A stretch of DNA of 64,000 bases. Origin: an uncultured Actinomycetes bacterium. GTDB taxonomy: Bacteria; Actinomycetota; Thermoleophilia; RBG-16-64-13. Made by a program: the position numbers and the translations under genes. The notes under the pieces were generated by a model. The model saw only the letters and a program-made list of their open reading frames with translations. It was not told where the DNA came from and did not search any database. Below are positions 1 to 64,000 of the stretch, in pieces; the stretch's first letter is position 1; each line of letters starts with the position of its first letter. The stretch spans positions 1,280,001-1,344,000 of the forward strand of contig CAWJDT010000001.1 of NCBI GenBank assembly GCA_963841735.1, given 5' to 3'.

Positions 1-2
1 TC

Positions 3-1013
3 GGTAGAGTGCAGGTGCAGGTCACAGCCGCCGGGGGCGCAAGCGTCAACACCGCCGCCGACGACTACCTCTACAGCGTCGCCTACACCTCCATCCGCGG
101 CGACCACCGCTATCACACGGCCCAGCTCATCAGCCAGACCCTGTTCCCGCAGGCGCTACCGGCCGGCTCCGGTCTGGTGATCGCCCCGGGTGAGACCTTC
201 GCGGAGGCCCTGTGCGGCGCGCCCCTGGCCGCGGCCTGGGGAGGCCCGGTGCTGCTGACACCATCGACTGGTCTGGAGAACGGCACCAAGGCGGAGTTGC
301 AGCGCCTGGCCCCGGCCCAGATCTTTTGTATCGGTCTGTCCCCGGTGGCGGTCGCGGCCGTCCAAGCTGCTCTTCCCACCGCTACCGTGACCGTCCTCAA
401 TGGCGCCGCCGGTAACGTCTACGACATGAGCTACCAGGTGGCCAAGGCGCTGGCGGCCAAAGTGGGCACCGCCGGCAAGATGACGGAGGCTACCGCCATC
501 ATCACCGTGGGCAACAAGTTCCCCGACGCCATCGGGGTATCGCCCCTGGCTTGTGCCAAGCTGTGGCCCGTGCTGTTGACTGACGGGCCTACCACGGCCG
601 ATCCCGATCCAGACCTTAACCCCAAGGTCACCCAGTCGCTTGCGGAGCTGGGCATCACTTGGACCATCAAGGTGGGCACCTATGCCGGCACACCGGCCAA
701 CATCAACTACTACAACCTCTCCGGAGCCGATCGCTACTTCACCAACGCCAACGTGGCCAATTGGGCCCAGGCCTATGCCGGTCTTACCTTCACCCACACC
801 GCCTTCGCCACCGGGGACAAGTTCCCCGATGCCCTGGCCTCCGGACCGTACTTGGCCAAAGACGGTGGCCTCCTGTTGCTCTCGCCGCTCAACGGTTCGG
901 TGCCCACGCCTATCGGCGCCGTGCTGTCCGCCAACAAGGCCGCAGTGCAGCACCTCACCTACATCGCCTGCATCGAGCCGGTGATAGGGCAGGTGAAGGC
1001 GCTGCTACGGTAG
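3..1013 (+). CDS. Cell wall-binding repeat 2 (CWB2) surface protein, C-terminal part (probably 5' truncated by the window)
   Basis: Three CWB2-type repeats: GDHRYHTA...GETFAEALCGAPLA, GNKFPDAIGVSPLA, GADRYFTN...GDKFPDALASGP; frame open to the window edge. Confidence 0.85.
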   Translation, partial: GRVQVQVTAAGGASVNTAADDYLYSVAYTSIRGDHRYHTAQLISQTLFPQALPAGSGLVIAPGETFAEALCGAPLAAAWGGPVLLTPSTGLENGTKAELQRLAPAQIFCIGLSPVAVAAVQAALPTATVTVLNGAAGNVYDMSYQVAKALAAKVGTAGKMTEATAIITVGNKFPDAIGVSPLACAKLWPVLLTDGPTTADPDPDLNPKVTQSLAELGITWTIKVGTYAGTPANINYYNLSGADRYFTNANVANWAQAYAGLTFTHTAFATGDKFPDALASGPYLAKDGGLLLLSPLNGSVPTPIGAVLSANKAAVQHLTYIACIEPVIGQVKALLR

Positions 1014-1075
1014 GCCGGCCCCAAGGTAGGCCGGCCTGAGGAAAGTCGTCCAGGTCACCTGCTACAACCTGGCCG

Positions 1076-2242
1076 TCAGAAGCACCTGGGTGCCGGGGAG
1101 ACTCCAGGGCGCCCGGGGTAGCTCTGCGCGATCGCTAGAACCTTGGGAGCGTCCAGCGCAAGAAGACGCCCAGCGTCGTAGACCAGTGTGTCGCCCACCC
1201 TCAGCGTGGGATTCCTGATGTCGGACGTTACGTGTAGATAGTAGGGATACGCCGGGGTGGGCTTCGCATCACCTATGTGGAAATGCAGATTGCGGCAGTG
1301 TGAATGATCGATGAGACGCCGCACAAGCACGTTGGGGCATTGGTGGGGGGCCACGCTCGCCTGGGGATGCACACCGAAATGGAAGACCTGGAACTTGTAC
1401 ACGTCCTGGCCTTGACGCTCAGCCATGGAAGCCAGGAAGCGACGGAGAGCGTCGGCCTCGTAGCCCCCCTTGATGTCGGCAATGCGGCCGTCATCGATGG
1501 TGAGTTCGATCGGTCGGTCGAAATAGGGCGATATGCCGATGTAGCGCGACCACCAACTGAGCATGCTTTCGAATACGTAGACTCCCGTGCTTCCCAACAC
1601 CTGTACGGGGGTGTGAACCCACTCCGGCCAGGGATACATGTTGTCGTGGGGCCCCCGGCGCGTGGAGTAGGGGTCGCCTCCGGGTATCCCACCGGTCTTG
1701 GTTGGTTCCTGGACGGTCCCCTCCAAGTGGGTGCCGTTGGGGTCGGTCAAAGCGAAGTTCTTGCCTGGCTGAAACGCCAGGGATGCTTGGTAGCGTATCT
1801 CGCTCACCAGTTCGTGGGGAGTTTGGGCCCAGGGGGTGCACAGTAACGCGGCGGTAGTGGCGAAGTTGCGCACCATCTTGAAGTTGTTCTCGGCGAAATA
1901 GGCTCGAAAATCCGGCAGCTCGGTGGTGGGCAGGTCGAAGAAGGCGTTGCTGATGAATACGTCACAGCCCGCCATGGCCGCCAGGGCCACCTTTGGTATC
2001 CGCCAGGCATGGGGCTGCTGTCTTGCATCCAGCCACAGAACCGAGGCGGTCGCGCCTCTAGACTGCACAGCGCTCTGGATCCAAGAGATCGCTTCTTGAT
2101 CCACCATGCTGTCCCCACCGTATAGGCCGTTGACGTCGGCCGCGATGAGGACTTCCTGGCCGGCCTGCAATTGCACGCAATCGTCAAGCATGTCGCCGAT
2201 GGCGACAAGAGCTCCCGTCGGGATTCCCGCTTGCCTAGTCAT
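1076..2242 (-). CDS. M29/leucyl-aminopeptidase-like metalloprotein (NicX-like fold)
   Basis: Start MTRQAG after AGGAG; TDPNGTHLEG, PIELTIDDGRIADIKGG, HFGVHP and HFHIG motifs. Confidence 0.6.
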   Translation of the reverse strand: MTRQAGIPTGALVAIGDMLDDCVQLQAGQEVLIAADVNGLYGGDSMVDQEAISWIQSAVQSRGATASVLWLDARQQPHAWRIPKVALAAMAGCDVFISNAFFDLPTTELPDFRAYFAENNFKMVRNFATTAALLCTPWAQTPHELVSEIRYQASLAFQPGKNFALTDPNGTHLEGTVQEPTKTGGIPGGDPYSTRRGPHDNMYPWPEWVHTPVQVLGSTGVYVFESMLSWWSRYIGISPYFDRPIELTIDDGRIADIKGGYEADALRRFLASMAERQGQDVYKFQVFHFGVHPQASVAPHQCPNVLVRRLIDHSHCRNLHFHIGDAKPTPAYPYYLHVTSDIRNPTLRVGDTLVYDAGRLLALDAPKVLAIAQSYPGRPGVSPAPRCF

Positions 2243-2273
2243 GTGATCTGCTCCTGTCCCGTTGGCGTCCGTC

Positions 2274-2963
2274 CTACTTTCGCAGGCTGACGAGCCAATC
2301 CCTAATCTGTTCGTCGGTACGGTACTTGCCCTGCTCGAAGCGCTCATGGTGGGTCATGGCCTGACGGTCTCTGACAAGCCGCGGCTTTGGCTCCATGGCG
2401 GGGTGGCCTAGACCCAGCATGTCGTAGATGCAGTAACCGTCGGGGATACCGAGAAGGTCTCTGATCATCGCCGACGGGTAGGCAGACCCCACCAGGCTGG
2501 CCCAGTGAGAACCGAGTCCGAGGCTGGTCGCGGCCAGCGTCATCTGAAGCAATGCGCTCGCCAGCGCCGAGATGAGATTCATCTCTTGTCGCTCAACGTA
2601 GGTGAGCAGGGGGAAAGATCTGCTGACGCGTGGGTCGCCGATCACGAGAATGAGCACCGGACTCTTCTTGAAGACCGCATCGGAGACCGGACGGGCGGCG
2701 GAGGCCCAGCGCAACTCCTCCGGCCTCGTCAGCTCGGCCTGATGGGCCAACTCCTGCTGCTCACGAGCCCATACCGCCATCTGATCTTTGGTGGTCTGGT
2801 CGCGGATGACGATGAACTCCCAGGGTTGCGAGTTGGCTCCCGACGGCGCCCAGCGGGCCACCTCGATGACCTTCTCGACCGCTTCATCGGACACCGGCTC
2901 GTCCGTGAACGCTCGGATACTGCGACGGCTCTTGACCAACTCCAGTAGACTGTCGTAGTCCAT
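2274..2963 (-). CDS. Nitroreductase family protein
   Basis: MDYDSLLELVKSRRSIRAF, ARWAPSGANSQPWEF, LAATSLGLGSHW; start reassigned to ATG at 2963. Confidence 0.92.
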   Translation of the reverse strand: MDYDSLLELVKSRRSIRAFTDEPVSDEAVEKVIEVARWAPSGANSQPWEFIVIRDQTTKDQMAVWAREQQELAHQAELTRPEELRWASAARPVSDAVFKKSPVLILVIGDPRVSRSFPLLTYVERQEMNLISALASALLQMTLAATSLGLGSHWASLVGSAYPSAMIRDLLGIPDGYCIYDMLGLGHPAMEPKPRLVRDRQAMTHHERFEQGKYRTDEQIRDWLVSLRK

Positions 2964-3132
2964 TCGTCTTCCCTTCCTCTCTGGACGGGCGACCAAGCCC
3001 ATCGTGATCACCGATGTGTCTTCGGATTGTAGCGGCCGGTCGGGTTGGGGACACATACTCTTGGGGAACAATGGGCCCGAGGTTGGGGTCAGACCACAGA
3101 GTGGTCCAGAATACTGATAAGGATAGAATGCA

Positions 3133-3816
3133 TTGACGCGTCCACGTCTCGCAGCGATAGTTTCCGCGATAGCGGCTTCCACGGTAGTCTTCGTGGTTGT
3201 CAGCCGTTGGCGGCTGGCGGGGACGGTTACGGGCGCCGTGCTCGTTCCCATGATCTACACGCTCGTCTCCCACTGGTCATCCCAGAGCCTCGACCACGCG
3301 GCCAAATGGCTGCGGTGCCGCGTGTTCAGAGGCAGCCCTCGGGATGATTCGTGTCCGCTCCTCTCTGAGGCTCTCCCATCCGCTGGGTCGGGGGACACGC
3401 CTCAGCTTTTGGGCGCAGGTGCTGTCGTCGGGGGTGAGCTTCCACGCAGAGAGACTAAGTGGACGCAGTGGCTTTTGGTAGGCCTCACGTCTGTCGCGGT
3501 GGCAGTGAGCATCTACGCGCTTACTTCGCAAAGTCCCGCTGAGCGGGTCATCGTCCGCGAGAGGGTGGTTGAGAAGACCATCACCGTGACGACGTTCGTG
3601 CAGATACCCGGCAAGTCCAGTGCGAACAACTCGTCCCCAACTACTTTGGCGGCCGCGGAGGACGGGACGACCTCGACGACAGTCGCGGAGTTGGGGGCGG
3701 AACCGACTTCGTCGACGACGGTTGGGCAGGCTACGACAACGACGTCTCTTTCCGACGCGCCCGCAACTACTACGCCATCGACGGCGCCAACGAGCGCCGC
3801 GCCACCGTCGTTGTAG
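3133..3816 (+). CDS. Hypothetical membrane protein with Thr/Ser-rich C-terminal tail
   Basis: Three hydrophobic segments and a low-complexity TTT/ST tail. Confidence 0.6.
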   Translation: MTRPRLAAIVSAIAASTVVFVVVSRWRLAGTVTGAVLVPMIYTLVSHWSSQSLDHAAKWLRCRVFRGSPRDDSCPLLSEALPSAGSGDTPQLLGAGAVVGGELPRRETKWTQWLLVGLTSVAVAVSIYALTSQSPAERVIVRERVVEKTITVTTFVQIPGKSSANNSSPTTLAAAEDGTTSTTVAELGAEPTSSTTVGQATTTTSLSDAPATTTPSTAPTSAAPPSL

Positions 3817-3977
3817 GTCCCGGTCGGGCAGACGGAGGCTCAGACCATGGTGGCCGACGTGTTGCTGGCGGCGCCTGGGCGCCAGGATTGATTCCCTACT
3901 GTAATATGAGGCCATAGTAGGATGATCATCCCGCCACCCCGAGACCATCGGTGGACTCGTGAGGAACGGAGCCCGCA

Positions 3978-4658
3978 TTGGGATCAAGTGAGCTGACGAA
4001 GAGCAAGATCCTCCTAGTGGACGACCACCCGCTGGTCAGGAGGGCGTTGAGGGACATCCTGGAACGGGAGCCGGACCTTGAGGTGGTCGGCGAGGCGGGC
4101 GACGGCCAGGAGGCGATCGACTTGGTCGAGCGCTTCAGCCCGGATGTTGTGATCATGGACATCAGCATGCCGGTTATGAACGGGGTGGAGGCTACCAAGC
4201 GGATCAAAGCCTCCAGCTCCCTCACATCAGTGCTGATACTCACCGTCCACACCGACATCGAGACGATCTTCAGCATTCTCCAAGCGGGGGCGGGCGGCTA
4301 TCTCATCAAGTCGGTGTTCGGTCCGGAGGTCGTCCATACTATCCGCGCCCTACTGGACGGCGACATGGTATTGGCGCCCAGCGTCTCGCAAGAGGTTCTA
4401 AAGTACGCGTTCCGGCATGTGAAAAATCCCGCCAAGGTGGAATCTCAGGACAAGCTCTCAGCCAAGGGAATGGAGATTCTCTCTTCGGCGGCCAAAGGCA
4501 TGTCCAACAAGGAGATCGGTGCCAGGCTGGGGATAAGCGAGGCCACCGTCAAGAGCTACTTCGTTGATATCTTCCAGAAACTCAACGTCCGTTCTCGGAC
4601 CGAGGCCATCTTCGTCAGTCTGAAATCAGGCATTCTTACCTTGGACGACATAGTCTGA
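3978..4658 (+). CDS. NarL/LuxR-family response regulator
   Basis: ILLVDDHPLVR, PDVVIMDISMP, GMSNKEIGARLGISEATVK. Confidence 0.95.
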   Translation: MGSSELTKSKILLVDDHPLVRRALRDILEREPDLEVVGEAGDGQEAIDLVERFSPDVVIMDISMPVMNGVEATKRIKASSSLTSVLILTVHTDIETIFSILQAGAGGYLIKSVFGPEVVHTIRALLDGDMVLAPSVSQEVLKYAFRHVKNPAKVESQDKLSAKGMEILSSAAKGMSNKEIGARLGISEATVKSYFVDIFQKLNVRSRTEAIFVSLKSGILTLDDIV

Positions 4659-5768
4659 AGCCGCGCACGGGATGGTCGCCCGGAGCCTCGTGCCCCGCCC
4701 AAGGTGGGAGTCGAGGTGCATCGTGCCCCCGACGGAGAGTATCCTTTGTTCCATGCCGATGATGCCTAGGCTGCCTTGCGCCACGTAGAGGACCAATCTC
4801 TCGGGCAGATGGAACCCGATGCCGTCGTCCTGCACCTCCAGCGTCAGTCGGTCGTCCTCGAAGTTCAAGAGGACGTCGCCGTGCTTGGCCTGCGAGTGCC
4901 GCTGGATGTTGTGAAGGGCCTCCTGTACGACGCGGAAGATCGTTACCTCCACTAGGCTTGACATCTTCCGCTCCTCGCCCACCACCCGAGTGTCGATGCA
5001 GCAACTGCCTTGAGTGTTGCTATGGTTGACCAACCAGCGGATGCCCGAGACAAGCCCAAAATTGTCCAGGATGCTTGGCCTCAAGTTCATGCTCAGTCTC
5101 CTGAGGTCGTCCATGCTCTGAAGGACCTTCTGCTTGACCCAGAGGTTGCCCGCGCTCTGCTCGTCATCGGTGCACGATGACGCTAGAGAATCGCACTTGC
5201 TGGCGATGACCATGAGCGTCTGAAGGGTTTCGTCATGGATCTCCAGAGCGATCCGCCGTCGCTCCGCCTCCTGAGTCTCGACCAGTTTGGCGACGAACGC
5301 CTGGCCCTCTCGCTGGCGCTCGGCAAAGTTCCGCTTCTCGCCCTCGCGCCAGCGTCTCTCTCCTTGCGCGACCGCCACCACCAATACCGGTAACAACAGC
5401 AGCATCAGGTTGTTGAACTCCCACCTGCCTCCCCACGCCATGTGCATGGGAAGCAGCCAGATGAGTGATAGCAGCCAGGCAAAAAGTCCTCCCGGCCACC
5501 CCAATGTGAGCGATCCATAGATGATCGGGACGAAGAACAGTACGCCAAGCACATGGAATCTGAGCTCCACATCCACAACGATGAAGTCCATGTTCGCCAG
5601 CCAGGGGAAGAAACTCCAGAATCCTTGGGTGAACTGCCAGTGCCTCCAGGGCCACGCCTCGTAAATCACCAAGAGTAGCGCCGACAGCACCAGCACAACC
5701 CAGAAGTGAGGGTTCGTCAAAATCCTGTGGGCGGTAGACCTAAGTTTGGCAGAACGAGTTTCGGTCAT
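4626..5768 (-). CDS. Membrane sensor histidine kinase (HisKA_3)
   Basis: N-terminal TM helices; ERRRIALEIHDETLQ H-box; VQEALHNIQRHS; QDDGIGF. Confidence 0.95.
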   Translation of the reverse strand: MTETRSAKLRSTAHRILTNPHFWVVLVLSALLLVIYEAWPWRHWQFTQGFWSFFPWLANMDFIVVDVELRFHVLGVLFFVPIIYGSLTLGWPGGLFAWLLSLIWLLPMHMAWGGRWEFNNLMLLLLPVLVVAVAQGERRWREGEKRNFAERQREGQAFVAKLVETQEAERRRIALEIHDETLQTLMVIASKCDSLASSCTDDEQSAGNLWVKQKVLQSMDDLRRLSMNLRPSILDNFGLVSGIRWLVNHSNTQGSCCIDTRVVGEERKMSSLVEVTIFRVVQEALHNIQRHSQAKHGDVLLNFEDDRLTLEVQDDGIGFHLPERLVLYVAQGSLGIIGMEQRILSVGGTMHLDSHLGRGTRLRATIPCAASDYVVQGKNA

Positions 5769-6255
5769 GGTGGGCCGATTGTCTCAGTACCAACTACTTT
5801 CTGCCACCGTTCCAATCTCGCTTCGCTCACTTGGTGGGAGGGTTTCACCAAAGTTGCCCAACCAAAGTAATTGAATGCCCCCAGTGGCTCAGGTACACAG
5901 TACGAACACAACGTCGATAGCGACAGCGTCACATCGCATCGTTGAACGAGCCATTCAGAAGGAGCTGCTTGTTGGTGAAGTACAAGTTTGCCTACCGCGC
6001 GGACAACGTTTCCCTCGATTTAGTGGGCAATTGCTTCGCCGATTGTGATCTCCAGTTGGTCCATGGGGCTATCGCCGGTATGAAGGGAATCCTGGATACC
6101 GGAGACAGACGTTGTCCGGAAGGCGGATCGGACCGCGCGAAGCAGCTGGTTTACGAGATGAAGACGAAGGAGGTAGAGAGACTAAGGAGTCGTGGGGAGG
6201 AATCGTACGCATACGTGCGGGATGAAAAGGCCAAGCTACAGGAGGGAGTTGCATA

Positions 6256-7425
6256 ATGAGGGGCAAGTTAGCTGTTGGATTGTTAGCTCTCGTGTTAGTT
6301 CTGAGTGTTGTTGCGGTGGGGTGCGGGTCGGATACGACCGAAACCACAACTGCTCCAGTGACCACCGTGGGTGGGACGACGGATACCACAGTTGCCGAGG
6401 CCACGACCACGACCGAAGCCGGTCCGGTCATCGAGCTGCGCTTGGCCAACTACTTTGGCACCGACACGTTGCAGGGCCAGCTGCTGCAGCAGTTCTGCGA
6501 TGACATCAACACGCGCACCAACGGACAGGTCAAGATGACCTACTATCCCGGCGGCCAGCTGTTTGACGGTCCCGGCACGCTCGATGGCATCAAGAACAAA
6601 GTTGCCGACATCGGGTACATGACCACGGGGCACTTCTCCGGCGTGTTCCCCGTTTCTGAATCCATTACCTCTCTGAACGGCTATCCCAGCGCCTACGTGG
6701 TCTCTCACGTGGCCGAGGACTTCTACAACGAGTTCCAGCCCGAAGAGTGGAACGACTATCACGTGCTGTTCGTCGACGGCCACAGCCCGATGATGCTCTT
6801 CTCGATGAAGCCGATCCGCACTCTGGCGGACTTTGCCGGCACCAAGTGCCGCGTCAAGGGTCTCCAGGCTGAACAGGCCAAGCTGCTGGGTTCCTCTACC
6901 ATAGATATCCCGGCCGGTGACCAGTTCGACGCGCTCCAGAAGGGCGTCATCGACAACTCGGCTATCTCGATGGAAGCTGCCAAGACCTGGAGTCTGGCGG
7001 ATATCGCCCCCTACCTGACCCTCACCTGGCAGGTGTTCTCGCCGCCGCAATACTACCTAGTTATGAACAAGACCAGCTGGGACAGCCTTCCCGACAATGT
7101 CAAGACGGTCTTCGACGAGGTGTCGGCTGAATACGTAGAGAAAGCCGCCTTGATGTGCAACCAGGTGGACCTCGACGGTGCTGCCTACGCAGAGGAAAAG
7201 GGCATGGAGTTCATCGACCTGGCGCCCGAAGAAGCCCAGAAGTGGGTGGACGCGGTTGCACCGGTGAGCGAGGCCTACGTTCAGAAGATGATCACAGCCG
7301 GATTCCCGGAAGCAGAAGTCCGTGGTTGGATCACCTACATCCAGGACAGGACCGCTTTCTGGCTTGCCGAGCAGGCGAAAGCCGGTATCAAGTCCCCCAT
7401 GGGGCCCGCAGAGATCAAGCAGTAG
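6256..7425 (+). CDS. dctP: TRAP transporter substrate-binding lipoprotein
   Basis: Lipobox VAVGC, Thr-rich linker, RTNGQVKMTYYPGGQL, DALQKGVID; followed by small and large permeases. Confidence 0.92.
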   Translation: MRGKLAVGLLALVLVLSVVAVGCGSDTTETTTAPVTTVGGTTDTTVAEATTTTEAGPVIELRLANYFGTDTLQGQLLQQFCDDINTRTNGQVKMTYYPGGQLFDGPGTLDGIKNKVADIGYMTTGHFSGVFPVSESITSLNGYPSAYVVSHVAEDFYNEFQPEEWNDYHVLFVDGHSPMMLFSMKPIRTLADFAGTKCRVKGLQAEQAKLLGSSTIDIPAGDQFDALQKGVIDNSAISMEAAKTWSLADIAPYLTLTWQVFSPPQYYLVMNKTSWDSLPDNVKTVFDEVSAEYVEKAALMCNQVDLDGAAYAEEKGMEFIDLAPEEAQKWVDAVAPVSEAYVQKMITAGFPEAEVRGWITYIQDRTAFWLAEQAKAGIKSPMGPAEIKQ

Positions 7426-7551
7426 TAATCAAGAAGGCGTTCTTCTCCTGCTGAAGAGCTAGGGAAGAACTACCACCTTGTCGTCACCGCACACCCTACG
7501 TCGTCACCAACGGCGTAGGGTGTGCGTGACCGAGGGGAAGGCGAATCGTAC

Positions 7552-8085
7552 ATGACACAAAAAGGCGAGCGGCTTGTTGGAAGAATAAGCGACGCTGCAG
7601 TGAATGCGGCGACCCTGTTCATGCTGGTCATATTTGTGATCCAAGTCATCGACATCATAGGGTCAAAGCTGTTCAACAAACCGTTGAACGGGGTTGTTGA
7701 GTTGACGGGGTATTTCGTCGCCGTACTAGTGCCGGCCGCCGCGGCGAAAGTGTTTCTCACCCATCAGCACGTCCGTATCGAAATGGTCACGCAGAAGTTG
7801 CCGGCCCGCGTGAACAACGCGATAGACAGGGTGGTCAATCTTGTTCTGGGCGGTCTACTAAGCGTGTTGACCTGGAAGACCGTGGCGTTTGGAATAAGCA
7901 AACAGCAAAGCGGCCAATACAGCGACACGCTGCATTTTCCGTTCTACCTCGTGATCTATTTTGAAGCGGCAGCTCTTGCAGTCTTCTCTTTGGTTCTGCT
8001 GTATTCCTGCGTGGTGCTACCCAAGGTCGAGGACCACGAGAAGGAAGAGAAGACTGAGGAGGTGGCTTCCGATGGCCCCGTTTGA
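7552..8085 (+). CDS. dctQ: TRAP transporter small permease
   Basis: Four TM segments, HVRIEMV motif, position between dctP and dctM. Confidence 0.88.
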   Translation: MTQKGERLVGRISDAAVNAATLFMLVIFVIQVIDIIGSKLFNKPLNGVVELTGYFVAVLVPAAAAKVFLTHQHVRIEMVTQKLPARVNNAIDRVVNLVLGGLLSVLTWKTVAFGISKQQSGQYSDTLHFPFYLVIYFEAAALAVFSLVLLYSCVVLPKVEDHEKEEKTEEVASDGPV

Positions 8086-9373
8086 AATAGGCATCCTGTG
8101 CATTGGAATACTGCTTCTATTGATATGCCTGAGGGTCCCGGTAGCCTTTGCTTCTATGCTGGCGGGTCTCGTGGGCTCGGCCTGGCTGCTTTCGCCGGAC
8201 TCGGCCCTGAATTATGTGGTGTCCGACATCTACTCCCAGTTCAACACGTACACTTTCAGTGCCGTGCCGATGTTCATTCTGATGGGCTACTTTGCAGCCA
8301 GTTCTGGCATAACGGATAAGCTGTTTGATGTGGCCTACAAGTGGATGGGTAGGCTGCCCGGTGGTCTGGCCATCGCCGCCATCGCGGCGTGCGCCGCCTT
8401 CGCCGCTGTGAGCAGCTCCGGACCGGCCACCGCTGCGACGATAGGCAAGATCGCCTACCCGCAGATGAAGAGGTTCGGCTACGACAGCGGTCTGGCGACG
8501 GGCGCTATCGCCGCGGGCGGAACCTTGGGACCGGTCATCCCGCCCAGCGGCGCGATGGTCGTCTACGCGATTCTTACAGGGCAATCAATCATCGACTGCC
8601 TAATAGCCGGGTTGATACCCGGGTTCATCATCGCGTTCCTCATGATCGCGACCACCTACTATCGGTGCAAAAGGAATCCTGCGCTGGGCCCGCCCGGACC
8701 CAGGGTCACCATGAAGGAGAAGGTCAAGGTCCTGCCTGGAGTGCTCGAGACCCTGGTCCTGTTCGGATTTGTCATCGGTGGGATGTACGCAGGGTGGTTC
8801 ACCCCGACCCAGGCGGGTGCGGCCGGCGCCTTCGGTGCCTTGCTGATCACGGCCATAGAACGCAAGTTCAAACCAAGAATGGTCTGGGATTCGGCGAAAG
8901 AGGCGGGGCGGTTGGCCTGCATGGTTCTGTTCCTGATCGCCGGTTCGGTGATATTCGGACATCTGCTGAGTTTGTCCACCTTTACCAGTACGGCTGTCGA
9001 TGCCATACAGGGTCTGCCGCTACCGAGTGTCATGATCATCATCCTTATATGTATCTTCTACATCATAGGTGGATGTTTCATCGACTCACTCGGCTTGTTG
9101 GTGTTAACGGTGCCTATCATTGCTCCGATAGTGCACGGGCTTGGTTACGACCTGGTTTGGTGGGGCGTAGTCATGTGCGTGCTGGGAGAGCTTGGCGCCA
9201 TAACTCCGCCACTGGGTGTCAATGTGTTCGTCATAAGATTCATCGCCAAGGATGTGCCGCTGAGTACGGCTTTTAGAGGCATCTGGCCGTATTTCGTGGC
9301 GATCTGTGTCGGCATGGGTTTGGTGATAGCGTTTCCGCAACTCGCTACTTGGTTGCCAAGCCTCTCGCATTGA
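8072..9373 (+). CDS. dctM: TRAP transporter large permease
   Basis: AVPMFILMG, GGTLGPVIPPS, GWFTPTQAG, ITPPLGVNVF; ATG 8072 after GGAGG. Confidence 0.95.
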   Translation: MAPFEIGILCIGILLLLICLRVPVAFASMLAGLVGSAWLLSPDSALNYVVSDIYSQFNTYTFSAVPMFILMGYFAASSGITDKLFDVAYKWMGRLPGGLAIAAIAACAAFAAVSSSGPATAATIGKIAYPQMKRFGYDSGLATGAIAAGGTLGPVIPPSGAMVVYAILTGQSIIDCLIAGLIPGFIIAFLMIATTYYRCKRNPALGPPGPRVTMKEKVKVLPGVLETLVLFGFVIGGMYAGWFTPTQAGAAGAFGALLITAIERKFKPRMVWDSAKEAGRLACMVLFLIAGSVIFGHLLSLSTFTSTAVDAIQGLPLPSVMIIILICIFYIIGGCFIDSLGLLVLTVPIIAPIVHGLGYDLVWWGVVMCVLGELGAITPPLGVNVFVIRFIAKDVPLSTAFRGIWPYFVAICVGMGLVIAFPQLATWLPSLSH

Positions 9374-9384
9374 AGATGCTTTCG

Positions 9385-9449
9385 ACCGGGTCTGGTCGCC
9401 GGGTTTCTTGCCGGTCGCGATGCGACCGGCCCCGGCGGCCGGACCCGGT
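9385..9449. terminator. Long GC-rich inverted repeat after dctM
   Basis: ACCGGGTC-TGGTCGCCGGG...GCCGGTCGC-GAT-GCGACCGGC-CCCGGCGGCCG-GACCCGGT; no U-tract. Confidence 0.45.
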
Positions 9450-9483
9450 CTCTCGTTACACTACCGCGTAAGGCGAGGGGTCG

Positions 9484-10713
9484 ATGGAAGGCAACATAGT
9501 GACGCCGCAGAGGTATCTGGGCAAGAAGGGTCTCATCATCTTCCTGGCAGCGCTCAGTTCCTTTACGGTGCTGTCTACCGACCTCTATCTGCCCGCTCTC
9601 CCCGGGATGACCGCCTACTTTGGTGTCCCGGAGTATCAGACCAACCTGACCCTCATTCTCTTCTTTGTGTTCTACGCCGTCGCTCTCCTAGTGTGGGGGC
9701 CACTCAGCGATCGTTTTGGGCGCAGGCCGGTCCTTCTTGTGGGTCTCATCTGTTACGCGGCCGCAGGCGCCCTTTGCGCGTTGTCGTCCAGCATCTTCCA
9801 GCTGATGGTCTTTCGTGTCTTTCAGGCGATCGGGGCCGGGGCAGCGGGTACTGTGGCGACCGCCATCGTCAAGGACTCATATAGGGGCAGGAGGCGTGAG
9901 GTCACCCTGGGCGTCATCCAGTCGATCACCGTTCTGACTCCGCTGGTGGCGCCGATAGTTGGAGGGCTCATACTGAGGTTCACTTCGTGGCGGGGCGTGT
10001 TCGTGGTACAGGGGATCTTGGGCCTTGCGGTGCTGGCCGGCGCGATCCTGTACCAGGAGACCGTAGGCGAGAGACTTACGGGCAATCCCCTGGCTTCGCT
10101 CTTGCGTCTGGGCACCGTTCTCAAGAGCGGGAGCTTCGCCCTTCTCCTTGTCAACTTCTCGTTGCTCGGCATGGCCAGCATGGCCTTTATCTCGTCGTCT
10201 TCCTACATCTACGAAGTCACCTTCGGCACCAGCAGCCAGGTATACAGTTACTTCTTCGCCCTGTTTGGCGCAGGTATCGCGTTGGGCCCGCCGATCTTCC
10301 TTTGCCTTTCGCGCCGGTTTGAGCGCACGGCCATCCTCAGCGGGTGCTTCGTGGCATGCGCGGCGAGCGGCCTACTCGTCATCCTGGTCGGCCGCCTGGG
10401 GCCGTGGCCCTTCATCGCCACATTCTTCCCCAGTGCCATCGCTTTCAGCTGTATGCGCGCTCCCGCCGCTTATCTGATGCTCGCTCAGCGCGAAGGAGAC
10501 GCGGGCTCGGCGTCCGGGCTCATCATCGCCTCGAACATGGTGATGGGCAGCCTAGGTACCGTCGTTGTCTCGCTTGGATTGTGGGGCCGGGTGGAGCTGG
10601 TTGGCACCCTCGTGCTCGGCCTGGCGGTGCTGAGCTTGGGCTTGTGGCTGAGCCGAGGGCTGCCGCGCATACGTGCCCAGGCGTCCTCGGAGACGGCAAA
10701 GCCCCTATACTAG
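9484..10713 (+). CDS. Bcr/CflA-family MFS efflux transporter
   Basis: STDLYLPALP, GPLSDRFGRRPVL, about 12 TM segments. Confidence 0.92.
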   Translation: MEGNIVTPQRYLGKKGLIIFLAALSSFTVLSTDLYLPALPGMTAYFGVPEYQTNLTLILFFVFYAVALLVWGPLSDRFGRRPVLLVGLICYAAAGALCALSSSIFQLMVFRVFQAIGAGAAGTVATAIVKDSYRGRRREVTLGVIQSITVLTPLVAPIVGGLILRFTSWRGVFVVQGILGLAVLAGAILYQETVGERLTGNPLASLLRLGTVLKSGSFALLLVNFSLLGMASMAFISSSSYIYEVTFGTSSQVYSYFFALFGAGIALGPPIFLCLSRRFERTAILSGCFVACAASGLLVILVGRLGPWPFIATFFPSAIAFSCMRAPAAYLMLAQREGDAGSASGLIIASNMVMGSLGTVVVSLGLWGRVELVGTLVLGLAVLSLGLWLSRGLPRIRAQASSETAKPLY

Positions 10714-10802
10714 ATGGGAGCACTGCGAGGCAGTTCAAGCTCGAGCGCGAAAATGTGGTGCCCACGTCCAAGGGGGCAGGCGCGCCGACGCAGGAGGTCA
10801 CC

Positions 10803-11321
10803 GTGAGTCACGGACATGGGGCGGACGGGTTTATGGGGCATAGGCTTGGACCGGGAGTGCGGCCCTTCGAGAGGGGCGGCATCAAGTTCGCCATCATGGA
10901 GCTTCTCAAAGACAAGCCGCGGCATGGCTATGACATCATCCGGGCGATGCATGACCACTCCCGGGGTTTGTATAGCCCCAGCGCAGGATCGATTTACCCC
11001 GTCCTGCAGGTGCTCGAGGACCGAGACCTAGTGACTTCAGGAGACGAAGGAGGCAAGCGGGTCTATTCGCTCACGCAGGCCGGTCTCGCCTTCCTGGAGG
11101 AGAACAAGCAGGAGGCCGAGAGACATCGGGATCGCTGGGTGGCGCACTTGGGCCCCGGTGGGCGTGCTGAGGGCTTGAGTGCGATGAGTGACCTGCAGCA
11201 GGCCTTCGAGGACATGACGAGAGCGGTTCACGCGACCGCGGTGGACGCCGCCAAGCGGAAAGAGATCCGCGAGGTGCTGGAATCTGTTGCCAAGAAGCTT
11301 GGGGACATAGCCAAGCGCTAG
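10803..11321 (+). CDS. PadR-family transcriptional regulator
   Basis: GTG after AGGAGG; PRHGYDII, YSPSAGSIYPVL, GKRVYSLT. Confidence 0.92.
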   Translation: MSHGHGADGFMGHRLGPGVRPFERGGIKFAIMELLKDKPRHGYDIIRAMHDHSRGLYSPSAGSIYPVLQVLEDRDLVTSGDEGGKRVYSLTQAGLAFLEENKQEAERHRDRWVAHLGPGGRAEGLSAMSDLQQAFEDMTRAVHATAVDAAKRKEIREVLESVAKKLGDIAKR

Positions 11322-11406
11322 CTTCGTCATCCGGCCGGCGGCCGCTACTAGGGTGGGGGCCCACAGGGCAGCACTTTATACCTAGAAACGTTGTAGAGTG
11401 GCGGCC

Positions 11407-12408
11407 ATGAGACTCAGACGCGCCACGGTCGCCCTTGCGGTGCTTGTCGCCGGTGTTTCGCTTGGGCTCGCTGTCTCTTCCGGCACCGTCCACGCCGTGG
11501 ATACCGGGCAGGGGGACGGTGGCGAACTGAAGCCCAACGAGATGGGCCAGGTTCTTGTTCTTATGTACCATCTGATAGGCTCCACCGGCGGCGTGTATAA
11601 CCGCAGTCCCGAGCGGTTCAGGCAAGATCTGGTCGATCTGAAAGCGGCGGGCTACTATCCCGTGAACCTACACGACTTGGTCTCCGGTCGGAACGACGTG
11701 CCCGCGGGGAAATCCCCGGTAGTCATCACGTTCGACGATTCCAGTGAGGGTCAGTATCGTATCTTGCGAGACGGCACGCTTGATCCTAACTGCGCCGTCG
11801 GCATCATGAAGGCGGCAGCGCAAGCCGGGGGATGGGCCGAGCGGGCTTCCTTCTTTGTTCTGCTTCAGGTCTATCCCACCGGCCACCTGCTCTTCGGGCA
11901 GGCGGAGTATAGGGAGTCGAAGCTGCGCGACCTGGTCTCCTGGGGATACGAGGTGGGAAGTCACACCGTCACTCATCTCGATCTCGGGAGTGCTTCGCGC
12001 AGGCAGGCAACCAAGGAGCTTGCCGAATCCAGGAGTATGCTCAAGCAGCTGATAGGCGGTGGCTACCAGGTCACGAGCCTGGCGGTACCCTACGGAGCTT
12101 TTCCGCACGATGTCAGCTTGTTGCAGCGGTGGAGCTTCTTGGGTGATCCGTACGCCTACTCAGCCGTTCTGAGGGCGGGCGGCGGTCCATCCCCTTCCCC
12201 CTTTTCGGACAAGTTCGATCACCTCCACATCAATCGGATAGCTGTGGCGGGCAATGAGCTGGGTGGCACGATCACGTACTTTCAACAGCACCCTGAACTC
12301 CGCTACGTGTCTGACGGCGATCCCGGCACCATCTGCGCACCCCTTGAACTTGCGCCTTCCCTGGGGACGCTAAGGCCACAGCCGGGCCGAACGGTCGTGC
12401 GCTACTAG
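11407..12408 (+). CDS. Secreted polysaccharide deacetylase (NodB-like)
   Basis: Signal peptide; VLMYH, ITFDD, GSHTVTH, AVPYG motifs. Confidence 0.9.
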   Translation: MRLRRATVALAVLVAGVSLGLAVSSGTVHAVDTGQGDGGELKPNEMGQVLVLMYHLIGSTGGVYNRSPERFRQDLVDLKAAGYYPVNLHDLVSGRNDVPAGKSPVVITFDDSSEGQYRILRDGTLDPNCAVGIMKAAAQAGGWAERASFFVLLQVYPTGHLLFGQAEYRESKLRDLVSWGYEVGSHTVTHLDLGSASRRQATKELAESRSMLKQLIGGGYQVTSLAVPYGAFPHDVSLLQRWSFLGDPYAYSAVLRAGGGPSPSPFSDKFDHLHINRIAVAGNELGGTITYFQQHPELRYVSDGDPGTICAPLELAPSLGTLRPQPGRTVVRY

Positions 12409-12664
12409 CAGCCGCAGCCAGCACGCCTTCGCTCCTTTCCCCGACCCTGTTCCTCCCGGTCGGGTAACATCATCAGTGTTGTGTGTCGCATCCGCTTGGT
12501 CTGCGTCGCACACTGGATGCGCGGAGTTGCAAGGTTTGAAGATCCCTGCTGCCGGGCATTCTCACGGCGAGTCCCAAGAGAGGTAGCGCGGCTGACTAAA
12601 GAGACAGCGAGCGGAGTTACTTGGGGCTCGTGTCTTTGCATATGGCGATTCGCTAGGGGGTGTC

Positions 12665-15600
12665 ATAGTCTTCCGAAGGCTCAGACTCACGTCAGAACAC
12701 GGGGACCGGCCCCGTGGCGAACCGGCCGTCTTCTTGCTGCGCTCCACCGAGTCGCTGGGCCCTGAACTCCTCAGTGCCGAACAGCTGAAGGACCACGCTG
12801 TCGCCCTCGCGACGAGCCACCCCGTCGATAGGCGTTCGGGCGAGGACAGACTTCTTTCCCGGTTGGCGGATAACGAGCGCGTTCTGGTGACTGCCTACGA
12901 CTCTGTCACGGCCGCCGCGACGCCGGGACAGCGGATCATGCCGGCAGAGGCCTGGTTGCTCGACAACTTCTATCTCATCGAGCAGCAGATCGCTCTGGCC
13001 CGCCGGCACCTGCCCCGCGGATACAGCCGGCAACTGCCGCGACTGGCCGGCGGCCCCTTGGCCGGTCTGCCGCGGATCTACGACATCGCCCTGGACTTGA
13101 TCTCCCATCAAGACGGCAGGGTCGATCGCGACAATGCCGCCGCCTTTCTTGAGGCCTACCAGACCGTGGATGCGCTCGACTTGGGGGAGCTGTGGGCCTT
13201 CCCCATCATGTTGCGGCTGGCTTTGCTCGAGAACATCCGCCGTGTGGGGGTACGCATCGCCGACCGGCGCAAGGAAAGGGATGTGGCTCTCGCCTGGGCC
13301 GACCGCATGCTTGCGGCCGCCGAAGGCGAGGCGAAACGGCTCATCCACGTGCTGGCCGATTTCGCGGATGCCGATGTTCTGCTGACAGCTCCCTTCGTCG
13401 AGGAATTCTACGCGCGGTTGCAGATACAGGGTCCGGCCCTGGCTTTCGTGCAGACGTGGTTGGAGCATCGGCTTGCCGAGCAGGGTGTGAGTGCGGTGCA
13501 ACTCCTGGAGGCGGCCAGTCGTATGGCGGCCGCCGACCAGATCTCCATCGCCAACAGTGTGGCGAGTCTGCGTTTCATCTCGGCGATGGACTGGGGGGAG
13601 TTCGTCGAGGAACTGAGTCTTGTAGAGCAGCTACTGCGCACGGACCCCGCTGGAGTCTACGCTTCGCAGGATTTCCCCACGCGTGATCGCTACCGGCACG
13701 CCATCGAGGCGGTGAGGCAAGGCAGCGGGCGTAGCGAGTTGGAGGTGGCGCGGGCCGCCATCGTTCTGGCTCATGCCTCGGCAGAGCGCTCCGGTCCAGG
13801 CCAGTCAGCCGATCCGTCGGCACGCACGGCCCACGTAGGCTACTACCTCATCGACAAGGGCCGCCGTGTCTTGGAGCGGGCCATGGGTACCAGAGTCCCG
13901 TTGCTGGCCAGAGCTACCCGGGTGGCTCGCCCGCTCCGTCTGTTCTTCTACCTGGCGCCCATCGTGCTCTTGACCGTGTTGGCCGTTGCTTTCGCGCTGG
14001 TATATGTGGCGGGGCTCGATGCGGGTGTCGGGCGCCTGATCTTCTTTGGGCTCGTCGGTCTCATCGGGGCTTCCGCGCTGGTGATACCCGTTGTCCATGT
14101 GCTGATAACGCTTACCGTGCCTCCCCGGACCCTACCGCGATTGGATTTCTCCACCGGGATACCGGTGCAGCACCGGACCATGGTGGTAGTACCCACCTTA
14201 CTCAGTCGCGAAGAGGACGTATCTGATCTTCTGGAGGCTCTGGAGATTCGCTATCTGGGCAATCGTGATCCCAATCTGTACTTCGCTTTGCTCACGGATT
14301 TCGGCGATGCTTCCGAGGCTACCCAGCCGAGTGACGACAACTTGATCGCTCTGGCCCGGGCGGGTGTCCAGGCGCTCAACCAAGCTTACCGCGACGACCG
14401 CCTCGGCATCTTCTATTTATTCCATCGCCCAAGGGTGTGGAATCCGCGGGAGCGGGTCTGGATGGGCTGGGAACGCAAACGGGGCAAGCTGGAACAGTTC
14501 AACGCACTTCTGTTGGAGGCCCGACAGGATGACGTCCAGTCGGCCACGGCGCCGCTCGGAGCGGGGCCGCCGGCAGAGGTAGGCGCGGCGCGGACCGCGG
14601 TCCCGCCTTCCGCGGCAGGCTCGGCGTTCTCGGTCATAGTCGGCGATCGGTCGGTTCTTGGATCGATCAGGTACGTGATCACTCTCGACACCGACACGCA
14701 ACTGCCTCGCGACGCGGCATTCACGCTCATAGGCAACATGGCTCACCCGCTCAACCGGCCTGTGTACGAGGCCAAGAAAGGCCGCGTGGTCGAGGGCTAC
14801 GCCATTCTCCAACCGCGCGCGTCGATCAGCCTCACCAGCACCAGCGGCTCCATGTTCACGCGCCTGTTTGCCGGTGAAGCGGGCATCGATCCGTATACGC
14901 GGGAGATCTCCGATGTCTATCAGGACCTCTTCGGCGAAGGTTCGTTCATCGGCAAGGGTATCTACGACGTCGAGGCGTTTTCGCAGGCCGTTCGCGGACA
15001 TTTTCCGGAGAATCTCATCCTCAGCCACGATCTGCTGGAGGGGGGCTACGCGCGCTCGGCTCTGGTGACCGACGTCGATCTCATCGAGGAGTATCCCGTC
15101 AGCTATGCCATGGAGGCCAGCAGGAGGCATCGGTGGACGAGGGGGGACTGGCAGCTTGCCGGCTGGCTGCTCCCTCGCGTGCCGGGGCCGCATGGCAAGC
15201 GTCGGCCCAATCCGCTCTCGCCGCTATCTATCTGGAAGCTTTTTGACAACCTTCGCCGTAGCCTAGTACCGGCGGCTCTGGTGGCATTGTTGCTGGGGGG
15301 ATGGCTGTGGGGCCCAGGGCCCTCGTGGCCGTGGGAACTGTTGGTTGCGGGGGCTTTCCTGTTGCCTGCCCTGCTAAGCGCTGCCGTAGAACTTGTCCGC
15401 AAGCCAGAAGAGTGGGGATGGGCTGTGCACTTGGCGCTGACCGGCAAGTCGGCAGTCCGTCCGCTCGTTCGCGCGCTCTTGGCCGTGACCTTTCTGCCGT
15501 ACGACGCGCTGATCTACCTGGACGCCATTGTCCGCTCGAGCATGGGGATGCTGTTTACCAGGCCTGGCCTGCTCATGTGGCACTTGCCCTCCTACAGCCG

Positions 15601-18600
15601 TCGCAACGCACTCCGCACTCCGCATGGCTTTCTTGTTGAGATGGCGATCGGCCCACTGCTGGCCGTTGCCCTGGCGGGGGTAATGGTCTTTGTGCCTAGC
15701 ATCCGCGCGTTCGATTGGCCGTTCGCGGTTCCGGTGCTGGTGCTCTGGCTTGTGTCCCCCTTCGTCGGCTGGTGGATAAGTAGGCCTCTGCATCCATCGG
15801 CGGCAAGTCTGAGCGCCCAGCAGCACGTGTTTCTGCGAGGGCTGGCGCGGCGGACATGGCGCTACTTTGCCGATTTTGTCGGTCCCGAGCATAACTGGCT
15901 GCCGCCCGACAACTACCAGGAGTACCCGACCGCAATGGTGGCCGCGCGCACGTCTCCCACCAACATGGGAATGGCAGTTGTGGCGAACCTGGCCGCGCAC
16001 GATCTCGGATACATATCTACCGGTGAGTTCTTGCGCAGGACCGAGCGAGCACTTAGGACCATGGGAAGGATGAAACGCTTCCGGGGCCATTTTTACAATT
16101 GGTACGACACGCGTACGCTGCTGCCGCTCAACCCTCAGTATGTCTCCTCGGTGGACAGCGGAAATCTGGCCGGAAGCCTGCTTGCCCTGCGGGCGGGGCT
16201 CAGAGAGCTGAAGAGCCAGCCCGTGCTGGACCACCGCGTGTTTGACGGGCTGGAGGACACTCTGTTGACGCTGGCTGCGCATACGCCGACGCCGCCTGTC
16301 CCCGAGGTAGAGAAGCAGATCAAGTCGTTGCGAGGCACGCTTCAGTCCCTGGACGGTCATTGGGACACGCGCGCGTTTCCGCAGGCCCTGCTGGAGGGGC
16401 TCCACATCGCCACCAGAGAACTGGTTGCCTCGCCGGCGGCGGAGCAGCGCGAGCGAGTTCCGCTACTGGGCTCGTGCGCTCAATCGTCAGTGCCGCAGAT
16501 TCCGCGACGATCTCACGCAGTTGGTGCCCGAACCCTGGCAGTTCACCAGTCTGCCCACATTGGAGGAGCTGGCCGCGACGGATGCGGTTGGCAACGATCT
16601 CGGGGGGCACCCGTCTGGCGGCACGAACGTGGCAGCGAAGCGGCTCGCGGTGATCGATAGGCTGATCGCCCGCTGTCATGAGCTAGCCGCCATGGATTTC
16701 GACTTTCTATACGATCCGGCGCGGGACCTTCTGAGTGTCGGCTACGACGTGGGCGAACGGCGGCGAGACCCCGGTTGGTATGACTTGCTGGCGTCCGAAG
16801 CCCGGCTGACAAGCTTCATGCTCATCGCCGAGGGTCAGGTACCTCAGAAACACTGGTTTGCTCTCGGCCGCCTGCTGACCGGTCACGGCGGCGACGTCAG
16901 TTTGATCTCGTGGAGCGGCTCGATGTTCGAGTACCTCATGCCTCGGCTCTTCCTGCCCAGCTACGAGAACACCCTGCTGGACCAGGCATGCCAGGGCGCC
17001 GTGGCGCGGCAGATGGAATACGGCCGGCAGCGTCACATCCCTTGGGGCATCTCGGAGTCGTGCTACAACGCTGTCGACATGAACCAGGTCTATCAGTACC
17101 GCGCGTTCGGCGTTCCTGGGCTGGGTTTCAAGCGGGGATTGGCGGAGGATCTGGTCATCGCTCCATACGCGACCGCGCTCGCCCTGACAGTGGTGCCTAG
17201 AGACGCATGCCGCAACCTGCAGGCCCTGGCCGCCGCCGGCTTCATGGGCGACTACGGCATGTACGAAGCCATCGATTACACCCCGTCGCGCCTGCTCCCA
17301 GGGACAGACCACGCCCCCGTGCGCTGTTTCATGGCCCATCATCAGGGAATGAGTCTGCTGGCGTTAGGGCATGCGCTGCTCGGTGGGCCGATGCAGCGTC
17401 GCTTCCTTTCCGACCCACTGGTGCGCACCACCGATCTGCTGTTACAAGAACGGGTGCCGAGGCATACGGTCGTCGTGCACCCGCGTGCGGACCAAGGGGC
17501 CGAGGCCGGCCGCGTCGTCGCCGCAGAGGCGGGCGCTGTCCATCGCGTATTCAGCGACCCAAACACGCCCCTGCCCGAGGCCCATCTGTTGTCCAACGGT
17601 CGCTACCATGTCATGGCCACCCACGCAGGTGGGGGATACAGCCGCTGGCGTGATCTGGCCGTGACCCGCTGGCGCGAGGACGCCACGTGCGACGGATACG
17701 GTACATTCATCTACCTCCGCGATCGCGAGACCGGCGACCACTGGTCGACCGCCTATCAGCCCACGCGGCGCAAGCCCGAGCGCTACGAGGCGGTGTTCGT
17801 TCAAGGGCGAGCCGAGTATCGCAGGGTAGACCACGGCATCGAAGCGCACACAGAGGTGAGTGTGTCGCCCGAGGACGACGTCGAGATCCGCCGCGTCACC
17901 CTCACCAACCTCTCCGACCAAACCCGCAAGATCGAGGTCACCAGTTACGCGGAGGTGGTCATGGCGCCCTTGAACGCCGATCTGGCCCATCGCGCGTTCA
18001 GCAACCTGTTCGTGCAGACCGAGATCCTCCCCGGGCACGGAGCCATTCTCTGCAGGCGGCGGCCGCGAGAGCCAGAAGAAGACACCCCTTGGATGTTCCA
18101 TCTCTTGGCCGTGCCTGGTGGTGTCGGCGCTGACACCTCCTATGAGACCGATAGGGCCCGCTTCATCGGTCGGGGAAGAACGGCGGCAGACCCGTTGGCA
18201 TTTGTCGGTCTCGATGGATCGACCACCCTCTCCAACACCGAGGGGCCTGTCCTTGATCCCATTGTGGCGGTCCGCGGCATTGTGACGCTGGCTTCCGATG
18301 AGTCCGCCGCCGCGAATGTGATCTCCGGAGTCGCCGAGACCCGCGAAGCGGCCATGGCTTTGATCGAGAAATATCGCGACCGGCACTTCGTCGAACGGGC
18401 GTTCGAGATGGCCTGGTTCCAGAGCCAGGAGATCTTGCGGCTGCTCAATATCTCCGAGGCGGACGCCCAGGTCTACGGCCGGCTGGCTACTTCGGTCATA
18501 CACGCCTCCGGTCTAAGGCGCGCTCATCCCGGCATCATAGAGCGCAATCTGCTTGGACAGCGCGGCCTCTGGCGCTTCGGTATCTCGGGAGATCTGCCCA

Positions 18601-21463
18601 TCGTCCTGGTGCGTATCGGTGATCTGAGCCGCATCGACCTGGTGAAGCAGGCCCTACAGGCCCACGCCTACTGGAGGATCAAGGGCCTCGCGGCAGACCT
18701 GCTGATCTTGAACGAGGACTTCTCGGGCTACCGGGCAGTCCTTCACGACGAGATCATGGGCCTCATCAACGCGGGACCCGAAGCAGTGGTAGTCGACAAG
18801 CCCGGCGGCGTCTTTGTACGGCGCGCCGAAGATCTGTCCGAAGAGGATCGGGTGCTGTTCCAGACTGTCGCCCGCGTGGTGCTCGCCGACACGTGCGAGA
18901 CTCTCACCGAGCAGGTGCAGCGGCGCGTGCCGTCCGAGCGCCTGCCGGTAGCCTTGGAGGCAACGCGGCAGGCGCCCGTAGAAGCTGTCGAGGCTCTGTC
19001 GGAGCGGGAAAGCGTCTTTCACAACGGCCTTGGCGGCTTCACGAACGACGGTCGCGAATACGTCATCAGCTTGGAGCCAGGACAGAGCACGCCTGCTCCA
19101 TGGGCGAACGTGATCGCGAGTCCCCACATGGGCACGGTTGTCAGCGAGAGCGGGAGTGCCTACACATGGGTGGAGAACGCTCACGAGTTCCGCTTGACCA
19201 CCTTCCACAACGATCCCGTGAGCGACACTAGCGGGGAGGCGTTCTATATCAGGGATGAGGAGACAGGCGCCTATTGGTCGCCCACTCCGCTCCCCGCTCG
19301 GGGCCACTCGGGGTACGAGTGCCGGCACGGATTCGGCTACAGCGTTTTCGAGCACACAGAAGCGGGTCTCTTCTCTGAGATGACCACCTACGTCGCTATG
19401 GACGCCCCGGTGAAGTTCGTTGTGATGAAGCTGCGCAACCGCTCGGGCCGCGTTCGCCGTGCTGTCGGTCACCGGATACTGGGAGCTGGTGATGGGCGAG
19501 TGGCGGCACGCCAATCTCATGCACGTGGTCACCGAGAAGGATGCCGACAGCGGCGCTCTGTACGCTCGCAATGCCTACGCGCGCCAGCGGGCCAACCGAG
19601 TGTTCTTCGCGCAGGCGAGCGAAGGCAGGCGGACTGCCACAGGGAACCGTACCGAGTTCATCGGTCGCAACGGTTCCTTGGCGGAACCGGTGGCCATGCA
19701 GCGCGGGCGGTTGTCGGGCAAGACGGGCGCCGGGCTCGATCCGTGCGCGGCCATTATGACCCAGTTCGAGCTGGCCGACGGGCAAGAGCGAGAGATCGTC
19801 TTCGTGATGGGAGCGGCCGACAGCAAGACCGAAGCCCAGACAGCTGGTGCAACGTTATGCGGGCCCCGCCGCCGCCCGCCAGGCGCTGGAGGCGGTGTGG
19901 GCTCACTGGAATCATGCCCTGGGGGCGGTGTATCTGGAGACTCCAGATAACGCTCTGAACGTGCTCGCCAACGGATGGTTGCTCTACCAGACCCTCTCCT
20001 GCCGGGTCTGGGGGCGCAGCGGCTACTATCAGTCGGGCGGGGCTTACGGCTTTCGCGACCAGTTGCAGGACACTATGGCCCTCGTCCACACGACACCGTG
20101 GATCGCTCGCGAGCACCTGCTCCGTTTCGCGGAGCGCCAGTTCCGGGAGGGTGACGTGCAGCACTGGTGGCATCCACCCGAGGGGCAAGGAGTGCGTACG
20201 CATTCTTCGGATGACTACCTGTGGTTGCCCTACGCGACCTGCCGTTACGTACTGGCAACGGGCGACACAGGGGTGCTTGACGAACCCGTGTCCTTTCTCG
20301 AGGGGCGAGTATTGGCTCCGGGCCAAGAAGCCTACTACGATCTGCCCCAGCGCTCAGCCGACGTCGCGAGCCTGTATGAGCACTGCGTGCGCGCACTCAA
20401 GCAGGGTCTGCATTTCGGTCGTCACGGACTGCCGCTCATGGGCACCGGCGACTGGAACGACGGCATGAACCTGGTTGGTCGTGAGGGCAAGGGGGAGAGC
20501 GTGTGGCTTGCCTGGTTCCTCTGCGACAACCTGCGCTTGTTCGGGGAGCTGGCCCAGCGCCGAGGAGACGATGAGGTTGCCCGCTTGTGCACGGGGCAGA
20601 CGGAGGAACTCGGAGCCAACATCGAGGCGCACGCCTGGGACGGTGACTGGTATCGCCGGGCTTACTTTGACGATGGAACGCCTTTGGGTTCTTCGGTCAA
20701 CGAAGAGTGCCGCATAGACTCCATCAGCCAGAGCTGGGCCGTGATATCCGGAGCCGGTGACCCGGCGCGCGCCCGCCAGGCCATGGCGGCTGTGGATCGG
20801 CTTTTGGTCAAGCCCGAGGCGGGTCTCATCAAGCTGCTCGATCCGCCCTTCGACACGTCTTCACTGGAACCCGGCTACATCAAGGGCTACGTGCCCGGTG
20901 TGCGCGAGAACGGGGGCCAGTACACTCATGCCGCCATCTGGGCCGTGATGGCGTTCGCCAAGATAGGCGACGTGGAGCATGCCTGGGAGTTGTTCTCGAT
21001 GCTGAGTCCCATCAATCACGGGGATCAGCCCGACAAGATCGGACTGTATAAGGTAGAGCCCTACGTCATGAGCGCCGACGTCTACGCCAATCCACCGCAC
21101 ACCGGTCGGGGAGGTTGGACCTGGTACACGGGAGCGGCGGGCTGGATGTACCGGCTGGCCGTGGAAACGCTCCTGGGTATCCACCTGGAAGTGGACAAGC
21201 TGCGGCTGGCCCCGCTGATGCCGAAGGACTGGGCATCTTTCAAGGTCCACTACCGGTACCGCGAGACCTTCTATCACATCACCATCGAACGGACGGCGGG
21301 GAGCGCCGGCGCTCTCAAGAAGAAGAAAGCGCAACTTGAGGAGGAGCGGGTGAGGCGTGTGACGATGGATGGCGTGGATCTCGACCAGACCGGGTCCCTT
21401 CAAGGTACCATCCCTCTGGTGGACGACCGGCGCGACCACTACGTCGAGGTGAAACTAGGCTAG
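12665..21463 (+). CDS. cgs: Cyclic beta-1,2-glucan synthase (glycosyltransferase + glycoamylase-like + GH94 domains), split by three apparent frameshifts (~16450, ~19460, ~19840)
   Basis: [99 protein letters not shown] in order across four overlapping ORFs; start may be ATA 12665 or TTG 12734. Confidence 0.9.
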
Positions 21464-21523
21464 GTCAAACTGGGCCAGGCGCCGTGCCGCGGGGGCTCAG
21501 CGAAACGGCAGGGGGAGAGCAAG

Positions 21524-22124
21524 GTGGAGGGAGAAGCGAAGGCCTGGGAGCTTCTGGCGGCTTCTGAGCCACGGGATGTGTGCAATCGCGCTGTGGCCAC
21601 CTACTCGGAGGGTGAAGGCTACACGGTTGGGGTCTTCGGTTCCCCGGTGGTGGTCGACCCGATAGCGCGCACGATCACCGGATCGTCTTCCGAGTCGGAG
21701 TTCGTTCTTACTAAAACCGCGTATTTCTCCCGCCTTTCGATTCTGCACTACCTGTTGGGCGCGCGGCCGCTTGAGCCGACCGGACGCCTCGTCAACCCCC
21801 CTGGAGCTGAGTAGTGGCCAGTTCTTCAGCGGAGGTTCGCACGAGCTGCCCTTGGACAAGATCGCGGCTCGTTTCTGCGCCGATCGCGAGGGCTTCAAAC
21901 GGGTGGCCCTCCGCTTTGGCGGGCGGCAGGTCGCTTATGGCGACGTGGCCATGGAGCTCCTTCCCTTGCCGCGCGTGCCGGTGACGGTGGTCTTTTGGCG
22001 CGAGGACGAGGAATTCCCGGCTCGTACCTACCTGCTCTTCGACCACACCTGCGAACAGCATCTGCCGGCAGATATTCTCTGGTCGGTGGCCATGATGTGC
22101 GCGCTGGTCATGTTGAAGGGATAG
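21524..22124 (+). CDS. DUF3786-like protein, frameshifted at a C6 run (~21800)
   Basis: ILHYLL...GQFF...LPLPRVPVTVVFWREDEEFPAR...LFD pattern across two ORFs. Confidence 0.75.
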
Positions 22125-22179
22125 ACCCGCGTGGGGTAGCCGCCCCGCGCGTAGGGCAAACCAGGAGTGGCGCATGCTA

Positions 22180-22206
22180 AACTACCGGTCAACCAGTAGT
22201 TAGTAT
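22180..22206 (+). promoter_or_regulatory. Imperfect 22-bp palindrome abutting a -10 box upstream of the molybdoenzyme operon
   Basis: AACTAC-c-GGT-ca-ACC-a-GTAGTT, then TAGTAT at 22201-22206. Confidence 0.55.
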
Positions 22207-22232
22207 AAGCTTGAGTCATGCCGAGGGGCCCC

Positions 22233-23129
22233 ATGAAGAGACCACATCTAGTCGTCGACGTAGCTCTGTGCCAGGGCTGCAACAATTGCCTGTTGTCCTG
22301 CAAAGACGAGCATGTTGGCAACGATTGGCCCGGCTACGCCCGGCCGCAGTCACGGCACGGTGAGGGCTGGATATCCCTGCCCTGCAACGAGCGGGGTCAG
22401 TATCCTCTTGTGGACGTGGCCTACCGGCCCACCCTCTGCACCCACTGCACGGATGCGCCCTGCGTGCAACGGTCGGGAGGAGCCATCGCAAAGCGTCCCG
22501 ACGGCATCGTCCTCATCGATCCGGTGAAGGCCGCCGGCCGGCGCGAGCTGGTGGATGCTTGTCCTTACGGCATGATCACTTGGGGGGAGGAGAGCGGCGT
22601 CCCCCAGAAATGCACGCTCTGCGCTCATCTTCTCGATGAGGGGTGGACCAAACCCCGCTGTGTTCAGGCGTGCAGCACAGGGGCCCTCACATTTTCGTGC
22701 GACGACGAGGTCGCATTTGCGGCCCGGGCCGCGGCCGAAGGCCTGGAGACGCTTCATCCCGGGAGACGCGAGTCCGCGACCGTGAGCTACAAGAACCTGC
22801 GCCGCTTCGCCTCCTGCTTTATCGCGGGGAGCTTGGCGGTCGAGCGGATGGGCGTGGTCGATTGCGCCGCCGGCGCGGCGGTGACGTTGCGCAAGTCCCC
22901 CGCTGTGAACGTGGAACCCGCCGGCGCCCAGCGCACGGGCGACGTCGACGAGAGCCTGCGGACCACACAGACCGACGCCTTCGGCGACTTCAAGTTCGAC
23001 GGGCTGGAGCCCGATTCCGGCGAGTACGTGGTCGAGGTGGCCCTCGACGGCCATAGTCCGGGGCGGGTCGTCGCGAGTCTTGGCCGGAGCGTCAGTCTAG
23101 GCATGATCATGCTGGGCGGTGAGCTCTAA
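22233..23129 (+). CDS. 4Fe-4S beta subunit, pyrogallol hydroxytransferase small-subunit type
   Basis: CQGCNNC...CKDEH, CTHCTDAPC, CPY, CTLCAH...CVQAC; C-terminal TDAFGDFKFDGL domain; ATG 22233 after GAGGGG. Confidence 0.88.
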   Translation: MKRPHLVVDVALCQGCNNCLLSCKDEHVGNDWPGYARPQSRHGEGWISLPCNERGQYPLVDVAYRPTLCTHCTDAPCVQRSGGAIAKRPDGIVLIDPVKAAGRRELVDACPYGMITWGEESGVPQKCTLCAHLLDEGWTKPRCVQACSTGALTFSCDDEVAFAARAAAEGLETLHPGRRESATVSYKNLRRFASCFIAGSLAVERMGVVDCAAGAAVTLRKSPAVNVEPAGAQRTGDVDESLRTTQTDAFGDFKFDGLEPDSGEYVVEVALDGHSPGRVVASLGRSVSLGMIMLGGEL

Positions 23130-26095
23130 TGTCTGCCGGCGCGATTGACAAGGCACGCTTCGCCGTCACCACCTGGGGCATGGCCCAACTCATGCGGGTG
23201 CAGGCCTTCAGGTATGCCGAAGTGAGAGAGTGGCTGGGCCGGGAGAATCTGGTGGCTCAGGTCAAGATCAGGGACGATTCTCAAGGGCGCTACTACGTGT
23301 TTCATAGCGGCAAAGTCACGTCCCGGCGAGGACTCCATCCCAAACCGGATGTGCTCATGTCGTTCCAGGACGCAGCGATCGCTGCCCGCATCCTCCGGCC
23401 CAACCGCGACCAACTGGAGTTCTTGAGCGCGGCTAAGACCTTCCAGTTGGAGGTATCGGGCGCCGATCACCTGGTCACTTGGTTCACCACCACGCTCACC
23501 AAGATGCTCTCCGCCGGCAACGAGTACGGGGTCAAGATGCGCGACGGCTCCGTCCGCTACACCAACAACTCCAATGGCGGTCCCGTCTTTGTCTACGTGA
23601 AAGACGGCAAGATCGTCCGGATCACACCGATAGAGTTCGACGACACCGACGCTAAGCCGTGGATTATCCGCGCCCGGGGCAGGGAGTTCTCACCCCCGCA
23701 CAAGACCACCGTAAGTCCGCACACGCTGGCCTGGAAGTCACTCATCTACTCAGCCGACCGGCTGCTCTATCCCATGAAGAGGGTGGATTTCGACCCTAAC
23801 GGCGAGCGGAACCCCCAAAATCGCGGCATCTCCGGCTACGAGCGCATCAGTTGGGAAGAGGCTCTGAACATCGTCACCGACGAGATCAAGCGGGTCAAGC
23901 GCGACCACGGTCCCGGGGCCATCATGAACGGCAGCGGCTCGCACCAGAACTGGGGGGCAATAGGCTACTGGCTCTCGGCCCGCATCCGCTTCTTCAACTC
24001 CATAGGCTGGACCACCATCGCTCACAACCCCGACAGCTGGGAGGGTTGGTACTGGGGGGCCATGCATCACTGGGGTCACAGCACTCGTCTGGGCGGCGCC
24101 GAGACTTTCAGCACCGTGGAGGATTGCCTTAAGAACGCTGAGATGATCGTTTTCTGGTCGAGCGACCCCGAGGCCACCAGTGGCGTGTACGGCGCGCAGG
24201 AGGGGACCGTGCGTCGCAAGTGGCTAAAGGAACTTGGTATCCCCATGGTGCACATCGATCCCTTCTTCAACCACACCGCCGGCTGGATGGGCGGCAAGTG
24301 GCTGGCACCGCGCCCCGGCACTGACAGTGCCTTGGTGCTGGCCATCGCCTACGTGTGGATGACCGAGAACCTCTACGACAAGAAGTACGTGTACGACCGG
24401 ACGACGGGCTTCGACAAGTGGAAGGCTTACGTGCTCGGCCAGGAGGACGGCATTGCCAAGACGCCCGAGTGGCAGGAAGCCGAGACCGGCGTGCCGGCCA
24501 AGGACGTGCGGGCGCTGGCCCGTGAGTGGGGTAGCAAGAAGACCTACCTGGCACCGGGTGGCTACGTCGGCTTTGGCGGCGCCTGCCGGACCGCGACCGG
24601 GACCGACTGGGCGCGGGGCATGGTGTATCTCATGGCCATGCAGGGCTTGGGCAAGCCGGGCATCAACATGGGCTGTCTGCAGCAAGGGGCTCCGCTCGAC
24701 ACGCGCTTCTACTTCCCCGGTTATGCCGAGGGAGGCATGTCGGGCGATCTTGATGCCACCGGTCTTTCGCTGCACATGTACCAGCGGATGCCCCAACTGG
24801 TCAGCATGAACTCCGTGAAGCAGTCGGTGCCGCGTCTCAACATCCCCGAAGCCATCATGGACGGACACGCCGAGGCCTACGTGAACGACGGCAAGACCAT
24901 CGAGGCTCAGTTCGGCAAGTTCAGCTACCCGTCGCCCGGTCACTCGCCGGTGAAGATGTACTACAAGTACGGCGGGTCGCACATAGGCACCATGGTCGAT
25001 ACCAATCGCTACGCGCGCATGTACGCCTCAGAGAATCTTGAGTTTGTGGTGAACCAGTCCATCTGGATGGAGGGTGAGGCCAAGTTCGCCGACGTCATCC
25101 TGCCGGCCTGCACCAACTTCGAGCGCTGGGACATCGGCGAGTTCGCCAACCCGGGGGGATATGCGGAGCACGCCTTCACTCAGTGCAACTACCGGGTGGC
25201 GGTGATGCAGCACAAGTGCATCGAGCCTCTGGGTGAATCGAAGTCGGACTTTCAGATCTTCCTTGAACTGGCCGAACGGCTGGGGCTGGGCAACGCCTTC
25301 TCGGAAGGCAGCAGCGAGATGGAATGGTGTCGCCGGCTCTTCGAGGCGACGGATCTACCCCGGGTGACCTCTTGGAAGAAGTTCCTGCGCAAGGGCTACT
25401 ACGTGGTGCCGCCGCTGCCCGAAGGGCAGCGCGATCCGGTCTCGTATAACTGGTTCGCCGAGGACCGGCTCAAAGACGTGCCCGAGCTCAGCCCGCTTCC
25501 CGGTGACTACACCGAGGAGTGGAGGCGCGGTCTGCAGACCCAGACAGGCAGGATCGAGTTTGAGTCGTCGAGCTTGAAGCGCTTCGATCCTGACGACCCG
25601 GAGCGTCCTCCGGTGATGACCTACCGGGAATCGTGGGAGGGTCCGCACACGACTGAGTTGTTCGAGAAGTACCCGCTGCAACTGATCACGCCGCACCCGC
25701 GATTCTCGTTTCACACTCACCACGACGGTAAAGACGGGGCCTTGAATGATATCGATGACCATAGGGTGCTAGTCGATGGCCACTACTACTGGATAGCCCG
25801 CATCAATCCGGCCGACGCCGCGGCACGCGGCGTCGGCGAGCATGATCTGGTGCGGCTGCACAACGACAGGGGCGCAGTCATCTGCGCGGCGCACGTCACC
25901 GAGCGCATCCGCCCGGGACTGGTGCACTCCTACGAGTCTTCGGCGGTCTACGACCCTGCCGGCACACCCGGCGCGTCGGACGATCACGGGGGTTGCGTGA
26001 ACATCCTTACGCCCAGCCGCATGCAGATACGCAGATCGCACGCCACCGCTGCAAACTCCTGCTTGGTGCAGGTGGATAAGTATGCCGGCGGCTGA
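23129..26095 (+). CDS. DMSO-reductase-family molybdoenzyme, pyrogallol transhydroxylase/resorcinol hydroxylase large-subunit type, with extra N-terminal domain
   Basis: GGPVFVYVKDGKIVRITP, DFDPNGERNP, HNPDSWEGW, FPGYAEGG, LPACTNFERWDI, HSYESSAVYDP match the AthL family as recalled. Confidence 0.88.
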   Translation: MSAGAIDKARFAVTTWGMAQLMRVQAFRYAEVREWLGRENLVAQVKIRDDSQGRYYVFHSGKVTSRRGLHPKPDVLMSFQDAAIAARILRPNRDQLEFLSAAKTFQLEVSGADHLVTWFTTTLTKMLSAGNEYGVKMRDGSVRYTNNSNGGPVFVYVKDGKIVRITPIEFDDTDAKPWIIRARGREFSPPHKTTVSPHTLAWKSLIYSADRLLYPMKRVDFDPNGERNPQNRGISGYERISWEEALNIVTDEIKRVKRDHGPGAIMNGSGSHQNWGAIGYWLSARIRFFNSIGWTTIAHNPDSWEGWYWGAMHHWGHSTRLGGAETFSTVEDCLKNAEMIVFWSSDPEATSGVYGAQEGTVRRKWLKELGIPMVHIDPFFNHTAGWMGGKWLAPRPGTDSALVLAIAYVWMTENLYDKKYVYDRTTGFDKWKAYVLGQEDGIAKTPEWQEAETGVPAKDVRALAREWGSKKTYLAPGGYVGFGGACRTATGTDWARGMVYLMAMQGLGKPGINMGCLQQGAPLDTRFYFPGYAEGGMSGDLDATGLSLHMYQRMPQLVSMNSVKQSVPRLNIPEAIMDGHAEAYVNDGKTIEAQFGKFSYPSPGHSPVKMYYKYGGSHIGTMVDTNRYARMYASENLEFVVNQSIWMEGEAKFADVILPACTNFERWDIGEFANPGGYAEHAFTQCNYRVAVMQHKCIEPLGESKSDFQIFLELAERLGLGNAFSEGSSEMEWCRRLFEATDLPRVTSWKKFLRKGYYVVPPLPEGQRDPVSYNWFAEDRLKDVPELSPLPGDYTEEWRRGLQTQTGRIEFESSSLKRFDPDDPERPPVMTYRESWEGPHTTELFEKYPLQLITPHPRFSFHTHHDGKDGALNDIDDHRVLVDGHYYWIARINPADAAARGVGEHDLVRLHNDRGAVICAAHVTERIRPGLVHSYESSAVYDPAGTPGASDDHGGCVNILTPSRMQIRRSHATAANSCLVQVDKYAGG

Positions 26096-26243
26096 GAGCC
26101 GACCCGCCGCCGGCGCCCGCCCCGAGGGCCGGGCGCCGCGAAGCCTGCCCTGTAGGAGCGCGGATTCCGAGCGCCCACGCCGAGGCTGTGCTAACGTTCC
26201 CTCGCTACAGAGCCACTGCGACCAGCGTCAGGCGGTCGGTTCT

Positions 26244-26651
26244 ATGATGCGCATGTCCACCAAGGGGCATCACGCGATAAGGATAATGGTGTTCCTGGCT
26301 GCCTCGCCGGGCCATCCCATCTCCAAACTGGAGATCGGGGCGTCGGAGAACATCTCGCCGGGGTACATCCAGCAGTTGATGGGCAGACTCGCCAGTGCCG
26401 GACTCGTGCAGAGCCACCGGGGCAAAGAGGGCGGCTTCTCGCTTGCTCAGCCGGCCGAGAGGATCACGGTGCAGCAGGTGTTGCAGGCGACGGAAGGGCC
26501 GTTCGAGCTCTCGGCCTGTGTCGCTCATCCAGAGATCTGCACTCGCACCGATACCTGTCCGGCCAACCCGCTCTGGAGCAAGGTCACCGCACTGGTGGAC
26601 GATCTGTTCGACCATACCACCATCGCCGATCTCGCTCGGCCGCCCGTCTGA
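26244..26651 (+). CDS. Rrf2-family regulator (3-Cys Fe-S type)
   Basis: STKGHHAIR, SHRGKEGGFSLA, C-x6-C-x5-C. Confidence 0.9.
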   Translation: MMRMSTKGHHAIRIMVFLAASPGHPISKLEIGASENISPGYIQQLMGRLASAGLVQSHRGKEGGFSLAQPAERITVQQVLQATEGPFELSACVAHPEICTRTDTCPANPLWSKVTALVDDLFDHTTIADLARPPV

Positions 26652-26666
26652 GGGTTACGTTGTCGC

Positions 26667-27281
26667 TCAGCCCGAGAACGGGTTTCGCGGCCAGGTGAAG
26701 TGCGGGACCCGGGTGACGCCGTAGTTGGAGGGCAGCACTCCGGTGGGACAGATCTTGAAGCACTCGCCACACTGTGCGCACTCCTTGGCGGCTATCTCTG
26801 GCTGGAACATGACCTGCCGCTCCACACCCCTGCCGACGAAACCGATGGCGTCCTTCTTCTTCACCTCGGCACAGTAGCGGACGCAGAGGCCGCAAAGGAT
26901 GCAGAAGTTGGCCTCCACAGGGAATCTGTCGACGTCGATCCCGTACTTGACCCCATACTCTCGGAGCTTCTCGACTCCCGGGGAGCGGGCAAGCAGCATC
27001 TCCAGGATAAGCCTGCGTCCCTTGCCTACGCGCTCCGACTCGGTCTGCACCTCTAGGCCTTCCTCCACCGGGTAGACGCACGAGATCACCAGCCGGGAAC
27101 GCCCTGCCTTGGCTATCTCCACGGTGCAGAGGCGGCAGACGCCTGCCGGCGTCAGCTCGGGGAGGTGGCACAGAGTGGGTATCTCGATGCCCACGTTGCG
27201 CGCCGCCTCGAGGATGGTCGTGCCTTCAGCGGCCGTGACCTTCTGGCCGTTGATGGTCAAGCTGACGTCACTCATCGCCAC
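26667..27281 (-). CDS. HydA/NuoG N-terminal-like Fe-S subunit without catalytic domain
   Basis: IPTLCH, GVCRLCTVE, SC, CILCGLCVRYC, CAQCGECFKICP; ends at 204 aa. Confidence 0.88.
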   Translation of the reverse strand: MAMSDVSLTINGQKVTAAEGTTILEAARNVGIEIPTLCHLPELTPAGVCRLCTVEIAKAGRSRLVISCVYPVEEGLEVQTESERVGKGRRLILEMLLARSPGVEKLREYGVKYGIDVDRFPVEANFCILCGLCVRYCAEVKKKDAIGFVGRGVERQVMFQPEIAAKECAQCGECFKICPTGVLPSNYGVTRVPHFTWPRNPFSG

Positions 27282-29196
27282 TCCCTCGCTTCCCCTCGAC
27301 AGGCGTGCCGGCCGCTACAGGTTCGGGCACTGGTACGCCGGATAGTTTCTCAACCGCCCCGTAGCGCGCCGGGCAGACCTCGATGCAGGCGCCGCACTTG
27401 GTGCACTTGGCTTGGTCGATGACGTGTACGGTGTTTCTGGTGCCGGCGATGGCTTCCACCGGGCAGTTCTTGAGGCATAACATGCAACCTCGGCACTTAC
27501 CGGGGTCGATGTAGTATGCGATGAGCGCCTTGCACACGCCGCCTGGACAGCGCTTGTCGACGATGTGGGCCTGGTATTCGTCGGCGAAGTGGCGGATGGT
27601 GCTGAGCACCGGATTGGGAGCCGTTCCCCCAAGCGCGCAAAGCGAGAAGTCACCGACAACCTGGGCGATCTCCTCGAGTGTCTGGACGTCGCCGTCGCGG
27701 CCCTTGCCTTCGCAGATGCGGTCGAGCACGGCCAGCATCTGGTGGATGCCCTCGCGGCAGGGGACGCACTTGCCGCACGATTCCTCGGCCAAAAAGTTCA
27801 TGTAATACCGGGCGGTGTCGACCATGCAGGTGGCGTCGTCCATGACGATCATGCCACCCGAGCCCATCATGGAGCCGGCCTTGTCCAACTCGTCGAAGTC
27901 CACCGGCAGGTCCAGGTGATCCTCGGGGATCACTCCTCCTGAGGGGCCTCCCGTCTGGAGGGCTTTGAACTTGCGGCCCTCGGGGACGCCTCCGCCGATG
28001 TCGAACACCATCTCGCGCAGGGTGGTGCCCATGGGCACTTCCACCAGGCCGGTGTTGTTCACCTTGCCCACCAGGGAGAAGATCTTGGTGCCCTTGCTGT
28101 TCTCGGTGCCGATGCTCTTGAACCACTCGGCGCCCTTGGTGATGATCAGCGGCACGGTGGCCCAAGTCTCGACGTTGTTCAGATTGGTCGGACGACCCCA
28201 GATGCCGCTGACGGCTGTGCGCACGTACTTGGGTCTGGGCTCGCCCACCGAGCCTTCGATGGCCGTCATGAGCGCGCTGGATTCCCCGCTGACAAATGCT
28301 CCTGCCCCGCGATGCACCTTCACCTCGAAGGCGAAGCCCGAGCCCAGCACGTTGTCGCCCAACAAGCCGTACTCGCGCGCCTGCCCCAGCGCCACCGCCA
28401 AGTTCGCCACCGCCAACGGGTACTCTTGCCGCACGTAGACAAAGCCTTCGTGGGCGCCGATGGCGTAAGCGCCTATGAGCAACCCCTCGAGCACCTGGTG
28501 CGGATTGCCCTCCAGCAAGCTCCTGTCCATGTACGCTCCCGGGTCGCCCTCATCGGCGTTCACGGCCACGTACTTGACATCACCCGGCGCATCCTTGGTC
28601 GTCTGCCATTTGATGCCGGTGCGGAAGCCTCCACCGCCGCGTCCCCGTAGGTCGGACGCCTTGATCTCGTCCGCTATCGCCTGGGGCGACATCTCAAAGA
28701 GCGCTTTGGCGAGCGCCCCGTAGCCGCCCTGTAGGATGTAGCTGTCGATGTCCGTTGGGCTGATGAGGTGGTTGAGGCCGAAGACCAGGGGCATCTGGTG
28801 GGTGTAGAAGGGGATGTCTTCCTTGCGAGCGACCTTCTGCCCGCCGGCGGTCTCGTAGAGCAGCCGGTCGACCACCTGGCCCTTCACCAGCGTTTGCTCG
28901 ACGATCTCGGCCGCATCCTCCGGCTTGACCTGTAGGTAGGTGATCTCAAGGGGTAGCAGGCTGACGATGGTGCCCCTTTCGCAGAAGCCCTGGCAGCCGG
29001 TGCGGAGTATGTCCACCTTGTCGTTGAGTCCGGCTCTGAGGAGTCCCTCTTGGAAGGCCTGGAACACCCTGTCGCTGCGGGCGGCATGGCAGCCCGTGCC
29101 TGAGCAGATGGTGACGCAGGGTCTGTCGGTGTCATGGGTGGCCAGCAACCGGCTTCTGTAGCTCTGAAGATCGGCAGCTGATTCAAATCTAGGCAT
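27268..29196 (-). CDS. HydB/NuoF-like NAD(P)H-binding FMN Fe-S subunit
   Basis: ICSGTGC...GCQGFC, GRGGGGF, NADEGDPGAYMDR, ESCGKCVPCREG, H-x5-CP-x3-C, two C-terminal 4Fe-4S motifs. Confidence 0.95.
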   Translation of the reverse strand: MPRFESAADLQSYRSRLLATHDTDRPCVTICSGTGCHAARSDRVFQAFQEGLLRAGLNDKVDILRTGCQGFCERGTIVSLLPLEITYLQVKPEDAAEIVEQTLVKGQVVDRLLYETAGGQKVARKEDIPFYTHQMPLVFGLNHLISPTDIDSYILQGGYGALAKALFEMSPQAIADEIKASDLRGRGGGGFRTGIKWQTTKDAPGDVKYVAVNADEGDPGAYMDRSLLEGNPHQVLEGLLIGAYAIGAHEGFVYVRQEYPLAVANLAVALGQAREYGLLGDNVLGSGFAFEVKVHRGAGAFVSGESSALMTAIEGSVGEPRPKYVRTAVSGIWGRPTNLNNVETWATVPLIITKGAEWFKSIGTENSKGTKIFSLVGKVNNTGLVEVPMGTTLREMVFDIGGGVPEGRKFKALQTGGPSGGVIPEDHLDLPVDFDELDKAGSMMGSGGMIVMDDATCMVDTARYYMNFLAEESCGKCVPCREGIHQMLAVLDRICEGKGRDGDVQTLEEIAQVVGDFSLCALGGTAPNPVLSTIRHFADEYQAHIVDKRCPGGVCKALIAYYIDPGKCRGCMLCLKNCPVEAIAGTRNTVHVIDQAKCTKCGACIEVCPARYGAVEKLSGVPVPEPVAAGTPVEGKRGSGDE

Positions 29197-29217
29197 TCTA
29201 GTTCCTCCCCGCGGTCA

Positions 29218-29712
29218 CTACTCAGCCGCCGCCAGCAGCTCAAGTTCTTCCTTGGTCGGTTTGCTGTAGTACTGGTCATCGACCATCATCACCGGGCCGA
29301 GGGCGCAGCAACCCAGGCAGTTGACGGTGCTCAGGCTGAAGCGCATGTCGGGCGAGGTCTCGCCTGGACGGATCTTGAAGGCCTCCACCACTCTGTCGAG
29401 CAGGCGGGTGGCGCCGCGCACCTGGCACGCCGTGCCCAGACAGACCGACACCGAGTGCCTACCTTTGGGGACCAGGCTGAAGGCTTTGTAGAAGGTGGCC
29501 ACGTGGTAGACCTTGCCCAGAGGCACATCCAACCGGCGGCTCACCAGCGCCAGATCGTCCTCCGAGAGCCAGTGCTGGCGCTGTTGCATCTCAAGCAGTA
29601 TCTGGATTAGGTTCGACGCGTCGGCGCCGTGCTTGTCGATGGTCGCGGCGGTGTCTTGCAGCGGCTGGGTGGCCTGCGCCGCCGACGCCGCCGATTTTCG
29701 AGTGGTAGTCAT
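29218..29712 (-). CDS. HydC/NuoE-like 2Fe-2S subunit
   Basis: VATFY, VCLGTACQVRG, NCLGCCALGP. Confidence 0.95.
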   Translation of the reverse strand: MTTTRKSAASAAQATQPLQDTAATIDKHGADASNLIQILLEMQQRQHWLSEDDLALVSRRLDVPLGKVYHVATFYKAFSLVPKGRHSVSVCLGTACQVRGATRLLDRVVEAFKIRPGETSPDMRFSLSTVNCLGCCALGPVMMVDDQYYSKPTKEELELLAAAE

Positions 29713-29909
29713 TTCGCGGTCTCCAGCACGAGTGTTGAGTCGAGGAAGCTGACGCTGCTGATGCAGGCGTGCAGTTCCTCCGAGTCGCCGAGCAGAGAGG
29801 TAAGATGCACTCGGTCGCCGTCCACCTCGACGCGAGTGACGTTCTCCATCAGCAGCCTACCCTCGGTGTCGGTGCCGGAAGCTTTGACGTACGCTTTAGC
29901 CAGACACAT
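29709..29909 (-). CDS. cooT: CooT nickel-binding protein
   Basis: MCLAKAY start with Cys2; LLMENV...LTSLLG; 66 aa; within the CODH operon. Confidence 0.88.
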   Translation of the reverse strand: MCLAKAYVKASGTDTEGRLLMENVTRVEVDGDRVHLTSLLGDSEELHACISSVSFLDSTLVLETAK

Positions 29910-30117
29910 CTTGCCCCTCCAATGTGACCAGAGCGGCCCGCAGGCTGGTGTTCGAGTCCTTCAGGAGCTCGACCCCACGGACCAAGTGGCCGTAGGCGTC
30001 CTCTCTACCGAGTTCACGTGCGCGTTCAGACAGCTCCACGATCTCGTCCGCGTGCTCTTCGTTGTGCTTCACGAGGTAGCGGAGTAGTGCTGTGAGATCT
30101 CCCATGGTGTGTCCCAT
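29896..30117 (-). CDS. Small helical HNxxH protein, putative metal accessory factor
   Basis: LLRYLVKHNEEHADE; overlaps cooT; ATG after AGGGCGGAG. Confidence 0.65.
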   Translation of the reverse strand: MGHTMGDLTALLRYLVKHNEEHADEIVELSERARELGREDAYGHLVRGVELLKDSNTSLRAALVTLEGQDVSG

Positions 30118-30131
30118 TTCTCCGCCCTTCA

Positions 30132-31052
30132 TCAGCCGCGCAGGTAGGCGTCGGTGTAGATCGTCTTGTTCATCAGCACCTGCACCGTCTTCCAGATGGC
30201 AGCCTGCGCAGGATCGGAGAGGTCGGCGTCCGCCGCCTCCAGTTCTTCCATGGCCGCGACTCGGTCGTGCAGAGTGAGCAGCAGGGCGCCGGCACCCGTG
30301 GAGTCGTCGCGCTGGTCGATGATGCGGATGGTGTTCATGAGTTCCTTGTCCAGCGGATCAGCGATGGCCGTATCCAGTCCCACGGCCATGAGCATCACCA
30401 GGTAGACCCGGTTGAGCAGGCTGCGCATCTCGGCGGGCACCCGGTTGGAGACGTTGCTGAGCCCGCAGGTGGTCATGGGCGCCGGATCCATGCCGAGCTT
30501 GATGTAGCGGACGGCCTCGATAGCCGGAGGGCAGTACTCCTGGCAGCCGGAAACGGTGAGCAGCAGCGGGTCGAGGTAGAGGTTCTCCATGGGGATGCCT
30601 ACTTCGATGGCCCTGGGAATGAGTTGGTCGATGGCGATGGACACCCGCTCCTCGGCGGTGAGTGGTATGCCGCTCTTGCCCATCAGGAGGGCGATGAGGC
30701 CGGCACCGTGTTCCGCGGCCACCGGCGGCACCTTCTCCAGCCGCTCGGACTCGGCTGAGGTGGAGTTGACCAGCCCCTTCCGCTTGAGCAGCGCGAGTCC
30801 GGTGCTGATGGCCTCGAGGTTGGTGGTGTCGAGAGACAAGGGCACGTCGACGACCTCCTGCACGGCCGGGACCAGCCAGCGCATGATGTCGACGCCCTCC
30901 TTCTTCTGCGGCCCGATGTTGAGGTCGAGGATGGCGGCGCCCCCGTCCACCTGCTCCTTGGCCATGGCCTGCACTGCCGCCGTGTCGCGGGCGGCAATGG
31001 CTTCCTTCACCTGCGGGGAGATGATGTGGATGTTCTCGCCGATTATCAGCAT
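30132..31052 (-). CDS. acsE: Methyltetrahydrofolate:corrinoid methyltransferase
   Basis: MLIIGENI, LDLNIG, LSLDTTN, GLSNVS pterin-binding barrel in acs operon. Confidence 0.9.
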   Translation of the reverse strand: MLIIGENIHIISPQVKEAIAARDTAAVQAMAKEQVDGGAAILDLNIGPQKKEGVDIMRWLVPAVQEVVDVPLSLDTTNLEAISTGLALLKRKGLVNSTSAESERLEKVPPVAAEHGAGLIALLMGKSGIPLTAEERVSIAIDQLIPRAIEVGIPMENLYLDPLLLTVSGCQEYCPPAIEAVRYIKLGMDPAPMTTCGLSNVSNRVPAEMRSLLNRVYLVMLMAVGLDTAIADPLDKELMNTIRIIDQRDDSTGAGALLLTLHDRVAAMEELEAADADLSDPAQAAIWKTVQVLMNKTIYTDAYLRG

Positions 31053-31848
31053 GCTTCCTCCTTAGGCAGCGTAGATGGCGAGGCTGAGTTCAGCGCAGCC
31101 TCCAGGATGGCCTTCACGGCCGGATAGACCTTCGATGAATCGTCCAAGGCGACGAGGGGCAGGCCCTCGGCGTCGAGTCGGCTGAGGACTTGGTCTTGAG
31201 GCAGCACGCCCAACAGGGGGACGCCCAGCGCCGGCGATGCGCTCCCGGAACGCCTCCGGAAGTTCGCCGTCCACGCGGTTGACGATGAGGCCTGTACGCC
31301 CAATGCGCGTCCCCAGCGAGTCGATGAGCCGTACCACCTGTTCGGCGGCGGCCAATCCCCGCTGACTGGCATCGCTGACGATGAAGAGCCAGTCGACATT
31401 GCGCGTGGTCTGACGGCTGATGTGCTCCATGCCGGCCTCGTTGTCGATGACCACGGCTCGGTAGGAGTCGCCCAGCCGGTCGATGGCCTGGCGCAACATG
31501 TGGTTGGCCGCGCAGTAGCAGCCGGGCCCTTCGGGCCGGCCCATGGCCAGGAGGTCGACGTCGTCGCCTTCCACCAGGCACTGTTCTACCTGGTACTGGA
31601 ACCAATCGGGTTTGGACATGCCGGGTTGGAACGTGCCGCCCGTGACTTGGTCGCGCGTGTCCTCGCGGATCTGGCCCACTGTCTCGACCAGTTCCATGCC
31701 CAGGGCCATGTTGAGGTTGGAGCTGGGGTCGGCGTCGATGGCGAGGATGGGGATCGATCCCGGTCTCGCGCAGGTACTTCACCGTGAGTGCGCAGAAGGT
31801 GGTCTTGCCGGTGCCGCCTTTGCCCGCCACTGCCAGGGTGAGGCTCAT
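31046..31848 (-). CDS. cooC: CooC/AcsF nickel-insertion ATPase, two apparent frameshifts (~31760, ~31235)
   Basis: AGKGGTGKTT, AIDADP, MGRPEGPGCYC, DNEAGMEHISR spread over three frames. Confidence 0.88.
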
Positions 31849-33827
31849 GGCGCACCTGCTCTGTCCGGCCGGACCGCGGCCAGCGCCTGTCCTACCGACG
31901 GGAAGAGGCTCTCGTCGGTGTGGGGGAGGAATAGAGCGGAGGTGAACGCGTCCATGAAGCGGTTGTCGGCGCTCAGCTCCAGGTAGGTCATCTTGCCGGC
32001 CAGTTCCTCTAATTGGGCGCGGTGCTCGCGGCAGGTGAGGGCTTCGTAGGCCCCCTGGATGGAGGTGTTGCCCAGGTAGGTGAAGCGCTCCCAGGGGAGG
32101 TCGGGGAGCAGGCCAATGTCGATGGCCTTCTCGATATCGATGTGGCGGCCGAAGCCGCCGCCGATCAGCACCCGCTCAACGTCACTCATTTGCACGCCCA
32201 CGCTGTCGCACAGCACCGTCGCGCCTGCGTAGATGGACGCTTTGGCGCGCATCAGGTTGTGGATGTCGGCCTCGGCAAGAACGACGTCGCCGACGCCTTC
32301 GGCGGTCTCCGCGGCCCAGGCCACTACGTATTCCGGGCCGTTCTCACCCCGGCGCGCCCGTTGGCTCAAGCCCTCCACGGCGATGCGGCCGCTCTTGTCT
32401 ATGACCCCGGTGACCCTCATCTCGCCCAGCAGCGAGATCATGCCCGATCCGCAGATGCCTATGGGCGGAGCCTCGCCCAGGGCGGTGTAGGTGGGTTCGA
32501 GGGTGCTCGGGTCGATCCAGACTTCGTCGATGGCTCCCTTGACGGCGCGAACGCCGCAGGCCGCTCCTGCTCCCTCAAAGGCCGGTCCGGCCGAGCAGGC
32601 ACAGCTTATGAGCCATTCGGAGTTGCCCAGCACCATCTCGCCGTTGGTGCCCACGTCGATGAACAGCGTGACGCGCTCATCGTCGTGCATGCCCGAGCGG
32701 AGCACCCCTGCCGTGATATCGCCGCCCACGTAGGCCCCGACCCCCGGCATGCAGTCCACGTTGGCCTCGGGGTGCACGTGCAAACCTAAGCGAATGGCGG
32801 GCACCGGCACGAAACGCCCGGCGGCCGGCACGTACGGCTCGAGTCTGATGTAGTCGGGCCTGAGGCCCAGAAAGAGGTGGGTCATGGTGGTGTTGGCCGC
32901 GACCGTCACGAACGTTATGTCCTCGGGGGCCAGGTCTTGGCGCGGCAGGATCTCGTCGATGAGCGAGTTGATGGTGGCGACCACGAGTTCCTGCAGCTCG
33001 CGGCGACGTTCGGGGTCGCGAGCGTAGATGATGCGCGAGATTACGTCTTCGCCGCGGGCCATCTGGCGGTTGTAGGCCGACGCTTCGTCGATGATCTGTC
33101 CGGTTGAGAGATCGCCCAGGTAGGCTTCCACGGTGGTTGTGCCGATATCCACGGCCAGACCAAGCGCCGACTTTCTGGCATGCCCTGGCAGTACGTCCAG
33201 CAGCCGGTAGGTATCGGCGTCACAGGGCGACGGGTAGCGTTCCACTTCGGCGGTGACGGCCCAATCCTTCTCGCGAATGACGTGGGGCAGATCGTCCAAA
33301 GCTGTAAGGGTGGGCGTCACGGGAGGGAGCGCGAACTGACGGGTGAGTTCGCGCTGCAGACGCTCGAGATCGGGGATGTTGTCGTCGATGGTGGGTGACT
33401 TCATCTCCACGCGGTAGCGGGAGACCCAGGGCGGAGCCTGGTGGTCGCACAGGATGGCCACCGCCGCCGTCTTGTCGGGCTTGCGCTCGCGCTGAAGCAG
33501 TTCCACCCGCTCATGTTCGGGCGGTATCCAGATGGTGGCGTCGTTGTTCACCAAAGTCTGGCAGGCAAGCGCGTAGCCGTGGGCGAGGTCCTCCTCGCTC
33601 AGTCGCACTGTCGATCGCCTTCTTACCGAGCCTTCGCGTACTTCCACCGCGCAACGGCCGCAACGTCCCTGGCCGCCGCACGGCAACGACACCCGCAGTC
33701 CGGCCTGAGAGATGGCGTCTCCCAAGGTGGTCCCGGCCGGCACCCTGACGGTCTGCCCGGCAGGCTCCAGCCGTACGGCCACTTGGCCGTCGGCGTCGGC
33801 GGTGATGGTGTCGTCGCGCTCCGGCAT
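31845..33827 (-). CDS. acsV: Corrinoid reductive activator (RACo, ASKHA ATPase with 2Fe-2S)
   Basis: PCGGQGRCGRC...LACQ, DIGTTT, GEDVISRI, IDVGTNGE, CSAGPAFEG, GICGSG. Confidence 0.93.
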   Translation of the reverse strand: MPERDDTITADADGQVAVRLEPAGQTVRVPAGTTLGDAISQAGLRVSLPCGGQGRCGRCAVEVREGSVRRRSTVRLSEEDLAHGYALACQTLVNNDATIWIPPEHERVELLQRERKPDKTAAVAILCDHQAPPWVSRYRVEMKSPTIDDNIPDLERLQRELTRQFALPPVTPTLTALDDLPHVIREKDWAVTAEVERYPSPCDADTYRLLDVLPGHARKSALGLAVDIGTTTVEAYLGDLSTGQIIDEASAYNRQMARGEDVISRIIYARDPERRRELQELVVATINSLIDEILPRQDLAPEDITFVTVAANTTMTHLFLGLRPDYIRLEPYVPAAGRFVPVPAIRLGLHVHPEANVDCMPGVGAYVGGDITAGVLRSGMHDDERVTLFIDVGTNGEMVLGNSEWLISCACSAGPAFEGAGAACGVRAVKGAIDEVWIDPSTLEPTYTALGEAPPIGICGSGMISLLGEMRVTGVIDKSGRIAVEGLSQRARRGENGPEYVVAWAAETAEGVGDVVLAEADIHNLMRAKASIYAGATVLCDSVGVQMSDVERVLIGGGFGRHIDIEKAIDIGLLPDLPWERFTYLGNTSIQGAYEALTCREHRAQLEELAGKMTYLELSADNRFMDAFTSALFLPHTDESLFPSVGQALAAVRPDRAGAP

Positions 33828-35176
33828 CAGCCGTTAGCTACCTGCTTCAGAAACGAGGGGATACCGATGGATTCCCGGGGCCCTACCAGCACCTGCCAGC
33901 CCGGCAACTCTTCCTCGAGCTCACCGGAGAGGCCGGCCACCATGCCCGGGATGACGATGCGGCGGTGAGAGATCTTGCCTTCGACTTCGGTGGTCTTGAC
34001 CGCCTTGGCGATGGCGGCGGCATCGAATTTGCCGGCGGCCCAAGCGGTGAGCACCGACATGCCTTCGGAGTCGGCCACCAGCAGCCAAGCCGGCCGGCCG
34101 CTACCCTCGACCTCTCCGGCAACGGAGAAGTAGGTGAGCGAGAAGTTGGTGGTCACCAGCAGCGGCGACTCCAGACCTGGTTCGCCCATCTGATACAGGC
34201 CAGGGCTGACCTGGATAGGTTTCTGCGGGTCGGTGTAGATGTTCTGCCGCAGTGCCAGCAGCGAGTAGATGGCGGCGGGCTCGAAGTTGTCGAGCACGAT
34301 GAAGCCCGCGTATCGGCCGATGAACTGGGAGGCGAGCATAGCCTCTTCCTCGGGGCTTTCGGCTCCTTCGCCGGCGAAGGCGATCACGGGATAGCCAAGC
34401 GCCTTGAAGTTCTTCTTGATGGCGAGACGCCGCAGGCGCGTAAGCGCGCTGAGCGAGTCGGCCCAGCCCCGGGTGCCGGGGTCGAGCACCAGGTCTTCGA
34501 CGCCCAGCTTGGTGATCTGTTCGGTCAGTTCGGCCAGGGCTCCCAGGTCGCCGTCGGGCACGCGCACGGCAAGCGGCACCGAGTGAGTCTTGGCGAGAGC
34601 CGCCATCTTCTCCCAGTTGTCCGCATCCGCGCCGTAGGCCAGCGGGCGCGCAGGCCCGGCGGCCGCAAGGCCGGCTTCCATGGCGGCGGGGTCGGAGGTC
34701 ATCAGAACGAGGGCCAATCCCTTGTCGGCCGCCTTCTTGACCCGGGCCGCAAAGTCTTCGGCTGAGGCTCCGGCTTCGATGGCGACTCCCTCGGGCCGCA
34801 GGGTCTGGCCCACCCGTTCGATGTGGTAGTCGGCCACCTGCTGCAGGTTGGCCTCGAAGTCCGCGTCGGCCATGCCGGCAGGTATGCGCAGAAAGAGCCC
34901 GGGCTGGTGCACGAAGGTCTTCTCGTGACGGAAGACCACGGTCTCGTTGCCCACTTCAAACTTGCGGTCACCGGTTCCCAGCGAGATCAGCCGGACGGGC
35001 GGCGCGGAGGCGTTGTCCAGCTGGGCCTTGACTTCGTCGGACACGTAGGGGCAGGCCGCCAGCTCCGCCTGCCGGGCAGCCAGTTTCATGGCGAAGGCAA
35101 GGCAGGTGGGATGGCCGCACTCCTTGCAGTTCGTCTGGGGGAGCATCTTGTAAATAGCTATTCCGCTCAGTGCCAT
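33827..35176 (-). CDS. acsC: Corrinoid iron-sulfur protein large subunit
   Basis: LPQTNCKECGHPTCLAFA, NIYTDPQKP, TTNFSLTYF, SVLTAWAAGKF. Confidence 0.96.
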   Translation of the reverse strand: MALSGIAIYKMLPQTNCKECGHPTCLAFAMKLAARQAELAACPYVSDEVKAQLDNASAPPVRLISLGTGDRKFEVGNETVVFRHEKTFVHQPGLFLRIPAGMADADFEANLQQVADYHIERVGQTLRPEGVAIEAGASAEDFAARVKKAADKGLALVLMTSDPAAMEAGLAAAGPARPLAYGADADNWEKMAALAKTHSVPLAVRVPDGDLGALAELTEQITKLGVEDLVLDPGTRGWADSLSALTRLRRLAIKKNFKALGYPVIAFAGEGAESPEEEAMLASQFIGRYAGFIVLDNFEPAAIYSLLALRQNIYTDPQKPIQVSPGLYQMGEPGLESPLLVTTNFSLTYFSVAGEVEGSGRPAWLLVADSEGMSVLTAWAAGKFDAAAIAKAVKTTEVEGKISHRRIVIPGMVAGLSGELEEELPGWQVLVGPRESIGIPSFLKQVANG

Positions 35177-35187
35177 GTGATTCTCCT

Positions 35188-36156
35188 TTACGCGGCCATG
35201 AGCTTGTCGATGACCCGTCTCACAAGGGGGATGGTTTCGGGGTGGCGCACCACCAAGATGTCGGCGCCAGTGCCCAGAAGTGTCAGGCTGGTGTTCGATT
35301 CCCAAAGGAGGGCCCGCTGCTTCCAGTCGCCCCACTCGGCCGGCACGTCCTCGTTTGTGCGGGCTTCCTTGGCGCGCCAGGCTTCGTAGCCCACGGTAAG
35401 CACCAGCGGCTGCTGCAGACTGGCGTCACCGCCCAGCGCGGCCAGGCGGATGCGTTCCATCACCGAGTAGCTGTACTCCAAACCGTAGCCGAGAGCTCCG
35501 GTAGTGGGGTCGATGAGCATGCGATCGCGGCTTAGGCCCATGTCGCCTATGAGCACGTTGAGCTGTTTGGCCAGGTTGACGTCTATGGGGCTCTTGGCGA
35601 CTATGAGGTGATCGTTGGCCATGGCGGCCGCGACGATGGTGCGGTAATTCTTGTCTTCGCAGTTGCCCAGGGCGATCCGTTCGCCGGCTGCCTCCTCGGC
35701 CGCCGCGACCAGCACCTCGTTGTCCTTTTCTCTCTGGCCGGGACCGTAGACGATGAGGGGCAGAGTGGTGGCCTCGAGTACGCGCCGCACCGTCTGTTTG
35801 GCCTCCTTGGCCCCGGTGTCGCCCCTCTCTGGATGAGCGCTGTCAAGCGACAGGGCTATGAGGTCGGCACCCGCCTTCTCGGCCGCCGCGGCCCAGACGG
35901 CCGGGTCTTTCACGGCGTCTCCCCAGGCGTCAAGCAGCAGGCGCGACCACTCGTCGGGGCTGCGGTCGCTCACCTCCACCGCGATGACCGGCCGGTGAGG
36001 CATGGATCCTTCGAAGTGCAGAAACGGCAGACCGGTCTGGCCACCTACCGTGACGGTACTACCTCGGGTGCCGCCGTTGGCCGGGCCGGCCCCAAGGGTC
36101 ACTTCAGTGATCTTGCCGCTCCAACTCTCTTTGACTTCGGGCACTGCTACAGACAT
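35188..36156 (-). CDS. acsD: Corrinoid iron-sulfur protein small subunit
   Basis: SPIDVNLAKQLN, DPTTGALGYGLEYSYSVMERIRLAAL, GADILVVRHP. Confidence 0.96.
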   Translation of the reverse strand: MSVAVPEVKESWSGKITEVTLGAGPANGGTRGSTVTVGGQTGLPFLHFEGSMPHRPVIAVEVSDRSPDEWSRLLLDAWGDAVKDPAVWAAAAEKAGADLIALSLDSAHPERGDTGAKEAKQTVRRVLEATTLPLIVYGPGQREKDNEVLVAAAEEAAGERIALGNCEDKNYRTIVAAAMANDHLIVAKSPIDVNLAKQLNVLIGDMGLSRDRMLIDPTTGALGYGLEYSYSVMERIRLAALGGDASLQQPLVLTVGYEAWRAKEARTNEDVPAEWGDWKQRALLWESNTSLTLLGTGADILVVRHPETIPLVRRVIDKLMAA

Positions 36157-36240
36157 CCGGAATCTCCTCTCCTCGTCGAGCAGATCTCAATCGCATCCTG
36201 CCGGCGTGACTTCATTTGAACTGAGATCTTCTCGCCGCCA

Positions 36241-38514
36241 TTAAAAAATCGGGTCCATGGTGAGCGCGGGGTGCTCGTGCTCTTCCAAGAAGGGCAGAAG
36301 CTCCTCCACCGTGGTCACCGAGCGCTCATCGGCGATCTTGTCCAACAGGCCGGGGTCGCCCTCGCGTTCGCAAACGGCCTTGAAGTCGTCGGCCATCATG
36401 GCCTTGAGGTTGCTCGACATCCAGACCACGCGTTTGAAGCCGCCCTCGGCCGAGATGAACTTGCGGCTGAGCAGGTAGTACTTGCCTACGCCCATCATGC
36501 CCGGAGTCTGCAGACCGCCGCCGGCGACACCCGCGAGCGTGGAGAAGGTCATGCCGGCCGGTGTCATACTCGGATCTTCGCGCGAGACCACCATGACCCC
36601 GTTGGCCTCGGGGACCACCATCACGATGCATTCAAAGCAGCCACAAGCAGTCATGGGGTCCTGCATGATGGAGTACAGCGCCAGGCGTTCCACCGACTGC
36701 TGCGTGTTCTGGTAGGCGAACTCGTTCGCTCCTTGGTACACGCCCAGCGTGGAATCGATGCAGATGCCCTTGGGGATGGGCTGGTTGGGACCTGTGGGGT
36801 TGATCTGGTTGGACGCCTTGCAGTCGAGCCAGTTGTAGGCACCGCACAGTCCCAAGCGCTCGGGCGAGATGACGCACACGTGGTTGGGCGCGAAGCTCTG
36901 GCACAGCGTGCAACTGTAGAACTCGTCCACCGAAGCGTCCACCATGTCGGCCAGCCGCAGGTTGCGGTTCTGGTAGGCCTGACGCGCCTTGGCCAGCCAC
37001 TCCTCGAACTTCTCTGGGTCGGTGAACAGCGTCACCTGGACCTTATCCACGATGGCGCCAAACTCGGCATGGAATCTGGCGTAGAGGATGTCACCCAGGT
37101 TCTTGAGCGCGAAGCCCTTCTCTATAGCTCCCTTGCTGAAGCGGATCCAGGTGATGTCGCGCTGGCCTATGTGCTGGATGCCCGACGCGCCGTTGACGAA
37201 GTAGTGCATCTGGCGCTCTAGCACCGGCTCGAAGTCTTCCTGCATCTTGCGTCCGGCCACCTCGACCAGGATGCCGAGGTTCGTGGCGGCGCCCTCAGGC
37301 ACGTCGTCGATGCCAGGCCCCACCACTTCTATGCGGCCGTCCTCGATCTCGTCCAGGCCGGCCATGCGCAGGTATTCGAAAGCCTTGGCTTTTGAGCCGC
37401 CGAACTCCAGGCGCATGTCGGCCTTGCGCACGCGTTCACCCTCGAACGCGCTGCCGTAGGCCACTGGGATGGGAACCTCGGTGATCTTGATCTTGACGCC
37501 CCGTACTTCGATGGCGCGCTGCACCAGCTTGCGGGCCTTCTCGGTGTCGTTGTCGGCCTCGATGTCGTCGAAGGGCATGCTGACCACATGCTCGTAGGCA
37601 GTCACCCCAGTAGGTAGGATCTGGGGGATGACGGTGTCGGCGATGACGGGGAAGCCGTAGTTGATGGCTCCGGCTGCCGCGGCGTACTTGAGGTCGTCCA
37701 CTTCACCCAGCGCGAGGACGAAGGCGAACACCCGGTACTTGTTGTAGAGCAGGATGTTGCGGATCTGGCCTCCGGACATGCCGCCGAAGGTCAGGGCTGA
37801 CCGAGTGGCAAAGCCCAGCGCGTATATAGCCGAGATGGTGTCGGTGCCGAAGGGCACGATGTAGGTGTCATAGCCCATCTCGACGCCCTCTTCCATCAAC
37901 TGATGGATGATGCTGCGTCCGTTCACGTTGCCCGAGAGGAACACCAGGATGTTGCGCTTCTGCAGCTCGCGCACGATAGACACGGCCGCTTCGTTGCTGC
38001 GGGCCGCGCCTACGATGGCGGCGAATCCGGGCATGCGCCCGTCGACCAACTGGATGCCCCAAGCGCGCAACTGGATGTCGTCGATAGGTCCGTTGGCGTA
38101 ACCACCCGGGCCGCCGTCGTTCCCTTGGGGGGCGCTGGTGCCGGTGAGGCTCAACCCAGGGATGGCCTCGGGTTGTTCGCCGCGGACGAAGCGCACGGCC
38201 TCGATGGCCTCCGCGGCAAGCAGAGTGGCGGCGCCGCTGTCCAGTGTCTCACCCAGATAGGGGAGCCACAGACTGTCGCCCGGGGCTTCGGCGAGCAGCC
38301 GGCGCGCCTGGGCGAGGGCCTGCTGCAGCTGCCCCAGGTTGTCTACTTCCATGCCGGTGAATCCCAGGATCACAGGTAGGTGGTAGGCGGTGTTGGTGAA
38401 CGCGACCGGTTTATCGGCGCCGAATTCGGCGATGGCCGCCTGCAGCATCTGCTCGGACTCGTTCACGATGCTGTTGGCGCCGCGCATGGCGGCTCTTGCT
38501 ATGTATCTCGACAT
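36241..38514 (-). CDS. acsB: Acetyl-CoA synthase (bacterial type)
   Basis: FYSCTLCQSFAPNHVC, GLCGA, PMTACGCFEC A-cluster motifs; N-terminal NTAYHLP domain. Confidence 0.97.
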   Translation of the reverse strand: MSRYIARAAMRGANSIVNESEQMLQAAIAEFGADKPVAFTNTAYHLPVILGFTGMEVDNLGQLQQALAQARRLLAEAPGDSLWLPYLGETLDSGAATLLAAEAIEAVRFVRGEQPEAIPGLSLTGTSAPQGNDGGPGGYANGPIDDIQLRAWGIQLVDGRMPGFAAIVGAARSNEAAVSIVRELQKRNILVFLSGNVNGRSIIHQLMEEGVEMGYDTYIVPFGTDTISAIYALGFATRSALTFGGMSGGQIRNILLYNKYRVFAFVLALGEVDDLKYAAAAGAINYGFPVIADTVIPQILPTGVTAYEHVVSMPFDDIEADNDTEKARKLVQRAIEVRGVKIKITEVPIPVAYGSAFEGERVRKADMRLEFGGSKAKAFEYLRMAGLDEIEDGRIEVVGPGIDDVPEGAATNLGILVEVAGRKMQEDFEPVLERQMHYFVNGASGIQHIGQRDITWIRFSKGAIEKGFALKNLGDILYARFHAEFGAIVDKVQVTLFTDPEKFEEWLAKARQAYQNRNLRLADMVDASVDEFYSCTLCQSFAPNHVCVISPERLGLCGAYNWLDCKASNQINPTGPNQPIPKGICIDSTLGVYQGANEFAYQNTQQSVERLALYSIMQDPMTACGCFECIVMVVPEANGVMVVSREDPSMTPAGMTFSTLAGVAGGGLQTPGMMGVGKYYLLSRKFISAEGGFKRVVWMSSNLKAMMADDFKAVCEREGDPGLLDKIADERSVTTVEELLPFLEEHEHPALTMDPIF

Positions 38515-38518
38515 TCGC

Positions 38519-40507
38519 CTATACCTCCGACGCTACCGGCCGCTTGCCTGCCGAATAGATACTCACCGACTCGTCCGCGGGCACCTCGGGCTCAAGCTCT
38601 ACCATCTGACTGTCGCCGCTCTGGCCGAAACGCGCCGGGTCGTACTCGGTCAGACCGAGTTCGGCGCGCTTGGCGTCGATGTGCGCGATAGCCTTCTTGA
38701 TGAGTGCCGGGATGTCGGGCTCGAACTCGATTCCGCCTCCGAAGCGCGCCGTCCAGCCGTTCAGCATGAGGTCTTTGACCTCCGGGCTTCCGCCAACGGG
38801 GGAGGGCAGGCCGAAGAGCACGTAGGCGCCGGAAGCCGCGCAGTACGAACCGATGGCAAGTGCCTTCTCCGACATGTACTCCGGGCATATGCCCACCGCG
38901 GGCAGATCGGAGATGTCTTCTCCCAGACCGCCCTCAGTGGCGCACTCGGTAAGTATGGTGAGGATACGGGAGTTGTCCACGCAGGAACCGACGTGCAGCA
39001 CAGGCGGGATGCCGATGGCCTCGCACACCTCGCGCAGTCCGGCACCGGCTTGCTCCATGAACTCCGGCTTAAGATATCCGTACTTCGCCGCCCCCGTGGC
39101 CGCACAACCAGTGACTGCAACCAGCACGTCGTTCTTGATCAAGTCGGCGATGATCTCGGTAGTGGGGGCGTCCTGGGTCACCCGCGGGTTGTTGCAGCCC
39201 ACAACCGCGGCCAGACCCCGGATGCGGCCGGCTGCGATGGCGTCGTTCAAAGGACGGAACGAGCCGCGGAAGTGCCCGCCCTGCATGTAGCGCACGTATT
39301 CATGCGAGAAGCCGGCTATGAGCGCCTCGTCGGTCTGGGGGATGACCGTCTTCTTGCGATTGGGATAGTTGTCTATCGCGGCGCGCACGATGCCCTTCGC
39401 ACTTTGGTAGGCGTCGTGCTCGTCGAATTCCATGTGCACCGCTCCCTCGATCTTGGCCTTGGGGGAGGTGGTGATGAGTTTGGTGTGGTAATGGGTGGCC
39501 ACTTCGGCCAGAGCCTGCATGACGCACTGCACGTCGACGATCATAGCCTCGATGGCCCCGGTCGCGATGGCCAGCTCCTGCGAGAGGAAGTTGCCGGCGG
39601 GGGGGATGCCGTGTCGCATGAGCACCTCGTTGGCGGTGCAGCAGATGCCGGCCAGGTTGATGCCCTTTGCGCCCTTGCTCTTAGCGTACTCGATCAGTTC
39701 CGGGTCGGTGGAGGCCGCGACGATCATCTCCGCTACGATGGGCTCGTGGCCGTGGATAACGACGTTGACCTCGTCGTCCTTGAGCACTCCCAGGTTCACC
39801 CTGCTCTGTAGCGGAGTGGGGGTGCCGAACAGGATGTCGCTGATGTCGGTGGCCAGCATGGACCCGCCCCAGCCGTCCGCAAGGGACGTGCAGAGCACCT
39901 GGTCCAGAAGATGCTCTGCGTCCTGATCGACGCCCATGTGGGTACGATGCATCATCTCCACCACCTCGCGGTCGATGCCGCGGGGAGCGACCTTCTCTTT
40001 GTGCCAGCGCTCTTGCTGCGCCGCGCTCGCCCGCGAGAGATACATCAGCTCGCCGGTCTGCCTGCCGAACTCACCAAGGGCTGCCTCGGCGACATCAAGG
40101 GCGATGTCCAGCACCGGCCGGTCGCCGGTCTTGATGCCCATGTGGTCGGCTACGGCGCGGAGTTTCACCTCGTCGCGGATGCCGAAGCCATGCGTCTCGC
40201 CCTTGGCTACTGCCAGCAGGGCGAGCGCCATCCCGCGACCGTGGTCTGAGTGCGCGGAGGCGCCGGCGGCTACCGCCCGGGCGAAGTTGCGGGCCGAGAC
40301 AGTGGCTTGGGTGGCGCCGCATACTCCGCGCGTGGTCGTGCCTATGAGGCGGCAAGGACCCATTGCGCAGTTCTTGCAGCAGATGCCCTCAGCCCCTATG
40401 GGGCACGGTAGTATGTCGGCGGCCCGGTCGAAAGCGGTCTCAATCACACCTTCACATGAGCCGAGTACCTCACACGCCGCTGCGTCTGCACTTTTGCGTT
40501 CAGGCAT
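38519..40507 (-). CDS. cooS: Anaerobic Ni-CO dehydrogenase catalytic subunit
   Basis: CCKNCAMGPC, AHSDHGR, HGHEP, GICCTANE, DVQC, GCNN, TGC, GSCVDN, MSEKA. Confidence 0.97.
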   Translation of the reverse strand: MPERKSADAAACEVLGSCEGVIETAFDRAADILPCPIGAEGICCKNCAMGPCRLIGTTTRGVCGATQATVSARNFARAVAAGASAHSDHGRGMALALLAVAKGETHGFGIRDEVKLRAVADHMGIKTGDRPVLDIALDVAEAALGEFGRQTGELMYLSRASAAQQERWHKEKVAPRGIDREVVEMMHRTHMGVDQDAEHLLDQVLCTSLADGWGGSMLATDISDILFGTPTPLQSRVNLGVLKDDEVNVVIHGHEPIVAEMIVAASTDPELIEYAKSKGAKGINLAGICCTANEVLMRHGIPPAGNFLSQELAIATGAIEAMIVDVQCVMQALAEVATHYHTKLITTSPKAKIEGAVHMEFDEHDAYQSAKGIVRAAIDNYPNRKKTVIPQTDEALIAGFSHEYVRYMQGGHFRGSFRPLNDAIAAGRIRGLAAVVGCNNPRVTQDAPTTEIIADLIKNDVLVAVTGCAATGAAKYGYLKPEFMEQAGAGLREVCEAIGIPPVLHVGSCVDNSRILTILTECATEGGLGEDISDLPAVGICPEYMSEKALAIGSYCAASGAYVLFGLPSPVGGSPEVKDLMLNGWTARFGGGIEFEPDIPALIKKAIAHIDAKRAELGLTEYDPARFGQSGDSQMVELEPEVPADESVSIYSAGKRPVASEV

Positions 40508-40551
40508 CTTCTTCTCCTCTTCGAATCTGCTGTGCTGAGGGACGGCCGGGC

Positions 40552-40884
40552 CTAGTAGCGCCGGAAGTCCCCGGCCATCTCGCGGTCTTTGAGCTCAGTG
40601 GTTGTGTTTCTTCCGAGCACCGTGAACCAAGGCGAACCGTCCTCGTGCCTTCTTGGGAAAAGAGGAGCGGGGATTGTTTCGTCTGGTGTGTAGCCAGCCT
40701 TTTCCAGCGCGGCGCGGATGGAATCGACGGAGGCTACTGTCTCGTCGAACCTCACCGCGACTCGGCGCCGCGCCGCGCTCGCCGTCACCTGCTCGACGCC
40801 TTTGACCTCGAGTAGTGCTTGGCGGACGCGAAGCACATGATGGTCGCCATACATGGCCGGCAATTCTACGACTAGTGCGTTCAT
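40552..40884 (-). CDS. HMA-fold metallochaperone-like protein with His-substituted motif
   Basis: MYGDHHV in place of MxCxxCV; GVEQVTAS...VRFD...IRAALEKAGY. Confidence 0.8.
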   Translation of the reverse strand: MNALVVELPAMYGDHHVLRVRQALLEVKGVEQVTASAARRRVAVRFDETVASVDSIRAALEKAGYTPDETIPAPLFPRRHEDGSPWFTVLGRNTTTELKDREMAGDFRRY

Positions 40885-41318
40885 ACGCTTACATCTTCCT
40901 TCCCCCGGCGGGCCCGCTCGGCCAGCTCGGCTATGGTCGTCTGTTCAAAGTGGTCACGCACAATGTCCGCGGCTTCCACCCAGATGTGACGGGTGGGGCA
41001 GCCCGCGATGCGGTTGCAGTTTTGGCCCTCCTGACAAGGCGCTAGGCGGATGTCACCCTCCATCACCCGAAGCGCCTCCCCAACCGTGATGCTCTGAGGG
41101 GGCCGAGCTAGTTTAAAGCCTCCTTGCCTTCCGCGGAAGCCGACTACGAGACCGGCTGACTGAAGGTTACCCATAAGTTGCTGAACGTACGCGGGCGTCA
41201 GACCTTCGCAGTCTGCTATTTCCTGCTTGGTGAAGCACTTCGTCTCGGGGCCGGCCGCGAGCAGCACGAGTATTCTTGTGGCGAATCGACCTCGGCTCGA
41301 GAGACTGAACATGTCCAT
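40881..41318 (-). CDS. Rrf2-family regulator heading the acs operon
   Basis: SSRGRFATR, GFRGRQGGFKLARPP, C-x5-C-x5-C. Confidence 0.9.
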   Translation of the reverse strand: MDMFSLSSRGRFATRILVLLAAGPETKCFTKQEIADCEGLTPAYVQQLMGNLQSAGLVVGFRGRQGGFKLARPPQSITVGEALRVMEGDIRLAPCQEGQNCNRIAGCPTRHIWVEAADIVRDHFEQTTIAELAERARRGKEDVSV

Positions 41319-41491
41319 AGCCCCCAATAGTAAGTGACCTGATAATCTTATAGCGGTATAGGCCACTTTTCAACTGGTGATATTGTATTGTGGTTCCCGG
41401 GGCGGGGTCGGCTGCCGAGCAGGCGCGGCTGCGTGCTTCCCGGCCCCTGATGGACTGTCTCATTATGCGGGATGTTAGGAGGCAAGCGTCT

Positions 41492-41725
41492 ATGTCCGAC
41501 GTACGCTGCCCAGGTCAAGATGGTAGAGACCTGAAAGTGAGCACCTGCTTCTGTCCCAATTGCGGGGTCGAGGTGGAGCTATTCTCCGATGAGCAACGAG
41601 TGAAGTGCCCCCAGTGCGGGGTATATGTCGATCAAGCTGAGGTGCCTTCGTGCGCTCAGTGGTGTGCCAAGGCCCGCGAGTGTCTAGGTGAGGAGCGATG
41701 GAGCCAGGTCAAAAAGTCGCAGTAG
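41492..41725 (+). CDS. Small Cys-rich zinc-ribbon protein
   Basis: CPGQD, CPNCG, ELFSDE, CPQCG, PSCAQWC...ECLG; AGGAGG RBS. Confidence 0.75.
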   Translation: MSDVRCPGQDGRDLKVSTCFCPNCGVEVELFSDEQRVKCPQCGVYVDQAEVPSCAQWCAKARECLGEERWSQVKKSQ

Positions 41726-42480
41726 CCGGAAAGGGCGGAGTCGGCAAGACCACGTTCAGCGCGCTTCTGGCATACGTGCTGGCGGAGGCGGGGAGGACGG
41801 TCTACGCCATCGACGCCGATCCCGACCCCACGCTGGGGGAAGCCCTCGGATTCCCCTCGTCTGTGCTGGCCCAGCTTGTCCCCATCGTTGAGATGAAGGA
41901 CCTAGTGGAAGAACGCACCGGTGCTCGTCCCGGTGAGTCCGGAGGTTACTTCCGTCTCAATCCACGTGTGGACGACATCCCGGCTAGGTTCTCGGTGTCG
42001 CACCGGGGCGTGCGTCTGCTCAAGATGGGCACGGTACGGGGGGCGGGCGCCGGGTGCGTATGTCCGGAGAACACCATGGTCCGCGCCTTGGTCACCCATC
42101 TGTTGCTGAGGGAGCAGGAGACCGTGCTCTTGGACATGGTGGCCGGCCTCGAGCATCTGGGACGGGGTACTGCCGGGGCGGTGGACGCCATGTACGTCGT
42201 GGTCGAACCCGGGCAGCGCAGTCTGGGAGTAGCCGCCGACATCGCGCACTTGGCCAAGGAAATAGGGATCCCCGCCATTTGGGCGGTGGCGAACAAGGTC
42301 CGTAGCGACGACGACCTGACCTTCATCCGCGAAAACCTTGCCGATCTGTCACTCGCCGGTTGGCTGCCATTGGACGGCCGCGTTGTAGACGCCGACATAC
42401 ATGCCGCGACGGCCTATGATGTCGCCCCGGAGTTGGCGGCGATTGTGAAAGAGATCGCCCGAGAGACCGGATTGCTCTAG
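41698..42480 (+). CDS. cooC: Second CooC nickel-insertion ATPase
   Basis: AGKGGVGKTT, IDADP, LNPRVDDIP, GCVCPEN, DMVAGLEHLGRGT. Confidence 0.92.
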   Translation: MEPGQKVAVAGKGGVGKTTFSALLAYVLAEAGRTVYAIDADPDPTLGEALGFPSSVLAQLVPIVEMKDLVEERTGARPGESGGYFRLNPRVDDIPARFSVSHRGVRLLKMGTVRGAGAGCVCPENTMVRALVTHLLLREQETVLLDMVAGLEHLGRGTAGAVDAMYVVVEPGQRSLGVAADIAHLAKEIGIPAIWAVANKVRSDDDLTFIRENLADLSLAGWLPLDGRVVDADIHAATAYDVAPELAAIVKEIARETGLL

Positions 42481-42755
42481 GGCCTGCCCAGAAGATCCTG
42501 GAAGCGCTGCGCCGCCCTCTCCTGCTCGGCGTCTTTCGCCGCGAGAACCTTGGAGGCCGCTTCGTCGAGCGCGGGCTTCTTCCGCTGGGCGTGCTCCAAA
42601 AGGACGTCTATGGTGACCTCACCCTGGTCTTTGGCAGCCTGCTTGAGTATGACCAGCAGCTCTTCTTGTAGCGAGCGCTGATTGGCGGCCGCTCGATTGC
42701 GAAGACTCCGGGCTACGTCGTCGGGCACGTTCTTGATTGAGAGGCTGACTGACAT
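42477..42755 (-). CDS. FitA/Arc-like ribbon-helix-helix protein
   Basis: LSIKNVPDDV...LRNRAAANQRSLQEEL. Confidence 0.8.
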   Translation of the reverse strand: MSVSLSIKNVPDDVARSLRNRAAANQRSLQEELLVILKQAAKDQGEVTIDVLLEHAQRKKPALDEAASKVLAAKDAEQERAAQRFQDLLGRP

Positions 42756-42786
42756 CCGGGTGGCTTCCCTCTGGTTTCTTGAGCCC

Positions 42787-42981
42787 CTAGTTGTATCTCC
42801 CCGGACCGGGGCTGGGTGCCCAGCAATGCCCCAAGCGGGATTGCTCGACCTTCACCTGGGCGGCGGCATCGCTCTCGGTGGGACTGAACCCCTGCGACAT
42901 GCGGCCGTTACACCACACTCTCCAGAGCCATAGGGGCCGCTCGGACGTCGATGATTCTGCCTCGCGGATCTCGATCCTCAT
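42787..42981 (-). CDS. Small hypothetical protein
   Basis: GAGAGGA RBS; WLWRVW...GFSPTESDA. Confidence 0.5.
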   Translation of the reverse strand: MRIEIREAESSTSERPLWLWRVWCNGRMSQGFSPTESDAAAQVKVEQSRLGHCWAPSPGPGRYN

Positions 42982-43102
42982 TACAGGGTTTCCTCTCGTA
43001 TGTCAGCCGCAGCGGGGTCTCGGGCGGGTGCGCAAGAGCGGGCGGGTCAAATAAATAAAGCAATTGGAGTGTACCACCCGGCGCCCGCGAGCAGCGCCAG
43101 AC

Positions 43103-43375
43103 CTAGACTTCGGCGGACCGGCTCCCTTTGATGCCACCCTGGTAGAGGTTGCGGTTGGTCCATTCGGTCTGCCATTGACCGCGCCGTCTGTAAGGTCCGT
43201 CAAGGTGGTAAGTGCCCCCCTCGGCGTCAACACAGATGCCAACTCCCATCCGGTCGGCGTGCTTCTTGGCAAGATCCAGGTAAGGGTGCCAGCCGATAGG
43301 ATCGCGGGTGCTTTCGACATCATCCGGATCCTGCAGACGAGAGACGACGTAGCGTACCTCTTTGTAGCTGCTCAC
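43103..43375 (-). CDS. Hypothetical protein
   Basis: GTG after AGGGAGG; 90-aa frame with no recognised family. Confidence 0.45.
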   Translation of the reverse strand: MSSYKEVRYVVSRLQDPDDVESTRDPIGWHPYLDLAKKHADRMGVGICVDAEGGTYHLDGPYRRRGQWQTEWTNRNLYQGGIKGSRSAEV

Positions 43376-43566
43376 TGGCGGCCTCCCTTCGTGAGCATAT
43401 GCGTGCATGGACTCTATCACGCGCGGAGCGGCGGCGTGTTATACTGCGGCCAAGCATTCGTCAGGAATATGCTTTAGGCGCAGCGCCGAGCCTCTCAACC
43501 TCCCCGCTCAGTCTCCAGTCTTTCCCTCTCGTCTGTCGCAATGTAACTCCGTTCATGGAGGCTGTA

Positions 43567-43938
43567 GTGAATTCAGCAAAACTGTACGTGGGCAATCTCA
43601 GTTATGAGACGTCCGAAGCAAGTATCAGGACCGCTTTCGAGGCTCACGGCGAAGTGACTTCGGTCGCCCTGATCACCGACCGCGACACCGGCCGCCCCAA
43701 AGGCTTCGGTTTCGTGGAGATGGGATCACCCGACGAAGCGCAGAAGGCCAAGGCCGCTCTTGACGGCACCCAGATGGACGGTCGCGCTCTCAAGGTCGAC
43801 GTTGCCAAGGAGCAGGTGGCTCGCGCCCCTCGTTCCGGCGGCGGCTTCGGTGGTGGCGGCGGCGGCTACGGTGGTGGCGGCGGCGGCGGAAGCCGCGGCG
43901 GCTTCGGTGGCGGCGGCGGCGGCGGTAACCGCTGGTAG
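43567..43938 (+). CDS. RRM RNA-binding protein with Gly-rich tail
   Basis: RNP2 LYVGNL, RNP1 KGFGFVEM, GGGF/Y repeats; TGnTATACT about 120 nt upstream. Confidence 0.95.
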   Translation: MNSAKLYVGNLSYETSEASIRTAFEAHGEVTSVALITDRDTGRPKGFGFVEMGSPDEAQKAKAALDGTQMDGRALKVDVAKEQVARAPRSGGGFGGGGGGYGGGGGGGSRGGFGGGGGGGNRW

Positions 43939-43973
43939 TAGTCGCCCCGCGACTTACTCCTCACACTAGTGAC

Positions 43974-44060
43974 GAAACGCCGGCCTTCGGGCCGGCGTTT
44001 CTGTTTGTAAGCACAAGAAGAAGAGGCCCGGAAATCCGGGCCTCTTCTTTGCTTTTGCTT
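43974..44060. terminator. Tandem intrinsic terminators between convergent genes
   Basis: GAAACGCCGGCC-TTCG-GGCCGGCGTTTC and AAGAAGAGGCCCGG-AAAT-CCGGGCCTCTTCTTT. Confidence 0.85.
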
Positions 44061-44143
44061 TCACTGCCACCCGGGGTCACATGACCCCGGGAACGGCGGT
44101 TCGAGCCGCGCAGCCGGCCCTAGGGCCGGCTGCGCGCGCTGTC

Positions 44144-45736
44144 CTAGCTCTTCAGGATGGCTTCCGCCTCGGCGCGATTTGCGTCCATCAAGTAGGGGAT
44201 GCCGGTGACCCGGGTGCATTCTTCGGTGAGACTCATGAGGTCGGCACGGCGGATGGCGCCGATATTGAAAGCCCGCGCACCGGCCATCAGTTGTTGGAGA
44301 CCTACCCGAAGCTTCTGGGCGTAGGAGTAGAAGCCCACAGCGCCCAGCGGGAAGTTCTTCATCTCGTCCTTGCCGATGATGTCGGAGACTTCCTCCCAGC
44401 AGACGAAGATCTCTTCGGGAGTGCTGCCGTACTGGCCGACGGTGTTGGGTAGCCCGCCGTTGTTCATCCACATGCCGGCGTTCTTGCCCACCATGCCTGG
44501 GATCATGAGTGCTCGTCCCATGCAGACCGCCTTCGTGAAGGGCGCGCCCAGGGAGAGGGCCTTGAATATATGGTCCTCGGCGCTGAAGCCGCCGCCGAAG
44601 GCCAGGTCGGGCACGCGCTTGCCCAGGGCCGTCAGCTGGGCGGCAAAGTCGGCCGCGGCAGAGTGCAGGTAGAGGCTGGGCATGCCCCACTCTTCCATCA
44701 TGCGCCACGGGCTCATACCGGTGCCGCCGGGAGCACCGTCGATGGTGAGCAGGTCGATCTTAGCTTCGCTGCCCCACCTGAGTGCCATTGCCAGTTCGCG
44801 CAGCCCGTAAGCGCCTGTCTTGAGGGTGATGCGCTTGTAGCCAAGGCTGCGCAGCCGTTGGCACTCGGCCAGGAAGCCCTCTTCATCTATGAAGCCGAGG
44901 CGGCTGTGCCGCTCGAACTGCTTGAGAGCGCCGTCCTTGAAGGCCGCCTGGGTGATGGGGTCGGACGGATCGGGAGTGACGATGTAGCCACGCTTCTGCA
45001 GCTCGAGGGCCCGCTCGAGCGAGCCGACCTTGATCTCTCCGCCGATGCACTTGGCGCCCTGGCCCCACTTCAGCTCGATGGTGTCGAGGCCGTGCTTTTC
45101 GATGACATACTCGGCCACGCCCAGGCGCGTGTCTTCGACGTTCATCTGCACGAGAAGCTCACCGTAGCCGCGGTGATAGCGCTTGTAGGTCTCGATACGG
45201 CGGTCCATGTCGGGCGAGAGCTTGATCTTGCCCTTGGCGTCCAGTTCCAGTCCCGGATCGATGCCGCAGACGTTCTCGCCGCACACGCAGGTCACGCCGC
45301 TGATGGCAGCGCCCGTGGCGAAGTGCTCCCAGTTCTTGCGCGCGACTTCGGTGGAGCCCAGAGCGCCGGTGAACATCGGCGCCAGCATCTTCACCTTGAG
45401 GTCCCAGCCGTATTCGGTGCCGACGTTGACGTCGGGGAACGTGCAGGTGTCGGGGCTGGCCACAACGCCCTCGGGTAGGCCTTCGCCGCCAAGGGCGTAG
45501 CCCTGGATGTTCAGGTGTGAGTAGTCCACCGGGTAGTCTTTGTCGCCGCCGGCGGTGATGGAGCCGAATGGGCCGGGGTAGATGACCTCCCGTCCGCGGA
45601 AGGTGGCCTGAAAGACTTCGCAGTTGCCACGGCAACCGTCGATGCATCGGGTGCAAAGGCCAGAGCCGGGGACGACGCTACGTGAGCGGTTGGAAGTCTG
45701 GGATACGTCATTCGCATTGGGTCGCTGCAGATTCAC
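44144..45736 (-). CDS. Stand-alone FMN-binding glutamate synthase domain protein
   Basis: N-terminal CTRCIDGCRGNC; ELKWGQGAKCIGGE, LKTG, TIDGAPGGTG, GGGF, VCMGRA. Confidence 0.9.
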   Translation of the reverse strand: MNLQRPNANDVSQTSNRSRSVVPGSGLCTRCIDGCRGNCEVFQATFRGREVIYPGPFGSITAGGDKDYPVDYSHLNIQGYALGGEGLPEGVVASPDTCTFPDVNVGTEYGWDLKVKMLAPMFTGALGSTEVARKNWEHFATGAAISGVTCVCGENVCGIDPGLELDAKGKIKLSPDMDRRIETYKRYHRGYGELLVQMNVEDTRLGVAEYVIEKHGLDTIELKWGQGAKCIGGEIKVGSLERALELQKRGYIVTPDPSDPITQAAFKDGALKQFERHSRLGFIDEEGFLAECQRLRSLGYKRITLKTGAYGLRELAMALRWGSEAKIDLLTIDGAPGGTGMSPWRMMEEWGMPSLYLHSAAADFAAQLTALGKRVPDLAFGGGFSAEDHIFKALSLGAPFTKAVCMGRALMIPGMVGKNAGMWMNNGGLPNTVGQYGSTPEEIFVCWEEVSDIIGKDEMKNFPLGAVGFYSYAQKLRVGLQQLMAGARAFNIGAIRRADLMSLTEECTRVTGIPYLMDANRAEAEAILKS

Positions 45737-45786
45737 TATCGGTCTCCTTCAGCGTTACTGGATTGCCTGATTGTCTCGTTATGCCG

Positions 45787-46491
45787 CTAGTTCTCGGCCA
45801 GGACCCCACGTAGCTGCCACCGGACGCACTGGAAACCTCGGCCCAGTTCGCACATGACGCAGGTGTCGGGGATGTTCTCGACCATAGTCGTTTGGGATTC
45901 GCAGAGCCCGCAGATGCCCGGCTCGGTCTGAGGGCCGGGGCAGGGGGTGATGGTCATGGGGCAGACCTCGACGCAGCTGTTGCAGCGCTTGCAGAGGTCG
46001 GGCCTTTTGTCGAAGGGCAGGGCCACGTGCCGGTCGGCGCCCCGTCCCACAAAGCCCAGGGAGTGCGACTGCCATACCTCGCCACAGATGCGCACGCACT
46101 TGCCGCAAAGGACGCAGTTGTTATTGCGCATGGGGTAGCGCGAACGGGTGACGCCCACCCGCGCGGCCAGGTCTTGGATGGCGCGGGAGTTCGGGGCCTC
46201 GGCCAGCAGGAGCTCCACGATGTTCCGCCGCGCGCGCATCACCGCTTCGGTGTGCGCCTCCACCACCAGGCCCTCTCGGGCCTCCAGGGTGCACGACGCG
46301 GTCATCTTGCGCCGGCCGTTCTCGACGACTTCTACGATGCAGACCCGGCACGCACCGATGGGGCTGACTCCGGGCATGTGACACAGATTGGGGATGCAGA
46401 TCCCCGCCTCGAGGGCCGCTTCCAGCACGCTGGATCCCTCTGGCGCCTGGATCTGGGCCCCGTCTACCGTGATTGTGACTGTCTTTGCCAT
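45787..46491 (-). CDS. HydA/NuoG N-terminal-like Fe-S subunit with extra Cys-rich tail
   Basis: IPNLCH, GACRVC, ASC, CVLCGKCVRIC, CKRCNSCVEVCP; tail CGLC...CVMC...C. Confidence 0.88.
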   Translation of the reverse strand: MAKTVTITVDGAQIQAPEGSSVLEAALEAGICIPNLCHMPGVSPIGACRVCIVEVVENGRRKMTASCTLEAREGLVVEAHTEAVMRARRNIVELLLAEAPNSRAIQDLAARVGVTRSRYPMRNNNCVLCGKCVRICGEVWQSHSLGFVGRGADRHVALPFDKRPDLCKRCNSCVEVCPMTITPCPGPQTEPGICGLCESQTTMVENIPDTCVMCELGRGFQCVRWQLRGVLAEN

Positions 46492-46502
46492 GGAATGACC
46501 TC

Positions 46503-48350
46503 TCAGACTCTGCCAATGGCATCGGAGGGGCACGACTCCGTACATTCGCCGCATCCCTGGCACAACTCCGGGTCTATCCGGAAGGCGTCGTCCTCGCTGA
46601 TAGCGCTGTGCGGACAAGCGTCGAGACAGGCTCCGCACTGTGCGCAGAGATCCTGGTCGATCTCATACTTCACGAGCGCCTTGCAGACGCCGGCGGGACA
46701 GCAATGGTCTTTGATGTGAGCCTCGTACTCGTTCTCGAAGTAGCGCAAAGTCGAGAGCACCGGGTTGGGAGCTGTCTTGCCCAGCGCGCATAGCGACCCG
46801 ACCGACATAGTCCAGGCCAGGTCTCTCAGCGTGTCCAGTTGCCTGGCGTTGCCGCGGCCTTCGGTAATATCGGTGAGGATCTCGAGCATCCGGTCGGTGC
46901 CCAACCTGCAGGGCACGCATTTGCCGCAGGATTCCTCTTTGAGGAACTTGAGGAAGTACTTGGCCACGTCGACCATACAGGCCGATTCGTCCATGACCAC
47001 CATGCCGCCCGAACCCATCATCGAGCCGGCCTCCGCCAGGGCCTCGTAGTCCACCGGGAGGTCGAACTGCGAGACCGGCAGGCAGCCACCCGACGGCCCG
47101 CCCGTCTGCACCGCTTTGATGGTTTTGCCGTTCTGCGCGCCGCCGCCGATATCGAAGATGATCTGCCGGAGCGTCGTGCCCATCTCGACCTCGACCAGTC
47201 CGGTGTTCTTCACGTGACCGGTAAGGGCGAAGACCTTGGTGCCCTTGCTCTTCTGGGTGCCCTTGCCCGCGAACCAAGCCGCCCCGTTCAGGATGATGCG
47301 GGGGACGTTGGCCCAAGTCTCAACGTTGTTGAGAGCGGTCGGCAGGTCCAGATAGCCGCGTTCGACCGTGTGGACGTCCTTGGGCCGGGGTTCGCCGACT
47401 TCGCCCTCCAGAGAAGCCATGAGCGCGGTGGACTCTCCGCAGATGAAGGCCCCACCGCCCCGGGCCACTTTTACGTCGAAGCTATAGCCGGTGCCCAGGA
47501 TGTTGTCTCCCAAGAGGCCGAGGTCCCGCGCTCGTTCGATGGCCTCGCGAGTGTTCATAACCGCAAGGGGATACTCGTTTCGCACATAAACGTAGCCCTG
47601 ACGGGAACCGACCGCATACGCGCCGATCATCATCCCCTCAAGGATCGAATGCGGATTGCCCTCGAGCAGGCCGCGGTCCATGTAGGCCCCGGGGTCTCCC
47701 TCGTCGGCATTGCAGACTACATACCGCTCGCTGCCAGGAGCGCTGCGGCACTGTTCCCACTTGCGGGCCGTCGAGTATCCGCCGCCTCCGCGGCCTCGTA
47801 GGCCCGACAGCTTGATCTCGGCGATCACGGCTTCGGGGTCCATGGAAGTGAGCACGCGGCCCAACGCCGAGTAGCCTCCGGAAGCGATGTAGTCTCCGAT
47901 ATCGCAGGGGTCGACAAGCCGGTTACGGCCGATAAGCTCCCGGTCCTGCTTTGCGAAGAAGGGGAGGTCTGCCGGCGTGCGGGCTATCTGGCCGGTGGTG
48001 TCATCGGTGTAGCAGAGCCGATCGATCACTCGGCCGTTCATCACCGATTCGGAGACGATCTCGGCCACATCTGCTGGAGTGACCTTGCAGTACAGAACGT
48101 CGAGAGGCTCGACTATGAGCAGCGGCTCCTGCTGGCAGAAGCCCTGGCAGCCGGTGACGCGGACATTGACCTCGTCGGTCAGGCCGTTCTCGTCGAGACG
48201 GGCGCGCACTGCCTGAAGGACGGCCAGCGAGCCTGATGCCTCCCCGCACGTGCCGCTCGACAGCGTGATGCGCATGGGCCACGCCTGCCGCTCCCTGGCC
48301 AGTCCCTCCCTGAACGACGCTAGGGCCTCCGGGTCTTGCAGTCTAGGCAT
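46503..48350 (-). CDS. Second HydB/NuoF-like subunit
   Basis: GRGGGGY, NADEGDPGAYMDR, ESCGKCVPCRLG, HIKDHCCPAGVC, two 4Fe-4S motifs. Confidence 0.95.
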   Translation of the reverse strand: MPRLQDPEALASFREGLARERQAWPMRITLSSGTCGEASGSLAVLQAVRARLDENGLTDEVNVRVTGCQGFCQQEPLLIVEPLDVLYCKVTPADVAEIVSESVMNGRVIDRLCYTDDTTGQIARTPADLPFFAKQDRELIGRNRLVDPCDIGDYIASGGYSALGRVLTSMDPEAVIAEIKLSGLRGRGGGGYSTARKWEQCRSAPGSERYVVCNADEGDPGAYMDRGLLEGNPHSILEGMMIGAYAVGSRQGYVYVRNEYPLAVMNTREAIERARDLGLLGDNILGTGYSFDVKVARGGGAFICGESTALMASLEGEVGEPRPKDVHTVERGYLDLPTALNNVETWANVPRIILNGAAWFAGKGTQKSKGTKVFALTGHVKNTGLVEVEMGTTLRQIIFDIGGGAQNGKTIKAVQTGGPSGGCLPVSQFDLPVDYEALAEAGSMMGSGGMVVMDESACMVDVAKYFLKFLKEESCGKCVPCRLGTDRMLEILTDITEGRGNARQLDTLRDLAWTMSVGSLCALGKTAPNPVLSTLRYFENEYEAHIKDHCCPAGVCKALVKYEIDQDLCAQCGACLDACPHSAISEDDAFRIDPELCQGCGECTESCPSDAIGRV

Positions 48351-48858
48351 TGGCGATCACCTCATTGTTGCCGGCGTGGCTTTCACCAGCTGCTGCACCG
48401 TCCGTCGCGCGGACGTCGCCAAGCAGCGTTTTCAACTTGGCCGGGGTCATGTGGTCGTGATACACGCCGTCGATCACCACCACCGGGCTCAGAGCACAGG
48501 CTCCGAGGCAGTTGACGGTTTCGAGGGTGAACGCCCTGTCTTCGGTGGTATCGCCGGGCTGGACTTTGAGTTGCGCGGTCACCTCGTCGAGCAGCTTGGG
48601 TGCTCCCCGGACGTGGCAGGCCGTGCCCGCACAGACCGTCAAGAGATGACGTCCGCGGGGCTTTAGGCTGAAAGCCTTGTAGAAGTTGGCCAGGCGGAAT
48701 ACTTCGATGAGTGGCATGTCAAATGAGGCGGAGACCTGACGGAGCACCTCCTCAGGGAGGTATCCGCACTGCCCCTGGATGTCGTGCAAGACCTCCATGA
48801 TGGCGAACGGCTCCGTGCCGCGGTTTTCGATGATCGTTTCGAGGTTACTCGTTTCCAT
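48343..48858 (-). CDS. Second HydC/NuoE-like subunit
   Basis: LANFY, VCAGTACHVRG, NCLGACALSP. Confidence 0.95.
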   Translation of the reverse strand: METSNLETIIENRGTEPFAIMEVLHDIQGQCGYLPEEVLRQVSASFDMPLIEVFRLANFYKAFSLKPRGRHLLTVCAGTACHVRGAPKLLDEVTAQLKVQPGDTTEDRAFTLETVNCLGACALSPVVVIDGVYHDHMTPAKLKTLLGDVRATDGAAAGESHAGNNEVIANA

Positions 48859-49052
48859 GCTTTCTCCGGGCCCTCCTGACCTTCACGCGCTTCGCACCTT
48901 GCCGGGAGATTTGCGCGTCTCCTCGCTGTTTGACGCGTACCGGCCGTATCTTGCCAAGCCTTTCGCCCGCAAACGCAGAAGAGGGATCGAGCCATAAAGC
49001 CCTATCTCGCGGCCCTGCTCCGAAGACCGGCGCGCCATGCATCGGTGCTTGT

Positions 49053-49318
49053 GGCATCTAATTGCCGCGCCACTGTAGCAGCAGGTTGCGCAAACAGCAA
49101 CATAAGCAGCCAGTATTGGGCGCGGGGAGTTGGACTGCGGCGGCAATATTGCCGGTAGCGGTGCGGCAAGTGTCCTTCTTTCTGCCGGCCGTGGGAGCGG
49201 GAGACCTTCCCCCGTGTTGGGTGTGGCAGCGGGTGTTGGCGCGATTTGTTCCCGTCCACGCGACGGGCGACAAGCGGCATAATTGCCGCTGGCACTAAGG
49301 ACATCGGCAGATTTGCTG
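49053..49318. promoter_or_regulatory. Repeated GGCA-N4/N6-TGCC palindromes, candidate NrpR operators
   Basis: 49053 GGCATCTAATTGCC; 49141 CGGCAATATTGCCG; 49273 AGCGGCATAATTGCCGCT; 49305 CGGCAGATTTGCTG. Confidence 0.6.
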
Positions 49319-49333
49319 GTAAGATTTGCTTGT

Positions 49334-50344
49334 ATGAGAGAGAGCACCGAAGAGAAACGTCTCGCTATCCTGCGGATACTCCGCGAGGCTGCAGGACCGC
49401 TGGGGAGCTCCAAGATCACGGAGCGGCTCTCGGCGATGGGTCACGATGTGAGCGAGAGAACCGTGCGCTTTCACCTGCTCGACATGGACAAGGGCGGGCT
49501 TACGCAGAACCTGGGCCGCAACGGGCGGGCCATCACGCCTCGGGGCCTGAGCGAGGTAGACACCTCCAGGGGCTTCGAGAGGGTCGGCATCCTGTCGGCC
49601 AAGATCGATCAGATGACCTACAAGATGGACTTTGATCTGGTCAAGAAGGCGGGCACGGTGGTGGTGAACGTGAGCGTCATCCCCAGAGACCAACTCGAGC
49701 GCTCCATTCCTCTTATGAGCCGGGTGTTTGCCGCCGGCTACGCCATGGGCAAGCTTATCGCGCTGCTGCAGCCCGGTGAGAGCGTCGGGCAGATGGCCGT
49801 ACCCGAGGGTAACGTGGGCATAGCCACCGTATGCTCGATCACGGTGAACGGAGTGCTGGTGGCCAACGGAATCCCCACCAACTCGCGTTTTGGGGGACTA
49901 CTGGAGATGCGTGAGCACAGAGCGACCCACTTCGCCGAGTGGATCAACTACGACGGCACGACCCTGGACCCGCTGGAGATATTTATCCGCAGCGTCATGA
50001 CCGACTATGTAGGGGCCACGCGGACGGGCAACGGCCTCATCGGCGCCAGCTTCCGGGAGGTGCCTGCCGACAGCCGCGATCACGTGCTGGAGCTTGGCCG
50101 CCAGATGGACCAGGTCGGTTTGGGCGCCATCCACTTGGTTGGTTGGCCTGGGCGCCCGCTTCTGGAGATCCCGGTGAGTGAGGGGCGCCTCGGCATTGTG
50201 GTGGTGGGTGGACTGAATCCGGTGGCCATCCTAGAAGAGAAGGGTATCCCGGTGTTTCGCACAGGGGCATTGGCCGGGCTTATGGACTACGGACGGCTGT
50301 TCCACTACGAAGAACTGGGCGAGCGCGCTCGTCTGCTCGACTGA
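49334..50344 (+). CDS. nrpR: NrpR nitrogen regulator (wHTH + NRD/DUF128)
   Basis: SERTVRFHL, TVCSITVNGVL, FGGLLE, YDGTTLDPLEIFI, VGGLNPVA. Confidence 0.92.
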   Translation: MRESTEEKRLAILRILREAAGPLGSSKITERLSAMGHDVSERTVRFHLLDMDKGGLTQNLGRNGRAITPRGLSEVDTSRGFERVGILSAKIDQMTYKMDFDLVKKAGTVVVNVSVIPRDQLERSIPLMSRVFAAGYAMGKLIALLQPGESVGQMAVPEGNVGIATVCSITVNGVLVANGIPTNSRFGGLLEMREHRATHFAEWINYDGTTLDPLEIFIRSVMTDYVGATRTGNGLIGASFREVPADSRDHVLELGRQMDQVGLGAIHLVGWPGRPLLEIPVSEGRLGIVVVGGLNPVAILEEKGIPVFRTGALAGLMDYGRLFHYEELGERARLLD

Positions 50345-50445
50345 GCGCAAACGAGCATCCGACTCAGCTTGCGTGCCGGTGCTAACACAATCGGCCCTTC
50401 TCCCACTATCATATGACTGTCGCTACCCGGCACGAGAGGAAACAG

Positions 50446-51882
50446 ATGATCAAGTTCAGCGAGCGGCAGCTCAAGACGCCCAGGCAAATGCGGCCGGTGT
50501 ATCTGGTTACTGCCGGCCAGTCCAAGTACGCCAGGGCGATCCCAGAGAAGAGAACCGAGGAATTGTGCATCGACGCCTTCACCATGGCGGCGGATTTGCT
50601 CGGTCTCACTCCGGCCGACCTCAAGAAGTATATCCATACCTGCTACTACGGTCATTTCGCCGACCACTTCGGCGACCAGCTCCTGGGCGAAGCGGTTATC
50701 CACGACCGGCTGGGCCTTGATCCTCTAGGCAACGTGGGCATCAAGTCGGGCGGCGCCACCGGCGGCTCCACTCTGTGGGAGGCCGCCAAGGCCGTGGCCT
50801 CCGGGTACTCGGATTGCGTTCTTGCCATGGGCTGGGAGCGCATGGACGAGGTGCCCACCGATGAGGGCAACTTCCTTATAGCCTGCGCGGCCGACCGCGA
50901 CTGGGAGTCTCCCATGGGCCAGATCTACACTGGCTACTACGCGGTCATGGCTCAGAAGTACTGGCAGGTGTTCGGCAAGGCCGAAGCCTCGTTCAGGCGC
51001 ACTCTCGCTGAGATCTCGGTGAAGCACCACGGGTATGCCCGCTTCAATCCGTTCGCGCATGGCGCCATGAAGATCACCGTGGACGACGTGATGATGTCGC
51101 CCATGGTGGCCGATCCGCTGCGGGCCCTCGATGCCTGCCTCATGAGCGTGGGGGCGGCCTGCGCGATTCTCTGCGACGAGGATACGGCCATGGAGCTCAC
51201 CAAGAACAGCAAGAACAAGCCGCTCCGTATCTGTGTGACGGCCGGCTCGCACACTCTGCGCCCGGCCGATCGGCGGCCCATGGAGATCCCTCTGCTGCCC
51301 AACGAGTCGGCCGACCAGTACAAGAATCTGGGCAAGGAATTCCCCGGAGGCGACAGGTACCCGGGCTTCACCGGCTTTCTCGCGGCGAGGGTGGCGGCCT
51401 ACTATGCCTACCACATGACGGGTGTAGTCGATCCCACCGAGGACTTCGACGTCATCGAACTGCACGACGCCTTCACCATCAGCGACGTGCAAACCTACGA
51501 GGACATCGGCATCCGGCCCTACGGCCACGGCCGCGAATATGTGGAGTCGGGCGACTGTTACCACACCAACCCGCACACCGGCAAACCGGGCAAGCTGCCC
51601 TCCAACCTCTCCGGCGGGCTGATCGGTTGCATGCACGCGGTGGGTGCGAGCGGCATCATGCAGGTCTTCGAGATCGCCACCCAACTTTGGGGACGGTGGG
51701 CGGAAGTCCACGGCGATGAGAAACGCTGGAAGGAGTTCGGCCGGGAGAAACCGGCAGACTGGACCGACCTGCAGGTGAAGGGCGCCAAGAGGGCCCTATC
51801 CGTCAGTCACGCGGGCGTGGGCTCGCATGTGACGGCGACCATCCTCCAGGATCCCGATCATATGCTCAAGAAAGACGCGTGA
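50446..51882 (+). CDS. SCP2/archaeal-type thiolase-fold protein lacking the nucleophilic Cys
   Basis: SGGATGG where CASG is usual; ELHDAF; NLSGGLIGCMHAVGASG. Confidence 0.85.
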   Translation: MIKFSERQLKTPRQMRPVYLVTAGQSKYARAIPEKRTEELCIDAFTMAADLLGLTPADLKKYIHTCYYGHFADHFGDQLLGEAVIHDRLGLDPLGNVGIKSGGATGGSTLWEAAKAVASGYSDCVLAMGWERMDEVPTDEGNFLIACAADRDWESPMGQIYTGYYAVMAQKYWQVFGKAEASFRRTLAEISVKHHGYARFNPFAHGAMKITVDDVMMSPMVADPLRALDACLMSVGAACAILCDEDTAMELTKNSKNKPLRICVTAGSHTLRPADRRPMEIPLLPNESADQYKNLGKEFPGGDRYPGFTGFLAARVAAYYAYHMTGVVDPTEDFDVIELHDAFTISDVQTYEDIGIRPYGHGREYVESGDCYHTNPHTGKPGKLPSNLSGGLIGCMHAVGASGIMQVFEIATQLWGRWAEVHGDEKRWKEFGREKPADWTDLQVKGAKRALSVSHAGVGSHVTATILQDPDHMLKKDA

Positions 51883-51895
51883 GAGAGGCCTTACG

Positions 51896-52486
51896 ATGAG
51901 TCAATACGGACAGGTCCAAGTCAAAGACGGCCGGTACAAGTTCAGGGGCGACTTCCATCGTCTTGAGCAGCACATGCCCATCAGGGACGCCGACCAGAAC
52001 TGGAAGCTGGTAGGGGTCACGAAGCCTCGGGACATGACCTACGTGCACACCTACGGGGGCGAAGCGGTGTTCTTCGAGTCGCTCTCCCAGGGCAAACTCC
52101 TGGCCACCAAGTGTGAGAACCCGGCTTGCGAGGCAAACGGCTCCATCTTCCAGCCGTTTAGGATCTACTGCCCCGACTGCCTTTCGAAGATGGCGGTCAT
52201 CGACATGACCGACCTGGCTAAGAAGTCGGCCGTCGTGCATACCTTCATGGTCTGCGAGCGTTCGGGCGCGTTCAACGTGCTCGACAAGCCCATCCGCTTC
52301 ATCAACATCGAATTCGACAACGTGTGCACGATCTTGTTCAGCTATCTGTTGCTGGGCGAGCCCCAGATTGGGCAGCGGGTGGTGCCTGTGTTCAAATATC
52401 ACAATCCTACGTATTCGATTCTTGATCTCTCCTGGGTGCCCGCGGGCACGAAGGCGGAGTCGCTGCCGGAGGGCTTCGGGTTCTGA
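51896..52486 (+). CDS. DUF35 Zn-ribbon/OB-fold thiolase partner
   Basis: FFESLSQGKLLATKC-x4-C...CPDC; PQIGQRVVPVF. Confidence 0.85.
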   Translation: MSQYGQVQVKDGRYKFRGDFHRLEQHMPIRDADQNWKLVGVTKPRDMTYVHTYGGEAVFFESLSQGKLLATKCENPACEANGSIFQPFRIYCPDCLSKMAVIDMTDLAKKSAVVHTFMVCERSGAFNVLDKPIRFINIEFDNVCTILFSYLLLGEPQIGQRVVPVFKYHNPTYSILDLSWVPAGTKAESLPEGFGF

Positions 52487-52700
52487 GTGACCGCTAGGGC
52501 GCGTAGGCCTCCCTCCCAAACGCTGAGTGACCGCGAGGACACGTAGACCTCCCGGGCGCTCAACGGAGTACCGCAATGCGCCCGGTAGGCCCACGCGCCC
52601 TCGCGGTGGCACTCCTTTCACGGGGGGAGGCCTACGCGCTCTCGCTGTGGCACTCCTCTTGTGGGGGGGCGCACGCGCCTCTCGGCCGTGCGTGGCTCAT
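52485..52700. repeat. REP/BIME-like cluster of ~29-bp units, direct then inverted
   Basis: GAGTGACCGCTAGGGCGCGTAGGCCTCCC (52485), variant at 52525, reverse-complement variants at 52587 and 52625. Confidence 0.7.
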
Positions 52701-52990
52701 CTGGGCGGGTTCTTGCTGTTTTGCCTTGGGCGGTGCACCATGGGAAGGGGTGCTGGCAAATGACGTTTCGTCGGCAGAGCGCAATGGACGAGTGCGAGAG
52801 TAGGATCGCAGGGAGCGCGCGTAGCAGTGCTACGCAAGTGACCAAGGACACACTATTGTGCCGCCCAGTGCGCTCTGGAGACCGGGGCTTCATTTGCGGG
52901 CGGCCCAAAGGGTGGGCCGTCCGCAAACACCACTGAGGGCTGCCAAAGAACGAGGTCTCGCTCTTTGGCAGCTTCGAGTCTGGAGGGTCG

Positions 52991-53971
52991 ATGGTGAGGA
53001 ATTACGAGGCACTCAGCGGCGACGTCAATCTGCTTGGCGTGATCAAGGCCCGGGCGGTCATCGGCCGCTATCTCAACCGGACGAACCTTACCTACTATTC
53101 TGAGCTCTCGCGCCTTGTGGGAGGCGAGGTCTTCGTCAAGCACGAGAACCACAATCCCACCGGCTCGTTCAAGATCCGGGGCGCGCTCAACTTCTTCCAC
53201 CATATGTCGGGGGAAGAGCTGGAGAGCGGCATATTGGTCGCCACGCGCGGCAATCACGGTTTGGCTATGGCTTGGGCGGGCAGGTTCTTCAACGTGCCCT
53301 GTACGGTGGTGGTGCCCGAGCACAACAACCCTGAGATCAACCGCATCGTGGAGAGCTTTGGCGCCGACCTCATAGTGCACGGGCACGATTTCTACGACGC
53401 CCAATCGTACTGCGACGAACTGGTGGACACCGCCGGCTACTACTACGTCGAGCAGGGCAACGAGCCTGAGATCTTGAACGGCCTGGGCACCATGGGACTC
53501 GAGATCTTCGAGGACCTGCCCGATGCGGACGTGATCATCTGCCCCATCGGCGGCGGCGCAGGGTGCGCCTCGCTGATCAAGGTGGCGCAGGCAGTCAACC
53601 CTCAGGTGGAGATCATCGGCGTGCAGGCGGAACGGGCGGCGGCCTTCTACGAATCGTGGAAGAAGGGCGAGCGGGTGACTCTGGAGGCGGCCGACACGGT
53701 GGCCGATGGTCTGGCCGCGCGCAGCGTCTACCAGCTGCCGTTCACCATCATGAAGGACACCATCACCGACGTGGTGTTTGTGAGCGAGGAAGAGATCCTG
53801 GAAGGTATCCGGCTGGCGCTACAGGTGACCCACAACCTGGCCGAGGGGGCCGGAGCGGCGTCGCTCGCGGCGGCGCTCAAGATCAAGGACCGGCTGGCCG
53901 GCAAGAAGGTGGCGCTCATCATGTCCGGGGGCAACCTGGACCACGAGCACCTGGTGCAGGCGCTGGCATAA
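52991..53971 (+). CDS. PLP-dependent threonine/serine dehydratase, short form
   Basis: KHENHNPTGSFKIRGA, TRGNHG, PIGGG, SGGN; no regulatory domain. Confidence 0.88.
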   Translation: MVRNYEALSGDVNLLGVIKARAVIGRYLNRTNLTYYSELSRLVGGEVFVKHENHNPTGSFKIRGALNFFHHMSGEELESGILVATRGNHGLAMAWAGRFFNVPCTVVVPEHNNPEINRIVESFGADLIVHGHDFYDAQSYCDELVDTAGYYYVEQGNEPEILNGLGTMGLEIFEDLPDADVIICPIGGGAGCASLIKVAQAVNPQVEIIGVQAERAAAFYESWKKGERVTLEAADTVADGLAARSVYQLPFTIMKDTITDVVFVSEEEILEGIRLALQVTHNLAEGAGAASLAAALKIKDRLAGKKVALIMSGGNLDHEHLVQALA

Positions 53972-53979
53972 GAAGTCGC

Positions 53980-54500
53980 CTAGCGGGTCTTCAGATACTC
54001 GACAACAGCGTCGCTCTGGGCCCGAGTCAGTTGCCAGCGGGGCATCAACACCTCCAGAGTTCCTCCCTCGGGGTCTACGCCTTGAGTCACTGCAAAGAAG
54101 AAGCTGTCCGGGTCAAAGGCCTTCTCAGCCGGATCGGCGGGGGCGCAGTCAGCGCGCTCCAGCGGATATCGGGTACCTCCACCTGTCCCCTCATCATCTG
54201 GATGGTCTGGCCGCGGGCATCAGAGCCATGGCAGTTCGCACAGGCCGTCGCCGACCTCATCATCCCCGTGACCCCCGACCGAGTGATCAGGCGCCCATTG
54301 TCGTCCGAACCCGTTTGGAATATCTGCTCGCCCAGACCGACGCCTGGGGCCGGACTGGTGGATACAGACGACTCGCTCGGGTGCAACGGAGCACCAGCGG
54401 GGATCGACAGGGCGAGCAGAGCGACGGCGGTCACTATGCCCACCAGCAACAGGAGCAACCCCGTCTTCGCCTGGGTGCTCCACCCACCGGTTCGGCTCAT
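53980..54500 (-). CDS. Membrane-anchored monoheme cytochrome c, frameshifted near 54140
   Basis: CANCH; after removing one base the frame continues AVTQGVDPEG...LMPRWQL...VEYLKTR*. Confidence 0.8.
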
Positions 54501-54781
54501 TGCCCGGACTCCCGGCTGCCAAGAAGGTCCTGCCTGCGTTGCAGGAACTCTTCTCGTTGGATCTCTCCGCGGGCGTAGCGTTGCTCAAGCACCTGCAGAG
54601 CACTTGAGCTGCCAAGACCGGTCGGCTGCCCTTGAGAGGAGCCCTCTTGAACATGGCTGTGAGTGGTCAGGCCTCTCACCAGAAGGACGACCCCGACTAC
54701 TATCAAGGCCAGGACCGCCAGCATGATTATCATCATCAACGCTCCGCCTGCATCGCCCCAACCGTCTCCCCAACCCCACAT
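54497..54781 (-). CDS. SHOCT-domain membrane protein
   Basis: MWGWG, one TM, ALQVLEQRYARGEIQREEF. Confidence 0.88.
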   Translation of the reverse strand: MWGWGDGWGDAGGALMMIIMLAVLALIVVGVVLLVRGLTTHSHVQEGSSQGQPTGLGSSSALQVLEQRYARGEIQREEFLQRRQDLLGSRESGQ

Positions 54782-54909
54782 GATGGCATTCTCCTTTGGC
54801 TTGATGTCTTGCACTCAGCCGAGTCTTTGAGCTCGATGATGTCTATGTTCCCGATTTGGCTCGGGTGGAATCCCGGCGCACGGGCAGGGTAGCCATTCGG
54901 GCGGAGTAG

Positions 54910-55794
54910 CTACTGGGTATCTGTGGACGCCAGACCGGCGTCGTCACACGCGTCGCAGCTTCAGCCGCCCGACACTGCTTCGACGAGTGTGGCGGCCTCA
55001 AAACAGCTGGTGCTCCCGACGTTCTGCGTACCCGCCGGTTCTGCCTCAGGTTCAGGTTGCTCCCGCGCCGGCTGATGGTGCGGATGGTAGTCGCAGGCGG
55101 GCCCGCGGCAGCCGTGGGGGTGGCGATCGACGTCACGGCAGACAATGGCGTCGGACTCGGAGGGGTCGATGCCGAGCTTCTCCTTCAGAAAGACCTCTGT
55201 CTCGGCGAGGCAACTGCGGACAAAAGCCTTGCAGCAGCCGGGCTCGGCTTCCTCGGCTGTCGCGGCGGCAAGTCTGCTGACCAGCTGCATGCTGGCCCGC
55301 GTCTCCGCGCCCTTGCCGCATTGACCGCCCACCAACACGCTGTAGCAGGCGCCCAAGGCGGGAACCACGCCGCAGACCCCGCTCAATCCGCAGTACGCGC
55401 TTATGGCCTGGCATTCCGTGCGTTGCAGGACTTCAGCCACGTGCCGGTCGGTCACCCCCAGGTGGCCCCTGTTCTTGAGGGAGGTCATCAGGGCGCCCGC
55501 GGCGATCAGAGCGTGCTCGCAGCCGAGCATGGGAAGCTGCGGAAGCGACATTAGGCGCTCGGCCAGGTCGCCGGCTGATACTTCTTGGGAGGAGGAGAGC
55601 AGCTGCGGTAGCAGCTTTCGCATGCCGGCTCCGTGGCACGCTTCACACAGATAGTGGCCCTGGGCGCAATGCACGTGCCCGACCTCCGATCGGCCGCACA
55701 GCGAACAGGTGAACGGCGCGGCCTCTTCGAGGTAGGTGAGTACCTCACCGCAAAGGCCGCATTGCTCAGTATGTTGCTGATGGTTCTCGCTGAT
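54910..55794 (-). CDS. DUF5714-like Cys-rich protein; probable ATC start and candidate selenocysteine at TGA 54961-54963
   Basis: CGLCG...CSLCG...CAQGHYLCEACH, CGLSGVCG, PGCCK; TGA followed by SCDAC and a SECIS-like hairpin; ends at 54961 if TGA is a stop. Confidence 0.75.
54922..54948 (-). promoter_or_regulatory. Candidate bacterial SECIS element
   Basis: UGUG-AC-GACGCC-[GGUCU]-GGCGUC-CACA; loop begins 24 nt after the UGA. Confidence 0.65.
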
Positions 55795-55813
55795 GGTTGC
55801 ACACTCCCTCGGA

Positions 55814-56281
55814 CTACTTCTGCAGAAGCTCGTAGCCGGCCTCTTGCCAGGCGACGAAGCCCCCGTCTAAGTTGTAGAGGTTCGTGTATCCCGCTCGAAC
55901 CCACTCTTCTATCGAGATGCGGCTCATGCGGTCGCTGCGGCAGTAGACGACGATCTTGGCGTTCTTGTCGGCTGGGAGTTGGTCCAGCTGCTGAGCGGCT
56001 TGGTCGTAGGGAAGAAAGAGGTCGGTTTGCTCGATCTCGCCTTCGTAGGGCGTGTGGGTGTTGATGAAGAGGAAGTCCTTGTTCTTGAGCATGGCGGCGA
56101 GCTCGGCGGGGGTGATGTCGACGTAGGTCCCCGCTCCGTCGCTGGTGGTGACCACTGTACCCACCTTCTCGGGGCCGGCAGTGTCGACCGGAGGGACGGT
56201 CGCGCCGCCGCAGGCCGAGAGAGACGCCAGCGTGAGCGTCGTGGCTATGGCCACCCAGGGGATAAGCCGAGTGTTGCGGAT
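55814..56281 (-). CDS. Rhodanese-domain lipoprotein
   Basis: Lipobox LSAC; IVVYCRSDRMS; YNLDGGFVAW; probable ATC start. Confidence 0.88.
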   Translation of the reverse strand: MRNTRLIPWVAIATTLTLASLSACGGATVPPVDTAGPEKVGTVVTTSDGAGTYVDITPAELAAMLKNKDFLFINTHTPYEGEIEQTDLFLPYDQAAQQLDQLPADKNAKIVVYCRSDRMSRISIEEWVRAGYTNLYNLDGGFVAWQEAGYELLQK

Positions 56282-56412
56282 TCTCCCTCTCCTCTTTGTG
56301 TGATCGCTAGATGGCAAGGTTCGCCCTCCCTCCAACGACAGATACCCGCTCGCGGCCGGGGAGTAAACGGGTCTTCAGATTGCGGTCGAGCAGGTATGAG
56401 CTAGGGGACAAG

Positions 56413-56448
56413 CGGGGCGCAGACCCCTCAAGAGAGGTCTGCGCCCCG
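56413..56448. terminator. Strong hairpin between the secreted-protein and rhodanese genes
   Basis: CGGGGCGCAGACC...GGTCTGCGCCCCG. Confidence 0.55.
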
Positions 56449-56503
56449 AGTCGTCGTTTCGCTGCCTTTGGCGGCATTCGCTTCGGGCTAGCTCACCGAA
56501 GAG

Positions 56504-56983
56504 CTACCTCTGCGGGCCGGCACCGTCACAGGTACCATTGCCGACGCTGGCACCATTGCCGAAGGGGCCGGCGCCGATGCTCGTGGCGTCCTGCAGGCGC
56601 TGCTGGGCCTGAGTCTGGGGCTGAGTCTGCGCCTGGTCGCACGTGCCATCACACTCGGTGCTGCGATCGCGCGTCTGAGCCGTGGTGCCGTTCATCGCAC
56701 CGTTCGCTCCTGCGGTCTGACCGGCTCCAGCACCCCGCACGGCGCCGTTCTGAGAGGCCGTCCCTAGGGGCCCCGTGCTATCGCAAGTGCCGTCGCAGTT
56801 CGTTCCGGATGCATCCCGGGCTTGGTCCTGGGCCTGAGTCGCTGTGCTCACGGCTGCTCTTCCACCGCGATACCCATCCCCGTCACCGCTTCCGCTGGTG
56901 GCTGCGAACGCCACCCCGGCAACGGCCAATGACAGAGCTGCAGCTACGGCCACGCCGATGAGGATCTTTCTCTTTCTCTGCAT
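56504..56983 (-). CDS. Secreted low-complexity Gly/Gln/Thr protein with CDGTC repeats
   Basis: AGGAGG RBS; signal peptide ending AFA; CDGTCD twice and GTCDG. Confidence 0.75.
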   Translation of the reverse strand: MQRKRKILIGVAVAAALSLAVAGVAFAATSGSGDGDGYRGGRAAVSTATQAQDQARDASGTNCDGTCDSTGPLGTASQNGAVRGAGAGQTAGANGAMNGTTAQTRDRSTECDGTCDQAQTQPQTQAQQRLQDATSIGAGPFGNGASVGNGTCDGAGPQR

Positions 56984-57063
56984 TTTCAACCTCCTAGTCT
57001 TTGTTGGTCAGTGGACGGCTGAAAACCGTCCGCCGCTTCAACGGGTTCTAACCCGTCTTCGTG

Positions 57064-57118
57064 AGTCTAGAGGGGCCTTGTGAGACGAAGCTAAGAGTCG
57101 GATGAGAACATTCTTAAG
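57064..57118 (-). promoter_or_regulatory. OmpR-type promoter: four hexamers at 11-bp period plus -10
   Basis: CTTAAG, TCTCAT, TCTTAG, TCTCAC, 10 nt, TAGACT. Confidence 0.75.
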
Positions 57119-57130
57119 AACGCGAACGGC

Positions 57131-58495
57131 CTAAACGGGGAGAGAGACGGTGAAACGGGCGCCCTCTCCGGGCCGGCTTTCCAGGGTGAGGGAACACTCA
57201 TGGGCTTCCACGATGGCCTGGGCGATGGCGAGGCCAAGACCTGCTCCGCCGTCCTTCCTGCCGGCTCCTCGATAGAAACGCTCGAAGACGTGCTTGACCA
57301 CGGCGTCACTCATCCCCTCGCCCTCGTCTCTCACCCACAGCTCAACGCCACTCGGCGTGCGTTTGCCTCCCAGGGCGATGACCTGTCCAGGTTGAGTGTG
57401 CTGAACGGCGTTCTGGACGAGATTGAGGAATACCTGGGTGAGGCGATCTTGATCAGCCTGCACCGAGCCACCCGGAAGAGAGTCAAGCAGCCACTCGCGC
57501 TCGCCGAGATGGGGGCCCTGCGAGAGCAACGACTGAAGGAAGGCGTCCAGGCCAATGCTTTCTTTGCGCAGAAAATCGACTCGGGTCGCCCGCGCCAAGG
57601 TGAGCAGGTCGGCCACTAAGCGGTTCATCCTGTCTAACTCGTCGAGCACCAAGGCATGTTCCTGCTTAACGAAGGCAGGGTCCGGTGATTCTTGCCGGTC
57701 GAGCACCTGCAGATGGCCCTTGATGATGGTAAGCGGCGTCCGCAACTCATGGGACGCGTCGGAGATGAACTGCTCTTGAGCGCTGAAGGCCGATTGGAGC
57801 CGGTCAAACATGGCGTCCATGGTGTGCGCCAGTTCCCCGATCTCGTCGGCGGGTCCCGAGTACCCGATCCTGCGGGATAGGTCCTCGTGGGAAATGGCGG
57901 CGGCGGTCCTCGTGATCCGGCGTACCGGGCCCAGGGCTCTTCCCACCAGCAGCCACGAGCCCAGTCCCACCACGAGGCAGCCGAGCGCGCCGCCGACGGC
58001 CAGTAGCATGAGCAAGTTACGCAACGTGTCGGTGATATTGGCGAGCGAGCCGGCGATCTCAACCGCGCCCACTTGTTCTCCTGCCAGAACTATCGGTGTG
58101 CCGGCCACCCGCAGGGATCGTCCGCCCACCGACACATCGAGCAGGTAAGAATCGCCTGACTCGAGGAGAAGGAGCGTGGCCTGCAGGTCTTCCAGGCGGA
58201 TGTCGTTGGAATTGGAGACGACTGTTCCATCCATGGTCTGCAGGGAGAAGACATAGGCGCTTTGGCGTAGCGAGTTCGATTGCGGTCCCGAAAGGTAGCT
58301 CTCGGTGACCGCGGCCAGAGTCTGTTCGTCTGCCGCCGAGCCTACCACCTGCTGATAGTGGTTCAGCTGCTGAATGAGCTTCGAGTCGAGTTCACCGCGT
58401 AGCTGCTGGCCCATGATGGCGTACATCCCGACAGCTCCGGCGACCGTGATCAGGATCACGCCGAACACGAACCACAGGGTCAGACGTAGTCTCAA
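57131..58495 (-). CDS. HAMP sensor histidine kinase
   Basis: Two TMs, HAMP, DASHELRTPL, NLVQNA, VRDEGEG, GAGLGLAI; TTG start overlaps the regulator stop. Confidence 0.95.
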   Translation of the reverse strand: MRLRLTLWFVFGVILITVAGAVGMYAIMGQQLRGELDSKLIQQLNHYQQVVGSAADEQTLAAVTESYLSGPQSNSLRQSAYVFSLQTMDGTVVSNSNDIRLEDLQATLLLLESGDSYLLDVSVGGRSLRVAGTPIVLAGEQVGAVEIAGSLANITDTLRNLLMLLAVGGALGCLVVGLGSWLLVGRALGPVRRITRTAAAISHEDLSRRIGYSGPADEIGELAHTMDAMFDRLQSAFSAQEQFISDASHELRTPLTIIKGHLQVLDRQESPDPAFVKQEHALVLDELDRMNRLVADLLTLARATRVDFLRKESIGLDAFLQSLLSQGPHLGEREWLLDSLPGGSVQADQDRLTQVFLNLVQNAVQHTQPGQVIALGGKRTPSGVELWVRDEGEGMSDAVVKHVFERFYRGAGRKDGGAGLGLAIAQAIVEAHECSLTLESRPGEGARFTVSLPV

Positions 58496-59181
58496 GCCTC
58501 TGGCGCTTCTGGCGAGCGGAACCGGTAGCCTCCCCCTCGCACGGTCTCGATCATGGACTCTCCGTGGGGCTCGTCGATCTTGCCGCGGAGATAGCCTACG
58601 TAGACGTCGACCACATTGGTCTGTGGGTCGAAGTCGTACCCCCATACCCCGCCCAGAAGCTGCGACCGAGTAAGAACCTGCCCCTGGTGGCGGAGGAAGA
58701 ACTCAAGCAGTGCGAACTCTCGGGAGGTCAGATCGAAGGCACGATCACCCCGGAGGGCTCTGCGCGCCTTCAGGTCGAGGGTCAGATCGCCGGCCTGAAG
58801 CACCGACCCGTGCTCTTGGCGATCGTGCCGCAGCTGCGCCCGGATGCGGGCGACCAACTCGTCGAAGTCAAAGGGCTTGGGGAGATAGTCGTCGGCTCCG
58901 AGGTCTAGGCCCTTGACTCGCGAGGGCACGTCACCGCGCGCGGTGAGCATGATGATGGGGGTGACTTGATCGGTCTTGCGGACCTCCGCCAGTACCTGGA
59001 ACCCGTCCATATCGGGCAGGCCTACGTCAAGCAGGATGAGATCCCAGCGTTGGCCCTGTCGCAGCCGGTCGAGCGCCTCTGCTCCCATCCCGACAACATC
59101 GGTGAGGTACCCGGCGCCCTCGAGGCCCTTGGCGATGAAGGAAGCCACCCGGTTTTCGTCCTCGACTAGTAGCAGTCGCAC
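58492..59181 (-). CDS. OmpR-family response regulator
   Basis: LLLVEDE, LLDVGLPDMDG, GADDYLPKPF, NVVDVYVGYLRGKID, ETVRGGGY. Confidence 0.95.
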   Translation of the reverse strand: MRLLLVEDENRVASFIAKGLEGAGYLTDVVGMGAEALDRLRQGQRWDLILLDVGLPDMDGFQVLAEVRKTDQVTPIIMLTARGDVPSRVKGLDLGADDYLPKPFDFDELVARIRAQLRHDRQEHGSVLQAGDLTLDLKARRALRGDRAFDLTSREFALLEFFLRHQGQVLTRSQLLGGVWGYDFDPQTNVVDVYVGYLRGKIDEPHGESMIETVRGGGYRFRSPEAPEA

Positions 59182-59188
59182 GGCCGGA

Positions 59189-59503
59189 TCACCTGCCCGA
59201 GCCGGTGGAGGGGGGGCCTCCCTGATAACCGTGCCCCGGCTGGACTCGGATGTCACCCGAGATGACCGTTGTGTTGCCGGCCCGCATCGTCGACCCCGTC
59301 GAGCCGCCCTGGCCTAGGGTCGTGCCGGTTCCCTGCCCCTGGTCGGCAGGTGCGCTTCCAATTTGGATGGTCGGCAATGAAGAGGCCGAGTTATCGGAGT
59401 CGCCGAGGTCGAACGCCACCATGGCGATGATGATGACCACCACGACAAGGCCTGTTCCAACGAGGGGTACGGCCAAGCGGCGAAGCAAAGTCAAGGATCT
59501 CAC
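59189..59503 (-). CDS. Small single-TM protein preceding the two-component genes
   Basis: One hydrophobic helix and a Gly/Thr tail; stop 7 nt before the regulator start. Confidence 0.6.
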   Translation of the reverse strand: MRSLTLLRRLAVPLVGTGLVVVVIIIAMVAFDLGDSDNSASSLPTIQIGSAPADQGQGTGTTLGQGGSTGSTMRAGNTTVISGDIRVQPGHGYQGGPPSTGSGR

Positions 59504-59562
59504 CAACCTTCCGGGGGAGTACCTGGAGGCAATGTTAGCAGAGGCATTTGGATCGACAGGAT

Positions 59563-59617
59563 TCTAAGAGGATTCTCATCCCTGTCTAACGCGGACCTCA
59601 TGCTGCCTACCTACACT
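59563..59617 (+). promoter_or_regulatory. OmpR-type promoter: four hexamers at 11-bp period plus -10
   Basis: TCTAAG, TCTCAT, TCTAAC, CCTCAT, 10 nt, TACACT. Confidence 0.75.
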
Positions 59618-59694
59618 TGGCTCGAAGCCCCGGGAGGAGCGGCAATCGCATTTCCAGGAAGGGGCAAGACCCATAAACAAGGCAAGCGAGGTAC

Positions 59695-60319
59695 GTGATG
59701 ATGGATACCACTTCTCTTGAGCGTCGCCGCCGACCAAGCGCGAGGCTTGTAACGCGCTGGGCCACGGCCATCCTGCTATGTGTGTCGGGGCTGGTCACGG
59801 CCCTCACCGGCATCTACTTCCTGTTTCTGCCCAACGGCGGCTACCAGGGGGGGCGCAACGCAGCCTACGCGACAACGCTGCTCTTCAGTAGAGGCACCTG
59901 GAGAGACCTTCACACCTGGACGGGCGTCACGATGCTGGCGCTGGCCGTTCCTGCATCTAGTGCTTCATCGCAAGTGGTTGGCCCAAATGGTGCGGCGCTC
60001 AGGGGCGGTTCTCACCGGACGTCGGAAACCTTGCCTGACGAGGGTCTGGCCTAGGGATATCGTGATTTGGAGTGTTACAGCCTCCTTTCTCGTGCTCACC
60101 GCTTCGTCGCTCTACTTCCTGTTTGCAGGGGGCGCTCACTCAGGCGGTGGCCTCGGCGGCTCCTCGCTCCTATTTGGCGGCTCCACATGGCATCTTCTGC
60201 ACACATGGGGAGCCATCGCCTTCATGGTCGCCATCGGCTCTCACCTGGCTTTGAGCTGGAAGCGGCTGGCGCGGGCGACACCCATAGTCTTTGGCGCCTC
60301 GTCTGCCAGAACGTCCTAG
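59695..60319 (+). CDS. Tandem DUF4405 membrane protein (putative heme b), frameshifted near 59950
   Basis: WRDLHTW...LHLVLHRKW and WHLLHTW...SHLALSW. Confidence 0.78.
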
Positions 60320-60409
60320 CAGAACGGCACAAAGGTGAGAACCGCACAATAGTGGGTATGCTTCTATTGTTCGGCAGCAACCAAGGCTTCAGAACGGAAG
60401 GGAACCGAG

Positions 60410-61580
60410 ATGAAACGTGCGGTCGTTCTGGGTGGAGGGATCGGCGGTGTCGAGGCCGCCATTGAGCTGAAGAAGAGGGGCTTGGAGGTCGAGCTGGTCT
60501 CCGACAGGGATTACCTCTTCGTCTATCCCCTCGCCATCTGGATCCCAACAGGGGAGCGGTCTGTCGATCGGGTGAGTATCGGACTCACCGATATCGCCAG
60601 GGCGCATGGGTTCAGCGTGACCATCGATGAGGTCGTCGGGGTGAGTGCCCGCGGACGTAGTTTCACCCTCAAGACCCGCGGCGAGCGCCAAGACTTCGAC
60701 TACCTGGTGCTGGCTCTCGGCGGAGCCAAGATGCCCCACAAGGGCAAGGAGCACACGCTCTCGATTTGCGGTGCGCCTGAGGAGAGCGTCCGGCTGCTCG
60801 AGCGACTCGACGCACTCATCGCTGTGGGCGGCGGCACGATCGCGGTCGGCTTCGGGGGCAATCCGAAGGACAGCAGCGCAGTGCGGGGCGGCCCGGGGTT
60901 CGAGTTTCTGTTCAACGTGCACCATCGGCTCGAAGAAGCTGGGAGTTCGCAGAGGCTTCGACCTCGTGTTCTTTGCGCCCATGCCTCAGCCCGGCATCCG
61001 CATGGGGGAGAAAGCGGTGCGCGCAATGGACCGCATGCTCGCATCCCTTGGCATCCGTTCCTATACAGGCAAGAAGATCAGTGAGTTCGTCGAAGGCGCA
61101 GTCATTCTCGAGGACGGGACCAGGCTCGACGCGGATCTCATCATGTTCATCCCCGCGGGAGATGGCCACGGTGTTATGAAGTCTTCAGACCTGCCGCTGA
61201 GCGACGCCGGTTTTGTCTTGATAGACCGGGCCTGCGAGGTGAAGGGGTATCCGTGGCTCTACGCCATCGGCGATATGGCCGCCTTGGAGGGGCCGGAGTG
61301 GAAGGCCAAGCAGGGCCATGTGGCCGAAGTGATGGCTCGGACTGCCGCGCGGGATATCGCCCAGAAGGAGGCCGGCCGCGAGCGGAGCGGGAGCTACGTC
61401 GATGAACTCTGCATCATCTGCGTTATGGACATGGGCAACGGCGCCGGATTCGTCTATCGGAACGAGAAGCGGGCGCTGTTTGTGCCGCTGCCCATCGTGG
61501 GGCATTGGCTGAAGAAGAGTTGGGGCACGTATTACCGGCTGCGCAAGCTAGGGAAAATGCCTCGTATCCCCGGCATGTGA
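60410..61580 (+). CDS. sqr: Sulfide:quinone oxidoreductase, type VI/SqrF-like, frameshifted near 60932
   Basis: GGGIGG, SICG, GGNPKDSSAVRGGPGFEFLF, YAIGD, KQGHVAE, CVMDMG. Confidence 0.82.
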
Positions 61581-61585
61581 AGTCG

Positions 61586-61971
61586 CTAGCAGCAGGCCCC
61601 GGCCTGACTGTCTGCGCCTTCGGTGGTGCTCTTGTTGTCCTTGAGCGCGCAGCCAATCGTCGCAGTCGCCGCCGCAGATCACTCTTCTCTTCGGCCGTCA
61701 CCGCCCGGGATAGCGCATCGACGATGGCCGCCTGCGCCCCAGACAAGCGGGATGAGACGCGGTAGTACATCCATAGCCCCTCTCGGCGGTCTTCCACCAG
61801 CCCAGCATGGTAGAGATAGCGCAAATGGCGAGAGGCTTTCGATTGGGTCAATCCCAGAGCCCCGACAAAATCGCAGACACAGAGCTCCTCTCGTTCGAGG
61901 AGTAGCGTCATTATCTGCAACCTTGTTTCGTCGGAGAGCGCTTTGAAGGTGTCGGCCAAGTGGTTCATCAT
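61586..61971 (-). CDS. arsR: ArsR/SmtB regulator with CVC and reconstructed C-terminal CC (two apparent indels near 61650)
   Basis: FKALSDETRL, ELCVCD, QSKASRHL, REGLWMYY; alternative frame ends QAGACC*. Confidence 0.85.
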
Positions 61972-62396
61972 GACACGCCTTCCGCGGGACTGGGCGTCTC
62001 GAGGATCTCGTCGACTGTCGACGCTATCGCGTCGGCTACCAGGCGCACAGCCTCGTCGTCCGCCGGACCGCGTGACCGCGACGACCGTTGACAGCCGGCA
62101 GCGCTCGTCCCAAGGATATCCCGCACGACCAGAGCGCGCGCCACCGGTCCGCCGTGCTTCTCGGTGCCCCATCTCGCGCATTGCTTGTCGCATCCGTCGA
62201 TGGTGATGGTGGGATGAGTGCGGGCGAAGTTACGTTCGCCCTCATTGCCCGCCAGGAACAGGGGTAGGCAGAGAGTGACTGTCTCGTGAGGTCTTAGGGA
62301 TTCCAGCACCCGGCGGACGGCATTGCGGGAAATGGTGCCCTCGGCTATTTCCTCACCGCTGCAGGAGATGATGCCCACCTTGGTGGTCTTGTTCAT
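61968..62396 (-). CDS. DGC-domain putative zinc-binding protein
   Basis: ISCSG, LCLP, TIDGCDKQCA. Confidence 0.85.
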   Translation of the reverse strand: MNKTTKVGIISCSGEEIAEGTISRNAVRRVLESLRPHETVTLCLPLFLAGNEGERNFARTHPTITIDGCDKQCARWGTEKHGGPVARALVVRDILGTSAAGCQRSSRSRGPADDEAVRLVADAIASTVDEILETPSPAEGVS

Positions 62397-62408
62397 TTCG
62401 TGCGGTCA

Positions 62409-62835
62409 TCACGCCACCTCTTCGCCGGCGCGGAGTCGAGCGGCCTCGTCGGCCACCGCTTCGGCGATCTCTCGACTGATAGTCCAGCCTTCCTCGGTGA
62501 GTTCTGTCCCGCTACCTGGCTGGACGCCCCGGCGAGCTGCTTAGGAATCGAGCGACCTGAAAGGCTTTTGCCACCTGGCCGCCCGCGATCTCGACGTTCT
62601 TCTGCGCGCAGGCCTTGCCACAACCGTCGATGGTTACGCAGGGGTGCGTCCGCACCTTGGCCAAAGTCTCTCCATCTTCTCTCACCAGCAGTGCCAAGCA
62701 GACCACGTCGGTTTCGGCCGGCGCAAGCTCGTCGGTGGCCAGATAGGCGGATTCCCGGCTGAGAAGCCCGTGGACTTTGCCGATGCCGCTGCACGGGATC
62801 ACCAGCACCTTGTCCGAGACTTCATTCATGTCCAT
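62409..62835 (-). CDS. DGC-domain protein, frameshifted near 62535
   Basis: IPCSGIG, VCLA, TIDGCGKACA; continues PGSGTELTEEGW...EEVA* in another frame. Confidence 0.82.
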
Positions 62836-62841
62836 GTGTCC

Positions 62842-63703
62842 TTAGTATTCGGCGGCTTTGTGCTCGACGTCGGCAGCGTATGCCGGACCGTCGACCAGTA
62901 GTTCGCGGTCCTCTTCCCAGGCGGTAAGCTGCAATTCGACGATCCAACTGCCATACGGGTCCTCATTGATCCATTCCGGGGCGTCGTCTACTGCCTGGTT
63001 GATGCGCACCACCGTACCGCTCACGGGCGACACCAGCTCGAAGGCGGCCTTGGCCGACTCGATGGTGCCCACCTCGCCGAACTGCTCGATGCTCGCGCCG
63101 ATCTCGGGCGGGTCCACGTAGGTGATATCAGTGAGCCGTTGCTGCAGGTAGTCGGAGATGCCTACCCGGGCCCTGGCTGCCGGCCACCCGCACCCAGACG
63201 TCGTTCGCGTTGAAGAAGTATCCGGTCAAGGGGATGCGGAACTCGTACTTGTCGTGGACCACCACCGCAAAATCCGAGGGCGTTTCGAACTCTGCCTCCG
63301 GCGGTGCTTCCCTCGCGTTCTCCGTGGTCGCGGGCACGCCGGTCTCGGACGCTTTGATGCCGTCGACTATGGTCCGGGCAAGCTCGAGAGCGTCAGTACC
63401 AAGGCGGAGCCCAGGTTCCAGCGCGCGGCCGGACTTCTTGACGGCGTCGGTCACCAGCACCTTTTGCGCCGGTTTGGCCTGGGCGGCCACGGCCAGCCTG
63501 GTGGCGCACTGGGTTGCGCATCCATCGACCACGATAAGCCGTTTCTCGGTGAGCGCCTTCTTGTAGCGCGCGGGAGTGCGGTTGAGCACCACCGGGCAGA
63601 TGATCTGCGCCCCCGTTTCTTCTGCCAGTATGATGGCCACTTCGCGGGCCACCGAACCCTCGGGCTTGTCGAGACCCGTGCAGGAGAGGACTGCGTAGCT
63701 CAT
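62842..63703 (-). CDS. DGC domain fused to a glycine-cleavage-H-like lipoyl domain, frameshifted near 63170
   Basis: SCTG, ICP, VDGCATQCA; then YFFNANDVWVRV / ARVGISDY, IESAKAA, SPVSG, INEDPYGSW. Confidence 0.82.
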
Positions 63704-63990
63704 TGCCCACCATCCTCGGTGAGCGACTCGTCGGCCGCGGTTCGCAGCTGCTTGATGATAGCCACGGTCTCGGGCTTATCGGGAAACGAAAGCGCGTCGG
63801 GGCCGCAGGTCTTGGAGCACGCCCGGCAGAAGACCACACAATTGTGGGGATTGGCTACTACAAGCTTGGTGTCGCCCTCTCGGCGTTCGAAGACCCGGTG
63901 CGGGCAGAACTCGTCGCACTCCATGCAGAAATCGCACTTGTCGTAGTCGATGGTGGGCGCCCACGGGATCCTGCTGCGCGGCACCCCCAT
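63700..63990 (-). CDS. 2x[4Fe-4S] ferredoxin (may begin beyond the window)
   Basis: IPWAPTIDYDKCDFCMECDEFCP; NPHNCVVFCRACSKTC. Confidence 0.9.
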   Translation of the reverse strand: MGVPRSRIPWAPTIDYDKCDFCMECDEFCPHRVFERREGDTKLVVANPHNCVVFCRACSKTCGPDALSFPDKPETVAIIKQLRTAADESLTEDGGQ

Positions 63991-64000
63991 GAAGGTGGTC

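What the first reader, a model, noticed from the sequence alone, without database searches (positions are those of the whole stretch)
44144..50344. NrpR-linked HydCBA-like module plus a lone FMN glutamate-synthase domain: candidate ATP-sparing ammonia assimilation complex
Seen: nuoE-nuoF-FeS-FMN-domain genes run co-directionally and closely spaced, divergent from nrpR. There is no glutamine amidotransferase, GXGXG or GltD subunit. The FMN protein has an N-terminal CxxCxxxCxxxC and the Fe-S subunit has an extra CGLC/CVMC/C tail absent from its paralogue. Known: the GOGAT FMN domain reduces 2-iminoglutarate, NrpR senses 2-oxoglutarate, and HydBC modules can bifurcate. Inference: the complex aminates 2-oxoglutarate with free ammonia and may split NADH electrons between iminoglutarate and ferredoxin. 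Ammonia-using stand-alone homologues may already be described; the bifurcating coupling is the part I do not recognise.
Basis: partly seen in the sequence, partly recalled or inferred. Interest (0 to 1): 0.8.

Follow-up and report, generated by a model that had tools for sequence, protein, structure and literature searches.

The report
Nitrogen-regulated bifurcating-type glutamate-synthase-like operon
Four adjacent genes join an NADH/ferredoxin electron-handling module to an uncharacterised, very conserved relative of the glutamate synthase flavin domain, next to a nitrogen-sensing repressor gene; the enzyme may make glutamate from free ammonium without ATP in anaerobes.

Summary
On the minus strand lie nuoE-like (48343-48858), nuoF-like (46503-48350), a small Fe-S gene (45787-46491) and a 530-aa FMN protein (44144-45736), divergent from nrpR (to 50344).

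- **Electron module:** the first three genes have the BfuC/BfuB/small-BfuA architecture. The best solved matches are bifurcating NiFe-HydABCSL and WorABCSL.
- **FMN protein:** it belongs to a very conserved family (74-94% identity across phyla). It is only distantly related to the glutamate synthase FMN domain, lacks that domain's internal Cys cluster, and carries a conserved N-terminal CxxCxxxCxxxC.
- **Fe-S tail:** six Cys are invariant in 28 of 28 orthologues. The tail is probably a WorA-like zinc-finger dock, not a redox extra.
- **Linkage:** starting from the tailed Fe-S gene, 56 of 64 informative metagenome loci carry the FMN gene. NrpR, PII, glnA, amtB or gdhA flank the FMN gene in 33 of 80 genome loci.
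- **Rest of the genome:** a canonical split GOGAT and glnA are encoded elsewhere. No GDH was found.

Best reading: a nitrogen-regulated reductive aminase of 2-oxoglutarate fed by NADH plus reduced ferredoxin. My searches found no paper describing the operon. This scan noted the same module earlier in other genomes.

The parts
44144..45736 (-). 530-aa FMN protein, the catalytic subunit. It is a distant relative of the glutamate synthase FMN (synthase) domain and carries an N-terminal Cys4 motif (C28, C31, C35, C39).
   Evidence: PF01645 scores 48.9 bits against a cut-off of 20.4, but only over profile positions 197-309 of 369. hhalign against canonical Fer4-FMN GltS subunits gives probability 98%, E 2.5e-13, 269 columns. 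The Cys4 motif is conserved in 30 sequences. The AF2 model has pLDDT 83.6 and an FMN TIM-barrel fold.
45787..46491 (-). Small BfuA-like Fe-S subunit. It has one [2Fe-2S] motif, two CxxCxxCxxxC motifs and a C-terminal six-Cys tail that is a probable zinc-finger dock.
   Evidence: Fer2_4 E 3.2e-20 plus Fer4 families. The best solved match is 9mqx_A (WorA, 247 aa), E 2.7e-34, aligned over 4-184. The tail Cys are invariant in 28 of 28 orthologues and absent from the paralogue. The WorA zinc finger and helix dock the catalytic module (PMC12318220).
46503..48350 (-). BfuB/HydB-type NuoF homologue. It has an N-terminal [2Fe-2S] domain, an FMN/NADH site, SLBB, the NuoF [4Fe-4S] and a C-terminal 2x[4Fe-4S] ferredoxin domain.
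   Evidence: Pfam and NCBIfam hits. Full-length matches to 7t2r_B (E 2.3e-215), 9mqx_B, 8a6t_B, 7q4v_B and 9n5u_B. The NADEGDPGAYMDR motif aligns with A202 and M204 of the A. mobile chain.
48343..48858 (-). BfuC/HydC-type NuoE homologue (thioredoxin-like [2Fe-2S]).
   Evidence: PF01257 E 5.5e-46, covering profile positions 2-144 of 145.
48859..49333 (.). Divergent control region with four conserved palindromes of the form GGCA-N4/N6-TGCC, at 48942-48955, 49053-49066, 49142-49153 and 49276-49287. These are candidate NrpR operators.
   Evidence: The four sites stay aligned in 8 orthologous spacers whose mean column identity is 47%. This is the only cluster of four such sites in the 2.82-Mb genome; all other clusters are pairs.
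49283..50344 (+). NrpR-family regulator (winged helix plus NRD1/NRD2). The start may be the ATG at 49334.
   Evidence: PF01995 E 4e-77 and PF08461 E 4.5e-16. It is the only NrpR found in the genome.
44017..44050 (.). Hairpin of 14-15 base pairs between the end of the FMN gene and the convergent RRM gene. It is a likely two-way terminator that closes the operon.
   Evidence: The scan found no more such sites than shuffled sequence gives (4 found, 4.0 expected), so this rests on position and stem length only.

Best explanation
The four genes encode one cytoplasmic complex.

BfuC and BfuB bind NADH at FMN and ferredoxin at the C-terminal 2x[4Fe-4S] domain. The small BfuA-like subunit wires them through one [2Fe-2S] and two [4Fe-4S] clusters. 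Its Cys-rich tail, a probable zinc finger as in WorA, docks the catalytic subunit.

The catalytic subunit is a GltS-synthase-like FMN barrel. It takes single electrons at its own N-terminal Cys4 cluster, which replaces the internal [3Fe-4S] of GltS. It passes them to FMN and reduces 2-iminoglutarate formed from 2-oxoglutarate and free ammonia to glutamate.

I propose that NADH and reduced ferredoxin are oxidised together (confurcation). This supplies electrons near -0.4 V, so amination stays favourable at micromolar ammonium without spending ATP.

NrpR, which binds the four palindromes in the spacer, would repress the operon. It would release it when 2-oxoglutarate rises.

Shown: gene order, domain content, conservation of the linkage, nitrogen-gene neighbourhoods and homology to GltS and Bfu.

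Inferred: the substrate, ammonia as the nitrogen donor, the direction of electron flow, the metal in the tail and the NrpR-operator assignment.
For: 1. Conserved unit.
- Starting from the tailed Fe-S gene, 80 metagenome loci were examined. Of these, 56 hold the FMN gene: 45 just downstream and 11 upstream of nuoE.
- 16 loci are cut by contig ends. 6 show only the downstream side, without the FMN gene. 2 show both sides without it.
- nuoF is adjacent in 73 of 80.
- All 6 relatives with an orthologue of 84% identity or more have nrpR <> nuoE-nuoF-FeS-FMN.

2. Bfu architecture.
- All BfuB, BfuC and minimal BfuA domains named in PMC9304861 are present.
- There are full-length matches to five solved bifurcating BfuB subunits.
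- Non-bifurcating homologues lack clusters B2-B5 (PMC9304861).

3. GltS relationship.
- PF01645 is the only Pfam hit.
- hhalign gives 98% probability.
- K223-x-G-Q-G-A-K229, R249 and D333-G-x-x-G-G-T-G align with invariant residues of canonical subunits.

4. Nitrogen context of the family in 80 genome loci: NrpR 31, PII 8, gdhA 4, glnA 3, amtB 3, and any of these 33.
- glnA lies directly upstream of the FMN gene in G012.
- amtB-PII-glnA-NrpR lie in L021, and gdhA-NrpR-PII in L047.

5. Phyletic hint within the window's own taxonomic family.
- GDH was found in 19 of 19 genomes without the orthologue.
- Among the 7 genomes with it, GDH was not found in 3 (G000, G058, G088), carries one frame break in 2 and is intact in 2.

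6. Source of reduced ferredoxin. The window itself encodes CODH/ACS.

7. Thermodynamics (my estimate; E0' of about -0.14 V for 2-OG + NH4+/Glu is recalled). At 10 uM ammonium with Glu/2-OG of 100, the couple falls to about -0.35 V. That lies between NADH and ferredoxin, which is where Bfu third substrates sit.
Against: - No activity, expression or binding data exist.
- Sequence identity to canonical GltS FMN domains is low: 26% over 135 residues. By fold, the model is as close to flavocytochrome b2, glycolate oxidase and type-2 IPP isomerase (Z about 27) as to GltS (1ofd, TMq 0.47). Another 2-oxo or 2-hydroxy acid or another imine is therefore possible.
- Most family members have no Bfu genes nearby. 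Only 6 of 80 genome loci have the tailed Fe-S gene adjacent, so the Bfu link is one of several contexts.
- The genome and its relatives also keep canonical GOGAT. 9 of 80 family loci sit beside amidotransferase genes, so a glutamine-linked role is not excluded.
- The palindromes differ from the methanogen GGAA-N6-TTCC operator (recalled; 0 matches in the window). They were not found upstream of amtB or GOGAT in this genome.
- The GDH pattern rests on related genomes, on MAGs, and on a window genome that is 89.7% complete.
Confidence: 0.45

Rival explanations
1. The complex bifurcates: two NADH are oxidised, one electron pair reduces 2-iminoglutarate (exergonic) and the other reduces ferredoxin (endergonic). 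The energy of amination is conserved as reduced ferredoxin.
For: The BfuB/BfuC architecture is complete, including the ferredoxin-side clusters. With standard potentials (recalled), -0.14 V and -0.50 V average to the NADH potential, so the reaction is about isoenergetic. EtfAB-type enzymes do this with crotonyl-CoA and menaquinone (PMC9304861).
Against: In every characterised Bfu enzyme, NAD is the high-potential partner and the third substrate has mid potential (PMC9304861). For high-potential third substrates the authors propose joint oxidation of NADH and reduced ferredoxin. Giving away the driving force would make amination fail at low ammonium, which is when an NrpR-repressed operon should be on.
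Confidence: 0.12
2. A plain NADH-dependent enzyme. The NuoEF/Fe-S module only replaces GltD as an NADH-to-FMN wire, and ferredoxin plays no part.
For: NuoEF-type modules serve as simple NADH input in complex I, Hox hydrogenases and NAD-dependent formate dehydrogenases (listed among the matches). In other loci the family sits next to Fer4 plus pyridine-nucleotide-disulfide-oxidoreductase genes, which suggests interchangeable NAD(P)H inputs.
Against: Non-bifurcating homologues lack the B2-B5 clusters (PMC9304861). This BfuB keeps the N-terminal [2Fe-2S] and the C-terminal 2x[4Fe-4S] domains, and it aligns end to end with bifurcating BfuBs.
Confidence: 0.12
3. The FMN subunit still depends on glutamine or another amide or amine donor. 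It would work with an amidotransferase encoded elsewhere, or it would transfer another amine, as the GltB-like N-methylglutamate synthase does (enzyme recalled).
For: The genome has a class-II amidotransferase fused to a canonical FMN domain, plus GXGXG. 9 of 80 family loci and 1 of 80 Fe-S-side loci hold amidotransferase genes nearby.
Against: Each of those loci also has its own canonical FMN subunit, so the amidotransferase already has a partner. No amidotransferase lies in the operon in any of the 56 metagenome loci with the FMN gene except L144. No fused longer form was found, which is weak evidence.
Confidence: 0.1
4. The FMN subunit acts on a different substrate, such as another 2-oxo or 2-hydroxy acid or a cyclic imine. 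The nitrogen-gene neighbourhood would then reflect a side branch of nitrogen or carbon balance rather than glutamate synthesis.
For: The best fold matches are alpha-hydroxy-acid oxidases and dehydrogenases and type-2 IPP isomerase (Z 26-28). The Pfam match covers under a third of the GltS profile. One GltS motif residue is changed: Glu234 stands where canonical subunits have His/Gln (the role of that residue is recalled).
Against: No FMN_dh or other Pfam family reaches E 0.001; only Glu_synthase does. The QGAK and Arg positions are kept. The neighbours are glnA, gdhA, amtB, PII and NrpR. GDH is missing only in genomes that carry the operon.
Confidence: 0.2

Closest known systems
WorABCSL of Acetomicrobium mobile (PDB 9MQX), a Type 2 BfuABC enzyme
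   Same: BfuB matches at E 6.4e-211 and the small BfuA at E 2.7e-34. The BfuA is short, with one [2Fe-2S] and two [4Fe-4S] motifs and a Cys-rich C-terminal extension. The catalytic function sits on a separate subunit (PMC12318220; PMC9304861).
   Different: The catalytic partner here is an FMN/Fe-S GltS-like protein, not a tungstopterin WorL with a WorS nanowire. The tail shows no sequence match to WorA and has six Cys. The third substrate would be reduced, not oxidised.
NiFe-HydABCSL (7T2R/7T30) and FeFe-HydABC (8A6T, 7Q4V, 7P5H) bifurcating hydrogenases; NfnABC (9N5U)
   Same: The BfuB/BfuC core aligns over its full length (E 2.3e-215 to 1.3e-183) and shares the NAD-site motif.
   Different: There is no hydrogenase or NADPH domain. 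The BfuA is truncated to about 234 aa.
Glutamate synthase: the alpha-subunit synthase domain (1OFD, 1EA0) and archaeal/Thermotoga-type split GltB2 (Fer4 + FMN)
   Same: The FMN barrel is homologous. The QGAK, Arg and DGxxGGTG motifs are kept. The neighbourhood is nitrogen assimilation.
   Different: There is no internal Cys cluster; the aligned segment has no Cys. The operon has no amidotransferase, central domain, GXGXG or GltD. A new N-terminal Cys4 motif is present. Only about a third of PF01645 is matched. PMC8097209 gives the canonical make-up.
NrpR of methanogens (M. maripaludis, Methanothermobacter)
   Same: The same two-domain architecture. It lies next to nitrogen-assimilation genes. 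It is predicted to bind inverted repeats (PMC3087415).
   Different: The host is bacterial. The candidate operators are GGCA-N4/N6-TGCC rather than GGAA-N6-TTCC. In this genome they occur only at this operon.

Membership tests
BfuABC (HydABC-type) family, as defined in PMC9304861 | BfuB has the NuoF FMN-binding domain, SLBB, the NuoF [4Fe-4S] domain and a 4Fe-4S ferredoxin-type domain. | tested here: met
   PF01512 E 1.1e-39; PF10531 30.3 bits (cut-off 27); PF10589 E 7.1e-33; two PF00037 stretches at 563-612. The definition is read.
BfuABC (HydABC-type) family, as defined in PMC9304861 | BfuB keeps the extra clusters B2-B5, that is the N-terminal [2Fe-2S] and C-terminal 2x[4Fe-4S], which non-bifurcating homologues lack. 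| tested here: met
   NF041612 2Fe-2S ferredoxin matches residues 39-112. Residues 28-615 align with 7t2r_B 8-597 with a single two-residue gap, including the CPAxxC and both CxxCxxCxxxC motifs. The rule is read.
BfuABC (HydABC-type) family, as defined in PMC9304861 | Bfu-specific residues at the FMN/NADH site (F182, A202, M204 of A. mobile BfuB). | tested here: inconclusive
   A222 and M224 align with A202 and M204. Residue 182 of the solved chain is Lys in that alignment, so F182 could not be mapped. The paper's Supplementary Figure 10 was not seen.
BfuABC (HydABC-type) family, as defined in PMC9304861 | BfuC has the NuoE-type [2Fe-2S] domain, and BfuA has at least a 2Fe-2S and a 4Fe-4S ferredoxin-type domain. 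| tested here: met
   PF01257 E 5.5e-46; Fer2_4 E 3.2e-20 plus Fer4 families.
BfuABC (HydABC-type) family, as defined in PMC9304861 | Coupled oxidation or reduction of NAD(H), ferredoxin and a third substrate. | not testable with these tools
   This needs an anaerobic enzyme assay.
Glutamate synthase (GltS/GOGAT) | FMN synthase domain (PF01645). | tested here: met
   48.9 bits against a cut-off of 20.4, but only profile positions 197-309 of 369. hhalign probability 98% over 269 columns.
Glutamate synthase (GltS/GOGAT) | Cys ligands of the Fe-S cluster inside the synthase domain. | tested here: not met
   The canonical Cys-rich segment (C415, C418 and C423 of L058's canonical subunit) aligns with a Cys-free segment of the family. 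The canonical make-up is read in PMC8097209.
Glutamate synthase (GltS/GOGAT) | Glutamine amidotransferase domain or subunit coupled to the synthase. | tested here: not met
   None in the operon or among the 47 window ORFs scanned. One is present elsewhere in the genome with its own FMN domain.
Glutamate synthase (GltS/GOGAT) | GXGXG (beta-helix) domain and a GltD-type or other dedicated electron-input subunit. | tested here: not met
   No PF01493 in the window; the two genomic copies are on contig C5. Electron input here is BfuCBA.
Glutamate synthase (GltS/GOGAT) | 2-oxoglutarate-binding Lys and Arg of the synthase site. | tested here: inconclusive
   K229 and R249 align with invariant K246 and R266 of canonical subunits. 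Their roles are recalled from the GltS literature, not read here.
NrpR | Winged-helix domain plus NRD1/NRD2 regulatory domains. | tested here: met
   PF08461 E 4.5e-16 and PF01995 E 4e-77, covering profile positions 1-236 of 238.
NrpR | GGAA-N6-TTCC operators (motif recalled). | tested here: not met
   0 matches in the window. Four GGCA-N4/N6-TGCC palindromes stand there instead.
NrpR | Release from DNA by 2-oxoglutarate. | not testable with these tools
   This needs EMSA or in vivo work.
FMN-dependent alpha-hydroxy-acid oxidases/dehydrogenases (FMN_dh) | Sequence membership (PF01070) and fold. | tested here: inconclusive
   The fold matches at Z about 27. No PF01070 hit at E 0.001 or better.

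The most novel reading that the evidence does not exclude
A third route of primary ammonium assimilation in anaerobes, beside GDH and GS-GOGAT. A ferredoxin-boosted (NADH plus reduced ferredoxin, Bfu-type confurcating) glutamate synthase would use free ammonium and replace the ATP of glutamine synthetase by low-potential electrons. Stand-alone family members in many phyla would be the ferredoxin-only version, and a bacterial NrpR would be its dedicated 2-oxoglutarate switch.
Probability: 0.3. Interest if true: 0.9.

Novelty: new variant of a known kind. Interest (0 to 1): 0.72.

Why it matters
If the reading holds, energy-limited anaerobes (acetogen-like Actinomycetota, Dehalococcoidia, Nitrospirota, Planctomycetota and others) assimilate ammonium at low concentration by spending reduced ferredoxin instead of ATP. 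That would change nitrogen and energy budgets in metabolic models of anoxic sediments, soils and guts.

It would also:
- add a biosynthetic amination to the reactions handled by the Bfu family;
- give a function to a very conserved family now labelled only 'FMN-binding glutamate synthase family protein';
- provide a bacterial model for NrpR with a simple, local regulon.

Tried and rejected
- **Complex prediction, Fe-S subunit with FMN protein:** no verdict (score 0.00, controls not run). This is evidence for nothing.
- **AF2 model of the Fe-S subunit:** mean pLDDT 56 and tail below 50, too poor for a fold search, so the zinc-finger reading of the tail was not tested by structure.
- **phmmer of the tail alone against PDB:** only a non-significant hit (E 0.14) to a RanBP2-type zinc finger, and no hit to WorA.
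- **phmmer of the FMN protein against PDB:** 0 hits at E 1 or better.
- **Fold searches:** they do not tell GltS apart from alpha-hydroxy-acid oxidases or type-2 IPP isomerase.
- **Fused forms of 929-2650 aa:** none scored; the tool calls this weak evidence.
- **The look-up of sequencing runs for 44000-50400:** none was listed and no RNA holder was listed.
- **GGAA-N6-TTCC:** 0 matches in the window.
- **The new palindromes upstream of amtB (4 loci) and the GOGAT cluster:** nothing convincing.
- **Idea that the family is the only glutamate-forming enzyme in GDH-less relatives:** rejected. G058 and G088 keep a canonical PF01645 plus GXGXG.
- **Literature searches.** These found no description of a Bfu module with a GltS-like partner or of this 530-aa family.
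  - Search listings.
  - Passages read: PMC9304861 (0 occurrences of 'glutamate'), PMC12018979, PMC12318220, PMC8097209, PMC9765008, PMC3087415 and PMC2725144.
  - Supplements: only one supplementary file of PMC9304861 is held as text, and it has no 'glutamate' or 'GltB'. Its Supplementary Table 1 of gene clusters was not seen and could list such operons among the 17 unassigned BfuB clades.
  - Open lead: GSU1239 of Geobacter ('glutamate synthase-related protein' with an Fe-S protein and a pyridine-nucleotide-disulfide oxidoreductase behind a predicted RpoN promoter) may be a family member. I could not check its sequence.

Full report
**What is there**

The ORF list and the Pfam and NCBIfam scans confirm four co-directional genes on the minus strand and one divergent gene.
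- nuoE-like, 48343-48858: PF01257, E 5.5e-46.
- nuoF-like, 46503-48350: PF01512, SLBB, PF10589 and two Fer4 stretches, plus an N-terminal 2Fe-2S ferredoxin-like region matched by NF041612.
- Small Fe-S gene, 45787-46491: Fer2_4 plus Fer4. The calls used 45787-46488, which lacks the start Met. Residue numbers below follow that 233-residue translation.
- 530-aa protein, 44144-45736: its only Pfam hit is Glu_synthase (48.9 bits, profile positions 197-309 of 369).
- nrpR, 49283 or 49334 to 50344, divergent: NRD1_2 E 4e-77 plus HTH_12.

Gaps within the operon are -8, 11 and 50 nt. A 14-15-bp hairpin at 44017-44050 lies between the operon's end and a convergent RRM gene.

The window as a whole looks like an anaerobe that uses the Wood-Ljungdahl carbonyl branch. 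CODH, ACS, CdhD, RACo and a pterin-binding methyltransferase lie at 30132-40507.

**The electron-input genes are Bfu-type**
- The NuoF homologue aligns almost end to end with BfuB subunits of solved bifurcating enzymes: 7t2r_B E 2.3e-215, 9mqx_B 6.4e-211, 8a6t_B, 7q4v_B, 9n5u_B and 7p5h_B.
- It meets every domain criterion by which Schut et al. define BfuB and BfuC (PMC9304861, section read). This includes the extra N- and C-terminal cluster domains that non-bifurcating homologues lack (passage).
- At the NAD site it has NADEGDPGAYMDR. A222 and M224 align with A202 and M204 of the A. mobile chain. The third residue named in the paper could not be mapped.
- The Fe-S subunit's best solved relative is WorA of WorABCSL (9mqx_A, 247 aa, E 2.7e-34, aligned over 4-184). 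WorA is a short 'Type 2' BfuA with one [2Fe-2S] and two [4Fe-4S] sites.
- The window holds a second BfuCBA set at 26667-29712, next to the CODH/ACS genes. Its BfuB is 54% identical to this one.

**The Cys-rich tail**

C183, C193, C196, C210, C213 and C221 are invariant in 28 of 28 orthologues (L120, L127 and L162 were dropped before this alignment, two of them because of stop codons). The tail is absent from the paralogue.

In WorABCSL, a C-terminal zinc finger plus helix of WorA is the element that plugs the bifurcating module onto the catalytic module. Zinc fingers are also reported for the WorA homologues of Por-Bfu and Mbh-Bfu (PMC12318220, passages).

I therefore read the tail as a docking zinc finger. 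This is an analogy, because:
- the tail has no sequence match to WorA;
- my model of the subunit was too poor to test it;
- the complex prediction gave no verdict.

**The FMN protein**

The family is large and very conserved.
- In genome records, 589 stretches encode a relative, and the best 80 are 74-90% identical. They come from Actinomycetota, Dehalococcoidia, Nitrospirota, Planctomycetota, Thermodesulfobacteriota, Clostridia, Treponema and others.
- At the 50% cluster level, only 182 representatives score E 1e-30 or better.

Relationship to GltS:
- A profile comparison with canonical Fer4-FMN GltS subunits gives probability 98%, E 2.5e-13, over 269 columns.
- K223-W-G-Q-G-A-K229, R249 and D333-G-x-x-G-G-T-G coincide with invariant residues of the canonical proteins.
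- The canonical Cys-rich segment aligns with a Cys-free stretch.
- Instead, C28, C31 and C39 are invariant and C35 is kept in at least 90% of 30 sequences down to 31% identity. The family has apparently moved its Fe-S cluster to the N-terminus.

The AF2 model (pLDDT 83.6; the N-terminal 70 residues are low) is an FMN TIM barrel. Foldseek and VIA-align rank flavocytochrome b2, glycolate and lactate oxidases and type-2 IPP isomerase (Z about 27) at least as high as GltS (1ofd, TMq 0.47). The fold alone therefore does not fix the substrate.

**Is the linkage conserved?**

From the Fe-S side, a scan of metagenome contigs with the tailed Fe-S alignment returned 80 loci.
- 56 contain the FMN gene at 60% identity or more: 45 directly downstream and 11 upstream of nuoE.
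- 16 are cut too short to tell.
- 6 show only the downstream side, without the FMN gene.
- 2 show both sides without it.
- nuoF is adjacent in 73 of 80. The other 7 are cut within 320 bp.

From the FMN side, only 6 of the 80 best genome loci have the tailed Fe-S gene next door. Two more have a different Bfu set about 4 kb away. Most members stand alone or sit beside a Fer4 protein and a pyridine-nucleotide-disulfide oxidoreductase.

So the Bfu set with the tailed Fe-S gene was rarely found without the FMN protein, while the FMN protein uses several electron inputs.

In the window's own class, the family was found in 18 of 151 genomes, 15 of 25 in its own taxonomic family. All 6 relatives with an orthologue of 84% identity or more show nrpR <> nuoE-nuoF-FeS-FMN.

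**Nitrogen link**
- Counts in the 80 genome loci: NrpR 31 (24 of the 53 loci of 10 kb or more), PII 8, gdhA 4, glnA 3, amtB 3, and at least one of these in 33.
- Examples: amtB-PII-glnA-NrpR-FMN (L021) and FMN-gdhA-NrpR-PII (L047). glnA lies 18 bp upstream of the FMN gene in G012.
- 9 of 80 loci also carry a canonical split GOGAT, each with its own FMN subunit.
- The nrpR/nuoE spacer holds four palindromes (GGCCGTATCTTGCC, GGCATCTAATTGCC, GGCAATATTGCC, GGCATAATTGCC). They stay aligned in 8 orthologous spacers that are otherwise 47% identical.
- It is the only four-site cluster in the genome.
- Similar sites were not found upstream of amtB or the GOGAT cluster.
- The methanogen-type GGAA-N6-TTCC (recalled) is absent.
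- NrpR is single-copy here. It looks like a local regulator of this operon.

**The rest of the genome** (2.82 Mb, 8 contigs, 89.7% complete)
- Contig C5 encodes an amidotransferase-Fer4-FMN protein, a GXGXG protein and glnA. It also holds a second Glu_synthase/GXGXG set next to Fer4/CCG proteins.
- Several of these genes show frame breaks; glnA has at least three. Relatives have intact copies. Assemblies of this group show breaks elsewhere too, for example in nuoF in L183. Assembly error is therefore the likelier cause.
- No GDH (PF00208) was found.
- Four PII genes and four amtB loci are present.

GDH across the window's own taxonomic family:

| Group | GDH found | One frame break | Not found |
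|---|---|---|---|
| 19 genomes without the orthologue | 19 | 0 | 0 |
| 7 genomes with the orthologue | 2 (G118, G142) | 2 (G052, G130; same site) | 3 (G000, G058, G088) |

These genomes are kin and mostly MAGs, so this is a hint of functional overlap with GDH, not a test.

**Mechanism**

I commit to the following.
1. BfuCB oxidise NADH and reduced ferredoxin.
2. Electrons run A1-A2-A4 through the small BfuA to the N-terminal cluster and then the FMN of the catalytic subunit.
3. FMN reduces 2-iminoglutarate made from 2-OG and free ammonia.

Reasons for this direction:
- In all characterised Bfu enzymes the third substrate lies between NAD and ferredoxin. For high-potential partners (menaquinone, peroxide) the Bfu authors propose joint oxidation of NADH and reduced ferredoxin.
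- The standard potential of the amination couple is about -0.14 V (recalled; consistent with the GDH equilibrium). It drops by about 30 mV per tenfold fall in [NH4+][2-OG]/[Glu]. At 10 uM ammonium and Glu/2-OG of 100 it is near -0.35 V by my calculation. There NADH alone is too weak, while NADH plus ferredoxin (about -0.4 V) is adequate.
- That is exactly the condition under which a 2-OG-released repressor would turn the operon on. Methanogen NrpR is predicted to bind inverted repeats at nif, glnA and amt genes (PMC3087415). Its 2-OG response is recalled.

It would remove the driving force just when ammonium is scarce.

**Comparison and novelty**

The module is a member of the Bfu family by architecture. 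It works like a Type 2 enzyme such as WorABCSL.

The catalytic subunit is a relative of the GltS synthase domain but not a canonical member: three defining GOGAT features are tested and not met.

A GltS-like third partner is not among the functions listed for Bfu enzymes. That paper's main text never mentions glutamate. The paper leaves 17 BfuB clades unassigned, and I could not see its cluster table. The searches found no description.

Earlier notes of this scan describe the same module in other genomes (e1-1491100, e1-2512418, e1-4896292, e1-892343). My results agree with them, but they are not independent evidence.

I rate it a new variant of a known kind.

Noticed in passing
window 26667-29712 (-), beside 30132-40507: A second BfuC/BfuB/small BfuA set: 164, 642 and 204 aa. 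Its BfuB is 54% identical to the one in the finding, and its BfuA has no Cys tail. It lies directly downstream of the CODH/ACS, CdhD, RACo and methyltransferase genes. It is a candidate Bfu module serving the Wood-Ljungdahl genes (compare the predicted Codh-Bfu).
   Followed up: partly
window 48942-49287: Four conserved GGCA-N4/N6-TGCC palindromes with AT-rich spacers lie in the nrpR/nuoE spacer. They are the only such four-site cluster in the genome and differ from the methanogen NrpR operator.
   Followed up: yes
G000 contig C5, 165.8-170.8 kb (L009 3894-8713): The canonical split GOGAT (amidotransferase-Fer4-FMN, GXGXG) and glnA show several frame breaks, at least three in glnA. Relatives have intact copies. 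The cause is either assembly error or decay, and it is undecided.
   Followed up: partly
L009 12503-17783 (G000 C5, about 174.4-179.8 kb): A second Glu_synthase-domain gene with a weak GXGXG protein sits next to Fer4_8/Fer4_17 and CCG-domain (heterodisulfide-reductase-like) proteins. It resembles the 'split GOGAT with HdrBC partner' noted earlier by the scan (e1-5026304).
   Followed up: no
window 43399-43938 (+): An RRM-domain RNA-binding protein with a long Gly-rich C-terminal tail is convergent with the operon. Part of an RRM gene also occurs in metagenome locus L141.
   Followed up: no
window 50413-52486 (+): A thiolase-domain protein (PRK06365-like, 687 bits against a cut-off of 695) and a 196-aa protein with no Pfam hit lie directly downstream of nrpR on the same strand.
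   Followed up: no
L095 447-2021; L119 8434-10068; L050 9684-11258; L135, L138, L139, L147, L154: Many loci carry a second, 49-56% identical paralogue of the FMN protein next to the first. The window genome has none. A two-paralogue enzyme is possible in those lineages.
   Followed up: partly
L020, L027, L033, L058, L065, L069, L074: In these Dehalococcoidia/Chloroflexota loci the FMN family gene lies with a Fer4 protein and/or a Pyr_redox_2 oxidoreductase (both in 6 of the 7; only Pyr_redox_2 in L074). This is a likely alternative NAD(P)H input module. Four of the seven loci also hold a complete canonical split GOGAT.
   Followed up: partly
window 22218-26095 (+): A Fer4_11 protein and a 988-aa molybdopterin oxidoreductase with an AhtL-like (pyrogallol hydroxytransferase large subunit) first domain are followed by an Rrf2 regulator.
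   Followed up: no

Follow-up and report, generated by a model that had tools for sequence, protein, structure and literature searches.

Redox arms at the C terminus are familiar from mammalian thioredoxin reductase, which ends in a Gly-Cys-Sec-Gly tail, and from MerA, which carries a C-terminal Cys pair. The selenocysteine (Sec) insertion element (SECIS) of the Escherichia coli fdhF type is a short stem-loop located just past the UGA, with an apical loop of the GGUC type. In the NCBIfam collection, ArsM methyltransferases are found fused to AhpD and DUF2284 modules that contain Sec (e.g., NF041537, the ArsM/AhpD selenoprotein, and NF041536). The DUF5714 domain (PF18978) is tied to selenium through MbdU, a "metal-binding double selenoprotein" with the motif CU and two Sec residues, which appears in Table 1 of a 2026 review with reference to Haft & Tolstoy 2025 (mSystems) (PMC13188914). 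Among the 119 families of that catalogue, MbdU is the only entry that we could tie to DUF5714 (via NF045648), no entry of the table has more than three Sec residues, and Sec is mentioned as a possible metal ligand in several such families (PMC13188914). A Desulfosporosinus DUF5714 protein bears the name "metal-binding double selenoprotein MbdU" in RefSeq, and the NCBIfam model for MbdU (NF045648; 468 positions; cutoff, 600 bits) joins DUF5714 to DUF2284. The searchable full-text literature, which does not include the primary MbdU paper, contained no mention of DUF5714 or PF18978 that we could find.

Here, we describe a DUF5714 gene on the minus strand of the window (i.e., the whole 64,000-nucleotide stretch of DNA that was analyzed). 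On comparative sequence evidence, it is very likely a genuine bacterial selenoprotein gene, with a TGA codon that would be read as Sec by means of a conserved RNA hairpin (Table 1). The window protein and MbdU have an N-terminal zinc ribbon and the DUF5714 core in common, and both would contain Sec. Against NF045648, the window protein scores 289.3 bits over positions 31 to 274 only, which is below the cutoff, and the DUF2284 half of the model (approximately positions 275 to 468) is absent from it. A DUF5714-DUF2284 protein from Tissierella (L034) reaches 626.9 bits over positions 35 to 468; its in-frame TGA codons belong to an N-terminal C-U and to DUF2284, whereas the Sec codon of the window gene lies in a short tail after a linker. 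In place of a C-U motif and two Sec residues, the window frame has a single TGA, in G-G-U-S-C, and no C-U dipeptide. The UXX-star type (NF041114 and NF041211), in which Sec is located within about 3 residues of the C terminus, gave no match at E values up to 1, and the Sec of the window protein lies 17 residues from the end. The window protein, four long forms, and one Nitrospirota form all scored below the cutoff of every NCBIfam model. The earlier note on this DNA, made from the sequence alone, took the family as one not known to contain selenoproteins. For the family as a whole this does not hold, given the MbdU entries in NF045648 and in the tabulated catalogue (PMC13188914), but the architecture and the Sec position of the window protein differ from those of MbdU and, as far as these sources show, appear to be uncatalogued.

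Table 1. Features of the DUF5714 gene and its surroundings (positions in the window; Sec, selenocysteine)
Feature	Position	Strand	Basis or remark
Whole gene, 294-aa DUF5714 selenoprotein (proposed)	54910..55794	minus	inferred ATC start, then Sec UGA, then TAG
UGA, probably read as Sec	54961..54963	minus	in-frame TGA kept across relatives
U-S-C-D-A-C motif (UxCxxC)	54946..54963	minus	sequence; L085, the closest DNA relative, has U-S-C-T-T-C
True stop codon TAG	54910..54912	minus	read from sequence
Inferred ATC start (Ile)	55792..55794	minus	alignment with homologue starts
Shine-Dalgarno-like GAGGGAG, 9 nt before ATC	55804..55810	minus	read from sequence; role inferred
SECIS-like hairpin UGUG-AC-GACGCC-GGUCU-GGCGUC-CACA	54922..54948	minus	sequence, folding, covariation
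Hairpin 5' arm GACGCC	54942-54937	minus	begins 18 nt past TGA
Hairpin loop GGUCU	54936-54932	minus	starts 24 nt past UGA
Hairpin 3' arm GGCGUC	54931-54926	minus	sequence
Stem extension UGUG and CACA	54948-54945 and 54925-54922	minus	paired across AC bulge
N-terminal Cys/His zinc-ribbon-like region, CxxC...CxxC...C..H..CxxCH	55633..55761	minus	invariant residues; modelled strands
DUF5714 core (PF18978), helical, invariant Cys and His	55084..55602	minus	Pfam match
Low-complexity Pro/Glu/Ala-rich linker	55006..55083	minus	pLDDT falls from 85 to 61 along the stretch; no predicted secondary structure
Conserved pre-Sec motif C-F-E-A-A-T-L-V-E-A-V-S-G-G	54964..55005	minus	alignment A1
Rhodanese-domain gene, directly upstream	55814..56335	minus	PF00581, 44.1 bits; stop 19 nt before ATC; context gene only

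The stop-to-stop frame (54910 to 55866) is open and contains a single TGA. Under translation table 11, the open reading frame (ORF) extends from 55674 to 54961 and terminates at ...EAVSGG-TGA; past this codon the frame continues with SCDACDDAGLASTDTQ up to TAG, i.e., 16 codons for S-C-D-A-C-D-D-A-G-L-A-S-T-D-T-Q. The earlier note had pointed to a candidate selenoprotein at this site, citing the TGA, the continuation to TAG with its UxCxxC motif, a DUF5714-like identity, and an extended hairpin whose loop lies 24 nt past the UGA. Each of these elements is present exactly as described, and the coordinates are correct, with the gene to be placed on the minus strand. The PF18978 match (123.8 to 124.9 bits; gathering threshold, 26.2) puts the protein in DUF5714 and covers residues 67 to 239 of P0001 (124.9 bits).

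No in-frame ATG, GTG, or TTG is found upstream of the first zinc-ribbon CxxC of the window gene. Homologues start with M/V-S-x-x-Q-x-x-H-T-E-Q-C-G at the place where the window gene has Ile (ATC). Since the homologue starts align there, GAGGGAG lies 9 nt before, and the closest relatives, including L085, likewise have Ile at the start position, we propose this ATC as the probable start and 294 aa as the length of the product. If Sec were not inserted, translation would end at the UGA with a product of 277 aa. The noncanonical start and the apparent frame breaks of selD and an oxidoreductase gene (see below) could be taken to mean that an assembly artifact underlies the TGA or the frame, or that the gene is decaying. 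In public sequencing data, one DNA run shared 14% of the sequence words, and the only contig that could be placed on the region covers 55730 to 55900 and does not reach the TGA; no RNA run was among the matches. We regard an artifact or decay as extremely unlikely, because the same TGA, frame, and hairpin recur in independent assemblies from many samples and because L085, the closest relative, shares both the Ile at the start and U-S-C-x-x-C.

In the AlphaFold model (mean pLDDT, 84.7), the zinc ribbon, with beta strands at residues 20 to 45, and the helical core are predicted with confidence (core pLDDT, 85 to 98), and the linker and tail have values of 77 or less, down to 48. Zinc-ribbon residues C32, C35, C45, H49, C52, C55, and H56 are invariant in an alignment of 45 homologues, and the invariant residues of the zinc ribbon and core also include C94, C137, C143, C161, C189, C190, C221, H227, H229, C231, and C236. 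The linker differs in length and sequence between relatives. In the motif that precedes the Sec codon, conservation reaches 90% or more at F267, A269, and E274 (alignment A1), and the same motif, as F.AA.VVE..GG, also stands ahead of the TGA in relatives that carry an AhpD-like domain. A Foldseek comparison of the model with the PDB returned no match at E values of 0.001 or less. In a wide fold search with VIA-align, CyuA, an Fe-S cysteine desulfidase, shared the top score with a designed cage (Z = 6.8; rmsd, 4.5 over 139 aligned residues). This value falls inside the noise range given for helical models, and we therefore make no fold assignment. The ESM Atlas, queried with a database homologue of the window protein, gave no usable match.

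The Sec machinery whose presence the earlier note wanted confirmed was found in the source genome, i.e., selA, selB, selC, and selD. A selA gene (C1:516809-517942; 441 bits; open frame, 589 aa) forms one cluster with selB (around C1:514459; open frame, 772 aa; 66 bits for the wing-3 domain) and a tRNA-Sec with the anticodon UCA (C1:514269-514365). The selD gene is of the Sec type (208.6 bits) and contains an in-frame TGA of its own, followed by the hairpin GCCCCAA-GGAC-UUGGGGC with a GGAC loop; in the assembly it is spread over three frames. A second frameshifted gene, encoding an oxidoreductase, is located at approximately 60.4 to 61.6 kb in the window. Given these two genes, the assembly looks indel-prone; if the split of selD were real rather than an assembly indel, the supply of selenophosphate would be broken. 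SelA was detected in eight of the nine genomes with a close orthologue of the window gene (the ninth genome is 76% complete) and in 41 of the 61 relatives searched overall.

A reassigned genetic code, in which TGA would be a sense codon genome-wide, was also considered and is ruled out, since TGA is the ordinary stop, at the expected place, of 7 of the 14 Pfam-supported ORFs in the window. The other seven end with TAG or TAA.

A search of 5.8 billion proteins produced 294 matches, and in each of the best 120 of these the coverage of the read-through query was 94% or less. All 25 of the homologous proteins that were fetched end one residue before a TGA. Nineteen stop at the tail Sec codon (...VEAAGGG, ...AGCT, ...AAGT, and similar ends), and six stop at the Sec codon of the AhpD domain (G-C-x-P). 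These database ends are explained by the DNA of the relatives (genome and metagenome contigs), where each of them is an in-frame TGA. Searching the same 5.8 billion proteins with the tail region returned only the truncated ORF of the window itself, from three candidates.

Across 126 distinct DUF5714 loci, the first stop after the core is TGA in 102 and TAA or TAG in 21, and 3 are distant paralogues. Among 30 distinct actinobacterial loci, the first stop is TGA at one of two conserved sites (i.e., tail or AhpD) in 29, and the exception (L092) breaks off earlier; none of the 29 relatives with a readable end has TAA or TAG at the conserved site. The earlier note had named homologues with Cys or TGA at this position and a conserved tail as what to look for. 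TGA and the tail were found, but Cys at the Sec position of the tail was not, neither among the best 120 of the 294 protein matches nor in the tail-region search. A Cys/Sec pair among homologues is customarily looked for in selenoprotein genes but is no strict part of their definition. The outcome that it regarded as refuting, i.e., homologues that end here with TAA or TAG and lack the hairpin, was not seen in the actinobacterial relatives, which retain the hairpin with compensatory changes.

In an alignment of 23 distinct tails, the UGA is kept at the aligned position in all 23, and the partner position alternates between Sec and Cys. U-x-x-U (TGA-NNN-NNN-TGA) occurs in 13 tails, a Cys codon within 5 codons after Sec in 9 (counting L079, with U-S-C-D-U), and a Cys two residues before Sec in 3. 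Therefore, every one of the 23 tails has another Sec or a Cys no more than 5 residues from the Sec.

One competing account is that the TGA is an ordinary stop after ...VSGG and that the hairpin serves mRNA 3'-end stability or attenuation or is a repeat element. A complete DUF5714 domain does precede the TGA under table 11, there is neither a Cys homologue of the tail nor an Rfam SECIS match, and Bacillota homologues do end soon past the core with TAA or TAG and without a tail (17 of the 21 rows of their clade). More broadly, the 21 TAA/TAG loci, which are mostly from Bacillota, end 13 to 47 residues past the H-P-H-G-C motif; 20 of them do so within 21 residues and lack a tail, and the remaining one is the truncated actinobacterial L092. 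However, an ordinary stop would require the same TGA in all 29 actinobacterial loci and in a Nitrospirota clade, even though half of the Pfam-supported window genes end with TAG or TAA. It would also leave unexplained, in untranslated RNA, the second TGA exactly three codons on, the Ser codon that is conserved next to the first TGA, and the nearby Cys codons. The hairpin, moreover, stands at a fixed distance from the TGA, has a GGU loop, and lacks a T tail. We therefore consider this account very improbable.

Several tests of the hairpin favor decoding of the UGA as Sec. An 81-nt stretch folds at -39.5 kcal/mol, compared with -28.4 ± 3.5 kcal/mol for shuffled sequences (z = -3.2; 1 of 200 shuffles was as stable). 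No T-run terminator was called at the site. Against this reading, an Rfam search at E values up to 10 over positions 54000 to 56500 matched no SECIS family and gave two chance matches only. In the alignment of the 23 tails, taken from the TGA onward, a 7-bp helix was scored. It is paired in 93.8% of 161 cells, and four of its seven pairs have changed on both sides (i.e., compensatory changes). The observed covariation score was matched by none of 500 shuffles, and pairing falls to 29 to 53% when the partner columns are slid. All aligned tails have a GGUNN loop. The stem-loop (GAC GCC GGN NNG GCG UCN) encodes D-A-G-x-A-S, and three relatives, i.e., L021 (D-V-G-L-T-S), L088 (G-A-G-R-V-P), and L085 (G-V-G-P-T-S), alter this peptide while keeping the pairs. 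Thus, the apparent conservation of the peptide is a footprint of the RNA element, and the hairpin itself appears, from these substitution patterns, to be selected as RNA.

A strict hairpin test (stem of at least 6 bp, GGU at the loop, start 6 to 26 nt past the TGA) was passed by 65 of the 102 first in-frame TGA codons of DUF5714 genes, against a background of 87 of 8,095 TGA triplets (1.1%) in 300 kb of the source genome and 180 of 15,783 (1.1%) in related loci. Among the actinobacterial loci in which the tail TGA comes first, 6 of 12 passed; the others show wobble pairing, a mismatch, or a change in the loop. A covariance model built from the tails (R1) found only the site itself in the whole source genome (52.6 bits; next best, 19.8 bits); it is uninformative on the other selenoprotein genes there. 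As in the fdhF-type SECIS, the stem is GC rich, begins 12 to 18 nt past the UGA within the coding region, and keeps GGU in a 5-nt loop. It differs from that type in that no Rfam SECIS model matches it and in that the U-x-x-U relatives would need one hairpin for two UGA codons 9 nt apart.

The relatives place this tail within a wider set of forms. Tail-only proteins end with GG-U-S-C-D-A-C (window), GG-U-S-C-T-T-C (L085), GCT-U-S-S-Q-E-C, GA-U-S-C-S, GGG-U-S-T-U, and others. Longer proteins insert an AhpD-like domain with G-C-A-P-U-T-x-Y-C, and 14 of 17 distinct AhpD-bearing loci continue into the tail F-x-A-A-E-V-V-E-x-x-G-G-U-x-x-U-G-x-D-D-A-G-x-A-S, while in the other 3 the frame is lost or the contig ends. 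In relatives with both the Sec-containing AhpD domain and the same tail, the number of TGA codons reaches four (e.g., in L013 and L093). Their AhpD module (G-C-x-P-U-T-x-Y-C in the actinobacterial relatives) locally matches NF041537 at approximately 100 bits, and also TIGR04169. A modular logic is shared with the NF041537 and NF041536 proteins, with a core for catalysis or binding ahead of a Sec-bearing C-terminal module, but the core of the window protein is DUF5714 and not a methyltransferase, and according to the tree AhpD was either lost from the window copy or never present in it.

In the tree of the core domain, Actinomycetota form one clade (30 rows; support, 99) with 12 tail-only, 17 AhpD-bearing, and 1 truncated member. 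The window gene belongs to a tail-only subclade (8 rows; support, 96) beside AhpD-bearing forms; hence, the AhpD module came or went several times while the Sec tail stayed. The Nitrospirota clade ends with C-x-S-U-K-P (U-K-P-stop) and has a GGUC-loop hairpin of its own.

We consider it slightly more likely than not that DUF5714 proteins are a large and mostly unannotated selenoprotein assemblage from at least two phyla, with three Sec architectures that are absent from the 119 families of the tabulated catalogue. These would be (i) the tail-only G-x-x-U-x-C or U-x-x-U form of Actinomycetota, which includes the window gene; (ii) an actinobacterial form with AhpD CxxU, a U-x-x-U tail, and a terminal U-K-stop, giving four Sec codons compared with a listed prokaryote maximum of three; and (iii) the C-x-S-U-K-P form of Nitrospirota. 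In the first two, D-A-G-x-A-S would be the footprint of the SECIS, and one hairpin would serve two UGA codons.

Decoding of the window UGA as Sec is thus highly probable; the earlier note's reading of Sec insertion is supported by the machinery, the conservation of the TGA, and the compensatory changes in the hairpin. In standard SelB/SECIS recoding, SelB with Sec-tRNA(Sec) would bind the mRNA hairpin (54948-54922) and decode the UGA (54963-54961) as Sec, yielding a 294-aa protein that ends with ...VEAVSGG-U-S-C-D-A-C-DDAGLASTDTQ, in which D-A-G-L-A-S would follow the Sec motif because it encodes the hairpin.

The tail may have a redox or metal-binding role, as the earlier note had inferred. 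We tentatively propose, with a little less than even confidence, that the U/C cluster on its disordered linker of about 26 residues is a mobile selenol/thiol arm that serves the Cys/His-rich core. The arm may form a selenenylsulfide, or may chelate soft metal(loid) or chalcogen species, and would pass electrons or cargo on to the DUF5714 core with its invariant Cys and His residues. The proposal is based on the low pLDDT of tail and linker compared with the confident core, on the modules that relatives hold at the same C-terminal position (i.e., AhpD with CxxU, DUF2284 with Sec, or TusA), each of which is a redox or chalcogen module, and on the fusion of ArsM to AhpD and DUF2284 Sec modules. 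By analogy, the arm would resemble the C-terminal Cys/Sec pairs that serve thioredoxin reductase or MerA, i.e., a chalcogen pair on a flexible C-terminal extension near a Cys-rich active center. It has no sequence or fold relation to these enzymes, and in the DUF5714 tails U-x-C-x-x-C or U-x-x-U is followed by 10 to 30 residues that encode the SECIS.

The main rival to the arm is pure chelation: Sec is real, and the tail is mainly a high-affinity ligand for soft metals or metalloids (As, Hg, Cu, or Zn), which would make the protein a chaperone or sensor and not a redox relay. We rate this as a possibility of lesser but appreciable weight. It would fit the name "metal-binding" given by NCBI to a fused relative, the arsenite methyltransferases fused to AhpD and DUF2284 Sec modules, and the suggestion, in the review table's families, of Sec as a possible metal ligand (PMC13188914). 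It would also fit the presence of an arsenite methyltransferase gene (288 and 291 bits; cutoff, 263) adjoining two AhpD-bearing relatives (L024 and L025) and, in the window, of an ArsR-type regulator and two DGC-domain genes 6 to 9 kb from the DUF5714 gene. However, no neighbor gene, and specifically no metal gene, is conserved beside the 14 relatives examined, and the AhpD-type CxxU and the TusA partners point to redox or sulfur chemistry. The same-strand run that includes the window gene comprises the rhodanese gene, the genes of a two-component system, and genes for a secreted protein in which the motif C-D-G-T-C-D occurs three times, for a SHOCT membrane protein, and for a CxxCH protein; among the genomes examined, rhodanese adjoins the DUF5714 gene in the source genome only.

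The window gene is a subfamily within known selenoprotein biology and not a categorically new system. Nevertheless, gene callers and current NCBI models cut DUF5714 tail proteins at the TGA; for example, the 273-aa "DUF5714 domain-containing protein" in GenBank (P0022) ends one residue before Sec. As a consequence of this truncation, all database copies lack the residue that is likely the active one. With the tail recognized, Thermoleophilia-type Actinomycetota would gain a selenoprotein subfamily, and Nitrospirota a sister to it. The family-wide picture is larger than a single gene: it spans two phyla, comprises three uncatalogued architectures and genes with as many as four TGA codons, and includes a "peptide motif" dictated by the SECIS. 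It offers a clean case of codon-level conservation that is dictated by an RNA element and not by the peptide, and multi-UGA decoding in bacteria could usefully be studied in the relatives that have four candidate Sec codons. Moreover, the tail would link the Cys-rich DUF5714 core, beside the ArsM/AhpD/DUF2284 fusions, to selenium-dependent redox or metal(loid) chemistry.

The window selenoprotein gene probably starts at an ATC codon (see the table below); isoleucine also occupies the start position in the closest DNA relative (L085) and in the two nearest protein homologues (P0002 and P0003), while methionine or valine is found there elsewhere in the DUF5714 family. The selD gene of the source genome carries the expected selenocysteine (Sec) TGA (in S-G-U-A-C-K) and is spread across three reading frames by two +1 shifts, which stem either from indels in the assembly or from decay of the gene. 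A pyridine nucleotide-disulfide oxidoreductase gene in the window also changes frame midway, a second sign, beside selD, of assembly indel errors.

Between the histidine kinase and rhodanese genes lies a gene for a hypothetical secreted protein, for which Pfam and NCBIfam gave no match; its repeated motif is similar to C-D-A-C-D of the Sec tail. Genes for an ArsR/SmtB-type regulator and two DGC-domain proteins, 6 to 9 kb from the selenoprotein gene, possibly form a metal(loid) cluster.

Coordinates of the features (locus numbers denote DNA loci of relatives)
Feature	Location	Strand	Remark
Probable start codon ATC	window 55792-55794	-	Ile at the family's Met/Val position
selD, source genome	L006:1501-2429 = G000:C1:1701642-1702570		
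Oxidoreductase, SQR-like	window 60400-61580	+	weak NCBIfam matches Nterm_to_SelD, SQR_III_seleno
Hypothetical secreted protein	window 56504-56989	-	signal-peptide-like N-terminus, three C-D-G-T-C-D motifs
ArsR/SmtB-type metalloregulator, then two DGC-domain proteins	window 61423-63703	-	regulator, 94 bits
Tissierella MbdU-type gene	L034:2387-3832	+	
Arsenite methyltransferase	L024:4111-4959	-	NF008823
Arsenite methyltransferase	L025:4114-5100	-	NF008823
Four-TGA long form	L013:925-2301	-	
Four-TGA long form	L093:1501-2781	+	
Four-TGA long form	L090:1480-2784	+	

The Tissierella gene, of the metal-binding double selenoprotein (MbdU) type, has an N-terminal in-frame TGA in S-G-C-U-E-P, ahead of a zinc ribbon, and another in E-E-G-K-T-U-P-G, within the DUF2284 half; these positions match none in the window protein. 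At L024 and L025, AhpD-bearing DUF5714 selenoprotein genes are convergent with arsenite methyltransferase genes (291 and 288 bits; cut-off, 263).

Among 67 distinct DUF5714 loci (L036-L164), mostly from Nitrospirota, the genes end in C-x-(S/T)-U-(K/R/T)-P or G-x-C-U-(R/K), 1 to 4 residues from the stop. A conserved hairpin (CCGUCC-GGUC-GGACGG) lies 9 to 16 nt past the UGA, and 49 of the loci passed the strict hairpin test (i.e., a stem of at least 6 bp with GGU at the loop, starting 6 to 26 nt after the TGA). These ends look like a UXX-star-type tail on DUF5714 that is absent from catalogues.

Six Actinomycetota long forms (L013, L093, L090, L094, L015, and L029) each contain four in-frame TGAs. 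The first lies in the AhpD motif G-C-x-P-U, with a hairpin (UGCCUCUC-GGUC-GGGAGGCA) 8 nt downstream; the second and third form the U-x-x-U tail. The fourth belongs to a terminal UGA-AAG-stop, in which AAG is constant while the stop differs (TAG, TAA, or TGA), and is followed by a GC-rich hairpin. The table of a 2026 review (PMC13188914) gives a maximum of three Sec residues per protein. If all four TGAs encode Sec, the long forms would exceed the maximum in that table.

Follow-up and report, generated by a model that had tools for sequence, protein, structure and literature searches.

To our knowledge, lipoate has few jobs in the cell: the 2-oxoacid dehydrogenases, glycine cleavage and its relatives, and sulfur oxidation by sHdr. 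Lipoic acid is also a classic target of arsenic. In the sHdr–LbpA system (Cao et al., 2018; PMC6067878), a GcvH-like lipoate-binding protein with two conserved cysteines besides the lipoyl lysine acts in a non-canonical role, an Hdr-derived Fe-S protein is encoded in the cluster, and an LplA-like ligase is often linked. In Pseudodesulfovibrio mercurii ND132, one DGC gene (PF08859) is noted in the arsR5-arsP-arsE-DGC operon, in a text that contains neither 'lipo' nor 'glycine cleavage' (10.1101/2022.10.17.512643). The locus analysed here carries a conserved and apparently undescribed five-gene set, namely mini-HdrA, a ferredoxin, a DGC:GcvH fusion (DGC1:H), DGC2 and DGC3. No description of this cassette was found in the literature searched. 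The cassette resembles ars operons (ArsR-Acr3-ArsC-ArsM, ArsD/ArsA, ArsE thioredoxin) in its apparent ArsR control and in its Acr3 and ArsM neighbours. In design it is most like sHdr–LbpA, but it belongs neither to that system nor to glycine cleavage.

The window (64,000 nucleotides of an uncultured Actinomycetes bacterium, C1:1280001-1344000) ends inside the cassette, which continues past position 64000 on the minus strand. A sequence-only reading of the window had described an operon of ferredoxin, fusion, two DGC ORFs and ArsR. All of these genes are present on the minus strand, but the span it gave left ArsR outside at 61586-61971. That reading also saw only the operon tail; mini-HdrA, arsM and acr3 lie upstream, beyond the window. 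The features are listed below in window positions or, past the window end, in contig coordinates.

61586-61971, minus strand: ArsR with an ELCVCDF motif (NF033788 97.3 bits, cut-off 55; HTH_5 55.9 bits)
61968-62396, minus strand: DGC3, 142 aa (PF08859 match)
62409-62835, minus strand: DGC2, about 140 aa (PF08859 match), its last third shifted by a 1-nt insertion
62842-63703, minus strand: fusion of DGC1 with a GcvH-like lipoyl domain, 286 aa after frame correction (DGC PF08859 66.6 bits)
63700-64000, minus strand: 2x[4Fe-4S] ferredoxin, its ATG 8 bases past the window end
C1:1344001-1344435, minus strand: mini-HdrA, 144 aa, first core gene, homolog of the HdrA N-terminal domain
C1:1344505-1344526: palindrome before the cassette (sequence match)
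C1:1344658-1345506, minus strand: arsM (NF008823 354.6 bits, cut-off 263)
C1:1345506-1346576, minus strand: acr3 (TIGR00832 453.9 bits, cut-off 282.8)
C1:1346629-1346650: second palindrome, before acr3 (sequence match)

The mini-HdrA stop codon overlaps the ferredoxin start, and a 220-bp gap separates arsM from the mini-HdrA gene. The two DGC ORFs that follow the fusion match PF08859 with 49.2 and 60.2 bits (cut-off 27).

Several genes of the locus are interrupted by single bases. The DGC1 ORF, which starts at 63703, contains in its own frame the N-terminus of an H protein, YFFNANDVWVRV, and the remainder of the GCV_H domain (97 bits), including the ESAKA motif, sits in the next frame after it. 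Skipping one base near 63175 restores a protein of 286 aa, the commonest length among intact homologs, and DNA alignment revealed a 1-nt insertion near 63180 in the window relative to 11 of 14 relatives. Further 1-nt insertions were located by the same alignment near 62540 (DGC2 tail), 62400 (DGC3 start) and 61655 (ArsR tail). To judge from the sequences, these breaks are likelier to reflect assembly error than gene decay, given that frame changes affect 6 of 20 genes sampled from other parts of the assembly. Two neighbours, the SQR-like and DUF4405 genes, are split as well. Among the 120 best homologs of 576 proteins found, 119 are intact DGC+GCV_H fusions of 281–308 aa with 59–82% identity, and the 120th is the window's own truncated ORF. 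As judged from these homologs, the fusion is real, as the sequence-only reading had proposed, and the break in this assembly is one extra base.

The cassette was compared across 100 loci, comprising this one, 16 from GTDB genomes, 76 from metagenomes and 7 from an even draw; L024-L036 matched the H part alone and stand outside all counts. All six parts are present in 55 of the 100 loci, or 50 after removal of near copies, and the other 45 miss at least one part, mostly at contig ends. One locus (L107) lacks the ferredoxin and DGC2 as an internal absence. The order mini-HdrA, ferredoxin, DGC1:H, DGC2, DGC3 is identical in all 50 non-redundant complete loci from several phyla, most loci being kin rather than independent trials, so that such counts overstate independence.

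The lipoyl part of the fusion has the fold of GcvH (1dxm, Z 22.2, rmsd 1.1 over 130 aligned residues). It shares with GcvH (PF01597, TIGR00527) the lipoyl lysine and the flanking Glu and Gly. Lys-218 (the lipoyl lysine), Glu-215 and Ser-216 are invariant in both fusion alignments (49/49 and 37/37 for the lysine and for the glutamate, which lies three residues before it). The model of the fusion (pLDDT 86.7) consists of two domains joined by a disordered linker. Over the stretch measured, this linker spans 16–44 residues, is Ala/Glu-rich with 34% Ala and has pLDDT below 50; its length variation and Ala content are as expected of a swinging arm. Could the fusion nevertheless be an ordinary glycine-cleavage H protein with passenger genes? 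The fold speaks for it, as do two distant fusions that clear a GcvH subfamily cut-off: of four other fusions examined, two pass the looser NF002270, but none passes TIGR00527. The H domain at this locus also falls below the TIGR00527 equivalog cut-off (103.3 versus 115.85). Unlike GcvH, the cassette protein is two-domain and has no gcvP or gcvT linkage; gcvP and gcvT are missing from the recurring neighbours. Family searches confirmed the absence of gcvP, gcvT and lpd from the window, placing Lpd 84 kb off and a GcvT-like protein 1.1 Mb off. GcvP was not found by family search in this genome (89.7% complete), and it is present in 10 of 20 cassette genomes and absent from the other 10. A canonical stand-alone gcvH is encoded on contig C4. 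We therefore give almost no credence to the ordinary H-protein reading; here too the sequence-only reading, which had set the fusion apart from glycine cleavage, agrees with the outcome.

The genome may have the means to lipoylate the domain, as it encodes a LipB-like transferase and LipA, along with Lpd. A lipoate ligase or transferase was found in all 20 cassette genomes, and an LplA-like ligase adjoins the cassette in 14 of 50 loci, this one being without it. Co-occurrence of Lpd proved uninformative as a signal, since Lpd exceeds the cut-off in 17/20 cassette genomes versus 32/38 controls.

The likeness to sHdr–LbpA bears on a second alternative, in which the cassette is a sulfur relay for the convergent SQR-like gene, as LbpA is in sHdr sulfur oxidation. 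The SQR-like gene ends only 5 bp from ArsR, and the joint presence of a lipoyl protein, a ligase and a domain derived from Hdr is reminiscent of sHdr–LbpA. However, the lipoyl domain of the cassette comes as a fusion with DGC and is without the cysteine pair of LbpA: no conserved Cys column exists in the H domain, and Cys is wholly absent from it in 43/49 and 28/37 fusions. The cassette also has only the N-terminal domain of HdrA, with no flavoprotein and no HdrB/C, and no HdrA flavoprotein/HdrB/HdrC cluster, and hence no set of sHdr catalytic subunits, was seen among its recurring neighbours. It adjoins arsenic genes rather than sulfur genes. SQR adjoins the cassette in 2 of 50 loci, this one and a close relative, a count for which the query was mainly the SQR-like protein's N-terminal half, and no palindrome precedes the SQR gene in this genome. 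A sulfur relay is thus highly improbable. The earlier idea of a lipoate-based thiol relay or metalloid system survives as the best reading, now with a probable link to arsenic, and its proposed connection to the convergent SQR, or to sulfur, falls away.

The two proteins at the head of the operon are both of Fe-S type. Mini-HdrA has four cysteines (Cys-26, Cys-28, Cys-63 and Cys-86) that are invariant across 48 homologs, from which we infer that it binds a [4Fe-4S] cluster; in the cassettes the protein measures 125–145 aa. Its profile matches the HdrA N-terminal domain in solved structures (E 1.5e-6) and in genomes, with an hhalign value of 98.6% against that domain. The ferredoxin, with the cysteine spacing CxxCxxCxxxC ... 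CxxxCxxCxxxC, weakly resembles the C-terminal ferredoxin region of HdrA (E 7e-5). In methanogen Hdr, both of the matched HdrA domains belong to the mobile arm of HdrA (PMC13580544). Unlike HdrA, mini-HdrA is free-standing and has no bifurcating flavin.

All three DGC paralogs carry the DGC motif, with four cysteines and an arginine 12 residues past the first cysteine (C-x11-R). The conserved residues of DGC1 are Cys-8, Cys-36, Cys-62, Cys-66 and Arg-20, the second cysteine being absent in 4 of 37 DGC1 sequences. In a tree, the paralogs group by gene position across phyla (5 changes versus 28.5 in shuffled data). Most solo DGCs branch apart from the three cassette paralogs, and DGC2 does not form one resolved clade. 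The DGC2 model (pLDDT 93.9) is a four-stranded three-layer fold for which a wide structure search found no clear solved relative (best Z 8.7); a PDB sequence search with DGC gave no match, and among proteins outside PF08859 an atlas search turned up no usable counterpart of DGC2. The top Foldseek rows for DGC2 are ArsC structures, though weak (E 0.013, TM 0.34–0.41), and superimposition on 2l17 gave Z 6.5 with an rmsd of 3.1 over 101 residues. Thioredoxin-coupled ArsC (LMW-PTP fold) shares with DGC a cysteine ending strand 1 and an invariant arginine in helix 1. In contrast to ArsC, the DGC spacing is C-x11-R in all three paralogs and not C-x5-R, the ArsC/LMW-PTP active-site loop, which is visible in the ArsC of L094; profile comparison of DGC with ArsC gave at most 1%. 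Homology of DGC to MvhD is not supported, as hhalign gave at most 2.1% against a shallow MvhD alignment (30 sequences), the PDB sequence search returned no match, and MvhD is absent among the listed fold matches, the fold searches yielding only the common three-layer fold.

The surroundings of the cassette point to arsenic. Among the 35 loci with at least 3 kb of upstream sequence, a strict ars gene (acr3, arsM, arsC, arsD, arsA or arsP) adjoins 26, and an ArsR-family gene is present in 32. A looser count gave 29/35; the strict one omits L013, whose marker is a PanS/BASS-like transporter, L100, whose marker is a 52-residue edge fragment, and other short matches, and the ars markers were spot-checked against NCBIfam. 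Over the 50 complete loci, arsM occurs in 20, acr3 in 20, an arsC-family gene in 5, arsP in 5 and arsD in 3. At the genome level, acr3 was matched in 16 of 20 cassette genomes, and a PF01451 (LMW-PTP/ArsC-family) gene in 10/20 versus 30/38 controls, a comparison that lineage confounds. No ArsC of either family (LMW-PTP-type or glutaredoxin-type) was found in this genome (89.7% complete), the only one searched for the glutaredoxin-type family. Acr3 occurs without a detectable LMW-PTP-type arsC in this genome, and likewise in 8 of the 20 cassette genomes tested. That the cassette simply replaces ArsC is argued against by the ArsC-family genes in 10/20 genomes and 5/50 loci. ArsM as an obligatory client was rejected as well, with arsM in only 20/50 loci and in one of seven evenly drawn cassette genomes.

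ArsR of this locus, once frame-corrected near 61655, ends in CC like its closest homologs, a terminal motif of arsenic-type ArsR proteins. A CxC motif is found in 40 of 49 neighbouring ArsR-family proteins and absent in 9. R773 ArsR is stated to bind arsenic via Cys-32 and Cys-34 (10.1101/2022.10.17.512643).

The upstream regions have in common a 22-bp palindrome, TAYAACCG-N6-CGGTTRTA. This 2.82-Mb genome contains just two sites at up to 2 mismatches, one 53 bp before acr3 with 0 mismatches and the other 70 bp before mini-HdrA with 1 mismatch, where it overlaps a TATAAT. Three shuffles contained 0, 2 and 1 sites with 2 mismatches, and no closer match. When the whole genomes of five relatives were scanned, 8 sites appeared at up to 1 mismatch, and none for the reversed pattern; each of the 8 belongs to an acr3, arsM, arsR or cassette locus, among them a second acr3 on a different contig. 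As the palindrome was derived partly from the sites of this genome and from the relatives' loci, the check lies in how exclusive it is across the genome, not in the fact that it matches. The palindrome occurs 38 times in 28 of the 100 loci, most often before acr3 (8), mini-HdrA (8) and arsR (6). The pattern suggests that ArsR binds the palindrome before acr3 and before the cassette. A promoter scan found a sole promoter-like site on this strand, that of acr3, at near chance level. The locus thus shows the ars-operon features that can be read from sequence: an As(III)-type Cys motif in ArsR, acr3 and arsM above curated cut-offs, and a putative shared operator.

The cassette is probably linked to arsenic in a role of some kind. 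Arsenic is the most likely metalloid because arsM and acr3 lie upstream, ArsR combines ELCVCD with a C-terminal CC, and the palindrome precedes both acr3 and the cassette. It is not the only possible trigger, because 9 of the 35 well-flanked loci have no strict ars gene. These nine loci, together with the nine ArsR-family proteins lacking CxC, lend some weight to a general thiol or metal-stress module (disulfide or Fe-S repair; Zn, Cd, Hg, Sb) that would often be recruited into ArsR regulons. The presence of AhpD/CMD, OsmC, DsbD-like and thioredoxin genes among the neighbours is also compatible with such a module. Recurring neighbours of the cassette at large are ArsE-type small thioredoxins and metallophosphoesterase, DUF169, DsbD-like and AhpD-like genes. 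However, the palindrome is restricted to ars or cassette loci in this genome and the relatives scanned, and in L049, L077 and L078 the first gene is directly adjoined by an ArsM-thioredoxin fusion. We consider a general stress module distinctly unlikely.

The reading we favour, though tentatively, is an ArsR-controlled lipoyl/Fe-S thiol-redox relay that handles arsenic in anaerobes. A single palindrome would let ArsR repress both the cassette and acr3-arsM. Lys-218 would be lipoylated by the cell's LipB/LipA or, where present, by the cassette-linked LplA, and the H domain, anchored by DGC1, would swing on its flexible linker. The dihydrolipoyl arm may be held reduced by the Fe-S chain of ferredoxin and mini-HdrA or by housekeeping lipoamide dehydrogenase, and could hand reducing equivalents to the four-cysteine DGC sites, which may hold Zn, hold Fe-S or act as free thiols. 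These sites would then reduce pentavalent arsenic or re-reduce the thiols of ArsM, ArsC or ArsE-type thioredoxins, and arsenic would thereby stay trivalent for export by Acr3 and methylation by ArsM. Dihydrolipoate is reported to participate in arsenate reduction (review PMC12608789). Lipoylation, the cofactors, complex formation, the substrate and the direction of electron flow are all predicted parts of this scheme.

Trivalent arsenicals may instead be what the arm captures. The same ars linkage and operator evidence would suit a dihydrolipoyl decoy that catches As(III) or MAs(III), shields the cell's housekeeping lipoyl enzymes and passes the metalloid via DGC to Acr3 or ArsM, much as the ArsD chaperone does, with the Fe-S proteins merely keeping the arm reduced. 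Pyruvate dehydrogenase is one enzyme whose lipoyl thiols bind MMA(III), according to the same review (PMC12608789), and each DGC domain offers four conserved cysteines. On the other hand, a sponge would hardly call for three DGC paralogs specific to their positions plus two Fe-S proteins of its own, and ArsD adjoins only 3 of 50 loci. A capture and hand-over role is accordingly unlikely. The relay is favoured over a pure chelator because two Fe-S-type proteins, which a chelator would not need, head the operon.

A bolder version of the redox reading is that the five proteins form a complex that itself transforms arsenic. Such a complex would be an arsenate or methylarsenate reductase (or a demethylase) of a new class, with the oxyanion bound by the invariant Cys and Arg residues of DGC. 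The swinging dihydrolipoyl arm would be the reductant, fed by ferredoxin through the free-standing HdrA domain, and the complex would take the place of ArsC in anaerobic lineages with acr3 and no detectable LMW-PTP-type arsC. We regard this version as doubtful. The glycine-cleavage H protein carries methylamine, and the arm might likewise take a methyl or methylarsenic group in an enzyme for anaerobic demethylation or reduction of methylarsenicals. The carrier architecture with its swinging arm would fit, as would the linkage to arsM (20/50) and arsP (5/50), and in one locus (L085) the immediate neighbour of the first gene encodes an MtrA-like subunit of a corrinoid methyltransferase. The MtrA case is a single locus, however, and the recurring neighbours include no conserved methyl-acceptor, folate or corrinoid gene, making such an enzyme very unlikely.

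As far as sequence comparison goes, what is new here is the putative operator shared in Actinobacteria, the dismissal of SQR as a partner and the ArsC-poor distribution of the cassette in the lineage. Novelty rests on the architecture and on failed membership in known systems, and the function itself is a proposal. If the relay is correct, arsenic defence would be a new role for lipoate, inverting the textbook view of lipoate as the victim of arsenite, and the DGC domain and the free-standing HdrA domain would each gain a first function. The relay would also bear on the question of what supplies the reductant for reducing and methylating arsenic in anaerobes of sediment and soil, settings in which the speciation of arsenic governs how far groundwater and crops are exposed to it. 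At about 2.5 kb the cassette is small; it is soluble and equipped with a defined candidate operator, and hence directly testable.

Named hosts of the cassette include Actinomycetota, a Christensenellaceae bacterium, Bacteroidetes and an uncultured archaeon. Stand-alone mini-HdrA was detected in 7 of 400 evenly drawn Actinomycetota genomes. Two of the seven loci are cut by contig ends, one has ArsR alone and four have a strict ars gene, and the full core is present in all seven.

The cassette of mini-HdrA (a stand-alone homolog of the HdrA N-terminal domain), ferredoxin, DGC1:GcvH-like lipoyl fusion, DGC2 and DGC3 is flanked within the window by genes that are outside the cassette, and two of these, the double DUF4405 and SQR-like genes, are frameshifted in the G000 assembly.

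Window 57131–61580: two-component pair, double DUF4405 membrane protein and SQR-like flavoprotein

In the interval between arsM and the cassette on G000 contig C1, a metallophosphoesterase gene remnant was observed (L001 8540–8704; 51% identity over 55 residues). The family was counted in 16 of the 50 non-redundant complete cassette loci, this remnant included, and many relatives carry a complete metallophosphoesterase gene between arsM and mini-HdrA. Further upstream, a short stretch 5′ of the arsenic pump gene acr3 (L001, about 10700–10860) resembles, by its motif, a decayed IS3-family integrase core. Elsewhere, acr3 is repeatedly adjoined on the opposite strand by a radical SAM/SPASM protein (L008, L009, L012, L021 and L044), whose resemblance to tungsten-cofactor maturases scored below the cut-off.

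Other loci showed these neighbours of mini-HdrA:

L049 5894–6985, L077 5894–6985 and L078 3215–4306: fusion of ArsM with an MTH895/ArsE thioredoxin-like domain
L085 6369–7043: MtrA-like tetrahydromethanopterin methyltransferase subunit, between acr3 and mini-HdrA (NF002126, above cut-off)

Both parts of the ArsM–thioredoxin fusion scored above NCBIfam cut-offs, and in all three loci its stop codon adjoins the mini-HdrA start. At a single locus, L011, HdrA-like, MvhD-like and TusA-like ORFs, named by inspection, lie about 4 kb 5′ of the cassette (638–2556).

GcvH-like genes were also found apart from the fusion:

L145 5283–5858 and 11423–11803: two additional stand-alone GcvH-like genes, either side of the cassette and its lipoate ligase gene (LplA)
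L007 10147–10530 (G000 C4): canonical gcvH

The canonical gene on C4 is probably a lipoyl-relay hub; GcvP was not detected in G000. FHA-domain and MerR-like genes, identified by inspection, adjoin this gcvH.

DGC genes likewise occur in extra copies, clustering with DGC1 and DGC3:

L100 9990–10800, opposite strand: two more DGC genes

DGC3 itself carries a conserved additional C-terminal domain of about 90 aa in L008, L013, L037, L049, L055, L056, L064, L081 and L094. Sequence of this kind forms an ORF of its own, without a Pfam match, at L019 8814–9047.
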